DNA of 64,000 bases from Candidatus Bathyarchaeia archaeon (GCA_038882975.1 JAVZNE010000001.1:160001-224000), one strand, 5' to 3'. Positions 1 to 64,000 are shown, counted from the first letter of the stretch. Notes: generated from the letters alone by a model not told the origin. Made by a program: numbers and translations.

Positions 1-695
1 GCTGCAAGATACGGCAGGCGTATAAATTTCATAAATCTTGATTTTCTAACTTCGTAAACTTTTAGCGGAACCTCGCTTACAGTTAAGCACATTTTCCTTG
101 CTTTTGCCAATATCCACACGTTGCACAAGTGTGCTCTGGTTCTAACATCAGATATAAGCGCTTGAACCTTTTGTGTATTATATCCATGATACCCCTCCAC
201 ATCAGAATATCCCAACCTTAGAAACATTCTTGCAAGAAAATTATAATATTTATTAGCCAAGCGGTTCAAGAGAGGCCTTCCATCGACCCCGATATTTTTT
301 GAACAAATAACTATATCGGAATACTTCAGGGCGTGAAAGCAACGTTCCAAAACGCTTAAGTCCACGTAATCGATCCCAAAAACTATACTGTATTTCCCTT
401 TTGCAAGTTTCAATCCTTCAATAACAGCTGTGGAATAATCGGCTTGGTCAAGCTTGACCAATCTAATGAAACTAAATCGGCTTTGAAGGCGCCTAATAAT
501 TTGAAAAGTTCTATCAGTACTTCCATTTTCAACAAATAAAACTTCAAATCTTTCAGTTAAGTTTTGTACATAATCCATCAGTTTCAGGGCTTGTCTCTCC
601 AATATTTCTTCCTCGTTATGGACTGGAATGACTATGGATAATACGCATGGTTGTTTGTCAGCGACACGTTCAATGCTTGAGGCATTTTCAGTCAA
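1..695 (-). CDS. Glycosyltransferase family 2 (runs off the window at position 1)
   Basis: Manual translation from TTG at 695 gives SIVIPVHNEE..LFVENGSTDRT, the GT2 N-terminal motif. Not in the ORF track. Confidence 0.8.
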   Translation of the reverse strand, partial: MTENASSIERVADKQPCVLSIVIPVHNEEEILERQALKLMDYVQNLTERFEVLFVENGSTDRTFQIIRRLQSRFSFIRLVKLDQADYSTAVIEGLKLAKGKYSIVFGIDYVDLSVLERCFHALKYSDIVICSKNIGVDGRPLLNRLANKYYNFLARMFLRLGYSDVEGYHGYNTQKVQALISDVRTRAHLCNVWILAKARKMCLTVSEVPLKVYEVRKSRFMKFIRLPYLA

Positions 696-737
696 CTATT
701 CAAGTTCTCCCTATCAGAATAGTTTCACCAGCTTAAA

Positions 738-1490
738 TTAAGAACCACGAGTAAGCTTAAATGGTTTTATCCTAATAGATCTTAAGGACATGTCCACGGT
801 TAATGGAGGGCCATTATACTCCTTTAATGTCATAGGCTGAACTTCTGGAGTTGTAATTTTTGCAAGTTCAAACATAGAAAGTTTCTCTTCTCCGCAAACA
901 TGTAATATTCCAGTAAGACCTTCTTCAACAATATTTTTAATGGCTCGGGCCAAGTCATCAGCAAATAAATAGGTTCCAAATCTATCAACAAAAGCCTTTG
1001 GATATGGCCATTTTTCCCTCGCAACAAAATTTGTCCTTATTATTAACCACTTTTTAAGGTTTGAGTATTTAACAACAAATTCACCTAAAAGCTTAGTTAA
1101 AGAGTAAAAATTTTTGGGGTAGGGTATGTCCGTCTCAACATAGTCGCCTTTATCTCCATAAAATACACACGCCGTAGAGATATAGACAAAGTAACACTCT
1201 CGAACAAAACTTTCACAAGCCCTTACCAGATTTTCTGTACCTTCGACATTAATGCGCCAAGCAAGCAACTTATTTTCTTCACATTCCCTAATACCTGTCA
1301 AAGCTGCACAATGTATGAGCACCTCTGGCTTGTAATTTTTAATAAAATCAAAAACAGCCTCTTTATTGATAATATCAAGCTCTTCATGCCTGGGGGCAAA
1401 GGAATCTGGAAAGACCTTTAAAAGCTCTTTACCAAGCCTTCCTGTAGATCCTGTTATCATGACCCTAGGCGCCATATTTGCCTTAGCCAC
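738..1490 (-). CDS. dTDP-4-dehydrorhamnose reductase-like SDR
   Basis: ITGSTGRLG Rossmann motif, HCAA, YSLTK catalytic YxxxK; RmlD-like. Confidence 0.8.
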   Translation of the reverse strand: MAKANMAPRVMITGSTGRLGKELLKVFPDSFAPRHEELDIINKEAVFDFIKNYKPEVLIHCAALTGIRECEENKLLAWRINVEGTENLVRACESFVRECYFVYISTACVFYGDKGDYVETDIPYPKNFYSLTKLLGEFVVKYSNLKKWLIIRTNFVAREKWPYPKAFVDRFGTYLFADDLARAIKNIVEEGLTGILHVCGEEKLSMFELAKITTPEVQPMTLKEYNGPPLTVDMSLRSIRIKPFKLTRGS

Positions 1491-2410
1491 CTCTCATTAT
1501 CAAAGATCGGATCCCTATAATCCTTAATTATGCCACTAGCATATGCTGCTTTTATCTCGTCAACTGCAAATTCCACCCGTTTAAAGTTTATATTGCCAAA
1601 AACTTCCTTGACGTAAGTAGAATCAACAGCATAATTTCTAGGGTCATTTTGTTCTTCAACTGTCACGATTTCACAATTTAGCTTTTTCTTCAAGCGTTCT
1701 GCTACTTCTATTATCTTATAATTATTTCCACCGATGTTATAGATGCCATTTATGTCCACGTTCAAAGCTTTAATAAAGTATTCTGTCACATCTTGCAAAT
1801 GCACGAAGGGTCTATACTGTTCTCCTCCGAAAACTGTTATTGTCTTTCCTTGAATAGCCTGCCCAATAAATTTATTGATAACTAAATCAAATCTCATGCG
1901 AGGAGAAAAGCCGAACAACGTTCCAAGTCTAAATATAACATACTTTTTACAAAGCCTTTCAATAGCTTTCTCTGAAAGTAGTTTTGAAAAAGCATACAAT
2001 GACAAAGGCGCCACCTTTGACTTCTCCGTGATCAATTGACCAGGTTGCGCGCCATAAACTGAGCAGGTAGAAGAAAAAATAAGTTTTACATTTCTTTTGC
2101 CACATAATTCAGCTAATTTTTTAGTTGCTAAATAGTTTACATCAATTGATAATTCCATATCCAAACTTGAAGCAGTATCTCCGATAATACCAGCTAAATG
2201 AACAACCGCCTCAACATCTTTTAAGGCACTTTGTAAAACTTTTTCATCTCTTATATCCCCTTTTATAAGCTCAAAAGAGTCACTTACATCTGTTATAAAA
2301 TTGCCATATAATATGGAATCAAGGACCCTTACTTCAAAACCTAATTTAATAAGTTTTTCAATTAGAATAGATCCTAAATAACCTAAACCCCCTGTGACAA
2401 GCACTTTCAT
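1457..2410 (-). CDS. NAD-dependent nucleotide-sugar epimerase/dehydratase
   Basis: VTGGLGYLG, SSTCSVYG, YAFSK motifs. Confidence 0.85.
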   Translation of the reverse strand: MKVLVTGGLGYLGSILIEKLIKLGFEVRVLDSILYGNFITDVSDSFELIKGDIRDEKVLQSALKDVEAVVHLAGIIGDTASSLDMELSIDVNYLATKKLAELCGKRNVKLIFSSTCSVYGAQPGQLITEKSKVAPLSLYAFSKLLSEKAIERLCKKYVIFRLGTLFGFSPRMRFDLVINKFIGQAIQGKTITVFGGEQYRPFVHLQDVTEYFIKALNVDINGIYNIGGNNYKIIEVAERLKKKLNCEIVTVEEQNDPRNYAVDSTYVKEVFGNINFKRVEFAVDEIKAAYASGIIKDYRDPIFDNERWLRQIWRLGS

Positions 2411-2835
2411 CGAGGTTTAACCTCCCACAAGTCTCTTCCAAAGGTGAAAGGGTCAATTCTAACATCATCATTAATGGACTGCTCCAAACTTTTATTGGAC
2501 ATGCCTATTAAAATCGTGTCTTCTTCTAGAGACACCCAACCATGAAAATATCCAGGTGGTATTATTAATAAACATGGTCTCTTCGGGCTTAGTATATATG
2601 TTGAAATGCTCCCGTTTTCATCTATTACAACAAATTTGGCGGAGCCACTAATTACAAAATAACATTTCCACTCTTCATTATGCTTGTGGAACCCCCGTAT
2701 TGTTCCCTTGCTAAAATTTCCAACAACATAAACTCTTTTAAGCTCTGGGAACTCCCCTTCATAATTACCATATATTTGGTAGAGAAAACCTCTGTCATCT
2801 AAGTGGCATTCTACCTCGAGTTGTTTAGGCTTCAT
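2407..2835 (-). CDS. RmlC-like cupin (dTDP-sugar epimerase/isomerase)
   Basis: DDRG, IRGFHKH, IPPGYFHGW motifs; located in a sugar cluster. Confidence 0.8.
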   Translation of the reverse strand: MKPKQLEVECHLDDRGFLYQIYGNYEGEFPELKRVYVVGNFSKGTIRGFHKHNEEWKCYFVISGSAKFVVIDENGSISTYILSPKRPCLLIIPPGYFHGWVSLEEDTILIGMSNKSLEQSINDDVRIDPFTFGRDLWEVKPR

Positions 2836-2951
2836 ATGCTTAACCTTACAAATTAAGTCTCTTTATTTAATAGATGCACGTATAAACTTTACCCATTTCT
2901 AATCTTTGTTTCACTAAGTTCTAACTCGAAGTTTTAATTTGAACTTGAATG

Positions 2952-3953
2952 TTAACGTTTTATTTTGTTCCATAATACCATACTTCCAATAATTATCACA
3001 GGGTAGAAAATTATCCAAGTTATTGACATAATGGGGCCATAGAAATTGTGAAAAATCATCCAATTACCACGGTTCGCCGCTATCAGATAAATAAGGACGA
3101 CTCTTAGTATATTAATCAAATATGTTATCACTGCACCCACAACAAAGTAAATTATTTTTTGCCAGCGTAAGATGGCACTCTTCTTCAAAAAGAGCGTAAT
3201 TGTTAGGGTGTATATTATAAGACTTTCCACACCCGCGCAGGGCCAGGCAATGCCAAAACTAGCAAGAACCTTTGAGGGGCATGCTGGATCTAAGACGATT
3301 AATATTGGATAATAGCCATAACTGGCATTATAAATGGTGATTAGACGTGTAGGATACCCAAGCGTATTCAAAACGCCTTGAGCAAAATTTGCTGTTGGGA
3401 AGACTAGAGACTGAAATGGAGTAAAGCGACCAACAGGGTATAGCTGATCGGTTATGTATATCAGACCAGTGATTCCAAGAAAAATTATAGAGATGGAAAA
3501 TTCTTCCAGACGGGTTATTCCATAGGTGGATATTACTATAAGACATAGAAATATGGAAAAAACCAGATATTCCATTGAAAGAGGTAATAGACGAGCATGA
3601 AAAACTCCATTTCTCTCAGCCAGTGCCCTAATCGCCTCATTTAACCCGAAAAAGTTGGCGATTATAACATACACTGTGGGGAGCGAGATAAAAGTTACAA
3701 GAATAAACATTCTTTTCTTGTTAACTTGTGATAAAGAAAGTCTTTCATACCCGATAATAGTCTCTAAAAAGCAAATCCATAGGAAGAAAAAGTAGAAGAA
3801 TCTTCCCTGCCAATATCCCTCCCACGTGCCATAAAATGAATTAGAATAAAGAGAATGTAACACTAAAATAGGCGGTAAGAATGAAACGACGGGTAGAAAT
3901 TTTACGAAAATTTGGAAAACTTTGTGCAATGATAAGTTGAGCTTAACCTTCAT
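2952..3953 (-). CDS. Exosortase/archaeosortase family membrane transpeptidase
   Basis: Multi-pass membrane protein with the Cys (WPCAG), Arg (NILR) and His (FHNF) triad. Confidence 0.8.
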   Translation of the reverse strand: MKVKLNLSLHKVFQIFVKFLPVVSFLPPILVLHSLYSNSFYGTWEGYWQGRFFYFFFLWICFLETIIGYERLSLSQVNKKRMFILVTFISLPTVYVIIANFFGLNEAIRALAERNGVFHARLLPLSMEYLVFSIFLCLIVISTYGITRLEEFSISIIFLGITGLIYITDQLYPVGRFTPFQSLVFPTANFAQGVLNTLGYPTRLITIYNASYGYYPILIVLDPACPSKVLASFGIAWPCAGVESLIIYTLTITLFLKKSAILRWQKIIYFVVGAVITYLINILRVVLIYLIAANRGNWMIFHNFYGPIMSITWIIFYPVIIIGSMVLWNKIKR

Positions 3954-4053
3954 TGGCTTGGCTCCTAAAAAGATTAAAAGTGTAAATCTTTAAAAGCTTA
4001 TGCCAAAAAGCAATAAGACTGAAAGTAAAGCAATATTTATTAGAGGTGTTAAA

Positions 4054-4269
4054 ATGGAGATAAGGGAATATGGGAGAGTTTTTTGGATTTTAGGCTTTGT
4101 TATTTTCATTGCTGGTTTCCTCACCGGGATGTTAGCGATTGCCTTAATTCCGACAAAACCAGATGTTTTAACCTTGCAATTTGTAATTTTTGGATTCGGC
4201 TTTATTACTGGAATGACTGCAGTATCGCTGATCTATGTCGTGGTAAAGACGGTGAAAATACAAGATTAA
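4054..4269 (+). CDS. Small two-TM membrane protein
   Basis: Two hydrophobic helices; GAGGTG upstream of ATG 4054. Confidence 0.55.
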   Translation: MEIREYGRVFWILGFVIFIAGFLTGMLAIALIPTKPDVLTLQFVIFGFGFITGMTAVSLIYVVVKTVKIQD

Positions 4270-4309
4270 AACCCGAGAAGGTTTAAGAACAAGTGTGAGG
4301 TTTCATTAA

Positions 4310-5527
4310 ATGGATCTGAAATTGGCAAATTTTGTAAAGAAATTGTTTTATTCTTATTATGTGGCTGATTTCTCTGCACACAAAATGCCTTCAGAAATCA
4401 AGAAACGTGAGTTCGGTTTTGTTTCATTTGATGGTTCTATGATGCGTCACATGAGCTTTAATGCAACGGAAGAGTTAACGACCTTTATTAAGAATTTTGT
4501 CCCAAAAGACGCATATTTCTCGTGCGCTTACTACGAGAATCCGACAGAAGAGATGGACCGAAAAGATTGGTTGGGCGCCGACTTAATCTTTGACATTGAT
4601 GCTGATCATATTCCAACAACATGCGAAAAGATTCATGATAAGTGGACCTGCAAAAATTGTGGTTTTTCTGGAAAAGGAGTGACTCCTGAAAAATGCCCTT
4701 TGTGCGCTGGTGAAAAAATAGACGCGGAAACATGGCCGTGCGAAGTTTGCTTAAACTCTGCAAAGTCTGAAACAATAAAACTTCTTGATATGTTGCAGTC
4801 TGATTTCGGTTTCTCCAGAAATGAGATGCAAGTATTTTTCTCGGGACATCGCGGTTACCACGTTCACGTAGAATGTGAAGTTGTAAAATCCTTGGATTCC
4901 ACGGCAAGGAAAGAAATTGCTGATTACGTTTCAAGCATAGGTATAGAGGCGTCATTTCACCTTGTTGGAAAAAGCTCGAAGGGAAAAATCACCTATGGAA
5001 ACGGCCTACTTTTCAATTGTGGCTGGCCCAAAAGGTTGGCGGAGGGAATACAAACTTTCTTATCAGGTGCAAAAGAGGAAGATTTAAGGGAACTTGGTTT
5101 TAGGAAAAAAATCATTACTGCATTAATGGAGAAAAGTGATAAAATTTTAAAAAGCGATTTAAAAGGCGTTGGTCCAAAAACATGGGAAAAACTTGTTAAA
5201 CATGTTATAGCATCTCAGTCTGTAAAGATAGACACGGTGGTAACAACGGATATTCATAGGTTGATTAGGATACCGGAGACCTTAAACAGTAGAACGGGTT
5301 TCAAAAAAGCGGAAGTTCCGATATCCACAATCGATAAATTTGAACCGTTTAGAGACGCAATCGCTTTTAGAAAGGGTAGCGTAAAGGTTAGGGTGTCTGA
5401 CGCACCAGAGTTTAGAATAAACGATGAAACTTTTGGGCCTTATAGGGATAGGAAAATTGAATTACCTGTTGCAGCAGCTTTGCTCTTAGTTTGCCGTGGC
5501 AGGGCAGAGGTTTTGAATGGTGTATGA
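4310..5527 (+). CDS. priS: DNA primase small subunit with Zn-ribbon insertion
   Basis: REFGF, LIFDIDAD, FSGHRGYHV, IDTVVT..RLIR motifs. Confidence 0.95.
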   Translation: MDLKLANFVKKLFYSYYVADFSAHKMPSEIKKREFGFVSFDGSMMRHMSFNATEELTTFIKNFVPKDAYFSCAYYENPTEEMDRKDWLGADLIFDIDADHIPTTCEKIHDKWTCKNCGFSGKGVTPEKCPLCAGEKIDAETWPCEVCLNSAKSETIKLLDMLQSDFGFSRNEMQVFFSGHRGYHVHVECEVVKSLDSTARKEIADYVSSIGIEASFHLVGKSSKGKITYGNGLLFNCGWPKRLAEGIQTFLSGAKEEDLRELGFRKKIITALMEKSDKILKSDLKGVGPKTWEKLVKHVIASQSVKIDTVVTTDIHRLIRIPETLNSRTGFKKAEVPISTIDKFEPFRDAIAFRKGSVKVRVSDAPEFRINDETFGPYRDRKIELPVAAALLLVCRGRAEVLNGV

Positions 5528-6068
5528 AGAACTTTTAAAATTTTGGAAAAAAGAAAATGACAGCGGTGAACTGGAGAGTCTTCCTTCTGATTTTTACTTT
5601 CAAATTGCAGAATATATGAAGAGGTTAAAGGAAGAGGAACGAATGATTGACAGAAAAACGCTCAAAGCAAACCTTTTGAAAATTGAAATGAAAAACGTCG
5701 AACATATGGTACGTCAACTTGCGAAAAAAAGGTATAAAAAGATTGTTCAGCTCTTAACAAAGGACCAAAAAATTCCATTTGACTTGCTGACAACTCACGA
5801 GAGAAATATGTTCGCCGAGAAAAATTTATCGTTTGCTGACGCTTTCAAAAATTTTCTTAACAATCTAATGAGGGGCTCCCTGACCGAAAATGTTGTTGAG
5901 ACTCCCAGAAAAATGGTTGTGGTACGCTTTCTTAAAGAGGTCCCAGCAATTGTTGGCACGGACATGAAAATTTATGGCCCTTTTAAGTGTGAGGATATAG
6001 CATCATTACCTTTTGAAAATGTTAAGATTTTAATCAAACAAAAGCTTGCTGAAAAAATAGACTTTTAG
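5517..6068 (+). CDS. GINS subunit (Gins51/Gins15 type)
   Basis: N-terminal helical A domain (LPSDFY) then C-terminal B domain (VPAIVG.D.KIYGPF); directly after priS. Confidence 0.8.
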   Translation: MVYEELLKFWKKENDSGELESLPSDFYFQIAEYMKRLKEEERMIDRKTLKANLLKIEMKNVEHMVRQLAKKRYKKIVQLLTKDQKIPFDLLTTHERNMFAEKNLSFADAFKNFLNNLMRGSLTENVVETPRKMVVVRFLKEVPAIVGTDMKIYGPFKCEDIASLPFENVKILIKQKLAEKIDF

Positions 6069-6127
6069 AATCTTGTGAAAAAGTTTAAGAGTAAGCTGTT
6101 TTCTTTTATGCGAATCGATGTGATCGA

Positions 6128-6403
6128 ATGAATGTTCCTAAAGAAATTAGAACATATTGCCCTCGATGTAAGGCGCATCAAATCCACACGGTTTCGCTTT
6201 ATAAGGCTGGTAAGCGTAGGGCCTTAGCCAAGGGTGAGCGCCACCATGAGCGCGAAAAGAAGGGTTATGGTGGGCAGAAGTATCCTTTACAGAGGAAGTT
6301 TGCTAAAACTACTAAGAAGCAGACTTTGAAGTTGAAGTGTAAGGTTTGTGGTTATACGAGGCATAAAGAGGGGGTAAGGTTAAGGAAGCTGGTTATAGCC
6401 TAA
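6128..6403 (+). CDS. rpl44e: 50S ribosomal protein L44e (eL42)
   Basis: TYCPRC..H, GYGGQ, KTTKK, CKVC. Confidence 0.97.
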   Translation: MNVPKEIRTYCPRCKAHQIHTVSLYKAGKRRALAKGERHHEREKKGYGGQKYPLQRKFAKTTKKQTLKLKCKVCGYTRHKEGVRLRKLVIA

Positions 6404-6427
6404 AATGATAAGTTGAGGGTAAAGGTT

Positions 6428-6625
6428 ATGGCTGAGTGGGAGAAGCTTATTCCAAGGCCTAAGAGCACTTTTGTTAGGGTTAAATGTTTAAAATGTGGTA
6501 ATGAGCAGATAATTTTCAGCCATGCCGTGAATAAGGTTACGTGTAATGTTTGCGGTGCTGAGTTGGCTGAGCCTTCTGGTGGCAAGGCAGCCATTAAGGG
6601 TGAAGTAGTGGCTGTTTTTGAGTGA
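6428..6625 (+). CDS. rps27e: 30S ribosomal protein S27e
   Basis: [26 protein letters not shown]; start trimmed to ATG 6428. Confidence 0.95.
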
Positions 6626-6637
6626 GATGGTGTCGGA

Positions 6638-7426
6638 ATGGCTTTGAGGAGGCAGGAGTGGCCTGAAGTTGGCGACTTGGTTATAGCTACTGTTGAAACC
6701 GTCACTGATTATGGGGCTTATGTTAGGCTAGACGAGTTTGATAAGAAGGGTCTTCTGCACATTTCAGAGGTTGCCTCTTCGTGGATTAGGAATATAAGGG
6801 ATTTTGTTCGGGAAGGACAGAAGGTTGTTTTGAAGGTTTTGCGGGTTGACGCGGAAAAAGGTCACATAGACCTATCCCTCAGAAGGGTCACGAAAAGAGA
6901 GAAAATTGAGAAGATGCTTTCATGGAAAAAGGAGCGGAAGGCTGAGGCTCTTCTGAGAAGTGTTGCCGAGAAAGCCGGCTTGCCCGTAGAGGAAGCCTAC
7001 GAGAAAGCTGGAGCGCTTATCGAGAAGGAGTATGGCTTGTACGAGGGCTTTGAAAAAGCCGCAAAAGAAGGTGTGGAAGTTTTAACGAAAATAGGTGTTC
7101 CAAAGGAATTGGCTGAAGTTTTTGTTGAAGTTGCAAAGGAAAGAATTCGCTTGCCCACTGTTAAGATTAAAGGGATTGTCGAGCTCCGCTGCTTAAAGCC
7201 CAACGGAGTGGAAATAATCAAGGAAGCTTTTTTGAACGCAAAGAAAACCGAGAAAACCCGAGGCGTGAACATTCGTTTTTATGTTGTGGCGGCGCCAAAA
7301 TATTGCATTGAGGTTTTAGCTGACAATTATAAGTATGCGGAGGCTGTTCTGCAAAGGGTTGCAGAAAACATCGTCTCAAACGTTATTAAGGCTGGCGGGC
7401 AAGGAGTTTATAGAAGGGAGAAATAG
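6638..7426 (+). CDS. eif2a: Translation initiation factor aIF-2 alpha
   Basis: S1 domain (PEVGDLV..LHISE..IDLSLRRV); conserved operon position. Confidence 0.95.
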   Translation: MALRRQEWPEVGDLVIATVETVTDYGAYVRLDEFDKKGLLHISEVASSWIRNIRDFVREGQKVVLKVLRVDAEKGHIDLSLRRVTKREKIEKMLSWKKERKAEALLRSVAEKAGLPVEEAYEKAGALIEKEYGLYEGFEKAAKEGVEVLTKIGVPKELAEVFVEVAKERIRLPTVKIKGIVELRCLKPNGVEIIKEAFLNAKKTEKTRGVNIRFYVVAAPKYCIEVLADNYKYAEAVLQRVAENIVSNVIKAGGQGVYRREK

Positions 7427-7427
7427 G

Positions 7428-7595
7428 GTGGCTTGGCTGCTAAGGAAATGTGAAAAATGCGGAAAGTATACTTTAAAAAGAGACCAGTGCCCCTACTGTG
7501 GTGGACCAGTGCGAGTCCCCCATCCACCTAAGTTTTCGCCGGATGATAAATACCTCAAATATAGAATGGCTTTGAAGAGGGAGGCTGACAGCTAA
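7428..7595 (+). CDS. nop10: H/ACA RNP protein Nop10
   Basis: C..C.KYTLK..CP.CG..PHPPKFSPDDKY; GTG start at 7428. Confidence 0.93.
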   Translation: MAWLLRKCEKCGKYTLKRDQCPYCGGPVRVPHPPKFSPDDKYLKYRMALKREADS

Positions 7596-7596
7596 A

Positions 7597-8367
7597 ATGA
7601 GAGAGACTATGATTAAGGAGTTAACAAAAGCCGAACTTAAAGACCCAATATTAATTGAGGGTCTTCCGGGACTGGGGCTTGTTGGAAAAATTGCTACTCG
7701 CTACCTCATTAAACAGTTGAAGGCGCAAAAACTTGCATATCTTTATTCGCCACATTTTCCCTACTTCGTGCTTGTGAGTAAAAAAGGAAGTGTTAGACTT
7801 CTTCGGGGAACTTTTTATTTTTGGAAAAACGATAACGGGAAAAATGACTTAGTTCTTTTCACCGGGGACAGCCAGGCCCAAACTATTGAGGGGCAATATG
7901 AAATTTCAAACAGCATACTCGACTTCGCCCAGAAACATGGCGTTAAGCTTGTCATAACAATAGGCGGCTATAGGGTAGAAACGGACAAACCAAAGGTTGT
8001 AGCAGCCGCTACAAGCCAAACCCTTCTTAATAGGGCTTTGCAGGCAAACGCCGTGATAAGTCCTATGGGAAGCCCAATAGTCGGTACGGCTGGACTAATT
8101 CTCGGCTTGGCGCCCTTCAGAAGGATTGAAGCCTTATGCCTCCTAGGCGAAACACGAGGATATCTACCAGATCCAAAGGCAGCTAAAAGTGTTTTAGAAG
8201 TTTTGCTGAAAATTTTGGGGATCAACGTTGACTTGGCTGGTTTAGACGCTGAAATTACCAAAGCTGAGAGCATGGTGGCAAGGCTGCGGAAGATCGAGGA
8301 GAAAAGGATGTTACAAGCTGAGGAAATGCGAAGAGAGGAAGACAAAAAGATTACATACATTTCCTAG
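7597..8367 (+). CDS. PAC2-family proteasome assembly chaperone
   Basis: LIEGLPGLGLVG, CLLGET, DPKAA, C-terminal YIS tail. Confidence 0.88.
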   Translation: MRETMIKELTKAELKDPILIEGLPGLGLVGKIATRYLIKQLKAQKLAYLYSPHFPYFVLVSKKGSVRLLRGTFYFWKNDNGKNDLVLFTGDSQAQTIEGQYEISNSILDFAQKHGVKLVITIGGYRVETDKPKVVAAATSQTLLNRALQANAVISPMGSPIVGTAGLILGLAPFRRIEALCLLGETRGYLPDPKAAKSVLEVLLKILGINVDLAGLDAEITKAESMVARLRKIEEKRMLQAEEMRREEDKKITYIS

Positions 8368-8371
8368 CTTT

Positions 8372-9460
8372 TTAGAAGAGTTCCTTCTCGATTATTTTGA
8401 CAATTTGTTCGGCGGCGTCGCCTCTTCCAAAAGGTGATTCTCTAGGCAGTTCCTTTCGATTTTCTAAAGCATCTTCTATGGCTTTCAATATGTTTTGCTT
8501 TTTTATACCTACAACTTTCGCGAATCCAGCTTCAACAGCCTCCGGCCTCTCGGTTGATATACGTAAAACCAAAACTGGTTTTCTTATCGGCGGAGCTGTA
8601 GCTTCTTCTTGTATTCCACCAGAATCAGTAAGGATAATCTCACATTTTTTCATTAATACTAAAAAGTCGAAATAGCCAACTGGTGGAAGAATTTGGAGGT
8701 TATTGGACTTTCTTATTCGAACATAAAGCTTATTCTGTTTCAGCCTCTTTTTTGTTCGCGGATGAACTGGATAAACAACCGGGATGGGAGCCTCCATAAA
8801 AGCTTCTATAAAATTCTTGAGAACCACTGGGTCATCAACGTTTTCCGCTCTATGCGCTGTCGCTAACGCAAATTTTTCGTAACGCACCTCGCTTAATATC
8901 TTTGATTTCTTTTCTGCTATTGGCATATGCTGGATTACAGCGTCTATAACCGTATTACCTGTGACGTATATCCTCCCCCAGACAGATTCTCTTTTGAGGT
9001 TATTTTCAGCGGTTTCCGTGGGAGCAAATAAATAGGCGGATATGTGGTCTGTTAATCTTCTGTTGTGTTCCTCCGGCATACGCAAGTCAAAGCTCCTCAA
9101 CCCGGCTTCCACGTGTCCAACAGGTATCCCAAGTTTGTTCGCGGCTAAAGCCGTTGCGAGAACCCCATTTGTGTCACCCTCAACTAGGACTAATTTTGGT
9201 TTTGCCTTTCTAAGCATGTACTCCATATTAGCAATTATACGTGCGATCTGTTTCGCTTGAGAGTATGCCTTAACTTTGTAGGTATAGGATGGTTTGGGAA
9301 GCCCCAACTCTTCAATGAACTTTTGAGACATCTCATAATCATAATGTTGGCCACAATGAACTAAAGTAAACTGAATTTGATTCTTTCCCAATGCTCTGAC
9401 CAAAGGCGCCATTTTTATAATTTCAGGTCTCGTACCAACAACAACCATTAAATTGCTCAT
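8372..9460 (-). CDS. wecB: UDP-N-acetylglucosamine 2-epimerase (non-hydrolysing)
   Basis: GTRPEIIK, GQHYD, HVEAGLRS, PEE.NR, TDSGGIQEEA. Confidence 0.95.
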   Translation of the reverse strand: MSNLMVVVGTRPEIIKMAPLVRALGKNQIQFTLVHCGQHYDYEMSQKFIEELGLPKPSYTYKVKAYSQAKQIARIIANMEYMLRKAKPKLVLVEGDTNGVLATALAANKLGIPVGHVEAGLRSFDLRMPEEHNRRLTDHISAYLFAPTETAENNLKRESVWGRIYVTGNTVIDAVIQHMPIAEKKSKILSEVRYEKFALATAHRAENVDDPVVLKNFIEAFMEAPIPVVYPVHPRTKKRLKQNKLYVRIRKSNNLQILPPVGYFDFLVLMKKCEIILTDSGGIQEEATAPPIRKPVLVLRISTERPEAVEAGFAKVVGIKKQNILKAIEDALENRKELPRESPFGRGDAAEQIVKIIEKELF

Positions 9461-9582
9461 GGCTTTTCCATCTTTAGCATAGTTGACTTATTTTGCTTTA
9501 AACCTTTTAGAAGCTTTTAATTAAAATTCTAGTCTGTTAAGCCGCAGTTTCTTTGATAATGTTCCGTTTGTGGAGCTTACAT

Positions 9583-9618
9583 TTATTAGCGCTTCTAATT
9601 GATGATGAGCGCTAATAA
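9583..9618. repeat. Perfect 11-bp inverted repeat TTATTAGCGCT-N14-AGCGCTAATAA
   Basis: Seen directly in the divergent wecB/pilin intergenic region. Confidence 0.7.
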
Positions 9619-9758
9619 GACTTAATATCAATACGTTCGCGGAGTCAAAAATTTTGATTTGAATCTCTGAATTGCGTTGGTTTCTGCTACGTACAAATCG
9701 TATTACTTTTCTTTTCCATTTTAAATGCCTTAGCAAAACTAGTCTTGGAGATGAATGT

Positions 9759-10334
9759 ATGCGTCTGTTAAGGAATATCAGAGGACTAAGCGTTGTAGTA
9801 ACAACCTTAATAATCCTAGTGGTTTCGGTGCTCCTTGCAACCATTGTGACGTTTTACGCCATAAATGTTGTGACAACCCGTGTTCAAGAGGAGTCTCTTC
9901 ACCTTAGCAAACAGCACGTCTGGTATAATACAAGTGGTGGTTGGGCTGAGGCAGCCTTGGTTATAATAAATACTGGTGGAAGAGACGTGGTAATCGACAA
10001 AATATCAGTTAGAGGGCAAGAATGCCGATGGTCCAACGTTTACTATTGGAGAACAGACAGCGTCACAGTCTCAGCAGACTTGAATGTGACGAAAGTTAAG
10101 CCGAGCGAAATGACCGACACTATGTGGAGAGAGATATTCGGATATCTAGGTGGTAGTGAAACTTTCCAGTCAGCCTCAAACGATTTGACGTTGAAGTCAG
10201 GATGGACTATAGTCATATACATAGAGAACCCTGACAGCATATCTTCAAAAGATGTTGGTCAAACAGTGGGTATAACGGTTTTCACGGCAAATGCGCAATA
10301 CTACGTTGAAGCCAACGTTGAGGCTGCAGAATAG
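9759..10334 (+). CDS. Archaeal type IV pilin/archaellin-like protein
   Basis: Class III signal peptide MRLLRNIRG|LSVVVTTLIILVVSVLLA; start trimmed to ATG 9759. Confidence 0.8.
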   Translation: MRLLRNIRGLSVVVTTLIILVVSVLLATIVTFYAINVVTTRVQEESLHLSKQHVWYNTSGGWAEAALVIINTGGRDVVIDKISVRGQECRWSNVYYWRTDSVTVSADLNVTKVKPSEMTDTMWREIFGYLGGSETFQSASNDLTLKSGWTIVIYIENPDSISSKDVGQTVGITVFTANAQYYVEANVEAAE

Positions 10335-10373
10335 CATTGCAAAATTGCCCTTTTTCCTTTAATAAGGGCTTGT

Positions 10374-12407
10374 TCAAGTCTTTTTCAAATAGCCTTCCCT
10401 AGGTTCGTATATAGTTCCTTCTCGCAGGAGTTGATTGATTAGGCGTTCAGCCTCGATTCTTGGAATCTTGTATTCTGTTTCAAGCCTGTTGATTAAGGCG
10501 TTTTTGTCAACCATTCCTATTTCTTTCTCCATTTCCGTCAGCACTGAAAGTAGCATTTGTAGCTTGTCTCTGAGGCTTTTGGGTTTTCCAGTCATTATGA
10601 GGTCTATGTCAAATTTGTATGAGGATAGGTCTATTCCAACCTCTTCCAGAGACTTTTTCATTATGTTTATGGCTGCTTCGGCGTCTTCTGCCAAAACTTC
10701 CGTTCTTAGGGCGGCTCTAGCTCTGGCTTCAGCTAGGCGTATAAGCGATTCCAATTGTCTGGCGGTTATCGCAATTGGGGAGCCCTCCGATTCACTTGCT
10801 GAACGCATAGCCAGATAGAAATCCCTTAAACGCTGCAGTGCCTCGCCAGTTAGGACTGGTTTTATCGTCTTTGCATAGCTTACGTATTTTCGCAAAAGTT
10901 CTAGAGATATGGGTGATTCCACGGGGCTTAAGCCTTTACGGTGAATTTCGAGGATGTGCTCCGACATCCTACCGTCTATTTCCTTGTTGGGAACATCCCT
11001 TAACACAAATATTAGGTCAAACCTTGAGAGGATGGTTACTGGAAGTGAAATGTTCTCCGCAATTGTTCGGCGGGATTCATATCTGCCCAAAGCAGGGTTG
11101 GCAGCCGCTAATATAGCTGTTCGCGCGTTAAGAGTTGCCACTATGCCGCCCTTCGCCACAGAAACCGTGTGCTGTTCCATGGCTTCATGGATTGCAACTC
11201 GGTCTTCCGGGCGCATCTTGTCTATCTCGTCTATACAAGCTATTCCCTTATCCGCAAGCACAAGGGCTCCGGCCTCAAGGCTCATTCCACCGCCCTTTTC
11301 GCGTATAACCGCTGCAGTCAAGCCAGCCGCGGTTGTCCCCCTACCAGAAGTGTAAAGTCCTCTAGGTGCAACCCGAGCCACATACTGCAATAGCTGGGAT
11401 TTGGCTGTTCCAGGGTCACCAACCAAAAGAATGTTCAATTCTCCCCTTATTGATATATCTGGAAGCGCCTTAGGAACGCCTCCAAAAAGCAGATACATAA
11501 TCGCCTCTTTGACGTGCTCGTAGCCGTAAATCGAAGGCGCAATAGAGTTTATTATTTTTCTGTGTATCCACGGATCCTTTGCAAGTTCAAGAATCTGCCT
11601 CTCCTCTTCCGGCGATGGAAGTGTTGCTTCAGGTTCTTTGCCTAAAACCTCGATGGAGTTTGTATCTAGGTGTAAGACGAAGGTGCGGAGTTTTCCAACC
11701 TTGGGCATGGTTGGGGCTGCAGCACGAACTATGCCAACGATTGAAACATGGTCGCCTGGTCTAGCCACATCTACAATCTCGCTTCCAACAAGCTTAACAT
11801 GTAATGTGCGTGGAAGCTGTCCCGGCGGGAGATCTTCTGGGCGTTCTTGTATGCGGAGGTCTTGTGAATCTATGAAGGTTGATTCTTCTTGAACGAAGTC
11901 GAAGGGTCCTTTTCGTCTACATGAAGGGTCAGCGCATGCAAAAGGTGCCTTAAGAAACGGGCCTGTTTGATCCACATATGTTATGTTTCCGCATCCTCTG
12001 CATTTGAAGGCGGCCCGCATCACCATTGGGCGGACTGGTGTTGAACGAACAACTATACCTTCAATCATCACCAGCTTTCCAATGTGGGCTGCGCCAAGTT
12101 TCCGCAGAGGCGTTGGCTCCAGAAGCCTAACAACTCGAACAGTTACCTTTTGTTTTTCTGCGTATTCTGGAGCCTCTATGGCTAGCTGGTTTTGGGCAGC
12201 ATTATCCGCGTGCTTTAAGTATTCATCTGGTTTCTCCAGAAGCTTATCCGCAAGTCTATGGTCGAAGGTGAGGATGTCTTCAAACTCAACTACGAGCGAT
12301 GTTTTCCCAGAAACAGCCAGCTGCGAAATCCGTTGACGATATTTCTCCGTTTTAAAAAGCTCTAGAAATCGTTCCTGCGGGTCTATTACTTCCAGCTCTT
12401 CAGTCAT
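10374..12407 (-). CDS. mcm: MCM replicative helicase (no intein)
   Basis: Zn finger, GDPGTAKSQ, IDEIDKM, SRFD, TARQLE. Confidence 0.98.
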   Translation of the reverse strand: MTEELEVIDPQERFLELFKTEKYRQRISQLAVSGKTSLVVEFEDILTFDHRLADKLLEKPDEYLKHADNAAQNQLAIEAPEYAEKQKVTVRVVRLLEPTPLRKLGAAHIGKLVMIEGIVVRSTPVRPMVMRAAFKCRGCGNITYVDQTGPFLKAPFACADPSCRRKGPFDFVQEESTFIDSQDLRIQERPEDLPPGQLPRTLHVKLVGSEIVDVARPGDHVSIVGIVRAAAPTMPKVGKLRTFVLHLDTNSIEVLGKEPEATLPSPEEERQILELAKDPWIHRKIINSIAPSIYGYEHVKEAIMYLLFGGVPKALPDISIRGELNILLVGDPGTAKSQLLQYVARVAPRGLYTSGRGTTAAGLTAAVIREKGGGMSLEAGALVLADKGIACIDEIDKMRPEDRVAIHEAMEQHTVSVAKGGIVATLNARTAILAAANPALGRYESRRTIAENISLPVTILSRFDLIFVLRDVPNKEIDGRMSEHILEIHRKGLSPVESPISLELLRKYVSYAKTIKPVLTGEALQRLRDFYLAMRSASESEGSPIAITARQLESLIRLAEARARAALRTEVLAEDAEAAINIMKKSLEEVGIDLSSYKFDIDLIMTGKPKSLRDKLQMLLSVLTEMEKEIGMVDKNALINRLETEYKIPRIEAERLINQLLREGTIYEPREGYLKKT

Positions 12408-13006
12408 TTCTCCTTCTCCACGCCTCCTTCACTTTCGCTTTCAAGCATTTGAGCCTTCCACCTATTAATAAGCCTATAAATCTGCTCGTAAAGAATTCTC
12501 TCTTCTGCCATAAGGTTCCTTAAAACATGCTCGGTTTGGGCTGGGGCAGAAGCCAAGGAAACAATTTTCTTTAATCTTAAGTTTAAAATGTCCAGCGCCA
12601 ACTGTTTCGCCTTCTCATATTCCCGCATTTTCTCAGGATGCCTAACAGCCTCCTCTCTTAACCCATCAAGGTATCTGCGGAGTTTCGGATAAAAATCCTT
12701 GGGAAGTTCAGAAATTTGCCCAGCTGTTTGGACACGCTCCTTCCAATGAATCTTGTAAAGCTTGGTTGAGTCAAGCAGTTCCTCGCTTCTAAAGCGAACA
12801 ACACCAAACTTTTCAAGCTCTCTGGCAACCCAATACATAACCTCATACTCGTTTCCCTCCTCGAAGGGACCGACAATTAATCCTGCCAGCCTAATTTCCG
12901 GGCAGTTGCGGTTGGCAATAACCTTAACCGGCGAGTTCTCAAACATGAAGTCTAGGGCTTTAATTTTCCCGGAAATGCCCACCTGCAAAGCACTTTCTCC
13001 TTTCAA
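12404..13006 (-). CDS. GINS subunit (Gins23 type)
   Basis: B domain before A domain, LPKDFY, LRLKKIV, EER.LY; overlaps the mcm start. Confidence 0.8.
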   Translation of the reverse strand: MKGESALQVGISGKIKALDFMFENSPVKVIANRNCPEIRLAGLIVGPFEEGNEYEVMYWVARELEKFGVVRFRSEELLDSTKLYKIHWKERVQTAGQISELPKDFYPKLRRYLDGLREEAVRHPEKMREYEKAKQLALDILNLRLKKIVSLASAPAQTEHVLRNLMAEERILYEQIYRLINRWKAQMLESESEGGVEKEK

Positions 13007-13100
13007 CAGACTCTACTACTCTCTTTGGGCGGAGATATAAAAAGTGTAGTCTAGAAAATATGATTGGAGAGTTTAGAATTTTTAGAGTTTCATGGATTTG

Positions 13101-14351
13101 TTAAGGCCACAAGCCCAAAGTCTTTATTGCCTCAGCCACCCGTCCTACTCCCAACATTAGGGCGGCTGTTCGCATGGGTTCCTTCGCATCTTTTGAGGTT
13201 TTGTAGACGTCGTTAAATGCCTTCACCATTTTTCTTTCAAGCTTCTGGTTCACTTCCTCTAAAGTCCAGTGCTCCCTTGTTAAGTTTTGAACCCATTCAA
13301 AGTAGCTTACTGTGACGCCGCCGGAGTTTGCTAATATGTCTGGAATTAAGAACACATCCTTTTCATTGAGCACTTTGTCGGCTTCTGGGGTTGTGGGTCC
13401 GTTGGCTCCCTCGGCTATTATTTTTGCTTTTATGTTGTTGGCGTTTGCTTTTGTAATCTGATTCTCTAATGCAGCGGGCACCAAAATGTCACATTCCAAC
13501 TGCAGCAACTCCTCATTAGTTATGTTCTTGCACCCTTCAAAGTTTAGGACGGAACCTGTTTTCGCCTTATGCTCGTAAACCTTGTAGGGGTTTAATCCTT
13601 CCTTGCAATAGATTCCTCCGCTGGAGTCGCTTACACCTATTATTTTGCATCCCCAATCGTAGGCTATTTTTGCGGCGTTCCATCCCACGCTGCCAAACCC
13701 TTGAACCACAAATCTTGCATCTTTCATTTTTAAACCGAGGATTTTTGCAGCTTCTCTTGCGCAAAACATAACACCAAGAGATGTAGCTTCAGCCCTTCCT
13801 TCAGAACCTCCAACACTTAAAGGTTTTCCAGTAACACATTCTGGGACACTGTAGCCTTTAAATTGGCTGTAAGTGTCCATTATCCAAGCCATTGTTTGGG
13901 CGTCTGTGTAAACGTCCGGCGCCGGCACGTCACGATATGGTCCAATTAGGTCTAAAATTAGGCTTATGTATCGCCTTGTTAGCCTTTCAAGTTCGCCTTT
14001 GGACATTTCCTTTGGGTTACAGCAAACTCCTCCTTTAGCTCCTCCATATGGAATATCAACGACAGCGCATTTCCAAGTCATCCACATGGCAAGGGCGGTA
14101 ACTTCGTCCAAGGTTACGTTTGGGTGGTATCTTATGCCGCCTTTAAAAGGTCCCCTCGCATCGTTGTGCTGAACACGACAGCCTAGGAACGTTTTGATTG
14201 TGCCATCATCCATCCTAATGTTAACAGAAACCATAAGCGTTCTTTTTGGATATTTTAGCATCTCATGCAGTCCGGGGTCAAGCTCAAGTTTTTCTGCGGC
14301 TATTCTTAACTGCTCCAGTGCAGTATCTAGAGCTGAGTAACTCTTTTCCAT
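13101..14351 (-). CDS. gdhA: Glutamate dehydrogenase (Glu/Leu/Phe/Val family)
   Basis: [41 protein letters not shown]. Confidence 0.93.
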   Translation of the reverse strand: MEKSYSALDTALEQLRIAAEKLELDPGLHEMLKYPKRTLMVSVNIRMDDGTIKTFLGCRVQHNDARGPFKGGIRYHPNVTLDEVTALAMWMTWKCAVVDIPYGGAKGGVCCNPKEMSKGELERLTRRYISLILDLIGPYRDVPAPDVYTDAQTMAWIMDTYSQFKGYSVPECVTGKPLSVGGSEGRAEATSLGVMFCAREAAKILGLKMKDARFVVQGFGSVGWNAAKIAYDWGCKIIGVSDSSGGIYCKEGLNPYKVYEHKAKTGSVLNFEGCKNITNEELLQLECDILVPAALENQITKANANNIKAKIIAEGANGPTTPEADKVLNEKDVFLIPDILANSGGVTVSYFEWVQNLTREHWTLEEVNQKLERKMVKAFNDVYKTSKDAKEPMRTAALMLGVGRVAEAIKTLGLWP

Positions 14352-14430
14352 AAGTGTTTACCTCCAAACCTATTATTTTGGGAAGCCTTAAAAGGTTGGC
14401 TGTTAAGCTGGAAGAAAAAGAAGGGAGGGG

Positions 14431-16038
14431 CTAGTCTAAAATTCTTTCTATGGCGTCTGCTTCTGCCTCGTGGGCTAATGGTATACCGGTTACTTTAGCT
14501 GCAAGCTCCGAGAGACTCATTAGGTCGTTTCTGTTGATTAGGTCTAGTCGCCATTTTCTTGCGCCAGCCAATAGCTGCTTTAGCCCAACACCTATGCGGT
14601 CCGTCAAGTAAGTGTATAGGGCTACAGCTTCCCACGGGATTTCCTTGAAACGTTCTCCATACTTTGCCTTTAGCTCTGGAACAGCTATGAAGAACTTCTC
14701 TGGAGTCGCACCAAACTTGTCGGCAAAAGCCTTTGGAAGTTTTCCCTCTTCAGCCAACTGTTTAAAGTAGCTTGCCTTCATCACAGCAGTGAGCGGGGAA
14801 CGGCCCATCAAAACAGCTTTTACGAATGGTCCATCTCCGAAGTTGCTCATGGCTATTGCCTTGAAAATTTGAGTTTCGTTTATGAATCCTCCAGCCATAA
14901 TAATGTCTGGCACGTAGCGGCCTTTCTTCTTCAATATTTGGGCGCACTTAAGCACTATGGCTTCTAGATAAACTGTTGGAATGCCCATCTCATCCATCAT
15001 TGGGACAGGGCTCATGCCTGTGCCGCCACCAGCCCCATCAAAGTATACAGCATCAATCTTTGCCTCAGAAGCTATTTTCAAGGTGTACGCCACTGCTGAT
15101 GGCCTGTAAGCGCCTGTTTTCAAGGTTACATGTTTTGCCCCCTGTTTCCTCAGCCATTCTATGTCCTCTATGACGTTTTTCTCTCCTGGTATGCCAACTC
15201 TGCTGTGCCTTTCAAAGGATTTGAATACGCCGTCTTTGAAGGCTTGCTGTACTGCTGGATCTTCTGGGTCTGGGATTACTATATAGCCCCTTTTCTTTAG
15301 CATTATAGCCCTTTCAAGGTCTCTTACGCGAACTTCGCCTCCTATGGCTTTTGCACCTTGTCCCCACTTTCTCTCTATAACATTGACCTCCAGCTTTGAT
15401 ATGGCGTAAACGTCTACGCCAAGCCTCTGATCTTCAACATTAGTTTGGACGGCTATTTCGCCGTATTCTCCATCCCAGAATTTTCTGAATAGGTCAACTC
15501 TGCGCTTTAGCTCCTTTGAGTAGGTTACTTTGCCGTTTGTAAATTGAGCTTCCGGATCCATGCCGCAGACGTTTTCTCCCACAATTATCATGGCGCCTGA
15601 AAGGGCTGTGCCTATGGCTAAGCCTTCCCAGTTTAGCCTCGCAACATCTGTGGAGCCAAAGGCACCACAGAGTATGGGAACTCTAAGCGGTATGCCGCCA
15701 ACTTTGGTTTCTATGTTCACGTTTGGGAAAAGCGCCAAATCCGGGTCTTCCTTTATTCCATGAGCCTCGAAGAGGCTTGCTTGTATATTGAAATGGGACC
15801 AGTCTAGGCCGAAGTCTTTTAGAGCTCCTGCGGTGCTGAAACCGAATTGTACGGGTTCTGGATAGAGGGCTTCCCTACCTCTGAATGCTGACAAGCCTAT
15901 TTCACACATTATTGGGCAGTCGCGGATGCATATGGGACACATGCCACTTGTGGGACTTGTGTCTTTGACGCGAGTTGTTGTTCCAGTTGTCGATTTCCCG
16001 TTGAGATAGGAGCTATTTCTGAAAACGCGTTCCGTCAT
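14431..16038 (-). CDS. FMN-binding glutamate-synthase-family protein with N-terminal CxxCxxxCxxxC motif
   Basis: KWGQGAK..GGE, DGAGGGTGMSP, AGG FMN-barrel motifs; no glutamine amidotransferase domain. Confidence 0.82.
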   Translation of the reverse strand: MTERVFRNSSYLNGKSTTGTTTRVKDTSPTSGMCPICIRDCPIMCEIGLSAFRGREALYPEPVQFGFSTAGALKDFGLDWSHFNIQASLFEAHGIKEDPDLALFPNVNIETKVGGIPLRVPILCGAFGSTDVARLNWEGLAIGTALSGAMIIVGENVCGMDPEAQFTNGKVTYSKELKRRVDLFRKFWDGEYGEIAVQTNVEDQRLGVDVYAISKLEVNVIERKWGQGAKAIGGEVRVRDLERAIMLKKRGYIVIPDPEDPAVQQAFKDGVFKSFERHSRVGIPGEKNVIEDIEWLRKQGAKHVTLKTGAYRPSAVAYTLKIASEAKIDAVYFDGAGGGTGMSPVPMMDEMGIPTVYLEAIVLKCAQILKKKGRYVPDIIMAGGFINETQIFKAIAMSNFGDGPFVKAVLMGRSPLTAVMKASYFKQLAEEGKLPKAFADKFGATPEKFFIAVPELKAKYGERFKEIPWEAVALYTYLTDRIGVGLKQLLAGARKWRLDLINRNDLMSLSELAAKVTGIPLAHEAEADAIERILD

Positions 16039-16124
16039 ACATTTTTCACCTTTACGTTTGTAAACTGTGTGGAAGGTTTAAAATTCCATTCGCATTTAAA
16101 GGTTATCCTAAAAGTAACAAAAAA

Positions 16125-16141
16125 TGAACATTCTTGTACAT
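16125..16141. promoter_or_regulatory. Two TGWACAT boxes upstream of the gltB-like/gdhA genes
   Basis: TGAACAT at 16125 and TGTACAT at 16135, 10-bp period. Confidence 0.6.
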
Positions 16142-16148
16142 TAGAAGG

Positions 16149-16901
16149 CTAGTGAATCTCTATATTCAACCCATCGACTATGTACTCTCGTCTTGTGTAG
16201 GTTTGGGGATTATATCTTCCACCAGCCTTCTTAATCCATAAGAAGTTCTTATTCTCCTGTCGAGTGAGGTCTATAACCACCTGTGTCATGTGCTCTATTA
16301 AAGCGCAGAACTCTTTGGGATGAGCATTTTTAGCCATAGTCCAGTAGGCGAGAGTTTGATAAGCATATAGCGCCGGGCAAACGTGTCCAAAGAAGGCTTT
16401 AACAGCATCCCTTCCCCAGTTGTGCTCCATTATCGATAAACTGTTAAAAATAAGTCTTGTACCAGGAGTAACAAATTCCCTTTCAATTCTTCCGAAGAAG
16501 TGGTGAAAACGGTCCGGATCCTTTGAGCTTGGAACTTTTCTAATCCAGCTTGGGGCTTTATCATAAAAATCGCTAAATATTAACTCGCCTTGCCCCGCAG
16601 CTTCTGAAAAACAATCTAAAACCAGTAGTTTCTTTTCCCAACCCTCCGGCAAAGTTTTGGTTAAGGGCTCTAATTGAAGCATAATTGCTTGAGGGGGATA
16701 AATAAATTCCAAATATATGACTTGGTTTCCTTCAATTATGCCCTGCCGCATAAAAGAGTATAAGAATTCCCTCGCAAATGTTCCAGATTCAACCTCCCAT
16801 AAAACATTTTCACCTAATAGCAATCCGCCGCCTAGGAGTTTGTCAAGTCCTTTAACCCCTGTTGAGTAGAAAACTTGCTTTTCGTTAGGGTTATTGGACA
16901 A
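16149..16901 (-). CDS. KaiC/RAD55-like RecA-fold protein with degenerate Walker motifs
   Basis: STGVKGLDKLLGGG start; Walker A position reads ESGTFARE; Walker B position reads LIFNSLS. Confidence 0.75.
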   Translation of the reverse strand: MSNNPNEKQVFYSTGVKGLDKLLGGGLLLGENVLWEVESGTFAREFLYSFMRQGIIEGNQVIYLEFIYPPQAIMLQLEPLTKTLPEGWEKKLLVLDCFSEAAGQGELIFSDFYDKAPSWIRKVPSSKDPDRFHHFFGRIEREFVTPGTRLIFNSLSIMEHNWGRDAVKAFFGHVCPALYAYQTLAYWTMAKNAHPKEFCALIEHMTQVVIDLTRQENKNFLWIKKAGGRYNPQTYTRREYIVDGLNIEIH

Positions 16902-16972
16902 TGAAATGCACCGAGGTAAGGTTCACAAGCATCATTAAAAATGTTGCGTCGTCATTTCAGATGTATTAATGG

Positions 16973-17019
16973 TGTACATTTGTGTACATTATGAACATAA
17001 TATTTCTATAGTTGAACAT
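16973..17019. promoter_or_regulatory. Four TGWACAT boxes in the divergent kaiC-like/gdh2 promoter region
   Basis: TGTACAT at 16973 and 16983; TGAACAT at 16992 and 17013. Confidence 0.65.
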
Positions 17020-17057
17020 AAGTCATATTAAGGCTCTAGAATGGGAAGAGGTGGAAA

Positions 17058-18842
17058 ATGAAAATGTTAAACTCTGTGGAGCTTTCCGCAAGAGAGTTGG
17101 GAATGCTTAAGCTGATGGTGGACTTCTTCGCTGAAAAACCTGAGCTGACCGCAAAAATAGAAAGCTACACAACAGCCCACTATGCCCTTCTAACAACGTA
17201 CTCAGAAAACTTTGGAATACCAATCGAAGACTCCCTGAAAGTTTTCGAGGAGCTCCAAAAGAAAATCACGGAAGCTGAATATGTCCATGTTAAGGCACCA
17301 GAGCCCATAAGGAAGCTTCTACCCTTGACTACTGAGGAGTTGAACATGCTGCGAATTCTTGTGGACTATTTCTCTGAAAATCCAAAAATGGCGTCTGCGG
17401 GTTCGATGTTTTCAAGGAAGGAAGACGCCGTTGCCGAAACCTACATGTGGTTTTATGGAAGTAAGGAAGGAAACGGCGAAGTGGCAAGACAAATTCTAAC
17501 AAATCTCGTCGAGAAGCTTCAAACAGCTGTATTTGTAAAAATAGATACTTTGGCGCCCTTAGCTGTTACGCCAAACCCTTACGAAGCCGCCCTTAAGCAG
17601 TTGGACATCGCAGCTGAAAAACTGAAACTTGACCCTGGCATTCATGAAATTTTGAAGCGCCCCATGCGCACCTTAATAGTTAATATTCCAGTGGTTATGG
17701 ATGATGGGAGCATTCAAGTTTTTACGGGTTACCGTGTACAATATAACGATGCATTAGGTCCAACTAAGGGCGGCATAAGATACCACCCAGAGCTAACACT
17801 AAATGAAGTCACGGCACTGGCGGCATGGATGACGTGGAAAACGGCAGTTGTAGGGCTGCCACTAGGAGGAGCCAAAGGCGGAATCAGATGCAATCCCAAA
17901 GAAATGTCCAAAGCTGAATTGGAGCGCCTAACAAGGGGATATGTGCGGGCTATTGCGAAATTTATAGGTCCAAACATTGATGTGCCGGCGCCGGACGTTT
18001 ACACAGACGCCCAAACAATGGCTTGGATAATGGATGAATACAGCGAAATCGTTGGATACCCAGCCTTCGGGGTTGTAACAGGCAAACCTGTAGGCGTTGG
18101 TGGTTCCCGTGGAAGGAGCGAAGCAACTTCAAGAGGCTTAATGTACACGGTGATAGAGGCAGCCAAATACTTAGGGATAAACCTCAAGGGTGCAACTGTA
18201 GCTGTGCAAGGCTATGGAAATGTTGGATACCATGCGGCACGCCTACTGCATGAGGTTGGATGCAAAATCATAGCAGTTTCAGACTCAAAAGGCGGAATAT
18301 ACAACCTCAACGGGCTAGACCCAGAAAAAGTGTTGGAACACAAAAACAGAACAGGCTCGGTGGTTGACTACCCCGAAAGCACATTCATAACAAACGAACA
18401 ACTGTTGGAGCTAGAATGTGACATTCTTGTGCCCGCTGCATTAGAGAACCAGATAACAAAAGCAAACGCCAACAACATAAAAGCAAAAATAATAGCCGAG
18501 GGAGCCAACGGACCCACAACCCCAGAAGCCGACGAAATTCTATTCAAAAAAGGAGTATTTGTAATACCGGACATTCTGGCGAATTCTGGCGGCGTTATTG
18601 TAAGCTACTTTGAACAAGTGCAGAACCAGATGAACTATTATTGGACCGAGGAGGAAGTGCGGAACAAACTGAAAGAAACAATAACTAAGGCTTTCTACGA
18701 TGTCTTAGAACTTTCCAAACAGTATAATGTGAATATGCGCGTAGCCGCCTACATGTTGGCTGTCAAAAGAGTTGCCGACGCCCTCACGGCAAGAAAGGGA
18801 ACAAGACTCGCACCCATTGAATCTTTGCTAGCACGCAGATAG
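17058..18842 (+). CDS. Glutamate dehydrogenase with ~170-aa N-terminal extension
   Basis: Full GDH motifs (GPTKGG, MTWK, GGAKGG, QGYGNVG) from about aa 172; the extension is an internal duplication. Confidence 0.9.
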
Positions 18843-18860
18843 CTCCCTCCTTTTTCTATG

Positions 18861-18894
18861 TGTTCACATGTACATTTTCAGAAAACGTGAACAT
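18861..18894. promoter_or_regulatory. TGWACA(T) boxes upstream of the RHH regulator gene
   Basis: TGTTCA at 18861, TGTACAT at 18869, TGAACAT at 18888, followed by TTTAAAAG. Confidence 0.6.
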
Positions 18895-18939
18895 GTTTAA
18901 AAGCAGCCTTTAAAATAAGTAAACACGACGTGAAGCCTT

Positions 18940-20895
18940 ATGTCTGTTCACCTCCACACAACAATAACAAAAAAGGCAAATGACATACTTGAAGAATTGG
19001 CAAAGACTTATGGCACAAAAAGCCGCGTCCTCGAAAAAGCCCTAGAAACCCTGCTTAGAGTGGATAAAGTTGGCTCATGTGACGACTGCGCCATAAAGGC
19101 TAAAGTAAACGAGCAAACCAAGCTAAGAGAAGCCCTTGACCTAGCCTCAATAAGCAGAAGAAACCTAGACAGCCTTCTAGAAATAGCCATAGGAAATAAA
19201 ACAATTGAGGATTTTATAAAGGAACAAAAAGCAGAAGCAAAAAACACCATAGAAATCCTCAAAAGCTCCATCAGCTGGAAGCCCCCATCAAACTTTAAAG
19301 AATTCCTTATAGTCCTGGAGGAAATTAGAAATCTCACAAACATGTATGAAATACCATCCTACAGCGAAATCGACAATATAGCAATTTTAAGACCAAAAGT
19401 TTTCAAGCGTTTGCCGATAATAGTCGCCTTTCATGTTGCCACAATATTGGAAGGAATAGGGGTCTACTTCGATGTCCGCGTCATGGGCGAGGACATAGCC
19501 ATAAAAATGGTGAGGCCAGAAGTTTACCCCTTAAGGAAGAAAGAATTCGGAGAATTCCTCGAAGAACGAATTGAAAAGGAATTAGCAAATGTTACTCCAG
19601 GATTTTTCAAAAACACTCTTATGCTTGTTGGACCAGCCTTCATGAGCTGGGCAGAAAAACATCTAGAAGAGCCAATATCAGATTTGGGCAATCTTTTAGA
19701 GGATGCCAGAACCGTTTTAGGAGTAGACGAGTTTCCAAAGGAGCCAAGGGATTTTGTAAAGGCCCTATTATCCGCGTTTGTAAAAATGAACTGGTTTAGA
19801 CAGGCAAAGGTTTTAATTGAGAAGGATGAAAACGTCTTGGAGCTTGTTTTCCAAGCTGCATCAGCTTCAATAACGCGAATGTCTGTTGCAGCCTTATCAG
19901 TTATGTTAGCGACTCGAGGGTGGAAAACGCTAAACTATTCAACAGAACACGCAACAGTCAACATGACAATTCAATATGTGGGTGCGGAAGACCAAAGTCT
20001 TCAAGATCAGCTGGCCGAGTTAAGCCTTTTCCAAGTTATAGGCAAACAATTTTTGGATGTTATTCCTGTCCCACGCGACCTTTTCAACTCTTTCGCTTTA
20101 AAAGTCTATGAAAGTGACAAGCGAAAATTTGAGGAGATATATCGTGCAACTGGGACACGCATATCTAATGCTATCCGCATGTTAGCAAGAAATGACCCTG
20201 AAAAAATTAGAAGACTTGCAAAAAACTTCATCCTTAAAAATATTAATGTAACCCAGCCAGATGCTGAGGTTCGCTTCGTGGATGATGAGCACTTTACCAT
20301 AATTTTCAAGCGTATAGACCCTCTCGTAATGAACAGCCAAAGAGTTCTAATAGAATCCATGTTCAAAGAATTGGGTTACGAGGTAACGACAACAGCTTTC
20401 CAAAATCTCTTAAGCTTCAAACTAAAACTTTTGGAAAAGCCGATACTTGCGCCGCTGCCACGGAAAAAACTAATGCAAACATTAATTGAAGGTATGTCAT
20501 GCAACTCTGTAGAGGAGGCATTTGCCATAGAAAAAGAGCAGCTTGATGAACTATTTCCAGAGGACTACCCATGGACAATAAGGGAAGTTGGCGAAAGAAT
20601 CACAGATATGTACAGAGAACTCGGAGTAGAAATTGAAATAGAATATTTTGAGGGGGGTTTCACCCTCAAATACAAAAGCTGCCCATATTACAAACTTGTA
20701 AAAACGGGACAAAAAACGTGGCTTTGCAGCCTCCGCAAAAAAACAATCGAATATATAATCTCACGGGTAAGCCACGGGAAAAAGGGCAAGATAAAAATCA
20801 TAAAGTCCCTACTACAAAACGAGCATCCATGTGAATACGCAATATTTTTAACAGGATTTCTTGAAAGGGAAGAGAAAGCCGAAGCCCAAGAATAG
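18940..20895 (+). CDS. Putative multidomain regulator: N-terminal ribbon-helix-helix plus V4R/MetOD1-like domains
   Basis: SVHLHTTITKKANDILEELAKTYGTKSRVLEKALE is RHH-like; C-terminal SCPY..WLC..HPCEY Cys triad. Confidence 0.55.
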   Translation: MSVHLHTTITKKANDILEELAKTYGTKSRVLEKALETLLRVDKVGSCDDCAIKAKVNEQTKLREALDLASISRRNLDSLLEIAIGNKTIEDFIKEQKAEAKNTIEILKSSISWKPPSNFKEFLIVLEEIRNLTNMYEIPSYSEIDNIAILRPKVFKRLPIIVAFHVATILEGIGVYFDVRVMGEDIAIKMVRPEVYPLRKKEFGEFLEERIEKELANVTPGFFKNTLMLVGPAFMSWAEKHLEEPISDLGNLLEDARTVLGVDEFPKEPRDFVKALLSAFVKMNWFRQAKVLIEKDENVLELVFQAASASITRMSVAALSVMLATRGWKTLNYSTEHATVNMTIQYVGAEDQSLQDQLAELSLFQVIGKQFLDVIPVPRDLFNSFALKVYESDKRKFEEIYRATGTRISNAIRMLARNDPEKIRRLAKNFILKNINVTQPDAEVRFVDDEHFTIIFKRIDPLVMNSQRVLIESMFKELGYEVTTTAFQNLLSFKLKLLEKPILAPLPRKKLMQTLIEGMSCNSVEEAFAIEKEQLDELFPEDYPWTIREVGERITDMYRELGVEIEIEYFEGGFTLKYKSCPYYKLVKTGQKTWLCSLRKKTIEYIISRVSHGKKGKIKIIKSLLQNEHPCEYAIFLTGFLEREEKAEAQE

Positions 20896-20965
20896 CCTTT
20901 TTAGAAAGCTAAACAAGTATTTATTAACTGTTCCTTTATTATGAAAAGGGTAGGAGGCTTTCCAA

Positions 20966-21943
20966 TTGAGTTTTGAGATGTGGGCTGAAAAGTACAGACC
21001 AAAAACATTGGACGAGATGGTGAACCAGAAGGAGATAGTGGAACGCCTTAAAAGCTTCGTTAAAGCCAAAAACGTGCCCCACTGCATTTTCGCCGGACCG
21101 CCCGGCACTGGTAAGACTACGGCGGCTCTTTGTTTGGCAAGAGACCTTTACGGCGAATCCTACCGCGAATATATTATGGAGTTGAACGCCAGCGACGAGA
21201 GGGGCATAGATGTTGTACGGGAAACCGTTAAAACCTTTGCGAGAGTGCGCTCCATCGGTGAGGTTCCATTTAAGATAATGATTTTGGATGAGGCGGATAA
21301 CATGACTGCAGATGCTCAGCAAGCTTTGAGGCGGACTATGGAGCGCTATACGGAAACATGCCGATTCATATTGTGCGCCAATTATAGCGGGAAAATAATA
21401 GAGCCCATACAGTCGCGTTGTGCACCCTTCCGCTTTACATACTTGCCACGCGAGGAACATGATAAGTATTTGCGGTACATAGCAGAAAACGAGGGCGTAA
21501 AACTTCTAAATGATGGGCTGGACGCCATCTACGAGGTTTGTGGCGGAGACCTACGAAGGGCAATAAACACTTTGCAAGCAGCCGCTTCGCTTGGCAAACC
21601 TATAGACGCAAAAATTGTTTATTCAATTGCTGGAAGAGCCAACCCAGCAGACGTGCAGAAAATGATTGAAACAGCCATGAGGGGCGACTTCCTTGAGGCG
21701 CGAAAACAGCTCCGAGAAATGATTCAGAAATATGGAGTGGCTGGAAGCGACATAATCCGCCAAATCCACACAGAAATTTTCAGGGCAGACATTCCAGAAC
21801 CATGGAAAATAAAATTGGCAGACATTGTTGGAGAAATCGATTATAGGCTTGTTGAGGGCGCGGATGAAGAGGTCCAATTAAGCGCACTGCTAGCCAGACT
21901 CGTGGAGGCAGCCTATGAAATTAGGGGCTCAAGAAAGGTGTAA
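20966..21943 (+). CDS. rfcS: Replication factor C small subunit
   Basis: WAEKYRP, GPPGTGKT, ELNASDERG, DEAD, SRC. Confidence 0.97.
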   Translation: MSFEMWAEKYRPKTLDEMVNQKEIVERLKSFVKAKNVPHCIFAGPPGTGKTTAALCLARDLYGESYREYIMELNASDERGIDVVRETVKTFARVRSIGEVPFKIMILDEADNMTADAQQALRRTMERYTETCRFILCANYSGKIIEPIQSRCAPFRFTYLPREEHDKYLRYIAENEGVKLLNDGLDAIYEVCGGDLRRAINTLQAAASLGKPIDAKIVYSIAGRANPADVQKMIETAMRGDFLEARKQLREMIQKYGVAGSDIIRQIHTEIFRADIPEPWKIKLADIVGEIDYRLVEGADEEVQLSALLARLVEAAYEIRGSRKV

Positions 21944-21946
21944 AAT

Positions 21947-23215
21947 GTGTATCAGCCTTGGACCGTTAAGTATAAGCCAAAAAGCTTGAGAGAGGTTGTT
22001 GGAAATCGGGAAGCCATACAAAAGTTTGTTGAATGGGTAAAATCATGGGATAAGGGAATCCCGAAAAAGAGGGCAGCCTTCCTTTATGGTCCGCCAGGTG
22101 TTGGGAAAACTGTTACTGTGGAGGCTTTGGCAAACGATTTTAGAATGGAGTTGGTGGAGAAAAATGCCAGCGACTATAGAACAGAAGAGGCCGTTAAACG
22201 CTTTGCTGGACTTGCATCCCAATATGGCTCATTATTCGGCACGAGAAGGATAATACTATTCGATGAGTTGGACGGTTTAACTGGAACAGCGGACAAGGGC
22301 GGAGTTAAAGCCATAACAGACATAATAAAAACGGCTCAATGTCCAATAGTGCTTATCGCCAACAACGCTTTTGACCCACGGTTTACTAACCTACGCAACT
22401 ACTGCCTCCTAATAGAGTTTAAAAAGCCCCCAACAACCGAAGTTCAAAAACATTTGAAGGCTATATGCCAAAAAGAAGGTATAGACGCGGAGGAAAACGC
22501 CTTAAAGTTTATAGCTCAACGCTCAGAGGGCGACATCCGCTCCGCTGTAACAGACCTCCAAGCTTTGGCGCAGGGCAAGAAACGTCTAAAATATGAGGAT
22601 GTTGCGTGGCTGGGCTTCAGAGACCGTCAAGAGACAATATTCACAGTTTTGAGAATGATTTTGTATGGAAAAACATGCGAAGGAGCTAAACGCGCAGTGA
22701 ACATGGCGGACGTGGACATCGACATGCTCTTTGAATGGATATACGAGAATGTTCCAGCCCATCTAACAGACCCCCACGACTTGGCAACCGCTATGGATGC
22801 CCTTTCAATGGCTGACGTTTACCGTGGAAGAATAAGAAGCACACAAGACTGGAGTTTCATACGCTACGTAATCGACTTCATGACAGCCGGTGTAGCCATG
22901 GCAAGAGTAAACACAAAAACTTCCGGTTGGACTCCATTTCGTTTCCCAGAACGGATACAAGCATTATCTAGGTCTAAGGAGGAACGGGCAATGCAGTTAG
23001 AGATAGGCAGAAAAATTAAGCGCAGATGCCACATATCAGCCATAAGAGCCTTGAAAGAAGTTTTGCCATATCTGCGGATAATCTTTAAAAACAGTGTGGA
23101 GATGGCTGCTGGAATCGCAATGTGGCTTGACCTAAACCGGGAGATGGTTGAGTATTTAGCTGAAAGCAAGGAAAAGGCTGAAGCAATAAACAAGTTTCTG
23201 AGTCAACGCACTTAG
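21947..23215 (+). CDS. rfcL: Replication factor C large subunit
   Basis: W.VKYKP, GPPGVGKT, NASD.R, DELD; follows rfcS. Confidence 0.95.
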   Translation: MYQPWTVKYKPKSLREVVGNREAIQKFVEWVKSWDKGIPKKRAAFLYGPPGVGKTVTVEALANDFRMELVEKNASDYRTEEAVKRFAGLASQYGSLFGTRRIILFDELDGLTGTADKGGVKAITDIIKTAQCPIVLIANNAFDPRFTNLRNYCLLIEFKKPPTTEVQKHLKAICQKEGIDAEENALKFIAQRSEGDIRSAVTDLQALAQGKKRLKYEDVAWLGFRDRQETIFTVLRMILYGKTCEGAKRAVNMADVDIDMLFEWIYENVPAHLTDPHDLATAMDALSMADVYRGRIRSTQDWSFIRYVIDFMTAGVAMARVNTKTSGWTPFRFPERIQALSRSKEERAMQLEIGRKIKRRCHISAIRALKEVLPYLRIIFKNSVEMAAGIAMWLDLNREMVEYLAESKEKAEAINKFLSQRT

Positions 23216-23550
23216 TGGATTTTGCTTCCCTCAGCGATGTCCTTCTCTGGTTGCAAGGCTACCACGTTGCCCTTATCGTCCTCAGCCGCCAAAATCATGC
23301 ATTGAGATTCCACGCCCATGAACTTTCTCCGCTGCAGGTTTAGGATGAAAGCGTATTTCTTGCCCACAAGGTCGGATGGCTTATACCATTGGAGAAGACC
23401 AGCAACAGCTTGACGTTTTTCCGTACCAAAGTCCACAATCATCCTTATGAGGTTCCGTGAACCCGGAATTTGGTTTGCCTCCAAAACTTTTCCAACACGC
23501 ATGTCAAGTTTTTGAAACTCTTCAAATGTTATTTCCGTCATAGGCATCAC
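23212..23550 (-). CDS. tRNA-binding OB-fold protein (MetRS C-terminal/Trbp111/CsaA family)
   Basis: ITFEEFQKLDMRVG, NL..RKFMGVESQCMILAA. Confidence 0.88.
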   Translation of the reverse strand: MMPMTEITFEEFQKLDMRVGKVLEANQIPGSRNLIRMIVDFGTEKRQAVAGLLQWYKPSDLVGKKYAFILNLQRRKFMGVESQCMILAAEDDKGNVVALQPEKDIAEGSKIH

Positions 23551-23573
23551 CTCAAATTCGTTTAAATCCCGTT

Positions 23574-24293
23574 TTAAGTTTTGCGCGAAGTCCTCCTCTT
23601 CTTTATCCTTTCAACGGTTTTTGCCACACCTTCCCATCCTTCGGCAGCCTTCGAATGGATTATTTCGAAGGCTTCCTTCGAAGTTAGTCCAGGCAATTCT
23701 TCGCCAACAGCCTTTCTAACCAAATAGGCCGCAGCATTTAAGACCTCGCCGTTTAGCCGTGAATCCATCAAATCCGCTAAGTGGCAAATTAAGGCCTCGA
23801 TGGTATGCGGTCTGATGGGGCCATATTCTCCGTGGTGGGCGGAAACCACATGTATAAGCTCCAGTGGGAAACCTCTTCGAACAAGTTCTGATATGACGAT
23901 GGACAAGTGGTCCATGTAGTCGGCCAAACCAGTTGTGCCATAACTCCCATTCTCGTTCACGGTGTAGGTTACTGGTTTGAAGATGTCGTGGAGCAGCATG
24001 CCAGCAACAACAAGGTCGCGGTTCACCTTCCCATGATAAACCTTCTCAACGGAATTGCACAAAGCCAAAGCCAGATTTGTTGCAGAGATAATGTGCTCTA
24101 TATAGCCGCCCGGATAACAGTGATGGTGAGACAAGCCGGCTGGCGCAACATCTAACGGTAAACCGGAATAGACCTTACCATCAACCTCAAAAACTGGATT
24201 CTCAAGAAGTTCAACAACCTTTTTACGAAGTTCTTTGTCGCGAATTTTCTCCGTTAAAGCCCTTATTTTTGGATGAAGCAAACTTTCACCCAT
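23574..24293 (-). CDS. HD-domain phosphohydrolase (YhaM-like HD domain)
   Basis: APA...HHH.YPGG..EH, LLHD, SAHHG, HLAD. Confidence 0.82.
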   Translation of the reverse strand: MGESLLHPKIRALTEKIRDKELRKKVVELLENPVFEVDGKVYSGLPLDVAPAGLSHHHCYPGGYIEHIISATNLALALCNSVEKVYHGKVNRDLVVAGMLLHDIFKPVTYTVNENGSYGTTGLADYMDHLSIVISELVRRGFPLELIHVVSAHHGEYGPIRPHTIEALICHLADLMDSRLNGEVLNAAAYLVRKAVGEELPGLTSKEAFEIIHSKAAEGWEGVAKTVERIKKRRTSRKT

Positions 24294-24337
24294 CCGCTGT
24301 CACTTAATGCCATTCACTATTTACATTTTCAAGGATA

Positions 24338-25027
24338 TTACACTTTACAACCAATTGGGCGTTTAGGGCGAATTTTGTTTCGCTCCGCAGTCGCTACATC
24401 ATGTGCCATTCTTAATGGTTCTGGAACACCACTGTAACACGTGCAGTGCCTAACAATTTCTATGGCTGTTTTAAGTGAAACCATGTGCCCAACACTAACA
24501 TAAAGAATCTTCCCAACCGAAGTCTTTAACGCAACCCCAACAATTTCGCCCTCATGCCAAAGATAAGCGAAATCTCTATCATTGAAAGGCTCAACTTCAC
24601 CGACAAGTCTGCTCTTTGCAACGCCTATCGTAGGTTTGCCTAAAACTACTCCTAGGTGGCTTGCAAAGCCGCATCGATATGGATGCGCATAACCTTGCCC
24701 ATCAACCAAGAAAACATCTGGCTGAATTTTCAACTTTCTAATGCACATAAGTGTGGGAGGTAACTCCCTAAATGAAAGAAGTGTTGGAACATACGGAAAC
24801 GTAACTTTACAAACGGCTGTTTGAGCCTCAACAAGGCCCAAACTATCATAGTCTAGAACGGCAACGGCGCTTGTAGCTAAGCTTCCAGCGTAGGCAACAT
24901 CTACGCCTGCCACATAGCGGATTTCTTTCGGCAGTCTATCCTCAAAAATAATATGCTTTGAAAGTTGAAGCTGCGTCTTGCGTGCCTTTTCAAAAGAAAA
25001 GTGGCACTTCAAATCGGATAAGCCCAT
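24338..25027 (-). CDS. nfi: Endonuclease V
   Basis: AGVDVAY, FPYVP..LSFRE, VDGQG..HP, GVAKS, PEPLR.AH. Confidence 0.93.
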   Translation of the reverse strand: MGLSDLKCHFSFEKARKTQLQLSKHIIFEDRLPKEIRYVAGVDVAYAGSLATSAVAVLDYDSLGLVEAQTAVCKVTFPYVPTLLSFRELPPTLMCIRKLKIQPDVFLVDGQGYAHPYRCGFASHLGVVLGKPTIGVAKSRLVGEVEPFNDRDFAYLWHEGEIVGVALKTSVGKILYVSVGHMVSLKTAIEIVRHCTCYSGVPEPLRMAHDVATAERNKIRPKRPIGCKV

Positions 25028-25696
25028 TTATCTTCCTTTTTCAAGAGCCTCAAAACGTTTCTCCAGCTTTTCAAAACGCTTCATGTACTTTTCGAGGGAC
25101 TGCCTCCGCACCTCGTGGGTTACGTCGCCCCTCGTGGTTTCAATAATTTTCCTCGCAACATCGCATTTTCTTCGAAGCCCCGGAACCAGCATATAGGCTT
25201 CATCCATAGCCATAAGCTCCGTATAAATCTCATCCATCATTTTTAGGCATTGCTCGCTTTTCTTAGCGTCACCCTCCCGTAGAGCATCCAAGGCTAGGCG
25301 TCTATACTCGCCTATAACATCTGCAAGCCCGAGAACATAGTCTATGGAAGGCACATGAATCTCTGCTGGTGTTATAAAACGCTCCTCTTCGATCAGTGTG
25401 AGAAATATGTTTGCCTCAGCATACTCTTGAAGGGCAATATCATATAAGCCTCTGTGAATTATGTCTGGATGCTCTTTTGCAATTGCATTAAGCCTAGAAA
25501 TTATTTCCTTGGCTTTTTCAAGAAGCCGCCTTGCCTCTTTGAGCCTTTTCTGGTGGATAAAAAGAATTGTTTGCTTAGAGATGCTGGTCAACTTTCTCAT
25601 GTCAACTTGGGCTTTATCTCGAATATTTTCCTTGCCCTTAAGTTCTTTTCTAATTTGCTTTAAAACGGTTTTCAAAGAGACCATACGCTCTAACAC
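25028..25696 (-). CDS. Archaeal translin/Trax family protein
   Basis: QEYAEA, DYVLGLADVIGEYRR, LRRKCD. Confidence 0.85.
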   Translation of the reverse strand: MLERMVSLKTVLKQIRKELKGKENIRDKAQVDMRKLTSISKQTILFIHQKRLKEARRLLEKAKEIISRLNAIAKEHPDIIHRGLYDIALQEYAEANIFLTLIEEERFITPAEIHVPSIDYVLGLADVIGEYRRLALDALREGDAKKSEQCLKMMDEIYTELMAMDEAYMLVPGLRRKCDVARKIIETTRGDVTHEVRRQSLEKYMKRFEKLEKRFEALEKGR

Positions 25697-25793
25697 TTCT
25701 ATTTTAGCGTTCTTATAAATATAGGGAAACCACTATTTTATCGTTGCCAAAATAATTGGAAGGTGGCGGCAAATTTTGAGCATTTTTGAGATT

Positions 25794-25997
25794 CTAACTG
25801 CTTTGCGGCTGTTTTTCCTGTTCTTGCCAGCGCTCGATGAGTAATTTGTCGTCTCCGATCTTAAAGCTTACTTTTACAAATATGGAGTCTGAGCCTTTGA
25901 AGGGGAACATGCTGTCTTCAGCTAAGTCCTTTGGCAAGTATATCAGGAATTTGCCGTCCTTCCTTCTGAATAATCTGCCTTTTCCTTCATTAACCAT
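25794..25997 (-). CDS. Small protein, possible AbrB/MazE-like fold
   Basis: GRLFRRKDGKFLIYLPKDLAE..DDKLLIE pattern; start trimmed to ATG 25997. Confidence 0.5.
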   Translation of the reverse strand: MVNEGKGRLFRRKDGKFLIYLPKDLAEDSMFPFKGSDSIFVKVSFKIGDDKLLIERWQEQEKQPQSS

Positions 25998-26087
25998 GGG
26001 TTGCACCTCGATGAAAGCGATTTTGAACACCAATGAATAAAAAGCGAGTTATTTAACCTTTACTCCGTGCCATAAATACATAAAGCC

Positions 26088-27047
26088 TTAACCAGATGAA
26101 AATCTTATGGGCTTTTCGAGTCTGCTCAACAATACTACACGGCTTTCTTCTGATTCATCTATAACCCTATAGCTCGTGGCGTTTGCAATTTGTAAGGCAA
26201 ATTCGCGTATTTCTTTGTGACTTGGCATACCTTCATAGCCCAATCGCAATCTTGAAAAACCAACATGCATGTAGGCTTTAGGCTCAACGTATGTGGGGTT
26301 AGCCTTCTCTATAAGCTTAGCATATTCCTCAACATTCCCCATGTTTAGACCGCGCACAGCAGTTATGCGGATCACTGTTGGACAGTTAAAACTTTTTAGA
26401 AGCTCTAATGTTTCGTTAAGCCTCACCCAAGCATCTGCGGCTATGGGACGACAAACTTTCCGATGAATTTCCTTGTTTGGAGCGCATACGGAAATGTAAA
26501 GCTGGGTTGGCTCATGGCTTAGTTTAGCCAGAGCAGATGGGACAGTGCCGTTTGACACCAGAAAAGTGGTGAAACCCCTTTCGTGAAAGGCATATATAAG
26601 TTCGCCTATAGGCTCATAGAGGGTTGGCTCTCCAGTTAAGCTTATCGCCGCGTGCCTCGGTCTTAGGGCTTCCTTAAACTTTTGAGGATCTGCCTTCGGA
26701 TTTCCCTTATACCCGCTTAAGATTTTAAGCTGCGCTTCTATGCTCCCCTCTACAATTTCTTCTGGGGGATCCCATTTTGGCAGTTTAGTCTCTTCCCATG
26801 TGATTTGGAGGTCTCCGCTCTGGGCCCTCCAGCAGAAGAGGCATCTCTGCGTGCAATAGAAAAGCGATGGTGTCATCTGAATGCACTGGTGGGATTTTAT
26901 TCCGTAAAACTTCTGCTTGTAACATGGTCTATTGTGGATGAGGCTTTCATAAAGCCATCTGCACCTTTTGACAGCCGAATGTCTTCCGACAATGTGGTAT
27001 TTATGTTTCTTCAACGCTTTAACAAGAGCTTCTGGAACGAGACTCAT
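26088..27047 (-). CDS. taw1: 4-demethylwyosine synthase (radical SAM)
   Basis: HSAVKRC.W, CYKQKFYGI.SH.C, CxxxCxxC, SLTGEP. Confidence 0.95.
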   Translation of the reverse strand: MSLVPEALVKALKKHKYHIVGRHSAVKRCRWLYESLIHNRPCYKQKFYGIKSHQCIQMTPSLFYCTQRCLFCWRAQSGDLQITWEETKLPKWDPPEEIVEGSIEAQLKILSGYKGNPKADPQKFKEALRPRHAAISLTGEPTLYEPIGELIYAFHERGFTTFLVSNGTVPSALAKLSHEPTQLYISVCAPNKEIHRKVCRPIAADAWVRLNETLELLKSFNCPTVIRITAVRGLNMGNVEEYAKLIEKANPTYVEPKAYMHVGFSRLRLGYEGMPSHKEIREFALQIANATSYRVIDESEESRVVLLSRLEKPIRFSSG

Positions 27048-27114
27048 TATGACGCCACTAAAGGCTTTTCCATTCGTCTAAAATCTTAAACAAGTTTTAT
27101 AAAAAGTGTCCTTT

Positions 27115-28314
27115 TCACTGCATAAAACAATATTTAATGCTTTGGAATACTGAGCACAATTTTGCTACTTCACCCTTGATTATCTCTGGATCTTCTCCAT
27201 CCAAAACTGCCCTTTTAATAAGCTCGGCTATTTTTGCCATCTCCTCCTCCCTCATTCCACGCCTTGTAACCTCGCATGTTCCAAGCCTTATGACGCAGTC
27301 TACAATTATGTTTGCCCGCTGAAGTTTTTCGGCTATCTCCCTGCCCCGCACATAATTCCCAAAGTCCAAGATAACTTGGTGAGACTGGGTAAAGCCTAGA
27401 TGCGAGCATTTAACTGGAAAACCATAGTCGTGCAGGTTTTTGGCTAAAGCCTTCGCGTTGCGGATGACTTGCTCCGCATATTCCTTGCCAAACTCCTTCA
27501 TTTCTGCAAGTGCCAAAGTTAATGCTGCAATGCGGTTCCAATGGGCGTTATCCACAAACCTAGGGTAAATCTTAGCTTTCAAGGCTTCGCCATGCTCTTT
27601 ATCGGCAAGAATTATGCCGCCTTGCGGTCCGAAAAAGGACTTATGCGTAGAGCCAAAAAGGGCATGTGCGCCCTCCCTTAACGGGTCTTGAAATTGTTTT
27701 CCAGCGATAAGTCCCAAAACATGGGAACCATCGAAACCCACACGCGCACCAAATTCTCGGGCAATGCTTGCTAACTCTTTAACGGGATGAGGAAAGGTTA
27801 TTAGGCTTGCTCCAAAAATTATGAGTTTAGGCTTTATACGTCTAATAGTTTCTTCGGCTTTTCCAACATCGATTTTCATGTCATCTTTAACAAAGGGAAA
27901 TGGAACCGGCTTTAAACCCAAAAACCCAGCTAATCCGTCATGCCACAATCCAGGATAGCCGCCATCTTCTGGAGAGACACTCACGAGCACATCACCTGGC
28001 TTAGAGAAACAAGCTACAAAAATCATGTCGGCAACATGTCCAGAAAGCGGACGCAAATCAGCAGTTTCGGCTCCAAAAACGTCTTTTGCTAGTTCCTCGC
28101 CAAACTGCTCAATCTCGTCCATAAATTTCGTGCCCATGTAAAAGCGGTCTCTGGCAGTATAGCGGTTTCCAAGCTCGGAGCTAAGGAGACTGCGCACAGC
28201 AGGGCTCATAACATTCTCTGATGGAATAAGGTTTAGGCATTCTTTTCCACGCCAATTTTCATGCCTTTCAACAAGAGCTAATATCTCACTAATCATCGAG
28301 GGGAGCCCCCGCAT
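27115..28314 (-). CDS. glyA: Serine hydroxymethyltransferase
   Basis: LNLIPSEN, DGSHVLGL, GSTHKSFFGPQGG (PLP lysine). Confidence 0.92.
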   Translation of the reverse strand: MRGLPSMISEILALVERHENWRGKECLNLIPSENVMSPAVRSLLSSELGNRYTARDRFYMGTKFMDEIEQFGEELAKDVFGAETADLRPLSGHVADMIFVACFSKPGDVLVSVSPEDGGYPGLWHDGLAGFLGLKPVPFPFVKDDMKIDVGKAEETIRRIKPKLIIFGASLITFPHPVKELASIAREFGARVGFDGSHVLGLIAGKQFQDPLREGAHALFGSTHKSFFGPQGGIILADKEHGEALKAKIYPRFVDNAHWNRIAALTLALAEMKEFGKEYAEQVIRNAKALAKNLHDYGFPVKCSHLGFTQSHQVILDFGNYVRGREIAEKLQRANIIVDCVIRLGTCEVTRRGMREEEMAKIAELIKRAVLDGEDPEIIKGEVAKLCSVFQSIKYCFMQ

Positions 28315-28419
28315 ACGCTATCCTTTTTGGCAATAACTGTTTAAATGGCTTACCTACAAAGGTAAAGTTTAAAATGTTCCCTTTATAGTAAATGTTTCAC
28401 ATCACCAATAACTTTAGGA

Positions 28420-30537
28420 GTGTTGGAGAGTAGCAGCTTGAAAAGGAAGACCGCTATAATTGCGCTGATAATTCTATTAACCTTAACAATTTTCGCACAG
28501 ATAATTTCTCCACGTGTAAGTGCTGTTGACGTAAAAATTACTTCTATCACACCTTCAACTCAACGGGGGAAAGTTGGAGACAAAGTTTACGTTATTGGAA
28601 CGATAAATAGCACAGACGGCCCATATCAAATATGGTTTGACAACATTCTTATAAAAAGTGAAAATGCCTCAGGAAATAATGTAAACTGTTCATTTATTGT
28701 ACCCCCGCTTCTGCCTAAAAACTACACATTAATTTTACGCGATGTTGTGAAAAACTTAAATGCAACATCATGGTTCATTGTGGAGACAAACTACGTTCTC
28801 AACATAGTAAATAAACCGGATTATCCAAAACAGCTACAGCAAAAGGAAAAAGTCAACATTTCAATAGGCATAACTGGAGGGAATGCAAGCACCATTTACA
28901 GCGTAAACGTTACAGTTAAAACTCCTGCCAACAAAACATACTCAAAAGAAGTACAACTTCTAACAAAGGATGATGGAACAGGAAACGCAACAGTAGTATA
29001 CCCTTTTGAAAACGCCCAAGACTCCAATACGAATTATACGGGAACCTATACGGTTACGGCTAATTTTAGCGGAATTTTGGTTTCTGACACGTTCATTGTA
29101 GGATTAACAGATAGCGCAGAATATCATAGACTCCAAAACGTGGATATTAAGGCGGCATACGCGCCTTATGAAAACGTTACGCTAACAATAATGGGAAAGG
29201 GCGCATATCATTCCATAAATCTAACGGCGGACAATGAAGGCATAGTTCATTATACTGGGTGGTCTGTCCCTCAAAATGCCACCATAGGATCATATCAAGT
29301 TAGCATAAAATCTATGTCAAATATAACGAGGAAAACGCCTCCGGACGTCCAAAACTTCACGGTTCCTGGCTTTAAAATTGAAATTTGTACGCGTAACCTC
29401 GCCAGTGAAGTTGTTTCAAATGTTACCTTAAGAACGTATGATTTGTGGGCGAATAAGACCTATAGTGATGTGGTAAGCAACAGAACTGGTTTTGCAATTT
29501 TAACACTGGAAGTTGGCGAATACAACTTTACTGTGTATTATAGAGGAGTTAAAGTCAATCAAACTTCAGTTTTTATAAACCAAGAGAGAACATTTAACAT
29601 CACGTGTCAGCTTACAAACCTTAGAGTAAGGGTAGTGAGCGCACAAAATATGGCAATAACTATCCCCTTTGTAAATGTAACTCTATCCTGCAGCTTTACT
29701 AGAGATTTAGATGGAAAAATGGATAAATACGTTAATTTTACCCTAACCGACATTACAGGGACAGCATGGTTCCACTCACTTTTGCCAAATGTAAACCACA
29801 TAATTGTTGCCTCGCGATACGGAAGAAACTTTAACCAAACAATTTACAAAGTGGAGCAGTATGCGTGGAATGTCCTAAACGTAACTTGCCCCGTATTTCC
29901 AATGCACGTAAACGTTTTCGACGGTGAGGGTAACCCTATAGAAGGTGCCACTGTTGAAGCATTCGATTTAGAGGTTGGTGCACAATATAGCAACCGCACA
30001 AACCGCAACGGAAACGCGGTCCTCAACTGCATTTTCGGAAAATACAATGTTAAGATCTATTTCAACAGAATATTATTGAATAAAACAAAAATGCCAGTTG
30101 TATTATTTGGCGAAAACGTCACATCGCCATTTTACTGCATCCTTTACAATCTACCAATTCACGTTAAAGTGGTTGACTATTTTGGGCAGCCAATTCAAAA
30201 TGCGAACGTAACCCTAGAAAGGAATGGTGTCAAAATAAATTCAAGCATCACTGGAGCAGGCGGTGTAGCCACTTTTAGGGAAATTGGCGGAACATTAACA
30301 ATAAAAGTCTATTTGACGAACCAAAACTTGCCGGAAGCTACGCTTACAGCTTATATTGGCGAGAAAAGGGACCATTCAAATCCAGTCGTGGTTAAACTGG
30401 GGAATTATGTTGTTCTAGCAGGCTTTTTGGTTGATACAGCCCAGTTTGCCATGATCATCTTAATCCTAGCTACGATGGTGCTGGTTGCAATAATAGAGAT
30501 TGCGAGAAGACGGTTTAAAGGCAAAGTTTCAAGTTAG
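28420..30537 (+). CDS. Large secreted, membrane-anchored surface protein with beta-sandwich (carboxypeptidase-regulatory-like) repeats
   Basis: Signal peptide; V.D..G.PI..A.V repeats; many N-x-S/T sequons; C-terminal TM followed by RRR. Confidence 0.75.
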   Translation: MLESSSLKRKTAIIALIILLTLTIFAQIISPRVSAVDVKITSITPSTQRGKVGDKVYVIGTINSTDGPYQIWFDNILIKSENASGNNVNCSFIVPPLLPKNYTLILRDVVKNLNATSWFIVETNYVLNIVNKPDYPKQLQQKEKVNISIGITGGNASTIYSVNVTVKTPANKTYSKEVQLLTKDDGTGNATVVYPFENAQDSNTNYTGTYTVTANFSGILVSDTFIVGLTDSAEYHRLQNVDIKAAYAPYENVTLTIMGKGAYHSINLTADNEGIVHYTGWSVPQNATIGSYQVSIKSMSNITRKTPPDVQNFTVPGFKIEICTRNLASEVVSNVTLRTYDLWANKTYSDVVSNRTGFAILTLEVGEYNFTVYYRGVKVNQTSVFINQERTFNITCQLTNLRVRVVSAQNMAITIPFVNVTLSCSFTRDLDGKMDKYVNFTLTDITGTAWFHSLLPNVNHIIVASRYGRNFNQTIYKVEQYAWNVLNVTCPVFPMHVNVFDGEGNPIEGATVEAFDLEVGAQYSNRTNRNGNAVLNCIFGKYNVKIYFNRILLNKTKMPVVLFGENVTSPFYCILYNLPIHVKVVDYFGQPIQNANVTLERNGVKINSSITGAGGVATFREIGGTLTIKVYLTNQNLPEATLTAYIGEKRDHSNPVVVKLGNYVVLAGFLVDTAQFAMIILILATMVLVAIIEIARRRFKGKVSS

Positions 30538-30652
30538 AGTTTGAATATTGAGTTTTATGGGAAAAACTTTATATCAAAATGTTGTGGAACATATTACAAG
30601 AAGAAGCTTTGGAAACTGAAATTTTAGAATAATTGGAAAGGTTGTATACACA

Positions 30653-30940
30653 TTGGCGCAGGTAAAGATGTGTTCTCCCACATGCGAACTCTTCAAATGT
30701 GGCAAAAACGCTGCTGTTTACCGCCGAAATGGAGTTTGGTGCCGCTGGACAGAGGATATGTGCAACGTGGCAAATTGTTCCTATGCACTTTGCACAAAAA
30801 GAAGACTCCTCCCACGGGGGATATGCGGAGAAACCGTTAAGAGAAAAACAACCGAAAAACAGCCAGAAGAGGTTGTTGGACCAACAATAAAGCTCCGAGG
30901 AAGAGCCCTACGTAAAATAGGAGAAAGAGAACTATTCTAA
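30653..30940 (+). CDS. Small Cys-rich hypothetical protein
   Basis: Eight Cys in the first ~60 aa and a basic tail. Confidence 0.6.
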   Translation: MAQVKMCSPTCELFKCGKNAAVYRRNGVWCRWTEDMCNVANCSYALCTKRRLLPRGICGETVKRKTTEKQPEEVVGPTIKLRGRALRKIGERELF

Positions 30941-31001
30941 ACTAAACCATGTGATCTTAAGCTTTCAAGTAACTGTGCTTTAAGAATGAGCCTACCGGAT
31001 A

Positions 31002-31169
31002 CTATTTTGCTTGGACCCGCTTAACAACGGGCGGCCTTATTTTTTTTAAAACTCTGTAGCCGCATACGGTGCATTTTATTTCTCCGCCGCGAAGCTCAAG
31101 CTCCTCTGTAGAAACCTTTGCCCCACACCTCAGGCACTCGTAAACTATTCCTGTTGTTATTTTCTCCAT
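31002..31169 (-). CDS. rpoP: RNA polymerase subunit P (Rpo12)
   Basis: Manual translation MEKITTGIVYECLRCGAKV..IKCTVCGYRVLKKIRPPVVKRVQAK; below the ORF-track size cutoff. Confidence 0.93.
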   Translation of the reverse strand: MEKITTGIVYECLRCGAKVSTEELELRGGEIKCTVCGYRVLKKIRPPVVKRVQAK

Positions 31170-31247
31170 GATGGCCACTCTCTCATTATAGAGGGGTTTT
31201 TGCTTTTAAGTATTTCCAATACAACTAATATCGTAGTGAGGTTATCA

Positions 31248-32135
31248 ATGAAAAAGCGCTTAAAGACGCTCTTGTTGGAAATTCTTCCACCAGAGGAATT
31301 ATCCAACATCTACAATTCCTACGATATTGTTGGGGACATAGCCATCATACGCTTGACTGAAAAATCCGCGAAATATAGCCAAATAATTGCTGAAACCATC
31401 ATGAAAGTTCATAAGAACATTAAAACCGTCTTAGCGCAGACAAGCCCTGTTCACGGGGATTATAGACTTAGGAAACTGGAGCATATAGCCGGAGAAAAAA
31501 GAACAACAACCATCCATAAAGAGTCTGGATGCCTCTTTTCAGTGGACATTAACAAGTGCTATTTTTCTCCCAGACTCTTCTACGAGAGGATGCGGATTGC
31601 TAAACTTGTTAGGGATGGAGAAAACGTCGTGAACATGTTTGCTGGGGTAGGGTGCTTCTCGCTGGTGATTGCCAAACACTCAAACGCCGCAAAAATCTAC
31701 TCAATAGACGTTAACCCAACAGCCATTCGGTATATGAAGGAGAACGTTAAGCTGAACAGAGCCTTTGGCAGAGTTATCCCAATAGAGGGAGACGCTAAAG
31801 AGATTATCCAAAAAATGCTGCATAACGTAGCCGATAGAGTGTTAATGCCACTGCCAGAAAAAGCCTTGGAATATCTACCCTACGCCCTCTTAGCTCTAAA
31901 AGAGGGCGGCGGTTGGATACACTACTACGATTTTGAACATGCTGGTAAAGGGGAAAACGCCATTGAAAAAACTAAATTGAAAGTTGCACAAAAACTTGAA
32001 AGCCTTGGAGTGAAATTTGAAATCTCCTTCGGCAAGGTTGTTCGTACAACCGGTCCAAACTGGTACCAAATTGTTTTAGATATCAAAGCATCTTCGAGTC
32101 GCCATGTGCGGTCTAGCAATTCTTTGGAGAATTAA
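31248..32135 (+). CDS. Trm5/Tyw2-family tRNA methyltransferase
   Basis: YDIVGDIA, YFSPRL..ER, MFAGVG, DRVLMPLP. Confidence 0.88.
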   Translation: MKKRLKTLLLEILPPEELSNIYNSYDIVGDIAIIRLTEKSAKYSQIIAETIMKVHKNIKTVLAQTSPVHGDYRLRKLEHIAGEKRTTTIHKESGCLFSVDINKCYFSPRLFYERMRIAKLVRDGENVVNMFAGVGCFSLVIAKHSNAAKIYSIDVNPTAIRYMKENVKLNRAFGRVIPIEGDAKEIIQKMLHNVADRVLMPLPEKALEYLPYALLALKEGGGWIHYYDFEHAGKGENAIEKTKLKVAQKLESLGVKFEISFGKVVRTTGPNWYQIVLDIKASSSRHVRSSNSLEN

Positions 32136-32197
32136 ATGTTTTATATTACTTGATAAATAAAATGCTGGTTGAGGAGGAATGAAAAATCAAAAGGAAA

Positions 32198-32461
32198 TTG
32201 ATGGAAATACTCGCATGCCCCATTGATAAACACCATCCGCTTGAACTTTATGTTTTTGAGGAAAAGGACGAAATCGTTGAAGGCCTAATTGTTTGTCCAA
32301 AATGCCTAAGATGGTATCCGATTCGCGACGAAATTCCGGAAATGCTCCCGGACGAGCTACGCAAAGAGGACGAAGACTTGCCCTTCCTTAAAAAATGGAA
32401 GGAGAAAGTTCCAGAGAAGATTCTTCTCGAAGGGAAACCATTTAACTTAAAGAGGAAGTAG
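32198..32461 (+). CDS. Trm112-family protein
   Basis: EILACP..EGLIVC..C.RWYPIRDEIPEMLPD. Confidence 0.88.
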   Translation: MMEILACPIDKHHPLELYVFEEKDEIVEGLIVCPKCLRWYPIRDEIPEMLPDELRKEDEDLPFLKKWKEKVPEKILLEGKPFNLKRK

Positions 32462-32466
32462 AAGAC

Positions 32467-33423
32467 TCACTTAAGCTTAACAAGTCTACCAGTTTTAGAG
32501 GATTTAAGCGCAGCCTCAGCAATTTTTAAAGCCTTTAAGCCATCCCATCCCGTTATTAACGGCTTTTCTTTTCCAAGGACGCATCTTGCAAAGTGTTGAA
32601 GCTCAAGTTTTAAGGGCTCCTGCCACGGAATTCTCGGCTGAACGGTTTTCTCCGCCGTCTCTATTGTCAATTCCTGCGTGATGTAGTCGAGTTTTGCTAT
32701 GGCCTTGCTTCCGGTCACTACGAGAACCCTTGTCTTGTAGGGGGTTAACCAGTTCGCTTCAATAAAGGCGTTTTTCCCATGCTCAAAAGTTAGCATTATG
32801 TGGGCGTAATCCTCGAACTTTTTATGCCTCATGTTACCAGTTTTCGCGTAAACCGCCACAGGGTCACCTTCAAATAAGTAGCGCATCACATCTATGTCGT
32901 GAATCGCTAGGTCTTTTACCACTCCAACATCTCCTATTCTTTCAGGCCATTCTGAAACCCTCTTAGCTGTGGCGCAGACAAGTTCGCCTATATCTTGGCT
33001 TCCAATAGCTTTTCTAATATACTGGAGCCCGGGAATAAAACGCATTAGAAAGCCGACTGAAAGGTTTAGTCCTTCCTTCTCTGCGGTCCTTAGTAAAGTT
33101 TCGGCTTGTTTGGAGTTTGCAGCCATAGGCTTCTCAACCAAGACATGCTTTCCAGCTCTTAATGCCTTCAAGGCCTCTTTTGCAAGGCTTGTTGACCATG
33201 TGCAAACACTGACAGCTTCAACGTCTTTTCTCTTCAACATCTTTGCCGTGTTAGCATAAGCTTTAACGCCAAACTGTTTGGCAACAGCTTTTGCCCTTTC
33301 AGCATTAATATCGCAAACAGCCAAAAGCTCTGTTTCCTCCAGTTCGGTGAAAACTCTTGCGTGGTTCTTTCCCCAGAACCCGGTTCCGATAACAGCGACT
33401 CCGAGTTTTTTCATCTCTTCCAA
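32467..33423 (-). CDS. Gfo/Idh/MocA oxidoreductase (UDP-sugar 3-dehydrogenase-like)
   Basis: GTGFWG.NH, HVLVEKP, DLAIHDID. Confidence 0.88.
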   Translation of the reverse strand: MEEMKKLGVAVIGTGFWGKNHARVFTELEETELLAVCDINAERAKAVAKQFGVKAYANTAKMLKRKDVEAVSVCTWSTSLAKEALKALRAGKHVLVEKPMAANSKQAETLLRTAEKEGLNLSVGFLMRFIPGLQYIRKAIGSQDIGELVCATAKRVSEWPERIGDVGVVKDLAIHDIDVMRYLFEGDPVAVYAKTGNMRHKKFEDYAHIMLTFEHGKNAFIEANWLTPYKTRVLVVTGSKAIAKLDYITQELTIETAEKTVQPRIPWQEPLKLELQHFARCVLGKEKPLITGWDGLKALKIAEAALKSSKTGRLVKLK

Positions 33424-34787
33424 ACACCTCTCCCGTAACCACGGTATATAAAGCCTTCAGCCTCAACTTCCACGGGGTCCAAGACACTTTCAAGGTCGAC
33501 AATTGCCGCTGGCATTTTTGCCAAAAGCTTAAGCCTCCTTAAATTCAGTTTTTTAAGCTGATCGTGCCCTGTAAGTACTACCATGCAGTCTGCACCCTCC
33601 ACTGCTTCTGCCAAACTTTTTCTTATGGGTGTGTGCTCTAGGTCTGTTAAGGTTCTCCCAGAAAGATATGGGTCATAAAGCGTCAGTTTTGCTCCCTTCT
33701 TTTCAAGTATGCTAATGATTTTCTTTACATAATCTTTGGGAATGTCTGCGGTGTTTGGTGTTTGGGAAAGCCCAAGCAGTGCAATTTTTGCTCTTCTTAA
33801 TGGTTTTCCACAGTTTTTAAGCGCATCTCGGATAAGTTCAACTCCATGCCTTAAAAATTCCTCGTTCAACTCCATTGCAGTTTCTGAAATGCGAAGTTTA
33901 AGGTTAAGGTTTTCAGCTTCTTCCAACAATATTCTAAAAGCCTCATTTGTTGACGTTGGTTGCGTATACATGTTTATAGCAGAACTTAAAAGGTCACGAA
34001 CTGCTGGGTAGTCTATGCCAAGCTTTTCGCAGAAAAGAGCGAACTCGTTATTTAATGCAGAATTAACATTTTGGAAAACAGCCTCGAAAAGAACAGCCGC
34101 TTCCGCTGTCTTCACATCCCTAGTTTTAATGACGCCGGCATTTGTTACAGCTTTTATGACGTTTAATGCGGCCTCTAAACTAGCCTCATCCGACGCTGCG
34201 ACAATCCTTCTACAACTTGTTAGGCTCTTAAGTGTTTGTCTCTCCGGAAATAATATTGGACTATAGGCCAATTGAAAATCTGAACCGGCTTTAAATCCGG
34301 AGGAGCTTTCGAGAATCTCTTTGAAGAGCCCCTCCATCATACCTATTCCAACAATGCTTGTGATAATGACCAACATTTCCTTTCGAAGGCTTGGGCCTAT
34401 CAATTTTAGAATTTTTTCCAAGGGAGAATAGTCCACTTCACCCTTATCGCTTATAACAACAGGGGTGGTAACTATTAAGATGTCGCCTTGGGATGTTACA
34501 GCTTTTAAATCATTGGTAACTTTTAGCCTTCCACTTGCCAAACTTTTCTGAAGAACCGGCTCTATTTCGTGTTTCAGGAATGGAACCTTGCCTTTTAGTA
34601 AACGCTCTACAGTAGCCTGGTCGCTGTCAACGCATATAACCCTAAAGCCCGCCTCGGCAAAAAGACAAGCGTGGAGAAGCCCTATACGCCCACAGTCAAC
34701 TATGCCGACCACTAATCTTTCATGCTGTTTCGAAGTCTCTGAAGACTTTGTCGATAACATTTTGGTTTCTCCGGGTTGCAGAAACAC
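33411..34787 (-). CDS. Nucleotide-sugar dehydrogenase homolog with degenerate active site
   Basis: Three-domain UDP-Glc/GDP-Man dehydrogenase layout (YDPY, LTGH), but the catalytic motifs are altered. Confidence 0.75.
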   Translation of the reverse strand: MFLQPGETKMLSTKSSETSKQHERLVVGIVDCGRIGLLHACLFAEAGFRVICVDSDQATVERLLKGKVPFLKHEIEPVLQKSLASGRLKVTNDLKAVTSQGDILIVTTPVVISDKGEVDYSPLEKILKLIGPSLRKEMLVIITSIVGIGMMEGLFKEILESSSGFKAGSDFQLAYSPILFPERQTLKSLTSCRRIVAASDEASLEAALNVIKAVTNAGVIKTRDVKTAEAAVLFEAVFQNVNSALNNEFALFCEKLGIDYPAVRDLLSSAINMYTQPTSTNEAFRILLEEAENLNLKLRISETAMELNEEFLRHGVELIRDALKNCGKPLRRAKIALLGLSQTPNTADIPKDYVKKIISILEKKGAKLTLYDPYLSGRTLTDLEHTPIRKSLAEAVEGADCMVVLTGHDQLKKLNLRRLKLLAKMPAAIVDLESVLDPVEVEAEGFIYRGYGRGVWKR

Positions 34788-34797
34788 TTATACAGGT

Positions 34798-36201
34798 TTA
34801 GCCTTTTAAGCTGTTGATTATCCTTTTAAGTTTTAAATTGTAATCTTTAACAAGCTTTAGGGCTTTCTCTTTTGTTTTTGCTTCTGCATAAAGCCGGTAC
34901 AGCGGCTCTGTTCCGCTCGGTCTAACGAGGATGGAGCTCTTATCCTCAAACCAAATTTTTACTCCGTCAATGGTGCTTATGTTTGGTCCCTTTGTCTGTT
35001 CGACAAGCTTTTCTAAAACTTTTTCCTTGAGCTGTTCTGGGCATTCAACCTTGTCCTTCTCAATAAAGTATTTGGGCAACTCATCGAGAAGACTTGAAAG
35101 TTTCTTACCTGTTTCAGCCATTATGCCCAATATTAGGGCTGTTGCCATTGCACCGTCTCTAACTGGCTGATGTGGTCCGTAAAAGATTCCGCCATTTTCC
35201 TCTCCGCCCAGCTTCGCATTCAAATTTTTCATTGTATGCGAAACAATGACGCTTCCAACTTTTGTCCAAACTATTTCGCCATCATAGGCGTCTGCAATAT
35301 CCTTCACTAGGGTTGATGAACTTATGGGCGAAACAATTTTTTCGCCGGGATTCTGCAGCAGAAAGTGTTTTTCAACGAGGGCGAAGGTTTTGTCGCCCCA
35401 GTGGATTTCTCCCCTTTCATCAACAAATATTGAGCGGTCAGCGTCTCCATCAAAGGCTACTCCCAAGTCTGCGCCCACAGCCTTAACGGTTGAAGCCAAA
35501 TCTCCAAGGTTTTCAGGTCGCGGTTCAGGCGGTCTTGCTGGGAATGTTCCATCGATATTCGCGTTTATGGTTGTGACACGGCAGCCAAGCTCTCTGAGGA
35601 GTTTGGGAACTGCAAGCGCGGCAACGCTGTTTGCGGCGTCAACCACCACGTGATAATGCTTACTTGCTATTTTGGCTGTGTCCACATGCCCTTTTATAGC
35701 TTCCACATATTCCTCAATAGTTCCCATAAGGTTTTGAACTTCTCCTATTTTGTCCCATTCCGCATAACGAATCTTGTTGTCGAAGAATATGTTTTCAATT
35801 TCTATTTCCTGTTCTCTTGCGATTTCTATTCCATCACTCCAGACAACTTTTATCCCGTTGTATTCTGGGGGGTTATGAGAAGCGGTTATAATAACTCCGC
35901 CGTCAAACGTGTGGCTTTTCACCGCGTATTGTAGTGCTGGCGTTGGCGCCATTCCAGCAACTAACACGTCACAGCCAGCGGCATTTAAACCCGCTATTAC
36001 AGCTTTTGCAAGCATGGGGCTGCTTGTTCTGGCGTCATGTCCAACAAGCAAATCCCCGCAATTAAAGTATGTGCCTATGGCGCTTCCAATGGTAATCGCA
36101 AGCTCCGGGGTTAACTCCTTATTAACCAGCCCACGAATCCCATTGGTTCCAAACAGTCTCCTTTGGCTTAACACATCCCTACCTCGTTTTAAATAATGCA
36201 T
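34798..36201 (-). CDS. Phosphoglucosamine/phosphomannomutase
   Basis: LFGTNGIRG, TASHNP, FDGDADR, RPSGTEP. Confidence 0.92.
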   Translation of the reverse strand: MHYLKRGRDVLSQRRLFGTNGIRGLVNKELTPELAITIGSAIGTYFNCGDLLVGHDARTSSPMLAKAVIAGLNAAGCDVLVAGMAPTPALQYAVKSHTFDGGVIITASHNPPEYNGIKVVWSDGIEIAREQEIEIENIFFDNKIRYAEWDKIGEVQNLMGTIEEYVEAIKGHVDTAKIASKHYHVVVDAANSVAALAVPKLLRELGCRVTTINANIDGTFPARPPEPRPENLGDLASTVKAVGADLGVAFDGDADRSIFVDERGEIHWGDKTFALVEKHFLLQNPGEKIVSPISSSTLVKDIADAYDGEIVWTKVGSVIVSHTMKNLNAKLGGEENGGIFYGPHQPVRDGAMATALILGIMAETGKKLSSLLDELPKYFIEKDKVECPEQLKEKVLEKLVEQTKGPNISTIDGVKIWFEDKSSILVRPSGTEPLYRLYAEAKTKEKALKLVKDYNLKLKRIINSLKG

Positions 36202-37274
36202 TTTGATTCTGATACATCATGGAAAACTTCTTTGGCTGGGCAAATTGAAACTCCTTCAGCCAGTGAAACATTATCCCCTATAACCGCGTAATCCCCTATA
36301 ACACAGTTACTGCTAATTTTAACCCTTTTACCCACAACAACATTCTCACCAATTATGGCTCCATTTATTAAAGAATCATCAGAAATAGAGACGCTTGAAA
36401 AGATGACCGAGTTTTTTATGTGAGCGTTCCTTCCCACGCTAACGTTTTTCCCGAGAACCGCGTATGGTCCAATGGTTGAGCCTTCCCCAATTGTAGCGCT
36501 TAAATCACAAAATACTGGTTCCTTTATCTTCCCGTCACCCTTTATCACGTTCTCATGTCTCCCACGAAGGCTATCCAGCAGAATCTTGTTTATCTCCAGA
36601 TAATCTTCAGCCTTACCAATGTCAGTCCATAGACCATTGAACACGTAGCCAAAAAGCTTGCCTTCCTCCACAAGCTTTGGAAATACCTCACGCTCAAGAG
36701 AAACCTTTCTTCCAATCTGGATATATTTGAAAATTTCGTGGCTGAGAACGTATATTCCAGCGTTTATAAGATTTGATGGAAACATTCCAGGCGGAGGTTT
36801 CTCAATAAACCTTTCTATTTTGCCGTTATCGGCGAGTTCTGCAACCCCATATCGACTTGGATCTTTAACAGTGCATAAGGCTATTGTTGCAACAGCATCT
36901 CTTTCCTCATGTTTCCTAATTATTTCAGCATAGTTTATGCTGGTGAAGATGTCGCCATTTACAACCAGAAAATTGTCGCCTTTTAAGAGTTCTTCAGCAT
37001 GTTTTATTGCGCCGCCTGTTCCAAGAGGCTTTTTAGGAGGGTCATACGAGTATACAATTTTCACTTTGCCCTTCGAAAACTTGGAATTTTTTATGTGAAA
37101 GGCTGTTTGATGATTAACCGCCAATATCGCCTCTCTTATCCCACTTTTTGATAGGCTTTCAAGGGTCCATTCTAAAAGCGGCTTGTTAAGCACTGGGAAT
37201 AGAATTTTGGGTCTTGTACAGCTCAGGGGTCTAAGCCGGGTTGCAAATCCTCCCGCTAGAATTAATGCCTTCAA
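36189..37274 (-). CDS. Sugar-1-phosphate nucleotidyltransferase with left-handed beta-helix
   Basis: LAGGFATRLRPL..PK, NGD, EKP, hexapeptide repeats. Confidence 0.9.
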   Translation of the reverse strand: MKALILAGGFATRLRPLSCTRPKILFPVLNKPLLEWTLESLSKSGIREAILAVNHQTAFHIKNSKFSKGKVKIVYSYDPPKKPLGTGGAIKHAEELLKGDNFLVVNGDIFTSINYAEIIRKHEERDAVATIALCTVKDPSRYGVAELADNGKIERFIEKPPPGMFPSNLINAGIYVLSHEIFKYIQIGRKVSLEREVFPKLVEEGKLFGYVFNGLWTDIGKAEDYLEINKILLDSLRGRHENVIKGDGKIKEPVFCDLSATIGEGSTIGPYAVLGKNVSVGRNAHIKNSVIFSSVSISDDSLINGAIIGENVVVGKRVKISSNCVIGDYAVIGDNVSLAEGVSICPAKEVFHDVSESKCII

Positions 37275-37353
37275 TGGGGTTTCACCGTTTATGCTGCAAG
37301 CTTATATTCAAAATCCTTCGAATAAAACAGTTTCGTGAAGAGGAGGAAGCCTT

Positions 37354-38112
37354 ATGAAAGTTCTACTTCATGAGATGAGTTGGGTGGAGGCAAAGGAATA
37401 TTTTGGCAGAAATGATATAGCCATCGTTCCAGTTGGCTCCAATGAACAGCATGGTCCCCAAAACCCCCTCGGAACAGACCATTTTATTGCCAAGGCAATA
37501 GCCGAGGAAGCTGCCAAACGTGCAAAGGTTCTCTGTTTGCAAGTTATTCCTTTCGGCGTAAGCCACCACCATAGACAGTTTTGGGGCACAATTCATGTTT
37601 CACCTAAAACCCTAAAAGCCTACGTGAAGGATGTTTGCCTATCCCTAAACTATTATGGCGTAAAGAAAATTGTCATTGTTAATGGGCACGGCGGAAACCT
37701 AAACGCCCTAACCGAGCTAGCTAGAGAGTTAAGAGAAAAAGGGATTTTCGTCTCAGTTTTTCAATGGTGGCCCGCCGCTGGAAAGCTTTTTCCAGACATA
37801 TTTAAGCCGGAAGAGAGGGGACACGCTGGTGCTGAGGAAACTTCTGTGAATTTGGCTTTACACCCGCATCTAGTAAACATGGATAGGGCTTTGGACGAGG
37901 AGGTGCGCGGGCACATCGCAGAGGTTGAAGGCGTAACCCTTCCATTGGACACTGCGGATCGCACAAGTTCAGGAGTTTTCGGCAGGTCAACAACAGCTTC
38001 AGCGGATAAGGGTAAACAGGTTTTTGAAGCGGTGGTTAACGAACTTGTTAAACACATCGATTTGCTGAAAAAAGCGAAAGTTGAGGATTTGATGGCTAAA
38101 TCGAGGATTTAA
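37354..38112 (+). CDS. Creatininase-family amidohydrolase
   Basis: GS.EQHG..P.GTD, NGHGGN, HAG..ETS. Confidence 0.88.
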   Translation: MKVLLHEMSWVEAKEYFGRNDIAIVPVGSNEQHGPQNPLGTDHFIAKAIAEEAAKRAKVLCLQVIPFGVSHHHRQFWGTIHVSPKTLKAYVKDVCLSLNYYGVKKIVIVNGHGGNLNALTELARELREKGIFVSVFQWWPAAGKLFPDIFKPEERGHAGAEETSVNLALHPHLVNMDRALDEEVRGHIAEVEGVTLPLDTADRTSSGVFGRSTTASADKGKQVFEAVVNELVKHIDLLKKAKVEDLMAKSRI

Positions 38113-38116
38113 AGTG

Positions 38117-39673
38117 TCATTCCCATTCTATAGTTGCAGGCGGCTTATGGGTAATGTCATACACCACCCTAACAACTTCCGGTATTTCGCTGGTTATCCT
38201 CGTGGAGACTTTTTCTAAAACCTTGTAGGGAATTCTTGCAAAACTCGCCGTCATAGCCTCGCGACTTTCCACAGCTCGGATGGCTACGACATAGCCATAA
38301 GCTCTAGTGTCGCCCTTAACACCAGTGGCTTTCGTGTTTGTCAAAACCGCAAAATACTGCCACAATCGCTCTTTTAAGCCACTTTTCTCGAATTCCTCCC
38401 TCACAATTCTGTCCGCCTTCCTAACAATCTCAACCTTCTCTTTAGTTATTTCACCTACAACTCGTACTGCAAGCCCAGGACCGGGAAAAGGCTGCCTAAA
38501 AACTATTTCTTTTGGCAACCCAATTATTTTGGAGACTCTGCGAACTTCGTCCTTGTATAAATCTCTCAAAGGCTCGACAATTTTCTTAAACTTGATTTTT
38601 GTTGGGAGCCCGGCAACGTTATGATGCGTCTTGATTTTGTCTGAAAACCTTCGGAAGCCGGATTCAATTCTATCTGGGTAAATAGTTCCTTGGATGAGGT
38701 ATTCTGCGCCAACTTTTTCCGCAACTTCTTCAAAAACTCTGATGAACTCTTCGCCTATAATCTTCCTTTTCATTTCTGGGTCGGTTACGCCTTTAAGCCT
38801 TTCAAAGAATCTTTCTTGCGCGTTTACAATAACAAGGTTTATTTTGAGTTTTTGGAAAGTGTTCTTAACAAAATCTGGCTCGTTTTCCCTCATGAATCCG
38901 TGGTTAACAAAAACTGCTGTTAGTTTCTCTCCTATTGCCTTGGCTGCTATGGCTGTGGCTACGCTGGAGTCTATGCCTCCACTTAGGGCTATTATAGCTT
39001 TGCCGTCACCAACTTCTTTCCTAACTTCCTCAACCATTTTATTTATAATGTCTTCCATCCTCCAGTTGGCAACACAACCACACACTTCAAAGATAAAATT
39101 GTGCAGCATTTTAGCTCCATTTACCGTGTGCACCACTTCTGGATGCCACTGTAAACCGTAAATTGGTCTGGTTTTATGCTTGAAGGCGGCAACTGGGCAA
39201 TTTTGAGTATGAGCTAAAACATCAAATTCTGGGGGAACTGAAAAGACTGTATCGCTGTGGCTCATCCAAACCCGCTCTTTCCTGTTTAAATCCTTTAGAA
39301 CGTCAACAGGCTTGCCTATTATTGCATAAGTTGAGCCGAACTCTTTCCGCTTGGCTGGGCCAACTTTCCCACCGAAAATTTGAGCTATAAGCTGATGCCC
39401 ATAGCATAAACCTAAAACAGGTAGTCCTAAATCAAAAATACGCTTGTCCGGCTTTGGCGCATCTGCATCAAAAACGCTTGCAGGACCGCCAGACAGAATT
39501 AACCCTTTAATGTTAAACTTTTCGCCTAGAAGCCGTATCTCCTCAATTTTTATGTCGTGGGGAACAATTTCCGAATATACGCCGTTCTCTCTAACCCGCC
39601 TCCCAATGAGGTGACAGTATTGCCCGCCGAAGTCCAATACCAATATGGTATCGTATTTCAAGTATATACACAC
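38117..39673 (-). CDS. guaA: GMP synthase (fused GATase and ATPPase domains)
   Basis: [32 protein letters not shown]. Confidence 0.97.
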
Positions 39674-39716
39674 TCAAATGCTTTGAACATGGGGATAAAA
39701 TGCTATTAAAAGTTTG

Positions 39717-41120
39717 TTAGGCGTATATGTACTTTTGCAGCTCCCAAAGCGTAACTGCGCCTTTATCATCTTTGGGCATGTGAGGCTCGTATTCACGCCA
39801 CTCTTGCATTTTAAGCTCCAAATATTTCTCCATGTTTTCTTTACCCAAAGCCCTTATGCAAATGTCGTCGCTTTTCAGTTCTTCCGAGGCTTCTTTAAGT
39901 GAGCTTGGCAGTACCTTAATTCCAAGCTCCTTTCGCTTCGCCTCGCTTAAATGATAAACATTCACGTCAACGGGGTCACCTGGCTCTATCTTCCTTTTGA
40001 TACCGTCTAAACCAGCTTCGAAGATTACGGCATATGCTAAATAAGGGTTACAGAGCGGGTCTGGACATCGGAATTCTATTCTGGCTTCACTCTCCTTCCC
40101 TGGGAAGTATTCTGGCACTCGGATTAAGGCTGAACGGTTTTTCCTGCTCCAAGTAATGTAGACCGGAGCCTCATAGCCTGGCACAAGCCTCTTATAACTG
40201 TTGACCGTGGGCGCTACAACTGCGCATAAAGCCCTTGCGTGCTCAAGGATTCCACCTATGAAATAGCGGCACTTCTGTGACAAATGAGCATAGCCATCCT
40301 TGTCATAGAAGATATTTCTTCCAGTCTTCGCGTCGAAAAGTCCGAGATGGACATGCATGCCGCTCCCTGGTTTTCCAAACCATGGTTTTGGCATGAAAGT
40401 GGCTATCCATCCATATTTTCTGTCAGCAACAGCCTTAGCTGCAAACTTATAACGTACAATATTATCCGACGTTGTCACCGGATTGGAGTACTTGAAAGTT
40501 ATTTCATTTTGAGCCGCACCGACCTCATGGTGCTGCCTCTCAACCTCTATGCCCATTGTGAAGAGCGCATTGGTCAACTCCATTCTGAAGGCTTCAGTAA
40601 CATCCCTGCCCGGAGCTATGTCAAAATAACGCTGTTTGTCTATAAGGTGATTTTCAACAGGTTGGAAATCGCCATTAGCGGTTCTTTGCACAAGGTAAAA
40701 CTCCAACTCTGCGGCTGCCGTCGGCTCGTATCCCTCAGCCGCCAATCTTTCAAGGGTTTTTTGGCATATATATCGCGGGTCTCCTTCAAAGCGTCTGCCT
40801 TCCGGCGTGTATAAGTTGCAAATAAAGCTCACAACACTTTTGTCATAGAAATAGTATGGGCAAACCGTGAAAGTGGTTATGTCAGGTTTCATAAGCATGT
40901 CGCTTTCTTCTATGCCAACTCCGCCAATCAACGATGAACCATCAAAGCCGACACCCTCAACTATGGCGTTTTCCACCTCCTCAACGGGAATAGTCCTACC
41001 CTTTAAAAAACCAAGCAGATCTGTGAAATGCAAAAGAACATGGTCAGCGTTTTTCATAAGCCTAAAACACAATTCAACATTTTGGTTTTGAAACATCCGC
41101 CGTAGCGAATTTCGCATCAT
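39717..41120 (-). CDS. glnA: Glutamine synthetase type I
   Basis: FDGSS, HHEV, FMPKP, GSGMH.H, GYEAP, NRSA, RIEFR. Confidence 0.9.
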   Translation of the reverse strand: MMRNSLRRMFQNQNVELCFRLMKNADHVLLHFTDLLGFLKGRTIPVEEVENAIVEGVGFDGSSLIGGVGIEESDMLMKPDITTFTVCPYYFYDKSVVSFICNLYTPEGRRFEGDPRYICQKTLERLAAEGYEPTAAAELEFYLVQRTANGDFQPVENHLIDKQRYFDIAPGRDVTEAFRMELTNALFTMGIEVERQHHEVGAAQNEITFKYSNPVTTSDNIVRYKFAAKAVADRKYGWIATFMPKPWFGKPGSGMHVHLGLFDAKTGRNIFYDKDGYAHLSQKCRYFIGGILEHARALCAVVAPTVNSYKRLVPGYEAPVYITWSRKNRSALIRVPEYFPGKESEARIEFRCPDPLCNPYLAYAVIFEAGLDGIKRKIEPGDPVDVNVYHLSEAKRKELGIKVLPSSLKEASEELKSDDICIRALGKENMEKYLELKMQEWREYEPHMPKDDKGAVTLWELQKYIYA

Positions 41121-41260
41121 GTTAGCTCCCTGGATAATTTTACAGTTAGATAAGCTTTAATAATACATATAAAAGGTTTTTCAAAGAAAATGATGACAAA
41201 TGTTAAATATAAAATAAAGTAGTCTTACATGTGTAACATGAATGAAGGAGCGTATATATA

Positions 41261-41770
41261 ATGAACGGTGCAAATGTTCGATGGTCAGCCCCCAAGGAAG
41301 GTAGCGAAAAGCGGGTCAGAAAAGGGGAAGAATTAAACGAGGTTGACGTGAAAATTTTGAGGGCTTTAACTTTGGATGCGAGGCTTTCCTCAAGGCAGCT
41401 GGCTAAGCAGTGTGGCGTATCCACAAGCACAGCCCTATCAAGAGTAAAGAAACTGGAAGAAGCTGGTATAATAAAGGGGTACGCAGCCCTACTGGACCAT
41501 GAGAAACTTGGCTACGCCCTAACCGTCGTGGTCGAAATAACAGTTTCAAAAGGAAGACTTTTAGAAGTGGAAAGCGAAATTGCAAAACTTCCCAACGTCT
41601 GCTGCGTCTACGACGTAACAGGACTGATAGACGCCATAGTCATAGCCAAATTCAAAAACAGAGAAGAACTAAGCAAATTTGCAAAACGCTTGTTAGCAAT
41701 GCCCTACGTAGAAAGAACAAACACCCACGTAGTGCTAACAACAATAAAAGAAGATTTCAGAATAATCTAA
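41261..41770 (+). CDS. Lrp/AsnC family regulator divergent from glnA (start uncertain)
   Basis: D.KIL..L..DAR HTH, RVKKLEE.GII.GY, YDVTG..D. Confidence 0.9.
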   Translation: MNGANVRWSAPKEGSEKRVRKGEELNEVDVKILRALTLDARLSSRQLAKQCGVSTSTALSRVKKLEEAGIIKGYAALLDHEKLGYALTVVVEITVSKGRLLEVESEIAKLPNVCCVYDVTGLIDAIVIAKFKNREELSKFAKRLLAMPYVERTNTHVVLTTIKEDFRII

Positions 41771-41837
41771 ACCCTTAAGAAACATTGAAGGGAAGGTTTA
41801 ATTTCACCTAGAAAAATAAGAAATAAACTGAAGACAT

Positions 41838-41952
41838 GCGGGGGTTGCCAAGCCTGGCCAAAGGCGCAGCCCTGAGGAGAAACCCTTCCAAAAGTTTCGC
41901 GGAACGGCTGTCCCGTAGGGGTTCGTGGGTTCAAATCCCACCCCCCGCACCA
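41838..41952 (+). tRNA. tRNA-Leu(GAG) with 27-nt intron (41878-41904) at 37/38; CCA encoded
   Basis: GCGGGGG/CCCCCGC acceptor stem, CAGCC/GGCTG anticodon stem, long variable arm, GTTCAAATC T-loop. Confidence 0.9.
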
Positions 41953-42246
41953 TCGCCACAACGTCGAATTCGCTCAAACTTCGCTCTTTTTGAGCGTAAA
42001 ACAGCAGAAAATTGACTTTAATTTTTTGGGTCTCTTTTGATTTTGCTTGAGAGTTTATAACTGTCAAGTCCAAAAATAAATTGTTTCAATAGGATGGGAT
42101 GGGAATGGAAAAATAAAGAATTCTTCCGGCCGTTCATATAACGAATCTTTATCTCTATTAGACTCAACAAATTGACAAACACACTATATATAAATTGGTT
42201 AAACTCTTATTAGAATTTAGAGTAAAAATTTCAATCGGCTCAATAT

Positions 42247-42704
42247 ATGTCTATGTCAAGAGATAAGAAACTGGTAACACCTCCAAGGTTAAGTATAGCA
42301 GACCTTCTAGAAATACAACACACCGATATTAATTTTGACAATTTTTCTGTTGAAGAAATCGAAGAATTAATTGGTGACGAAATTGTTCAACGCTATCTGA
42401 AAATGGTTAAGGAAGCACGATTAACACGTTCTCCTGAGCTTGAAAATTATCAAAAGGAACTGAAAGAACAGGTGAAAAAGAAATCCTACTTTATTTTAGA
42501 AAGAAAAGTTAGCGAAGAATTAAGATGGCGAAGAGCGTCTGGATTTGTCTCAATAGCGAGTTGGTTATAGGAGTTCTGTGCATTTTATCTAACAACTTGT
42601 TAGGAGCCTCGCTGCTATTTATAATAGGAGGATTTTTTATGGCGATTGCGGTCGGCTACAAAAAGATTGAGATGGGAATAAAAAAACTAGGAATAAAGAA
42701 GTAA
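42247..42704 (+). pseudogene. Frameshifted membrane-protein gene
   Basis: The ORF stops at 42570, but the -1 frame from 42561 continues LVIGVLCILSNNLLGASLLFIIGGFFMAIAVGYKK..KK* to 42704. Confidence 0.5.
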
Positions 42705-43112
42705 CCTGACGAGGGCAAATATGAAAGAGGCTTAAAATTAACTCGTTTCTAAAATTTCATCTTAAAAAAATCATCTTAAATCGGATTAAAAAGGAGATAT
42801 CAAATAGATATCATTTTTGCTTGTTTCACCCGTAGAAATTTTCTGGTTCAAACTTTTCTTTCAACTCATCTCTAATTTATTTAATATTGTCTGAAAATTG
42901 TAACCATGAAAGTGAAAATGCTATCACATTAACACCTGCTAGCATAATATGAATGTAAGAAATGTGGAGTAAAGAAATTCAAAAGCACTCTTATTGTACC
43001 TTCCTGGTTAGCTGACACTGGAAGACCCGTCTGTTATAGTTTTAAACCTTACAGACCTAAAGAACATAAAGATGAGAAAAAGAAACATTGATGCAACAGT
43101 AAACTTAACATA

Positions 43113-43388
43113 TTATGAGTGATATTCAATAAAGTACAATAAAATAGCGAAGATTACTATTTGAAGTATAAGTTCAATCATGACTGACATGGGGTCTATT
43201 GCCCATCCAGCTAATAGGTTAAATGGAAAGGGTAGAGCCTCAATAATCGTCATAATCGTAAGTTCTGATATTAACTCTACAATGTTTCTGCTCAACAAAA
43301 TTCCTATTATCCAAAGTGCTGTAACAATAAACCCAGCAATAAACCACAAGCCTATATACTTAGCTATTTCACTCACTATTTCGCTCAT
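43113..43388 (-). CDS. Hypothetical membrane protein (island cargo)
   Basis: 91-aa hydrophobic ORF. Confidence 0.5.
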   Translation of the reverse strand: MSEIVSEIAKYIGLWFIAGFIVTALWIIGILLSRNIVELISELTIMTIIEALPFPFNLLAGWAIDPMSVMIELILQIVIFAILLYFIEYHS

Positions 43389-43972
43389 TAATAAACTGGT
43401 GTCATCAATAGAGAGATAAAAAGTTTATTTTACGCAATGGCGCTTTCGCAGTGTTCGAGCATTTTGAATGTTTGAATTTCTAAAATGGTTGTTTGAACTT
43501 GGTAAACCATCTATACGCTTTGCTTGCAACTTTCTTTTTCCATTTCATATTCAGCTTCAGTTTTATACACACCTAACCAACACCAAAGAGAATGCTCCTA
43601 AACTTCAAAGATAGAACCGTATGATTACTCCATTCCAGCTAAAAAGATTCCTAGTACTATCAACTTGGACCTTTAGGCTTACCTTTCAGAACATCCCTTG
43701 CTGTATGCCACCAACCAGACATAGGAACATCATTTACCAATGAAAAGTTCAATTCCCTGCTTAACTACCCCCCGCACTGAATTTCACTTCTAGGTTTAAA
43801 CTGTCACATCGTTTGTCGGAATAAAATAAAACTATAGTGTGAGCAAAACTCGGATTACGTAAATAAATATGGTTAAAGCTGTAAATGTCAACTCATTCGT
43901 GTATCTGTTTTTTATGTGATATTGTAGATATATAGAAAACTATAAATGTAGCTACTTGTAATAATATGAAAC

Positions 43973-44155
43973 ATGGGCAAACTAAATGTTAAAATAAAAA
44001 ATGATGTCGATGTCAAATTCAGAGAAGAAGTATTTAGAAGAAAAGGCATGAAAAAAGGAAACTTAACAGAGGCGTTAGAAGAGGCAATACTGTTATGGAT
44101 TAACACAGATACTCTAAAGAAAAAAGAGAAAAATATTAAAGGCGAAACAAAATGA
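43973..44155 (+). CDS. Small ribbon-helix-helix/CopG-like protein
   Basis: MGKLNVKI..DVD.KFR....KKGNL..ALEEAI.LW pattern. Confidence 0.7.
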   Translation: MGKLNVKIKNDVDVKFREEVFRRKGMKKGNLTEALEEAILLWINTDTLKKKEKNIKGETK

Positions 44156-44262
44156 TGTTTTCCAAGGTAGAAATAAATATTAAGTGTATAGCAATAATAT
44201 ATATTATAGAATAAGAAAAGTTAGATAAGCTACTAGAAGATTATGATTTAGAGGATGAGAAA

Positions 44263-44475
44263 ATGAAAAAAAGTAAGACGAGTGGGTTCGAATACATAAT
44301 GTCTTTAGGTGACAAACTTGGAGAATACGTTGAAAAATGGATAGTAGTATTAGACAACAAAATAGTAGCAAGTGGTGAAGACTTAAAAGAGGTTTATAAA
44401 GAAGCAAAGGAGAAACATCCTCAAGAGACTCTTTTCGTAATGAAGGTTCCTGCAGACAAAGTCATGGTGCTGTGA
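44263..44475 (+). CDS. DUF5678-like small protein
   Basis: Y..KWIVV...KIVASG.DL.EVY..AK.KHP...FV.KVP pattern, recognised from memory. Confidence 0.65.
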   Translation: MKKSKTSGFEYIMSLGDKLGEYVEKWIVVLDNKIVASGEDLKEVYKEAKEKHPQETLFVMKVPADKVMVL

Positions 44476-44481
44476 CATTGT

Positions 44482-44934
44482 TTGCCTTCTAAAAAGAGTG
44501 TTACTTGCAAATATTTATTTTATAGGTATACCATGCGAAATGGTACAGTTAGGACACTGTTACTTCCTTTAGTTCATGTCCGAATAGAATCTCCCGAAGA
44601 ACATATCGAAACAGATGCATTGGTGGATTCAGGTGCTACTAGGACACTTATTCCAAAAGAGATAGCAGAAATTTTGCCATCTTTGAAATATGAAGAACAA
44701 CGTGCTGAAGTCACGGGTGCTGGAGGTGTATTCCTTGCTAGAGTAACAAGATTGAAAAAGCTTACACTGATAAAGAATATCACTCCATTTGCACATTTTG
44801 TGGAAATTGAAGTGTTAGTTCCAGACCATGAGGGTATTTTACCCTATGTGATTCTTGGAAGAGACTACGTCTTCCGCCGATTTGACATTACATTTCATGA
44901 AAAGAGGCGAAAATTAACTTTTACAGAAATCTAA
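44482..44934 (+). CDS. Retropepsin-like (clan AA) single-domain aspartic protease
   Basis: ALVDSGA catalytic motif, GAGG flap, ILGRD. Confidence 0.8.
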   Translation: MPSKKSVTCKYLFYRYTMRNGTVRTLLLPLVHVRIESPEEHIETDALVDSGATRTLIPKEIAEILPSLKYEEQRAEVTGAGGVFLARVTRLKKLTLIKNITPFAHFVEIEVLVPDHEGILPYVILGRDYVFRRFDITFHEKRRKLTFTEI

Positions 44935-45161
44935 ACGGCGAGAAGTTCAAATGTAACGCCAATCGCATTAATGCATACAACCAACTAGGCAATCTTTTTA
45001 TGGAAAATGGAGAAATTGACTTGTAGATAATGTCACTTGACAGTTTTAAACGACAGTATAAACCTAACCCCCCGCACTTTTGCATTTATCTCCTATTACA
45101 CACAGAGAATATGGTAAGTCTTATCTACTTGAGATTTTGCACGCTGCAAAACTAAAATGGT

Positions 45162-45237
45162 TGGTAGCCCGGGGGAGATTCGAACTCCCGTCGGCGGGTC
45201 CAAAGCCCGCTATGCTTGTCCACTACACCACCGGGCT
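45162..45237 (-). tRNA. tRNA-Gln(TTG), CCA encoded
   Basis: Reverse complement AGCCCGG..GCGGG-CT-TTG-GA-CCCGC..GTTCGAATC..CCGGGCT-ACCA. Confidence 0.95.
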
Positions 45238-45262
45238 TCATACATACATCATGTGATTAACT

Positions 45263-46387
45263 TTAACTCTTTGATATGTGTGTTTTGATTAAATGTTTCC
45301 TTTCTCGCCTTATTTTCCATATGTCTTTTCTAGCCTTTTTGATGGTTTCCGCCGCCTCCGCCTTACTTACATTAGCCGTGTCATTTAAGCTTAGAAGCTT
45401 TACAATGTTTTGACAGTGTTTTGGGTTACCTTTTTCAAGTTTTTCTATCGAGTGCATTAGTCTTGTGTAGTCTATTTTCTGCCTTTCAACTATGGCTTTT
45501 AGCCAAGCATAGTTTTCAACAATGTTTAGGGATATACTGGATAAGTAGTGCACTGTTTCAGCAAACTTTCTAGAGTTTATCATTGAGTTTGCTCTTAAAA
45601 TTGTGCCTTGCATGAACGCGGTGTTAAAGTAATAGTTTAAGCTTGTTCTAACTTTGAAATGCACGTTTTTCAACGTTTGAGATTTCCGTTTAACGATGAA
45701 GCTCATTTCGTCCCAAACAGCTTTGAAGAGTTTTAGCTTTTCTTCAGCTGCTGTTATATTCACATCATCTAGTTTAGCCATTACTATATAATCGTTAAAA
45801 ATTTCTGGCATGCCAAGCTTTTCCGCTGCAATTTCCACTTTTTCTAGGAATCGGCTGTTTGAAAAAGGTTCGAGAGTTATTTCCAACAATACACGCAAAA
45901 TATTTTCCATGGCAACAACGGCGAAGAGATGGGCGCTTAGATGGTCGCCTTTGGTGTGGGCTGAGGTTGCACGGCTTAGGTATATGTCTGACTCTATTAT
46001 GTGGGTTTCTATCCTCATTCCAATCCTTTCATGCGAGCCATAAAACTTCGCCATTGAAAGCTTTGTATTTGTCAAAGTCCAGTCCCTATCGTATAGGATT
46101 TGGACTTCGTAGAGTTTTTGGTCAAATTTTGGATGTATTGGACCTTGAATCAAATGTTTTGGAACAAAATTAAAGTCTAGAAATAGGTCGCCAACAGAGA
46201 CTCTCTCCACATACTCGTCTTCGAGAGGGTTATTGCTGAGGACTAGCAAGTCGACATCACTTGAAGGTACAGCGTCGCTGCGGCTCCAGCTTCCAAATAA
46301 GCCTATCCCAGAAATGGTTTCGTTGGCAGCCATCTCTTTTACGATTTTCTCCAGCGTTTTTCGCACTTTCTCTGGGAGCTTTATCAT
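45263..46387 (-). CDS. Minimal nucleotidyltransferase domain fused to helical (HEPN-like) region
   Basis: LFGSWSR.D..SDVDLLV Pol-beta motif; start trimmed to ATG 46387. Confidence 0.7.
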   Translation of the reverse strand: MIKLPEKVRKTLEKIVKEMAANETISGIGLFGSWSRSDAVPSSDVDLLVLSNNPLEDEYVERVSVGDLFLDFNFVPKHLIQGPIHPKFDQKLYEVQILYDRDWTLTNTKLSMAKFYGSHERIGMRIETHIIESDIYLSRATSAHTKGDHLSAHLFAVVAMENILRVLLEITLEPFSNSRFLEKVEIAAEKLGMPEIFNDYIVMAKLDDVNITAAEEKLKLFKAVWDEMSFIVKRKSQTLKNVHFKVRTSLNYYFNTAFMQGTILRANSMINSRKFAETVHYLSSISLNIVENYAWLKAIVERQKIDYTRLMHSIEKLEKGNPKHCQNIVKLLSLNDTANVSKAEAAETIKKARKDIWKIRRERKHLIKTHISKS

Positions 46388-46586
46388 TTTGGCACAACTC
46401 TTTTGGTAGATTAGTAGCACTAATCATTATTCAAGATTTGTGAAGGGGATATTTTAGTTTAAACCGTAAAATTTATATATTAAAACATTTCATCTGGATA
46501 GAACACGCGGGGCCGGATGGCGTCTTCTACTCCTATATTGGGGAAATGAAAAGGGACGGTTCTACGCAAAATCGAAGTGTGGGAAA

Positions 46587-47525
46587 ATGAGCGGGAAAGA
46601 AAGCGGAACCCGTCAACGCTTGGTTGACAAGTGCCCGGAATGTGGTAGTGTAAATCTTATCCACGACTATGACACTGGCGAAACCGTTTGCGGAGAATGT
46701 GGACTTGTACTTCACGAGCAGATGATGGACAAGGGACCAGAGTGGCGTGCCTTCACACAGGAGGAGAAAGCCTCAAGAAGTCGCGTAGGAGTGCCAACGT
46801 CCTACTCCGTCCACGATAAAGGATTGTCAACGGCCATAAGCCAAGTTGACCGAGACGCCTTCGGAAGAAAACTTCCACTTTCGACACGCTTGCAAATGTG
46901 GCGCCTAAGAAAATGGCAGATACGCTCAAGGGTGCACTCCTCAATAGACCGAAACTTGGCACAGGCAATGGCTGAGCTTGACCGCCTCTCAGACAAGGTG
47001 TATATACCGCCACCGATTAAGGAGAAGGCAGCCGTCATATACCGCAAAGCCCTAGACAAAGGCTTAGTACGGGGAAGATCAATTGCAGCCATAGCCGCTG
47101 CTGCCCTTTACGCTGCTTGCCGTGGAAGCGGGACCCCGAGAACATTGAGGGAGATAGCGGAAGCCAGCTTAGTGGACAAGAAGGATGTTGCCCGCTGTTA
47201 TAGGCTCTTGCTCCGAGAGCTTGACGTGCAAATGCCCATAGCAGACCCATTAACATACGTTTCAAAAATTGCTGAAAAAACCGGGATTTCGGGTAAAACA
47301 CAAGGACTGGCAATACAAATCTTACGTGAAGCAAAAATGAAACGTGCCGCAGCTGGAAAAGACCCTATGGGTTTGGCTGCCGCAGCACTATACATTGCAT
47401 GCTTGCAAAATAATGAAAAGAAAACCCAAAAGGACATTGCTGAAGCTGCGGGGGTCACGGAGGTTACGGTTCGAAATCGCTACAAAACACTGAAGAGGCA
47501 ATTAAACTTAGAACTGCCAGACTAG
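46587..47525 (+). CDS. tfb: Transcription initiation factor IIB
   Basis: CPECG..VC..CG zinc ribbon, GPEWRAF, two cyclin repeats, TEVTVRNRY. Confidence 0.98.
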   Translation: MSGKESGTRQRLVDKCPECGSVNLIHDYDTGETVCGECGLVLHEQMMDKGPEWRAFTQEEKASRSRVGVPTSYSVHDKGLSTAISQVDRDAFGRKLPLSTRLQMWRLRKWQIRSRVHSSIDRNLAQAMAELDRLSDKVYIPPPIKEKAAVIYRKALDKGLVRGRSIAAIAAAALYAACRGSGTPRTLREIAEASLVDKKDVARCYRLLLRELDVQMPIADPLTYVSKIAEKTGISGKTQGLAIQILREAKMKRAAAGKDPMGLAAAALYIACLQNNEKKTQKDIAEAAGVTEVTVRNRYKTLKRQLNLELPD

Positions 47526-47531
47526 CCGTTT

Positions 47532-47741
47532 CTAACTTTCATTTTCTTCCTTTTCGATTTCCATAACTATGGGGCCAACATACCCGCAGTCTTCACAAAC
47601 ATATTTTTTAGGCGTTAACCAGTAATCAAGGCTGCTTGACAGATGGATTTTGGGACTTCCGCATCTTGGACAGTAAATTTTCGATGGACCACGATGTTTC
47701 AGAGTCTTCAATACTTCACGCATGTTTTGTAGGATTTCCAT
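47532..47741 (-). CDS. Small Zn-ribbon protein
   Basis: CPRCGS...YVCEDCGY.G. Confidence 0.7.
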   Translation of the reverse strand: MEILQNMREVLKTLKHRGPSKIYCPRCGSPKIHLSSSLDYWLTPKKYVCEDCGYVGPIVMEIEKEENES

Positions 47742-47766
47742 GGGCTTACACCTTTTTAGGGCGTGG

Positions 47767-48075
47767 CTATTGAACCTCTATGTTTTCCTCCGGATATCCA
47801 AGCCTTATTAGGTATTGGCGGACTTTTTCGCGGTGGTCTCCTTGAAGGATTATTTGTCCGTTTTTGGCTGTTCCTCCACATGCACAGAAGCTTTTCAGTT
47901 TTTGGGCTAGGCCTCCAAGGTCTGTGTCTTTGTCGTTTATGCCTTCAACTATTGTTGTTGGTCTGCCGAACTTTCTTGTTTCAAATCTTATACGAATTCT
48001 TTGCTGCTCTTTCCCTATCTCGCCACAGACACACAAATCTTTGGGAAGCCCACATATTGGACAGATATCAGCCAT
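47767..48075 (-). CDS. Translation initiation factor aIF-1 (SUI1)
   Basis: ICPICGLP.DLCVC, LKS.CACGGT, ILQGDHR; start trimmed to ATG 48075. Confidence 0.92.
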   Translation of the reverse strand: MADICPICGLPKDLCVCGEIGKEQQRIRIRFETRKFGRPTTIVEGINDKDTDLGGLAQKLKSFCACGGTAKNGQIILQGDHREKVRQYLIRLGYPEENIEVQ

Positions 48076-48199
48076 GACGCTCAACATTTCAATGGCAACG
48101 CCCGTATATAAAATTTTCAAATCCCCAATCACTAAATTGGCAAGCATAAGCAGATTGAACCGGAAAAGCTTTAATGTTTTCATATAACCTTTTTGACTT

Positions 48200-49348
48200 A
48201 TGCGAGCGGTTGTTATAGGCTGCGGAAGAATGGGTTCGGTGGCGGCTGAAGAATTAGCGAAAAGGGCGAGCAAAGTTGAAGTTTTTGTTGCTGACAAAGA
48301 CGTAAACAAAGCCAAAGAAACTGCAAAAAGTATTGGAAAAAACAATGTTAAGTGGCTTCAATTAGACGCCTCAAACAAGAAAGAGCTGATAAACGCCTTG
48401 AAAGATTTCGATTTAGCTCTGGGTTTTTTGCCGCCGAGGTTTGGCTTCAGCCTCATTGAAGCATGCATAAAAGCGGGAAGTAATCTTGTTGACGTCTCGT
48501 ATATGCTTGAAAACCCCCTAATACTGCATGAGAAGGCTGTTGAGGCCGGTGTCACAATTGTTCCAAGCTGTGGATTAGCGCCAGGCATTAGCAACATCCT
48601 CGTTGGTCACGCAGTTGTAGAACTTAACAAAACCCATAAAATTCACATAATGGTTGGCGGACTACCAGAAATGCCAATACCGCCTTTGGGCTACGTTGTT
48701 ACATGGTCTCCTGAAAGCCTCATCGACGAATACACAAGCAAAGCCCACATAGTTAGGGATGGCAAAATAGTCGAAGTTGAAGCTTTAGATGGCTTGGAAA
48801 CGATGGAGTTTCCAAAGATTGGCAAGCTGGAGGCCTTTTACACGGACGGACTTAGAACTTTACTATACACTATTGGAGAGGTTGATGAAATGTGGGAAAA
48901 AACGCTTCGCTACCCCGGACACGCGGAAAAGATAAAGCTGCTAAGGGATTTGGGCTTCTTCAGCGACAAAGAGGTTTCCGTTGAAGGATGCCGCATACAA
49001 CCTAGAAAACTTACAGCAAAACTTTTCGAGAGAGCTCTCGTCAAACCTAACGTGAAGGACGTTGTCGTTTTAAAAGTTGAGGTTTACGGTTTAAAAGACG
49101 GAAGAAAAACGCGTTACACGTACAATTTGGTTGATTATTATGATGAAGGGGGCAGAGTTACCGCCATGGCTAGGACTACTGCATACACCGCCTCGATTGT
49201 GGCAACATTGATTTTGAAAGAAGCCATACCCTTAAAAGGTGTTGTGCCGCCGGAGATACTGGGCATGGAGGGAAAGATTTACAAACAAATCATAGCGGAA
49301 CTTGAAAATAGAGGAATTAAAATCGCTGAAGAAGTGTGTTTGGAATAG
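48200..49348 (+). CDS. Saccharopine dehydrogenase/lysine 6-dehydrogenase family
   Basis: GCGRMG, VDVS, CGLAPG, KTLRYPGH, AMARTT. Confidence 0.85.
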   Translation: MRAVVIGCGRMGSVAAEELAKRASKVEVFVADKDVNKAKETAKSIGKNNVKWLQLDASNKKELINALKDFDLALGFLPPRFGFSLIEACIKAGSNLVDVSYMLENPLILHEKAVEAGVTIVPSCGLAPGISNILVGHAVVELNKTHKIHIMVGGLPEMPIPPLGYVVTWSPESLIDEYTSKAHIVRDGKIVEVEALDGLETMEFPKIGKLEAFYTDGLRTLLYTIGEVDEMWEKTLRYPGHAEKIKLLRDLGFFSDKEVSVEGCRIQPRKLTAKLFERALVKPNVKDVVVLKVEVYGLKDGRKTRYTYNLVDYYDEGGRVTAMARTTAYTASIVATLILKEAIPLKGVVPPEILGMEGKIYKQIIAELENRGIKIAEEVCLE

Positions 49349-49355
49349 GCTTGTC

Positions 49356-50252
49356 TTATGATACTATGCCCATTCTGTGGAGTTCTTCCCGGAGGCTCTC
49401 TCTAACTTGTTTTAGGCTTTGCCTCTTAACCACATACTCGTCTCCGCTTATTTTGCCAGCCCTAAAATCTTCATCTAGCTGGGCTAATTGACGGTCTATT
49501 TCTGCTATGCGCGCCCTTATCTGGTCTATGTAGGATACGGCTCTTTCCTCTGCCATGACTTCTGACGGTGTCAGCGCCATCTTTATTACACCGTCCTCGA
49601 TTCGCAGTATTCTGTCCGCGGCTCTTGCAACGCTCGGGTCGTGAGTAACCATAATTATGGTTTTGCCTAATTCCTTATTGACTTTAGATAAATAATTGAC
49701 AACGATTTTTGCATTTGCGGTGTCCAACTCGCCTGTTGGCTCATCGGCTAATATTAGTGGCGGGTCATTCGCAAGAGCGGCGGCTATGGCTACTCGTTGC
49801 TGTTCTCCACCGCTTAATTCGTCTGGTTTGTGGTGGGCTCTTTCTGTCAGCCCAACTATTTCGAGAAGCTCCTTAACGCGTTGGGTTCTTTTGCTTCTCG
49901 GGACACCTAAAGCTACCATGGGAAGCTCAATGTTTTCCGCCGCCGTTAAAGTCGGTATCAGGTTTAGTGTTTGGAATATGTGGCCCACCGTTTTGCGCCT
50001 ATATTCAACTAGTTGGGATGGATGCAGTGCTGTAACCACTGTGTCGCCAACTTGAACGTAGCCTCCCGTTGCTTGGTCCAACCCGCCTATAATGTTGAGC
50101 AGTGTTGTTTTTCCGCTTCCACTTGGCCCAATTATGGAGACCATTTCGCCCTCCTTAACTTCCATGCTTAACCCTCTTAGGGCTTGGACCTCCACGTTTC
50201 CAAGCCTATAAATTTTGATTAGGTCTTTGGCTATCACCTTCATTCCTCTCAT
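49356..50252 (-). CDS. ABC ATP-binding protein (LolD/MacB-like) with C-terminal helical extension
   Basis: GPSGSGKT, LSGGEQQR, DEPTG.LD, VTHD. Confidence 0.92.
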   Translation of the reverse strand: MRGMKVIAKDLIKIYRLGNVEVQALRGLSMEVKEGEMVSIIGPSGSGKTTLLNIIGGLDQATGGYVQVGDTVVTALHPSQLVEYRRKTVGHIFQTLNLIPTLTAAENIELPMVALGVPRSKRTQRVKELLEIVGLTERAHHKPDELSGGEQQRVAIAAALANDPPLILADEPTGELDTANAKIVVNYLSKVNKELGKTIIMVTHDPSVARAADRILRIEDGVIKMALTPSEVMAEERAVSYIDQIRARIAEIDRQLAQLDEDFRAGKISGDEYVVKRQSLKQVRESLREELHRMGIVS

Positions 50253-53017
50253 ATTCTCACTATCCTCTCAACTTTTGAAATGTATCTTTTCGTAAGTAAG
50301 AGTGTGGGTATTATTGTTGAGGCGAATATTAGGGTTAGGCATGAAGCCAGAAGTGTTATGGCGTCTAGCGGGAAAACCATTCTGTATCTCACAAGCGTGT
50401 AGGCCAGCGCGGAGTTAGAAGCTGCAACATTGCCATTCACAACAATCAGACCCACCACCGCGCCTAAGACAACCGCGAAGGTGACGACGGCCATATTCTC
50501 TGTGAGCAGCATAATCAAAAGTTGTTTAAAGGACAAACCACGCGACCACATTATAGAAGCCTCTTTCTTCCGTTCTTGAAGGCTTACCAACGTTGCTAAA
50601 CCCACAGCCACAGAAGCCGCCAATATTGCAAAGACAACGCCTACGCTTTGAATGTTCAGCGGCCCAACCAGTAATAGATTGCTTTGAAGTTCTTCCAGTT
50701 CTTCAGCAACTGAACGCACAGAATTAACACCGTTAATTTTTCGAATTTCAGAAGCCACCGCCGCCCCATCGGCATTCGCCTTCAACTTCACCAGAATAGT
50801 AGCAGGTGATTGCCAACCCAAATTCAGCGATTTAAAAAGCCCCATCGGAATGTACGATTGGAAATGCCACTGATATTCTTGAGGGATTTCGTGCCCAAAA
50901 AATCCGATAACCTCCAATTCCAATCTTGAATTCCCAATAGTAACCATCACAGTGTCTCCAACCTTCTTATTTAGGCTTGCCGCAGCATTCCGCTCAAGAA
51001 TAATCGTTTGATTTTTCATTTTCATAGACTGGAAGGCTTTTTCTGCATTGTTGCCGCTGAACCAGTCTTCTTCATAATAGGCTGTTGAAGGCCAAGTTTC
51101 TGGGTCAACAGCGATAATTTGCCTCGAATTGCCATCTGAAAATACTCCAGCGATGGAATATTGAATGGTTAGAGACGCTATCTCGTTCATATTTTTTATG
51201 GTCTTTTGAACCTCCGTTATGTTGGCTGTTGGGCCCAATGAGACGCTTATGTCTGCGCCCACCTCGGCTTTGATTCTGCGGATTGTGTAGTCTTGGCTGC
51301 TGGCAACTCCCCCTATAGTTTGGAAGCTGTAGCCCACAATCAATGCCACTAGGAAGGCTACTGAAGCGGCTCTAGCAGGGTTTCTCTGAACGCTTTTTGT
51401 GGCGAAAGTTCCCAAATCGCCCAGAAACTTCGCTGCTCGAGCCACCAGCTCTTGAAACTTTAGAGAGCCCCGAATGAAAATCTTTGTGAAACCCCAGAAA
51501 AAGAGTAGCGGTCCAATGTATGTAAGGGCGGAATCTATGGCAATCCATATGGCCAAAAGTATTAAGAGGAATATGTTAGTGAAAGGTGGAGGTCGTCCCG
51601 TGAAAACTTGGACCAAGTTTATGCCGAAAAGGAACATGACAATCTTGTAGAGCCCAAGGGCGAAGGCTACCCATGGCCAACGCTGCTTGTATGGCTTAAC
51701 CTCCTCTATGTAAGTGTATTCCCTAAGGGCCTCTACTGTTGGAAGTTTTGCGGCCCTCCGCGAGGGGCTGAAGGTGGAGAAAAGGGTTATGGCTAAGCCA
51801 AAAATTACGGTTAAAATTATGATTTCCGTACTTAAAACTGGTGATGCCATTTCCAGTCCCCCACTTGCCGCAGCGAAGAGGGGAGCAACTGCAAAACCCA
51901 GTCCCACCCCTGCCAGCCCGCCTAGTATTCCGATTATTATCGACTCCGTTAGGAATAGCCTAAACAATTGAGCGTTCGAGAAACCTTTCGTTAAAAGCAA
52001 GCCAATTTCCCGTCTTCGCAGGTTGTAGGAGACATCTGAAACAGTTGATCCAACATACCAAGCCACAAAAAAGACCGGAAGCGCCACAATGATAAAAGCG
52101 AACCGCATGGTTATGCTTGTCGTATAGAAGGTCATAAGGGCCATTCCAAGGTTGTCGGTAACATACATGCCGCTGTATTTGGCAACTTTTTCACCAATTT
52201 GAAACTTAACCTTTTCAAAAGCCTCCATCGAACTGGGAATGTCCCAAGGGTTGATAAACCGCTCTCTGTCTACATAGACTAGAATCTGTGTTGAAAATGG
52301 AAGACTGTAGTATGGTATATCTTTTGGAACATCGTCCAGAAGCCTTGCGAAGGTTTCCTCCCAGCTTATAATGAGGAGCAAATCACCATGAAAAATGCCG
52401 GTTCTGTAATCATCCCGCAGTATCATTATAGGTGGACTCCATTCACCAGTGGCGATTGAATAAGCCTTGCCATCAAGCTCTACAAAGCCCATAACCATCA
52501 GGGACAAAACAGCAAAAGTCTCTTCCCGCTGGCTTCGATATGAATAATATGTGAGATTTAAGGTGATTATGTCGCCCAACTTCATTTTATTAGCTGCTTT
52601 TGAACCAACCCAAACATAAGTTTCATTCACCCCAAGTGCGCCTTCTCCGTTTACTATGCTAAGCCCCTCATAAACTATTGAGGTGGATGATATGGCAGCA
52701 ACCATTACCACAGTGTAATTTTCGTCAAATTTTATAGTTGAAGTGAGTCTTGAGATAACCTCAGCACCCCTTACCCCTTCAACTTGCCTAATGTCGTTAG
52801 CCGCTTTTTTCCAATCGCTGGAGCTGATGGTTGAGCTGCTGCCAACACTTATATCAACGGGGATTCGTTCTAGCTGCTGCAAGAGGGCAGCCCTTGCTGT
52901 TGTATCGGCGCCGATATTTATGCCAGCGAAAAAGGACGAGGCAAGAATGACTCCTAACAGCAGTGCCGCGAAAAGCCCGAAAGAACGGAAAATTCGCTTT
53001 ACAGCGTACGAAATCAT
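50249..53017 (-). CDS. FtsX/MacB-like ABC permease (duplicated)
   Basis: Two permease halves: RRREIGLL..KG and ERKKE...SRG. Confidence 0.85.
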   Translation of the reverse strand: MISYAVKRIFRSFGLFAALLLGVILASSFFAGINIGADTTARAALLQQLERIPVDISVGSSSTISSSDWKKAANDIRQVEGVRGAEVISRLTSTIKFDENYTVVMVAAISSTSIVYEGLSIVNGEGALGVNETYVWVGSKAANKMKLGDIITLNLTYYSYRSQREETFAVLSLMVMGFVELDGKAYSIATGEWSPPIMILRDDYRTGIFHGDLLLIISWEETFARLLDDVPKDIPYYSLPFSTQILVYVDRERFINPWDIPSSMEAFEKVKFQIGEKVAKYSGMYVTDNLGMALMTFYTTSITMRFAFIIVALPVFFVAWYVGSTVSDVSYNLRRREIGLLLTKGFSNAQLFRLFLTESIIIGILGGLAGVGLGFAVAPLFAAASGGLEMASPVLSTEIIILTVIFGLAITLFSTFSPSRRAAKLPTVEALREYTYIEEVKPYKQRWPWVAFALGLYKIVMFLFGINLVQVFTGRPPPFTNIFLLILLAIWIAIDSALTYIGPLLFFWGFTKIFIRGSLKFQELVARAAKFLGDLGTFATKSVQRNPARAASVAFLVALIVGYSFQTIGGVASSQDYTIRRIKAEVGADISVSLGPTANITEVQKTIKNMNEIASLTIQYSIAGVFSDGNSRQIIAVDPETWPSTAYYEEDWFSGNNAEKAFQSMKMKNQTIILERNAAASLNKKVGDTVMVTIGNSRLELEVIGFFGHEIPQEYQWHFQSYIPMGLFKSLNLGWQSPATILVKLKANADGAAVASEIRKINGVNSVRSVAEELEELQSNLLLVGPLNIQSVGVVFAILAASVAVGLATLVSLQERKKEASIMWSRGLSFKQLLIMLLTENMAVVTFAVVLGAVVGLIVVNGNVAASNSALAYTLVRYRMVFPLDAITLLASCLTLIFASTIIPTLLLTKRYISKVERIVRI

Positions 53018-53126
53018 CCAACAGCCTCGAGTTTTCGTGGTAAAAATATCTCAACCTTGTTTATTTAAGACTATACATTAGAACATGCTTTATATCCCCA
53101 TTCGCTCCCTTTTCTATTGAAAAGCC

Positions 53127-55220
53127 ATGCCGATAACTAAAATTAGGAAAAGAGACGGCCGGATAGTTGACTTTAGCCCTGAGAGAATTAAAAATGCCAT
53201 ACACAAGGCTTTTGTAGCCGTTAAACTTGAAGACGGGGAAAAAGCTGAAAGATTAACAAGAGATGTTGTTAGCCTTTTAGAAGAAAGATTTGTAGAAAGA
53301 ATCCCTTCGGTTGAGGATGTCCAAGACGTTGTAATAGAGGTTTTAAAGAAGAGCGGTTTTGAAGAGGTTGCCTCGGAATACCAAGCCTACAGGCGAAAGA
53401 AGGAGGAGATAAGACGGCTTAGAGAAAGGCTTGGAATAGAGGAGCCTAAGCTGACAGTTAATGCCCTTGAAGTTTTGAGGAAGCGTTACCTCCGAAGGGA
53501 TGAAGCGGGCAACATAATTGAAGACCCGGCTCAAATGTTTAGGAGGGTTGCAAAAGCCATAGCTAGAATTGACCGAAAATACGGCGAAGACCCAAGGGAA
53601 AGCGAGGAAACCTTCTACAGGATGATGGCTAGGCTTGAGTTTCTCCCGAATTCGCCTACGCTCTTTAATGCTGGAACAAAACTCGGTCAGCTCTCTGCAT
53701 GTTTTGTCTTGCCAGTTGAAGATTCCTTGGACAGCATTTTCGAAGCAGTTAAGAATATGGCTTTAATCGAGAAAAGCGGCGGCGGCGTTGGCTTCGACTT
53801 TTCAAGGCTTAGGCCTAAAGGCGACATAGTCATGTCCACCAAGGGCGTGGCCTCCGGCCCGGTCAGCTTCATGCGAGTTTTCGACATTGCCACCGATGTC
53901 ATTAAGGCGGGTGGCAAAAGACGTGGTGCTATGATGGGAATTTTGCGTGTGGATCATCCAGACATTCTCGAGTTTATAACTGCAAAGCAGCAGCCGGGTT
54001 TCCTTTCAAACTTTAACATATCGGTTGCCATAACTGACGATTTTATGAAAACCCTTGAGGAGGATGGCGAATACTGGCTAATAAACCCAAGAAATAAGGA
54101 AAGAACGGGAAAGCTCAAGGCAAGGGAGGTTTGGGACCTAATAGCGAGGTCTGCCTGGGCAAGCGGTGATCCTGGCATCGTATTCATAGACGAGATTAAT
54201 AGGCATAACCCCACACCAGAAGTAGGAAGGATAGAGTCAACTAACCCATGTGGAGAACAGCCACTCCTGCCCTACGAGTCATGCAATTTGGGGTCAATTA
54301 ATCTTTCACGCATGGTTGAGGATGGAAAAATTAATTGGGAGAAGCTTAGGGAAACTGTTGGGAATGCTGTCCATTTTTTGGACAATGTTATAGATGCAAA
54401 CAGGTATCCGATAAGGGAAATAGAGAAAATTACAAAGGCTAATAGGAAGATAGGCTTGGGCGTGATGGGTTTTGCAGACATGCTAATTAAGCTTGGCATA
54501 CCCTACAATTCTGAACAAGCCTTGGAGCTTGCGGAAAAACTGATGAAGTTCATCGACGAGGAAGCCCATAAAAAGTCTGAGGAAATTGCCGAGAAAAGGG
54601 GCTCATTTCCAAATTTCGACAAGAGCATTTGGAAGGACAAGTATAGGGCTATGAGAAACACCACAGTCACAACAATAGCCCCAACTGGAAGCATAAGCAT
54701 AATTGCGGGGTGCTCATCCGGAATTGAGCCGCTTTTCGCCGTATCCTTCATAAGAAACGTCTTGGATGGGACGAGGCTTTTTGAAACGAACCCGTTGTTT
54801 GAAATTGTAGCGAAGGAAAGAGGCTTTTATGATGCGCATCTCCTTGAGGAGATAGCAAAAACCGGTTCTGTTCAAAAGATAGACAAGGTTCCAGAAGATG
54901 TCAAAAAGGTTTTTGTAACAGCCTTAGACATAGAGCCTGAGTGGCATGTGAGGATGCAAGCGGCTTTCCAGAAGTACACAGATAACGCTGTTTCAAAAAC
55001 CGTTAACATGCCCTTTGAGGCAACCGTCGAGGACGTCAGAAAAGTGTTTGAGCTTGCTTGGAAACTGAAATGTAAGGGTGTAACTGTTTTCCGTTACGGA
55101 AGCAGGCCGGAGCAAGTCCTATACATTGGGGAAGTTAAAACCGCTGAAAAGAGATTTATTTCGGCGGATTCAGAGTATGCTGGAGGTTGCCCAACAAAAA
55201 CCTGTCCATTCCCCGGATAA
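53127..55220 (+). CDS. nrdJ: Class II (B12-dependent) ribonucleotide reductase with ATP cone
   Basis: KRDG ATP cone, PNSPTL.NAG, SACFV, TNPCGEQ, APTGS, C-terminal CPTKTC. Confidence 0.93.
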
Positions 55221-55247
55221 GAAATACGGTTTCAAGGGTGATGCCTC

Positions 55248-56648
55248 GTGAAAACTTCGTTAGGCTTTGTTAACGAAGAGAACATGAGCATGTTAACAGA
55301 CCTTTATGAGCTTACAATGTGTGCAAGCTACTTTGACAATAAGAGACTTGAACCAGCCACCTTCGACCTCTTCATAAGACGTTTGCCCCCGAACCGCTCA
55401 TACTTTCTATTTGCCGGCTTAGAACAAGTCCTACTGTTTCTGGAAAGGATGCGGTTCACAGAAGAGCACATAAAATTCTTGAGAAGCCAAGGGTTCAAAG
55501 AGGATTTCCTCGACTATTTAAGGAATTTCAGGTTTAGTGGCGATGTTTGGGCTGTTCCAGAGGGCACCGTAGTTTTCCCCAACGAGCCGCTGATTAGGGT
55601 TACAGCCCCAATAATAGAGGCGCAGCTGATAGAAACCTTCATTTTAAACACTATTAATCTCCAAACCACAATAGCCACTAAAGCCTCTAGAGTTATTTAT
55701 GCCGCTCAAGGTAGGTCTGTAATCGAGTTTGGCTTGAGAAGGGAACATGGAACAGATGCCGGAATGAAAGTTGCCCGCGCAAGCTACATTGCTGGTTGTA
55801 ATGGCACATCAAATGTTCTGGCCGGAATGTTGTATGGCATACCTGTTTTCGGGACTATGGCGCACTCCTTTGTCATGTTCTTCGACAACGAAATAGAGTC
55901 TTTTAGGGCTTTTGCAAAAACCTTCCCTGACAAGTCAACTTTGCTGATAGATACTTTTGATAACATTAAGGGCGCGGAAAACGCCATAACCGTCGCTAAA
56001 GAACTGGAAAAAATGGGGTTTAGGCTTCGCGGAGTGCGCATTGACAGCGGAGACCTTGTGGAGATAAGCCGAAAGGTTAGGAAAATGCTTGACGATAATG
56101 GGCTTGGTTATGTGCAGATATTTGCAAGCGGAGACCTCGACGAATATAGAATAGAGGAGTTGCTAAGCAAAGGCGCAAAAATAGACGCCTTCGGCGTTGG
56201 CACACGCATGGGAACATCCGCAGACAGACCCTATGTTGACATAATCTACAAACTATGCGAAAAGATGAACGAGAAGGGCGAATTCCAGCCAATAATGAAG
56301 CTAAGCGAGAGAAAAGCCACCCTTCCAGGGAGAAAGCAGGTTTTCAGGTTTAAAGATGAGGGAGGAAAATTTGTTAAGGATGTAATCGCCCTAGAGGGCG
56401 AAGATGTTGGCGGTGAACCGCTTCTTGTCAAGGTTATAGAGAAAGGCAGAATAGTCTATGATTTGCCATCTCTTGAAGAGATAAGGAAAAGAGCAATAAA
56501 TAACCTTTCAATGCTTCCAGAAAAATACAAGAGGCTTAGGGGCGCAGCCAAATACCCGGTTGAGTTGAGCCCCAAGCTTAAGAGGCTAATAAAGGATTTA
56601 AAGGAAAAACTGAAAAAGGTTGAAGGCGTCTATCCTAGCCAAAATTAG
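55248..56648 (+). CDS. pncB: Nicotinate phosphoribosyltransferase
   Basis: LTDLYELTM, EFGLRR, GTMAHS, RIDSGD, FGVGT. Confidence 0.93.
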   Translation: MKTSLGFVNEENMSMLTDLYELTMCASYFDNKRLEPATFDLFIRRLPPNRSYFLFAGLEQVLLFLERMRFTEEHIKFLRSQGFKEDFLDYLRNFRFSGDVWAVPEGTVVFPNEPLIRVTAPIIEAQLIETFILNTINLQTTIATKASRVIYAAQGRSVIEFGLRREHGTDAGMKVARASYIAGCNGTSNVLAGMLYGIPVFGTMAHSFVMFFDNEIESFRAFAKTFPDKSTLLIDTFDNIKGAENAITVAKELEKMGFRLRGVRIDSGDLVEISRKVRKMLDDNGLGYVQIFASGDLDEYRIEELLSKGAKIDAFGVGTRMGTSADRPYVDIIYKLCEKMNEKGEFQPIMKLSERKATLPGRKQVFRFKDEGGKFVKDVIALEGEDVGGEPLLVKVIEKGRIVYDLPSLEEIRKRAINNLSMLPEKYKRLRGAAKYPVELSPKLKRLIKDLKEKLKKVEGVYPSQN

Positions 56649-56668
56649 GGTACATTTCCTTTCAAAAT

Positions 56669-57214
56669 TTAGCTCGAAAACATCAGTAGGAGGTTTATGA
56701 AGGCTACTTCTAATATGGCCGCTATGAAGAATATGCCATAAACGTAGACTAGGTCTCTTGTTCTAAGGTTTCTGCTTAATGTTTTCTTCAGCGTCAGGAA
56801 AATGCCGCAACCTTCGACGATTCCTACAGGCATGCTCATGACCAGTATCGCGGGTAACACGTCCAAGCTGACTTTTCCATATATTAGGGTGCAGCCCCTC
56901 AAAATGCTCAAGAAAACAATTATTATTGTGAAGGCTATGGCGAAGGTTTGCGGGTGCTCCAAAACAATATGCGAATATTTTTCCCTTTTAAAGAACCCCG
57001 AGAGAACGAGGCTTACATAGAAGGACATGCCTAGTAGAATCATAGAGATGACAAGCACGTTATGTAGAAATATCATTCCAACGGCTAAGAGCTGGTTTTG
57101 GAGAATGTTTTTTGCCAGAATTGTGAAGAAGACGGTGTTTTCGAAAGAGGATAATAGTAGCGAGGAAAGAAAGGCTAAGCCTAACGTGATAGTGCGCTTT
57201 TTTGTCTCCGACAA
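56669..57214 (-). CDS. Membrane protein (SpoIIM-like features)
   Basis: Multi-TM; IFLHN, P.GIVE, AA.LE patterns. Confidence 0.55.
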   Translation of the reverse strand: MSETKKRTITLGLAFLSSLLLSSFENTVFFTILAKNILQNQLLAVGMIFLHNVLVISMILLGMSFYVSLVLSGFFKREKYSHIVLEHPQTFAIAFTIIIVFLSILRGCTLIYGKVSLDVLPAILVMSMPVGIVEGCGIFLTLKKTLSRNLRTRDLVYVYGIFFIAAILEVAFINLLLMFSS

Positions 57215-57235
57215 TTAATAAACCCTCGCCTTTTG

Positions 57236-57709
57236 CTAAGGCATCATGGACATAAGCCATCCAATGACCTTTTCCAATAAGCCAGCAAGCAAGCCTAGCA
57301 AACCAAATATCAAAGCTAGGAGCAGCAGGATTGCTAAGTAAATTATTACTACAAGTATGCCCACTGCCAATGCGCCAAGCCAACCGGTTTCGTAAAAACG
57401 CTTGATTAACAGGAGCCAGACAAAAATGCTTATGAGAAGTGCTATCCAGCCGGGCAGCAAAACAGCAAATACCGTAGACAAAACAGTTCCTAACAGCGAG
57501 ATTATGAAGGCATCTGAAAATAAGGCACGCCTCTTGCCAACCACGATTAGCCCTGCAATATAGAGAACGATTGTTAATACAAGGAGTTCAACAAAGAACC
57601 AGATGAGCGCAAAAAGAATGTTTAGGCCTTTCAGCAATTCAGAGCCACGCCCCTCAGCGCTTTTGAAGAGCAGAAGCAAGGCAGTTTTAACTAATAAATG
57701 CCATGTCAT
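57236..57709 (-). CDS. Hypothetical multi-TM membrane protein
   Basis: Hydrophobic ORF with ETGWLGAL. Confidence 0.6.
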   Translation of the reverse strand: MTWHLLVKTALLLLFKSAEGRGSELLKGLNILFALIWFFVELLVLTIVLYIAGLIVVGKRRALFSDAFIISLLGTVLSTVFAVLLPGWIALLISIFVWLLLIKRFYETGWLGALAVGILVVIIYLAILLLLALIFGLLGLLAGLLEKVIGWLMSMMP

Positions 57710-57803
57710 TTTAAACCACCAGATGTTAGCATGGTTTAATGCAGAGAAATAAAAAGTTTGAGGATTGCCAATCTTGAAAAGTAATCTTTCTCTATGACTT
57801 AGG

Positions 57804-58085
57804 CTATTTTGTGATTTCTTCTACTTCTTTTCTGCCCTTTTCCAGCTCTTTGACTTGTTCTCCGTCTTCCTTTAGTAATAGTGTTTGGAACTCGCCCACG
57901 TGGGTTTTCTCTTCCCTCGCTATTTCTAGAAGCACTTTTCTAATGGTCTCGTTTGTTGTTGCGGCTGCTAGTTGCTCATAGAGGTTTACTGCGTCCAATT
58001 CGGCGATTATGGCAACGCGTAGTATCTCACAATCCAAAAGTTTCTCTGAAACCTTTTCAACCTTAACCGGAATCTGGGACAGCAT
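57804..58085 (-). CDS. Short ferritin-like protein (encapsulated-ferritin/Flp type)
   Basis: R.AIIAELDAVNLYEQ...IAREEKTHVGEF; start trimmed to ATG 58085. Confidence 0.82.
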   Translation of the reverse strand: MLSQIPVKVEKVSEKLLDCEILRVAIIAELDAVNLYEQLAAATTNETIRKVLLEIAREEKTHVGEFQTLLLKEDGEQVKELEKGRKEVEEITK

Positions 58086-58227
58086 ACAGTTTACTCTCCG
58101 CAGAGGTGTTTTGACATTAACATTAAAAACTTTTTTGTGCAGATTCAAAAATCGATTTCGCTTTGTAGAATACGTTCCAATATATAATATCCATTAAATA
58201 AGAAGTTATGGTTGAAGGGAGACAAAG

Positions 58228-58467
58228 ATGGATAACTCAGTGAGAGGGTTCATAGGTGCTATAACTTTTGCACTCGGCGGTGCAATGTTACTCTTTAGCC
58301 TTTACCAGATTCTTTACAACGTGGATAAGCCCTGGATTAACCAAGAATTATTTATGGTACTCTTTGTTCTTCCAATAGGTTTTGTGGCGTTTTTACTAAT
58401 TGGTTTGGGCATACTATCAATATTGAAAGCTACAAAAAGCCAAGATGTGTCAAAAGTTCAACGGTAG
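58228..58467 (+). CDS. Small two-TM membrane protein
   Basis: Two hydrophobic helices. Confidence 0.5.
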   Translation: MDNSVRGFIGAITFALGGAMLLFSLYQILYNVDKPWINQELFMVLFVLPIGFVAFLLIGLGILSILKATKSQDVSKVQR

Positions 58468-58490
58468 TAAAGAAAGGTGGCAGATGTTCG

Positions 58491-58919
58491 TTACAGTTCT
58501 TCTGCTAGTGTTGTGAATAGGTCGTGGTGTTCCTCCTCGTCTTCTAGGATTTCTTCAAATAGGTGGGCTGTTGTTGTGTCGTTTTCTTTTCTTGCTTGGG
58601 CTATTATTTGCTTGTATAGGTTTATGGCGTTTTCCTCGTCTTTTATGTCTCGTTGTATCATTTCCTTAAGTGTTTTTCCAACAAATATCTCAGTTGGCTT
58701 TGTTGTGGGCGTCCCGCCTAAATAGAATAGCCTTTCAGCGATGGCTTCTGCATGCTTCATTTCCGTTATAGCCACTTTTTTAAGCTCTTCTTGAACCGCG
58801 AAGCCTTTGACACCACTCCATTGGACGTGTTGCCACATGTATTGTATGGAGACTTGCATCTCTCTTGCGATGGCGTCGTTCAGCATTTCCAACAATTTTT
58901 TAGAAGCCAAAATTTTCAC
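58491..58919 (-). CDS. Bacterioferritin-like di-iron protein
   Basis: LN.AIARE..QY, EMKHAE.IAER, E..AI..Y, DEEEH. Confidence 0.85.
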   Translation of the reverse strand: MKILASKKLLEMLNDAIAREMQVSIQYMWQHVQWSGVKGFAVQEELKKVAITEMKHAEAIAERLFYLGGTPTTKPTEIFVGKTLKEMIQRDIKDEENAINLYKQIIAQARKENDTTTAHLFEEILEDEEEHHDLFTTLAEEL

Positions 58920-59015
58920 CTCCCTTTCAGTTTTGTACTGGTTTGTTTAAAAGTTTTGCCAAAAGATGCGAAACTCTGCAAGAAAAATGGGAAATTTATG
59001 GCTTTCAATGTTAGG

Positions 59016-59495
59016 CTATCCGCCTGGTGCCCCATGGAATGGCACGTTTTTCCAGAGGATGTCCCACCAATCTTCTTCTGTTATTGTCTCGCCCTTCACG
59101 ATGATTTCTAAAACTTCTTTTAGGAGTTCATGATGCCTTTTTTCGTCGGCTAGTATGGCTGTTAGGAGGAGCTTAACCTTCTCATTTTCAACTGTTGGCA
59201 GCATGTCGTTTATCTTCTTTATGAGTTCAGCTTCGATTTGGATATGCCTCTCCACAAGGCTTCTTTGTTTGTCCAGGTGTTCCTGCGCAAGTGCCTGCTG
59301 GGTTGTGGTTAGAAGCTTCAAAGCTGCGTCGTACATCTCAGCATGTTTTAGGGAATCCAGCGAAATTCCTCTCAAAACGCCTTTAACGGAGGGATTCCTG
59401 ATGTTTTTAAGAGCTTCGTTAAGCGAATCGACAATTTCATTTTCAACTTCGATTTGTCGCTTTATGAAGGTTAAAAGCTCATTTTTTGAGGGCAT
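59016..59495 (-). CDS. Ferritin/rubrerythrin-like di-iron protein
   Basis: QI..E, DS.KH, HI..E, DEKRHH. Confidence 0.75.
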   Translation of the reverse strand: MPSKNELLTFIKRQIEVENEIVDSLNEALKNIRNPSVKGVLRGISLDSLKHAEMYDAALKLLTTTQQALAQEHLDKQRSLVERHIQIEAELIKKINDMLPTVENEKVKLLLTAILADEKRHHELLKEVLEIIVKGETITEEDWWDILWKNVPFHGAPGG

Positions 59496-59545
59496 TTCAG
59501 TTTCCCACTTATATTTGAACTGGATGGACTATTTTAATGTCTATG

Positions 59546-59986
59546 TTAAGCCTTGACAAGCCTCTGAGCAATTCTCCGCCCAAGTTCTCTGCACTTTTCC
59601 AAACCCGCTGCGTCCGGCGTGTACCTTATTAGCAATGGCGGTTCAGTCACGTCCATCTCAAACTTGTTCTTCAAAATTTCAATGACAAGCTTTGGGGCTT
59701 CACCGCTCCAGCCATAAGACCCGAAGGCAGCACCAACCTTTCCCTTCAAGTTTATGCCTTTTACGGCGGCTTCCTCAAAGAGCATCTTGATGTCGAGGGT
59801 TGTGTCATGGTGATATGTAGGAGCGCCAACAATTATAGCATCATACTCTTTTAATTGTTCTGGCGTTGCATGATAGGTTAACTCAACATCTATGCCTTGC
59901 ACTGTTTTTGCTCCCTCAGCCACAGCCTTAGCCATTTTCTCAGTGTTTCCAGTCCTACTATAATAGAGGATTAGGATTTTCGGCAT
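59546..59986 (-). CDS. Flavodoxin
   Basis: YYSRTGNTEKMA, GAPTY, AFGSYGWSGEA. Confidence 0.9.
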   Translation of the reverse strand: MPKILILYYSRTGNTEKMAKAVAEGAKTVQGIDVELTYHATPEQLKEYDAIIVGAPTYHHDTTLDIKMLFEEAAVKGINLKGKVGAAFGSYGWSGEAPKLVIEILKNKFEMDVTEPPLLIRYTPDAAGLEKCRELGRRIAQRLVKA

Positions 59987-60004
59987 ATTACATCCACTAC
60001 AAGC

Positions 60005-60619
60005 TTATTTTAGTGCCTCTTCCAGTCGCCTATTAACTTCGTCCCAGTTGACAATTTTCCAGAAAGCCTCAATGAATTTGCCTCTGTCGTTCTTGTAGTC
60101 TATGTAGTAGGCGTGCTCGAAAACGTCGAGAACCATGAGGATACGGAACATTGGATAAACGTTCACGTTATGCTTCTCCACTTGCATCAGCATTAGGCGA
60201 CCAGTCTGCCTACAAAGGGTTAAGGCTGCCCATCCAGAGCCTTCAACGCTTATGGCTGTTTGGGAAAACTCCTTCTGGAAACGCTCAAAGCTTCCAAATT
60301 CTTCGGAGATTTTGTCGGCTAATTTTCCGCCGGGTTTTCCGCCGCCCTTGTCTGGCGGTGCCATGTTACCCCAAAAAAGCGAATGCAACAAGTGCCCGGC
60401 AACATTCCATGAAAGCTCTTTAAGTGTGGCTTTAACGTCTATGTCTATGTTCTCTTTTCGCGCCTTATCCAGCCGTTGGAGTATGGCGTTAGCCCCATTA
60501 ACGTAGGCTTGGTGGTGCTTGCTGTGGTGGATTCTTAACTGTTCTTCGGACATGTAGGGCTGCAAATCTCCATAACCATAAGGCAGCTGGGGCAAAGCAT
60601 ACAGTTTAGCTTGCTCCAT
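60005..60619 (-). CDS. sod: Fe/Mn superoxide dismutase
   Basis: [26 protein letters not shown]. Confidence 0.95.
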
Positions 60620-60638
60620 AACGCGTACACCTCCATTT

Positions 60639-60800
60639 CTAACTTTTCTTTACAAACTGGTCCTTTGGAGCGCCGCAAACTGGGCAAACCCAGTTTTCTG
60701 GTAAAGCCTCAAAGGGTGTTCCGGGTTTTATGCCGTGCTCTGGGTCTCCGACCTCGGGGTCATATACATACCCACAGATTATGCACTCCCACTTTTCCAA
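60639..60800 (-). CDS. Rubredoxin
   Basis: Manual translation (TTG)[48 protein letters not shown]; not in the ORF track. Confidence 0.95.
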
Positions 60801-60816
60801 AGCCTTCAACTCCCAG

Positions 60817-61233
60817 CTATTTTTCTGTCTTAATGTTGTAGCTTACTTTGACTCCGGCTTTTTCGAAAAGCTTCCCGACCGGGCAGTTTTCCACTGTCAG
60901 CTTGAAAATCCTCTGGACCGTGTCTTCCGGGGCGTCGGTTTTGACGGTTATGTTGAAGGCTGCTTCTGTTACTGTTCCAGCCTCTTCGGATTTTATGGCT
61001 TCAAGCTTAACCTCCAAGTCTTTGAGTTGAACCCTCATTTTCTTAGCCATTAAAGCGAAGATTGTGGCGAAGCATCCGGCATAGCTCATAACGCCTAGCT
61101 CGAGGGCTGTTGGTCCCATGTCTGTTCCAAGTTCTGGCGGTAGGTCTAGGCATACGCTGTGGGCTCTTCCATTGTCAACGGCTATTCGCAGGTCCTTTAC
61201 AAGTTTGGCTGTTGAGCGAAGCTTTTGCACCAA
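60817..61233 (-). CDS. OsmC/Ohr family protein
   Basis: GP.ALEL....AGC and NCPV two-Cys motif. Confidence 0.85.
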
Positions 61234-61266
61234 ACCATATTCACCTCACATGAAATAAAGAGGAGT

Positions 61267-61917
61267 TTATTGGAGCCTCTTCTTGCAGAGGAACCAGTCA
61301 ACGCACTCATAGCCCTCTTGCAAGCGTTTTTCAGCCTCTTCTTGCGTTGTAGGTGGCGGCACTATAACTGGGTCGCCTGGTCTCCAGTTTGCTGGTAAAG
61401 CCACCTTGTGCTTGTCGGCTGTTTGCAATGCATCAATTAGCCTCAAAATTTCGTCCATGTTTCTCCCGACGTTCAGTGGATAGTATATCATTGCCCTAAG
61501 CTTCATTTCCGGGTCTATTACAAAGACGCAGCGCACTGCTGCTGTTGTGCTTTGTTTGGGGTGTATCATGCCAAACAGGTTCGCTACTTTCATATCCAAG
61601 TCGGCGATAACAGGGAACGGTATGGTTACGCCGAGCTTCTCCTTTATTGTTCTAACCCATGCAATGTGGGAGTAGACGCTGTCGATGCTTAACCCTATGA
61701 GTTGGACATTGCGCTTAGCAAGTTCTGGATATATTTGGGCGAAGGCTACAAACTCTGTTGTGCAGACCGGCGTAAAATCTGCTGGATGCGAAAATAGGAT
61801 GACCCATTTTCCTTTAAAGTCTGAAAGCCTTATCTTGCCGTGTGTTGTCACGGCCTCAAAATCTGGGACTATTTCGCCGAGACTCAAGAGAGGCTTTTTC
61901 TCCTCAATTTTTTCCAT
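61267..61917 (-). CDS. Peroxiredoxin (Prx6/archaeal type)
   Basis: [18 protein letters not shown]-terminal C.DWFLC. Confidence 0.93.
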
Positions 61918-62022
61918 TTTATTTCATTCCTCCTCCGATTTTAAACCGTAATCCTTTTATCCTTCAAGACTTATATGCTTTTCGTACAAAATTCGGCAAA
62001 AATCGTAAAGAATGGTGCGAAA

Positions 62023-62469
62023 ATGGTAAAAAAGATTGCGGAAATAGACGAACTTGACCTAAAAATCCTAAAACTTCTAGAGGAAGACGGACGCCTAACT
62101 TTCATAGACATAGCCAAAAAATTAAGGCTGAGCGAATCAACAATAAGGAAAAGGGTTCAAGCTCTAAAAGAAAACGGCGTAATAAAAAGGTTCACGGTGG
62201 AAATAGACCCAGCTAAAATAGGCCTAAACACCGTTGCAATAGTTGGCATAGACGTGGATCCGCCTAAACTTTTGGAGGTAGCCCAAAAACTCTGCGAGTT
62301 TAAAGAAATCCGATGTGTAGCCACGTCCACGGGAGACCACATGATAATGACCGAAATATGGACGGAGGACGGACGCGAACTCACAAGACTTATTTCGGAA
62401 AAAATTGGGCCTATTGAAGGCGTCAAGAAAATTTGTCCGGCAATAATTCTAGAGAAACTGAAAGGCTGA
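62023..62469 (+). CDS. lrpA: LrpA-type Lrp/AsnC regulator
   Basis: C-terminus [36 protein letters not shown] matches Pyrococcus LrpA as I recall it. Confidence 0.8.
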
Positions 62470-62491
62470 AATTGTCGGAGGATTATGGGGC

Positions 62492-64000
62492 TTGAGCACT
62501 CACAGCCATCACGCCCACCACGTTGGAGAGTTTAAGCGGCGATTTTTAGTTTCGCTAGCACTAACGGTGCCAATTCTGCTTCTTTCAGAAATGATTCAGA
62601 TGTGGCTCGGCCTAGAATGGATAAAAATCCCCTACCAGAAAGAGGTGTTGTCCCTCCTATCCATAATTGTCTACCTTTATGGCGGGTGGCCTTTCCTAAA
62701 AGGCTTGTATCAAGAGGTTAAGGGCAGACAGCCCGGCATGATGACGCTTATTGGCATGGCTGTTTCTGTGGCCATGTTTTACTCGCTTGGAACAGTCTAC
62801 TTCGCCATAAGCGGCAAAGATTTCTTCTGGGAACTCGCAACCCTAATCGATGTTATGCTTTTGGGGCATTGGATTGAGGCAAAAAGCGTTATGGGCGCTT
62901 CTATGGCTTTGGAGGAGCTTGTCCGAATAATGCCAACAACAGCCCACCTAATAAAAAACGGCGAAATCATAGACACCCCAGTCTCACAGCTGAAAAAGGG
63001 CGATGTTGTTCTTGTGAGACCCGGCGAGAAAATCCCGTCCGACGGCGTTGTTGTTGAAGGCGAATCATATGTTAATGAGGCCTTGTTAACCGGAGAGTCC
63101 AGGCCAATAGGCAAAAAGGTTGGCGAAAAAGTTGTTGGAGGCTCAATAAATGGCGAAGGCATACTAAAAGTTCGGATAGAACGTATCGGTGAAGAAACTT
63201 ACCTGGCACAAGTTATTAAACTGGTTAGGCAAGCCCAGGAAAGCCGCTCGCGAACGCAGGATTTGGCGAACAGAGCCGCCGCGCTCCTTTTCTATGTGGC
63301 GTTAAGCGTCGGCATAATAACCTTCGCAGCTTGGTCTTTTATGACTAGTTGGGATTTTGCCATCGAAAGAGCTGTAACAGTTCTCGTTATCGCTTGCCCC
63401 CATGCTTTAGGATTAGCCATACCATTGGTTGTTGCTCTTTCCACATCCATAACAGCAAAGAGCGGAATCCTCATAAGGGATAGGCGAGCCTTCGAAATGG
63501 TGAAAGACGTTAACGCCGTTGTTTTCGACAAGACTGGCACATTGACTGTTGGAAAATTCGGAGTCACCGACATTGTCCCCTTCATACCGGAAGAGGAGCT
63601 TTTGAGGCTTACGGCAGGTGTGGAGCTAAACTCTGAACATGTAATAGCAAAAGCCATAGTAGAATATGCCGAAAGCAAAGGCGTCAAAATTCCACAAGCA
63701 AAGGGTTTTAAGGCTTTGCCTGGTAGGGGCGCCTATGGAAAAGTTGGGAGAAGAGAAGTTTATGTTGGAAGCGTAAACCTCCTTGAAGAGTTGAAAATAG
63801 CCGTTAAAGATCCGAGAATAAGGAAACTGCAAGACCAAGGCAAAACGGTTGTTTTCACGGTTGTGGATGGAAAACTTGCTGGTGCATTCGCGTTGGCAGA
63901 CAGCATAAGGGAGGAATCCCGTGAAGCCGTCAGAAAATTGAAAGAAAACGGCGTCAAGGTTTACATGTTAACCGGAGATTCTGAAGAGGTTGCCCGATGG
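62492..64000 (+). CDS. copB: Copper-translocating P1B ATPase, CopB type (truncated by window end)
   Basis: Manual translation: TTG start, His-rich N-terminus (STHSHHAHH), GMMTL, TGES, CPHALGLA, DKTGTLT, SEH, MLTGD. Confidence 0.9.
   Translation, partial: MSTHSHHAHHVGEFKRRFLVSLALTVPILLLSEMIQMWLGLEWIKIPYQKEVLSLLSIIVYLYGGWPFLKGLYQEVKGRQPGMMTLIGMAVSVAMFYSLGTVYFAISGKDFFWELATLIDVMLLGHWIEAKSVMGASMALEELVRIMPTTAHLIKNGEIIDTPVSQLKKGDVVLVRPGEKIPSDGVVVEGESYVNEALLTGESRPIGKKVGEKVVGGSINGEGILKVRIERIGEETYLAQVIKLVRQAQESRSRTQDLANRAAALLFYVALSVGIITFAAWSFMTSWDFAIERAVTVLVIACPHALGLAIPLVVALSTSITAKSGILIRDRRAFEMVKDVNAVVFDKTGTLTVGKFGVTDIVPFIPEEELLRLTAGVELNSEHVIAKAIVEYAESKGVKIPQAKGFKALPGRGAYGKVGRREVYVGSVNLLEELKIAVKDPRIRKLQDQGKTVVFTVVDGKLAGAFALADSIREESREAVRKLKENGVKVYMLTGDSEEVARW

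Follow-up and report, generated by a model that had tools for sequence, protein, structure and literature searches.

The stretch of DNA analysed here, called the window below, is 64,000 nucleotides long and comes from a Candidatus Bathyarchaeia archaeon (GCA_038882975.1, JAVZNE010000001.1:160001-224000). An earlier note on this DNA had placed five genes between gins/mcm and rfc in two divergent arms, and ORFs with exactly these coordinates bear it out. On the minus strand lie GDH1 (13101-14351, 416 aa), a Glu_synthase-like FMN protein (14431-16038, 535 aa) and a KaiC-like protein, iKaiC (16149-16901, 250 aa); on the plus strand lie a second GDH, GDH2 (17058-18842, 594 aa), and a protein that we call REG (18940-20895, 651 aa). 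The two arms meet at 16902-17057, and the flanks, per Pfam, are MCM/GINS (10374-13006, minus strand) and RFC-S/RFC-L (20966-23215, plus strand). We compared the window with 76 related loci from species-representative genomes, most of them Bathyarchaeia and many closely related to the window (70-97% protein identity).

The catalytic core of GDH2 (17571-18842, plus strand) is that of a hexameric-type Glu/Leu/Phe/Val dehydrogenase, per Pfam (ELFV_dehydrog_N, E 3.4e-59, 198.6 bits, cut-off 25.3; ELFV_dehydrog, E 2.7e-87, 292.9 bits, cut-off 23.4) and per PDB, where entry 1bvu matches residues 172-579 at E 1.6e-162. The lysines of the KGG and GGxKGG motifs (K237, K261 and K273), which we take to be catalytic/substrate residues, are invariant in 32 GDH2 orthologues together with other core residues. 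The active-site residues of GDH2 are intact, and the enzyme is predicted to be catalytically competent. Solved GDHs begin aligning at residue 172, and what precedes it is an acidic N-terminal extension (residues 1-171, 17058-17570, plus strand, pI 5.08) made of two tandem beta-alpha4-beta repeats, a feature absent from the earlier description of this locus. No Pfam family covers the extension, and an exhaustive phmmer search over 1.84 billion representatives returned 12 matches at E<=1e-3. One of them is a full-length GDH (593 aa), nine are short pieces of the same family that are 51-87% identical to the extension, and the other two are a 98-aa piece with 60% identity and a weak match of 1326 aa. 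The two short forms whose source we checked come from contigs 943-2876 nt in length. The AF2 model of the extension has a pLDDT of 83.3 and a pTM of 0.82, and a Foldseek search with it against PDB gave no match at E<=1e-3. The extension was detected by tblastn in 65 of the 76 loci and, as far as these searches reach, is found only in this GDH family.

GDH1 is a canonical GDH (ELFV_dehydrog_N 194.2 and ELFV_dehydrog 281.9 bits, with the cut-offs given above) that is 66% identical to the GDH2 core and, in a pairwise alignment with it, also carries the KGG/GGxKGG motifs. GDH1 and GDH2 form separate clades, each with 100/100 support. Against the NCBIfam model GdhA_Arch (NF040817), GDH2 scores 631.8 bits and GDH1 566.6 bits, both under the curated cut-off of 750 bits; they are GDH-family proteins and, by the NCBI cut-off, not GdhA_Arch equivalogs. 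The gene upstream of GDH1 encodes the FMN protein, which has an N-terminal CxxCxxxCxxxC motif and belongs to a very large family with names such as 'glutamate synthase-related' and 'FMN-binding glutamate synthase family protein'. It matches Pfam Glu_synthase (PF01645) at 42.6 bits (cut-off 20.4) over profile positions 188-296 of 369 only, and neither NCBIfam nor a PDB sequence search gives a match for it. We rejected its annotation as a full glutamate synthase (GOGAT) on account of this partial match, and no amidotransferase domain, GXGXG domain or GltD-type partner was found among the five genes or the window neighbours. As a separate observation, GltD/NfnB-like and PyrK-like genes are found near iKaiC, GDH2 and REG (hereafter the triad) only in loci L051 and L065 and in the Asgard loci.

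iKaiC scores above the cut-off for Pfam PAXNEB (Elp4-like; 40.6 bits, cut-off 28) and below it for KaiC PF06745 (23.9 bits, cut-off 26.6), matches PDB KaiC and SSO2452 at E ~1e-4, and has nearest Atlas clusters named RAD55/KaiC. No Walker A motif GxxxxGK[ST], nor any GK[ST], is present in 32 aligned orthologues, all of which read E-[VY]-E-[ST]-G-T-F-x-x-E-F at that position, and because of this we file the protein as an inactivated KaiC-like fold. C97, H133, H173, C175, H194 and H204 are invariant in the same alignment. Judging from its sequence, iKaiC is an inactivated KaiC/RAD55-like RecA fold, a pseudo-ATPase and not an ATPase. Inactivated KaiC and KaiC-like ATPases have been proposed as archaeal signalling hubs. 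iKaiC is like them in its single-domain RecA/KaiC fold, its divergent P-loop and the location of its gene beside a sensor/regulator gene. It differs from the published iKaiC, a term used in the available text of PMC5847659 with citation of Makarova et al. 2017, in being linked to GDH and a REG-type regulator, a linkage that we did not find in the searchable literature text.

REG has 485 relatives at E<=1e-3 and, among the 120 matches listed, all 44 with source names are called 'hypothetical protein'. It consists of a basic N-terminal beta-alpha-alpha segment, a CxxC motif, a long alpha/beta middle and a C-terminal MetOD1/V4R-like domain with three Cys and a His; C47, C50, C581, C596, C631 and H629 do not vary across 34 aligned sequences. 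Residues 1-55 are the best-conserved part (mean column identity 82% vs 69%) and have a pI of 8.66, REG being the sole triad protein with a basic N-terminus. Within them, H4, H6, T7 and T8 are invariant, matching an operator that is itself invariant (see below). The AF2 model of REG is of moderate quality (pLDDT 70.9, pTM 0.34), and in the monomer residues 1-10, the strand region, are unstructured and followed by helices at 11-24 and 29-41. The earlier note had called REG an RHH-V4R regulator, and the first half of this label is not confirmed. There is no significant match of REG to DNA-binding families: all RHH matches have E >0.03, the Pfam RHH_3 match being weak for the window protein (E 0.22) and for the best of the 34 sequences (0.069), as are the PHROG CopG-like/HicB-like matches (E 0.08-0.22, in 1-2 of 26 members) and the Atlas RHH_1 lead (0.82), and Pfam yields no LysR or HTH match. 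No RHH protein came up when PDB was searched with a profile of the N-terminus; the natural proteins matched were two DNA ligase chains only (best E 0.0047), and the top-ranked match was a designed repeat protein (E 0.0013) with no reported stretch.

Support for the second half of the label stays below threshold. The available text of PMC5847659 describes MetOD1, V4R and H-NOB as sensor domains, found for example in the phenol sensors PoxR and MopR, with a cluster of three conserved Cys shared by MetOD1 and V4R. REG keeps the expected cluster (C581, C596 and C631), and its C-terminal ~100 residues match MetOD1 (PF18546) at E 0.0046, but the score of 17.4 bits is under the cut-off of 23.8, and the matches at E<=0.1 in 21 of 34 orthologues (best 1.7e-4) likewise all fall under the Pfam cut-off. 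At domain level, Foldseek with the REG model retrieved H-NOX and TRAPP Bet3-type chains at a probability of 0.95-0.99, E 0.026-0.1 and target TM 0.3-0.4. Two other leads were dropped, namely a Foldseek match to 7jsr, which has a low TM and is meaningless, and four apparent alpha-beta-beta repeats, which hhalign profile comparison did not support (probability <=4.6%). REG resembles MetOD1/V4R proteins in its three invariant Cys and its sub-threshold MetOD1 matches, and to judge by the Foldseek matches it may share an H-NOX/Bet3-type fold. Unlike the architectures given in the available text of PMC5847659 (MetOD1, REC-MetOD1 and REC-PAS-MetOD1, in methanogens), it combines an N-terminal DNA-binding-like segment with ~500 residues of uncharacterised alpha/beta domains, and it occurs in Bathyarchaeia and Asgard archaea.

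One repeated motif had been noted earlier in three intergenic regions of the window, and the counts agree. TGWACAT has 23 matches in the window against 13.57 +/- 3.64 expected, a number reached by 0 of 100 shuffles, and 9 of the 23 (one palindromic site being scored on both strands) fall inside 16039-16148, 16902-17057 and 18843-18939, which make up 363 bp or 0.6% of the window. The tandem TGWACAT-N3-TGWACAT occurs exactly twice (16125-16141 and 16973-16989); with up to 2 mismatches allowed there are 5 matches against 1.49 expected, reached by 1 of 100 shuffles. Across the orthologous loci, in which a scan of +/-10 kb turned up no other tandem that recurs between genes, TG[AT]ACA has densities of 23.9, 18.5 and 14.9 sites per kb in the three motif regions, compared to 0.3, 0.9 and 0.3 per kb in the GDH1-FMN, GINS-GDH1 and REG-RFC control spacers and 1.09 per kb over the remainder of the 1.28 Mb of loci, within which the boxes are confined to the module. 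The motif had been expected to recur in orthologous promoters, and it does: at least two sites are present in 63/63 divergent promoters, 70/70 REG promoters (counting both orientations; forward only, L032 has one site) and 36/37 FMN promoters. No full box is present in the L065 spacer preceding REG, and none is recognisable upstream of the FMN gene in L051. The consensus box is the 8-bp palindrome ATGWACAT, repeated in ~10 bp steps, with neighbours 9/10, 20/21 or 30 bp apart in 146/149, 72/80 and 37/37 pairs in the divergent, REG and FMN promoters, respectively. The motif is retained in promoters of two phyla while the intergenic sequence around it diverges and, judged by this conservation, is a real cis-element.

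The boxes form three operators, to which no strand is assigned, and we would like to note that TATA, BRE and transcription start positions were read by eye from the sequence. Operator O1 (16973-17019) lies in the divergent iKaiC/GDH2 promoter, where four boxes at 16973, 16983, 16992 and 17013 bracket a TATA-like TTTCTATA at 17003-17010, a layout matched in 63/63 orthologous loci, including Asgard. These boxes are also 32-64 nt upstream of a TATA-like element of the iKaiC gene (16934-16942, minus strand; ATTAAAAAT as read on the plus strand), a putative TATA box at whose position a ttaaaaa/taaaaa block is retained in Bathyarchaeia loci. Operator O2 (18862-18894) lies in the REG promoter and consists of TGTTCA (18862), the palindromic ATGTACAT (18868-18875) and TGAACAT (18888-18894), the last of which abuts a TATA-like TTTAAAAG at 18896-18903; an oligo-T tract comes after the GDH2 stop codon in the same spacer, and Asgard REG promoters have boxes on both sides of a ATTAATAA element. 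Operator O3 (16125-16141) is the tandem TGAACAT-N3-TGTACAT; in the direction of the FMN gene, a TATA-like ATTTAAA (16094-16100) follows after ~25 nt, and the FMN start codon is 87-103 nt downstream of the tandem. A tandem with 10-bp spacing is present in 36/37 loci and, where the FMN gene has relocated (L055, L069 and L042), it has moved along. The motif-bearing promoter of this arm is the FMN gene's and not GDH1's, GDH1 having no boxes of its own (at least two sites in the GDH1-FMN spacer in 0/32 loci).

The earlier note had also proposed checking whether the genes are co-located in other genomes. Restricting the count to loci whose sequence reaches 2.2 kb or more beyond REG on its upstream side (n=64), iKaiC, GDH2 and REG are found together in 64/64, including 9 Asgard loci with the full triad, and they are arranged divergently in 63/64, L065 being a rearranged exception. 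One could argue that none of this is functional, the genes having kept an inherited order and the motif being a chance repeat or an element of promoters in general, and the predominance of Bathyarchaeia, many of them near relatives of the window, would favour such an argument. Nevertheless, the Asgard loci keep the triad and the boxes at 50-54% REG identity among unrelated flanks, and since the neighbouring genes of Bathyarchaeia and Asgard loci differ completely, the linkage does not stem from the inheritance of a larger syntenic block. The control promoters of the same loci lack the motif, the phasing of the boxes is strictly helical, and the tandem travels with the relocated FMN gene. An absence of function is already contradicted by these results on the triad and on box conservation and phasing, and we consider it extremely improbable. 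The siting between replication genes is incidental, as these surroundings are rearranged in L021, L022, L041, L043 and L056 and missing in Asgard loci.

The conserved unit consists of three genes with their own operator, not five, and two GDHs are not what it is centred on. The FMN gene is present in 43/76 loci. All 9 Asgard loci with 5.6 kb or more of upstream sequence lack both this gene and GDH1, as do 6 Bathyarchaeia loci whose flanks are complete; the two genes are accessory and occur in part of the Bathyarchaeia only. The earlier note had proposed a self-contained five-gene circuit, of which the conserved, self-contained and co-regulated unit stands while the number of core genes does not. 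It had further proposed that the circuit, sensing glutamate, 2-oxoglutarate or redox, serves to switch from one GDH isoenzyme to the other, the remaining three proteins acting as partners. Both GDHs are indeed side by side in the window and in 32 loci, they are distinct old paralogues, and the box positions suggest opposed control of GDH2 and the FMN-GDH1 arm. However, the triad does without GDH1 or the FMN gene in the 9 Asgard and 6 Bathyarchaeia loci just mentioned, the FMN gene lacks an adjacent GDH1 in five loci (L021, L022, L041, L051 and L069), and the boxes belong to the FMN promoter. We regard the five-gene switch as quite unlikely; two-GDH switching is at most a lineage-specific add-on.

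The reading that we prefer, to which we give about an even chance, is a module of three genes served by an operator of its own, in which REG is probably a transcription factor that controls its own gene and carries a V4R/MetOD1-like Cys3 domain at its C-terminus as the sensor. That REG binds the boxes, that it regulates in the direction given below, and whatever is said of its ligand and of contacts between proteins are inferences. In favour of REG as the binder are its basic and best-conserved N-terminus, the boxes in its own promoter, the two helices of the AF2 model and the weak matches to RHH or repressor families. Against the reading stand the absence of a significant match to DNA-binding families, the moderate REG model, the L065 and L051 spacers without a full box and the fact that GDH1 has no boxes of its own. 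The N-terminal beta-alpha-alpha segment of REG would bind the 8-bp ATGWACAT boxes as dimers and, because the boxes are spaced in multiples of ~10 bp, neighbouring dimers would occupy one face of the helix. The Cys3(His) domain at the C-terminus, perhaps together with the CxxC near the N-terminus, would receive a signal in the form of a small molecule, a metal or the redox state. At the GDH2 and REG promoters the boxes lie on either side of TATA/BRE or directly next to it, where an archaeal repressor would sit, and at the FMN promoter and the iKaiC TATA they lie upstream of BRE/TATA, the position of an activator. These positions suggest repression of the extended GDH2 and activation of the FMN gene, such that bound REG would lower GDH2 and REG and raise the FMN protein. 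GDH1, where present, would rise by read-through, and the GDH2 extension and iKaiC may be protein-protein input parts, with GDH as a 'trigger enzyme'.

Alternatively, the boxes could be bound by a regulator encoded elsewhere, with iKaiC and REG serving as regulatory or scaffold subunits of a large GDH2 assembly, docking via the extension and exerting allosteric control. REG is large, mostly non-DNA-binding in appearance and has no confirmed DNA-binding domain; the GDH2 extension is unique to the triad context, iKaiC is as strongly conserved (73% mean column identity) as one would expect of a many-contact protein, and GDHs elsewhere have regulatory partner subunits, e.g., Thermus GdhA/GdhB. Against this, the boxes are found only at the module within the 1.28 Mb of loci and also in REG's own promoter (O2), as is typical of a locally encoded autoregulator. 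We consider this alternative somewhat unlikely, and it and REG as a transcription factor are not mutually exclusive.

Several known systems invite comparison with the module. In Bacillus subtilis, RocG/GudB-GltC provides 'trigger enzyme' control of gltAB, GltC being a LysR-type regulator. The action of GDH on GltC is described in the available text of PMC6978683. The module is similar in that a GDH would be tied to a candidate transcription factor for a glutamate-synthase-type gene, and in both cases the state of the enzyme could influence transcription; unlike GltC, REG has no LysR or HTH match, and the Bacillus GDH has neither a dedicated extra domain nor a KaiC-like partner. Among archaeal nitrogen regulators, which also include PII proteins, NrpR is a repressor whose effector is 2-oxoglutarate; like it, REG would be an archaeal regulator that works on palindromic operators in the promoters of genes for nitrogen assimilation. 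As the earlier note had recognised, NrpR, NrpA and PII are not in the cluster, its five products having no match to these families in Pfam or NCBIfam; the operator also differs, and the upstream spacer of the window's glutamine synthetase gene (39717-41120) has no TGWACAT box. That gene adjoins an Lrp/AsnC gene. TrmBL1, a position-dependent dual regulator of archaea, likewise has one operator type in two placements, at some promoters upstream of BRE/TATA and at others on TATA or downstream of it, which implies that a single protein both represses and activates, but REG has no homology to it and its direction of regulation is deduced from site positions only. Thermus GdhA/GdhB is a hetero-complex and the large 180-kDa GDHs have long N-terminal regions, so a GDH catalytic module with extra regulatory-type protein mass has parallels; in contrast to these, the 171-residue extension has no detectable outside relative or fold match, and both window GDHs retain their catalytic motifs.

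The conservation of the triad and its promoter motif suggests that glutamate metabolism is controlled here by a system not yet described, and no description of this module was found in the literature searched. A bolder and unlikely proposal is that GDH2, iKaiC and REG form one signalling complex that reads GDH flux out as transcription, with the operators toggled between repression (GDH2, REG) and activation (FMN gene). The GDH2 N-terminal domain would dock onto iKaiC and/or REG, the Cys-rich V4R-like domain of REG would contribute redox or metal input, and the whole cassette with its operator may have spread by gene transfer between Bathyarchaeia and Asgard archaea. Such a complex, if real, would embed in an enzyme a regulator of the glutamate/2-oxoglutarate node, an arrangement specific to archaea and common to Bathyarchaeia and Hermod-/Thor-type Asgard archaea.

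The five open reading frames attributed to the cluster in the earlier note are borne out by their coordinates in the window, where MCM/GINS and RFC-S/RFC-L genes lie on either side of them. Per Pfam and NCBIfam searches, GDH1 (13101-14351, minus strand, 416 aa) is a canonical glutamate dehydrogenase, and the glutamate-synthase-related protein, here called FMN (14431-16038, minus strand, 535 aa), has a Glu_synthase match over 109 of 369 profile positions. iKaiC, a protein with a degenerate Walker A motif (16149-16901, minus strand, 250 aa), is KaiC/PAXNEB-like, GDH2 (17058-18842, plus strand, 594 aa) is a second glutamate dehydrogenase, and the regulator-like protein REG (18940-20895, plus strand, 651 aa) is assigned to no family at E ≤ 1e-3. 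Known RNA elements were absent from positions 12800-21200 at E ≤ 0.1. Gene conversion between GDH1 and GDH2 was rejected, the inverted repeats being just 82-86% complementary, i.e., ordinary paralogy. Further upstream, a 220-aa ORF (9672-10334) weakly resembles the UpsA pilin model of NCBIfam (E 3.6e-5, far under the cut-off) and is overlapped by a 107-aa ORF on the opposite strand.

To find related loci, one genome per species was scanned with an alignment of 14 REG sequences (A1), which gave 105 pattern matches and 91 confirmed relatives, of which the best 80 yielded 76 distinct loci. Twelve of these carry Asgard labels (Hermod-, Prometh- and Thorarchaeota), at 50-60% identity. When the window proteins were placed on the 76 loci by tblastn, REG was found in all 76, GDH2 in 71 (the other five loci extend less than 160 nt upstream), the N-terminal extension of GDH2 in 65, and iKaiC in 64 (upstream sequence is shorter than 1.6 kb in the remaining 12). 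The triad of iKaiC, GDH2 and REG is therefore complete in every one of the 64 loci with sufficient flank, and in 63 of these it has the same order, with iKaiC on the minus strand divergent from GDH2 on the plus strand, followed by REG on the plus strand. The exception, L065, has GDH2 on the minus strand divergent from iKaiC and then REG on the plus strand. One genome bin carries the triad on the contigs of two loci, L014 and L070, with REG 79% and 78% identical to that of the window, which may represent two copies or a mixed bin.

The remaining genes of the window cluster are far less constant. By tblastn the FMN protein is present in 43 of the 76 loci, GINS and MCM in 38 each, and RFC-S in 42. 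Both FMN and GDH1 are absent from all nine Asgard loci that extend 5.6 kb or more upstream and from six further loci (L037, L038, L039, L045, L049 and L054). Elsewhere the pair is displaced or incomplete: in L055 both genes have been relocated downstream of REG, in L051 and L069 the FMN gene is inverted and GDH1 is missing, L021 and L022 contain FMN but lack GDH1, and in L041 the two genes are 2.8 kb apart. The genes flanking the triad are unrelated from lineage to lineage. Because the triad is universal where the flank suffices, the FMN-GDH1 pair is partly missing or displaced, and the flanks are unrelated, we take the conserved unit to be three genes; the five-gene unit proposed in the earlier note holds for iKaiC, GDH2 and REG and fails for FMN and GDH1. 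FMN and GDH1 form an accessory pair specific to certain lineages, and the replication genes beside the module are incidental neighbours. The FMN family itself is very large and named "glutamate synthase-related" (7999 of 8000 scored candidates at E ≤ 1e-3); a PDB sequence search found no solved relative, and the window cluster contains no amidotransferase or GXGXG partner for it.

Several of the changing neighbours are recognizable. In Asgard loci the gene after iKaiC encodes a PyrK/NfnA-like Fe-S flavoprotein, and REG is followed by a fusion of about 935 aa, NDP-forming acyl-CoA-synthetase-like and GNAT acetyltransferase (L058:12032-15417, L067:12062-15443 and L072:12060-15454), and then by an inorganic pyrophosphatase. 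The fusion has a Pat-like architecture. NfnAB/GltD-like and MvhD-type genes lie near the triad in L051 and L065. A TldD/PmbA metallopeptidase gene pair lies between REG and RFC-S in L011 (12018-14881) and L023 (12093-14971), and L016 and L066 have a gap of about 3 kb at the same place. In the Bathyarchaeia locus L037, which has neither FMN nor GDH1, an ammonium transporter gene (5622-6869) adjoins iKaiC, a hint of a nitrogen link.

The window has 23 matches to the motif TGWACAT where 13.6 would be expected, and none of 100 shuffles reaches that count. Nine of these matches fall within three spacers totalling 363 bp (16039-16148, 16902-17057 and 18843-18939), which upholds the earlier observation of a motif repeated in three intergenic regions. 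The earlier note had named absence from orthologous promoters as evidence against its proposal; the motif is present there. The hexamer TG[AT]ACA has persisted in orthologous spacers whose surrounding sequence has diverged, and at least two sites occur in the divergent iKaiC-GDH2 spacer in 63 of 63 loci (23.9 sites/kb), in the GDH2-REG spacer in 70 of 70 (18.5 sites/kb), and upstream of FMN in 36 of 37 (14.9 sites/kb). In the control spacers, the corresponding values are 0 of 32 for GDH1-FMN (0.3 sites/kb), 1 of 32 for GINS-GDH1 (0.9 sites/kb) and 0 of 34 for REG-RFC (0.3 sites/kb), and the remainder of the 1.28 Mb of loci has 1.09 sites/kb.

The longer consensus of the boxes approximates the palindrome ATGWACAT, and their spacing follows multiples of the helical turn in all three spacers: neighbours are 9, 10, 20, 21 or 30 bp apart in 146 of 149 pairs of the divergent spacer, 9, 20 or 21 bp apart in 72 of 80 pairs of the REG spacer, and 9 or 10 bp apart in all 37 pairs of the FMN spacer. 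Where the FMN gene has been relocated (L055, L069 and L042), the tandem boxes have moved along with it. The tandem is unrecognizable upstream of FMN in L051, and L065 has no full box in the spacer before REG. Beyond the three defined regions, 35 pairs of closely placed sites were counted; 11 of them are the same promoters in loci skipped by the coordinate filters, and the others are scattered, chiefly in coding sequence. The regulon is therefore self-contained within ±10 kb of the loci. Our firmest conclusion is that the boxes are very probably the functional operator of the conserved iKaiC-extGDH-REG module (extGDH being GDH2 with its extension).

Two other regulatory neighbourhoods of the window may be mentioned here. 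A glutamine synthetase gene (39717-41120, minus strand) is divergent from an Lrp/AsnC-type regulator gene (41261-41770, plus strand), and since the spacer between them contains no TGWACAT box, glutamine synthetase appears to lie outside the regulon. A second Lrp/AsnC regulator adjoins a run of oxidative-stress genes (57804-62469) encoding rubrerythrin/EncFtn-like, ferritin, flavodoxin, Fe/Mn superoxide dismutase, OsmC and peroxiredoxin proteins.

Promoter elements were read from the sequence, and the roles that we assign to them follow from position. For GDH2, boxes at 16973, 16983 and 16992 precede the TATA-like TTTCTATA (17003-17010) and a further box at 17013 follows it; the median distance from the beginning of the last box to the start codon is 40 nt across loci. 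This layout would suit a repressor. In the REG promoter, an oligo-T tract after the GDH2 stop codon is followed by TGTACA and TGAACA boxes, of which the second adjoins TTTAAAAG, and Asgard REG promoters have boxes on either side of ATTAATAA; these arrangements suggest autoregulation. The FMN tandem occupies what would be an activator-type position: it precedes the TATA-like ATTTAAA by about 25 nt, and its median distance from the start codon is 94 nt. Boxes also lie upstream of the TATA-like element of iKaiC (16934-16942). Going by box positions only, the GDH2 and FMN arms might be regulated in opposite directions, which we propose tentatively. The switch between two glutamate dehydrogenases envisaged in the earlier note is possible only in lineages with the accessory FMN-GDH1 arm, and even there it would operate only via read-through from the FMN promoter.

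GDH2 starts 171 residues ahead of the start of every closely related solved glutamate dehydrogenase, an extension that the earlier note had overlooked. The GDH2 core is 66% identical to GDH1, and its conserved lysines and other core residues are kept in all 32 aligned orthologues. In a tree of 96 rows, rooted at the midpoint only and excluding rows with stops or partial matches, GDH2 forms a clade (100/100) apart from that of GDH1 (also 100/100), and the Asgard GDH2 sequences form one group (100/100) beside Bathyarchaeia L051/L052 (97/77, a branch that is not starred). At GDH2 residues 516-521 (window 18603-18620), FEQVQN stands in place of the FEWVQN of GDH1 and the closest solved enzyme; the Q is the majority residue, though not invariant, among the 32 orthologues.

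The extension has no Pfam match, and an exhaustive phmmer search of 1.84 billion representatives retrieved 12 proteins at E ≤ 1e-3, among them the full-length family representative of 593 aa; the others are nine pieces of 45-170 aa (51-87% identity to the extension), one 98-aa piece (60% identity), and one weak match in a 1326-aa protein (E 3.6e-4). A stand-alone form of the extension was considered for the short proteins P0122 and P0123, which are most likely fragments, their contigs being 943-2876 nt long. The structural model is confident (pLDDT 83.3, pTM 0.82), with two beta-alpha4-beta repeats, and Foldseek found no fold match in the PDB at E ≤ 1e-3. A DNA-binding tandem winged helix was also rejected: the best Foldseek match is YceH-like (probability 0.82, TM 0.27), MarR-type matches have probabilities below 0.25, and the domain is acidic (pI 5.08). 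Public records name GDH2 plainly as "Glu/Leu/Phe/Val dehydrogenase", and within its 90% cluster one protein has an annotated length of 430 aa, against an ORF of 594 aa, so most or all of the N-terminal domain is omitted from that record.

In a word-indexed protein collection, 485 relatives of REG were retrieved at E ≤ 1e-3. Among the 120 matches listed, identities are 73-96%, and all 44 named relatives are "hypothetical protein" from Bathyarchaeia- or Bathyarchaeota-labelled records. A PDB sequence search with REG returned nothing useful, and its structural model is moderate (pLDDT 70.9, pTM 0.34). Invariant residues include H4, H6, T7, T8, a CxxC at 47-50, C581, C596, H629 and C631. MetOD1 was matched in 21 of 34 orthologues, every time below threshold; PMC5847659 relates MetOD1 to H-NOB and V4R and describes three conserved cysteines common to MetOD1 and V4R. 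Foldseek gave H-NOX and Bet3-type domain matches of high probability but weak E-value, and Pfam PF27313 (AF_0136_C) is found on 10-14% of the members of two REG-like clusters in the Atlas. Four homologous V4R-like repeats, considered from the alpha-beta-beta pattern of the model, were rejected at hhalign probabilities of 0.4-4.6% between segments, as were stand-alone relatives of the C-terminal domain, the search among shorter proteins having retrieved nothing but high-identity pieces of the REG family itself (72 of 93 candidates). The RHH label given to REG in the earlier note finds no significant support, as the RHH family matches are weak and do not confirm a DNA-binding fold. Nevertheless, we lean towards REG as the candidate binder of the boxes, because it is locally encoded, has boxes in its own promoter, and combines a basic invariant N-terminus with an invariant operator.

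iKaiC is KaiC/RAD55-like and has invariant Cys and His residues; none of the 32 orthologues possesses the Walker A lysine/threonine. A signalling role for iKaiC and the GDH2 extension, to which only their exclusive co-occurrence points, is rather doubtful.

The module most resembles a locally autoregulated metabolic regulon. It may include a trigger enzyme, as PMC6978683 describes for B. subtilis GDH-GltC, although it has no regulator family in common with that system or with NrpR or PII. A search of full-text literature, covering main texts, retrieved no description of an iKaiC-extGDH-REG cluster. We would rate the combination of transcription factor, operator and metabolic targets as a known kind of system, and its enzyme-embedded composition as the unusual part.

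Gene regulation in Bathyarchaeia and Asgard archaea is very little understood, and the module offers a complete, compact and testable regulon comprising a plausible metabolic input, a candidate regulator, an operator and target promoters. Since the operator is conserved between two phyla, a single series of in-vitro experiments would serve many uncultured lineages. The module concerns the glutamate/2-oxoglutarate node, where carbon metabolism is joined to that of nitrogen in sediment archaea living by peptide fermentation. It also defines a glutamate dehydrogenase subfamily with a previously unannotated domain, and places in a functional context both an inactivated KaiC-like protein and a family of 650-residue proteins whose named members, among those listed, are "hypothetical".
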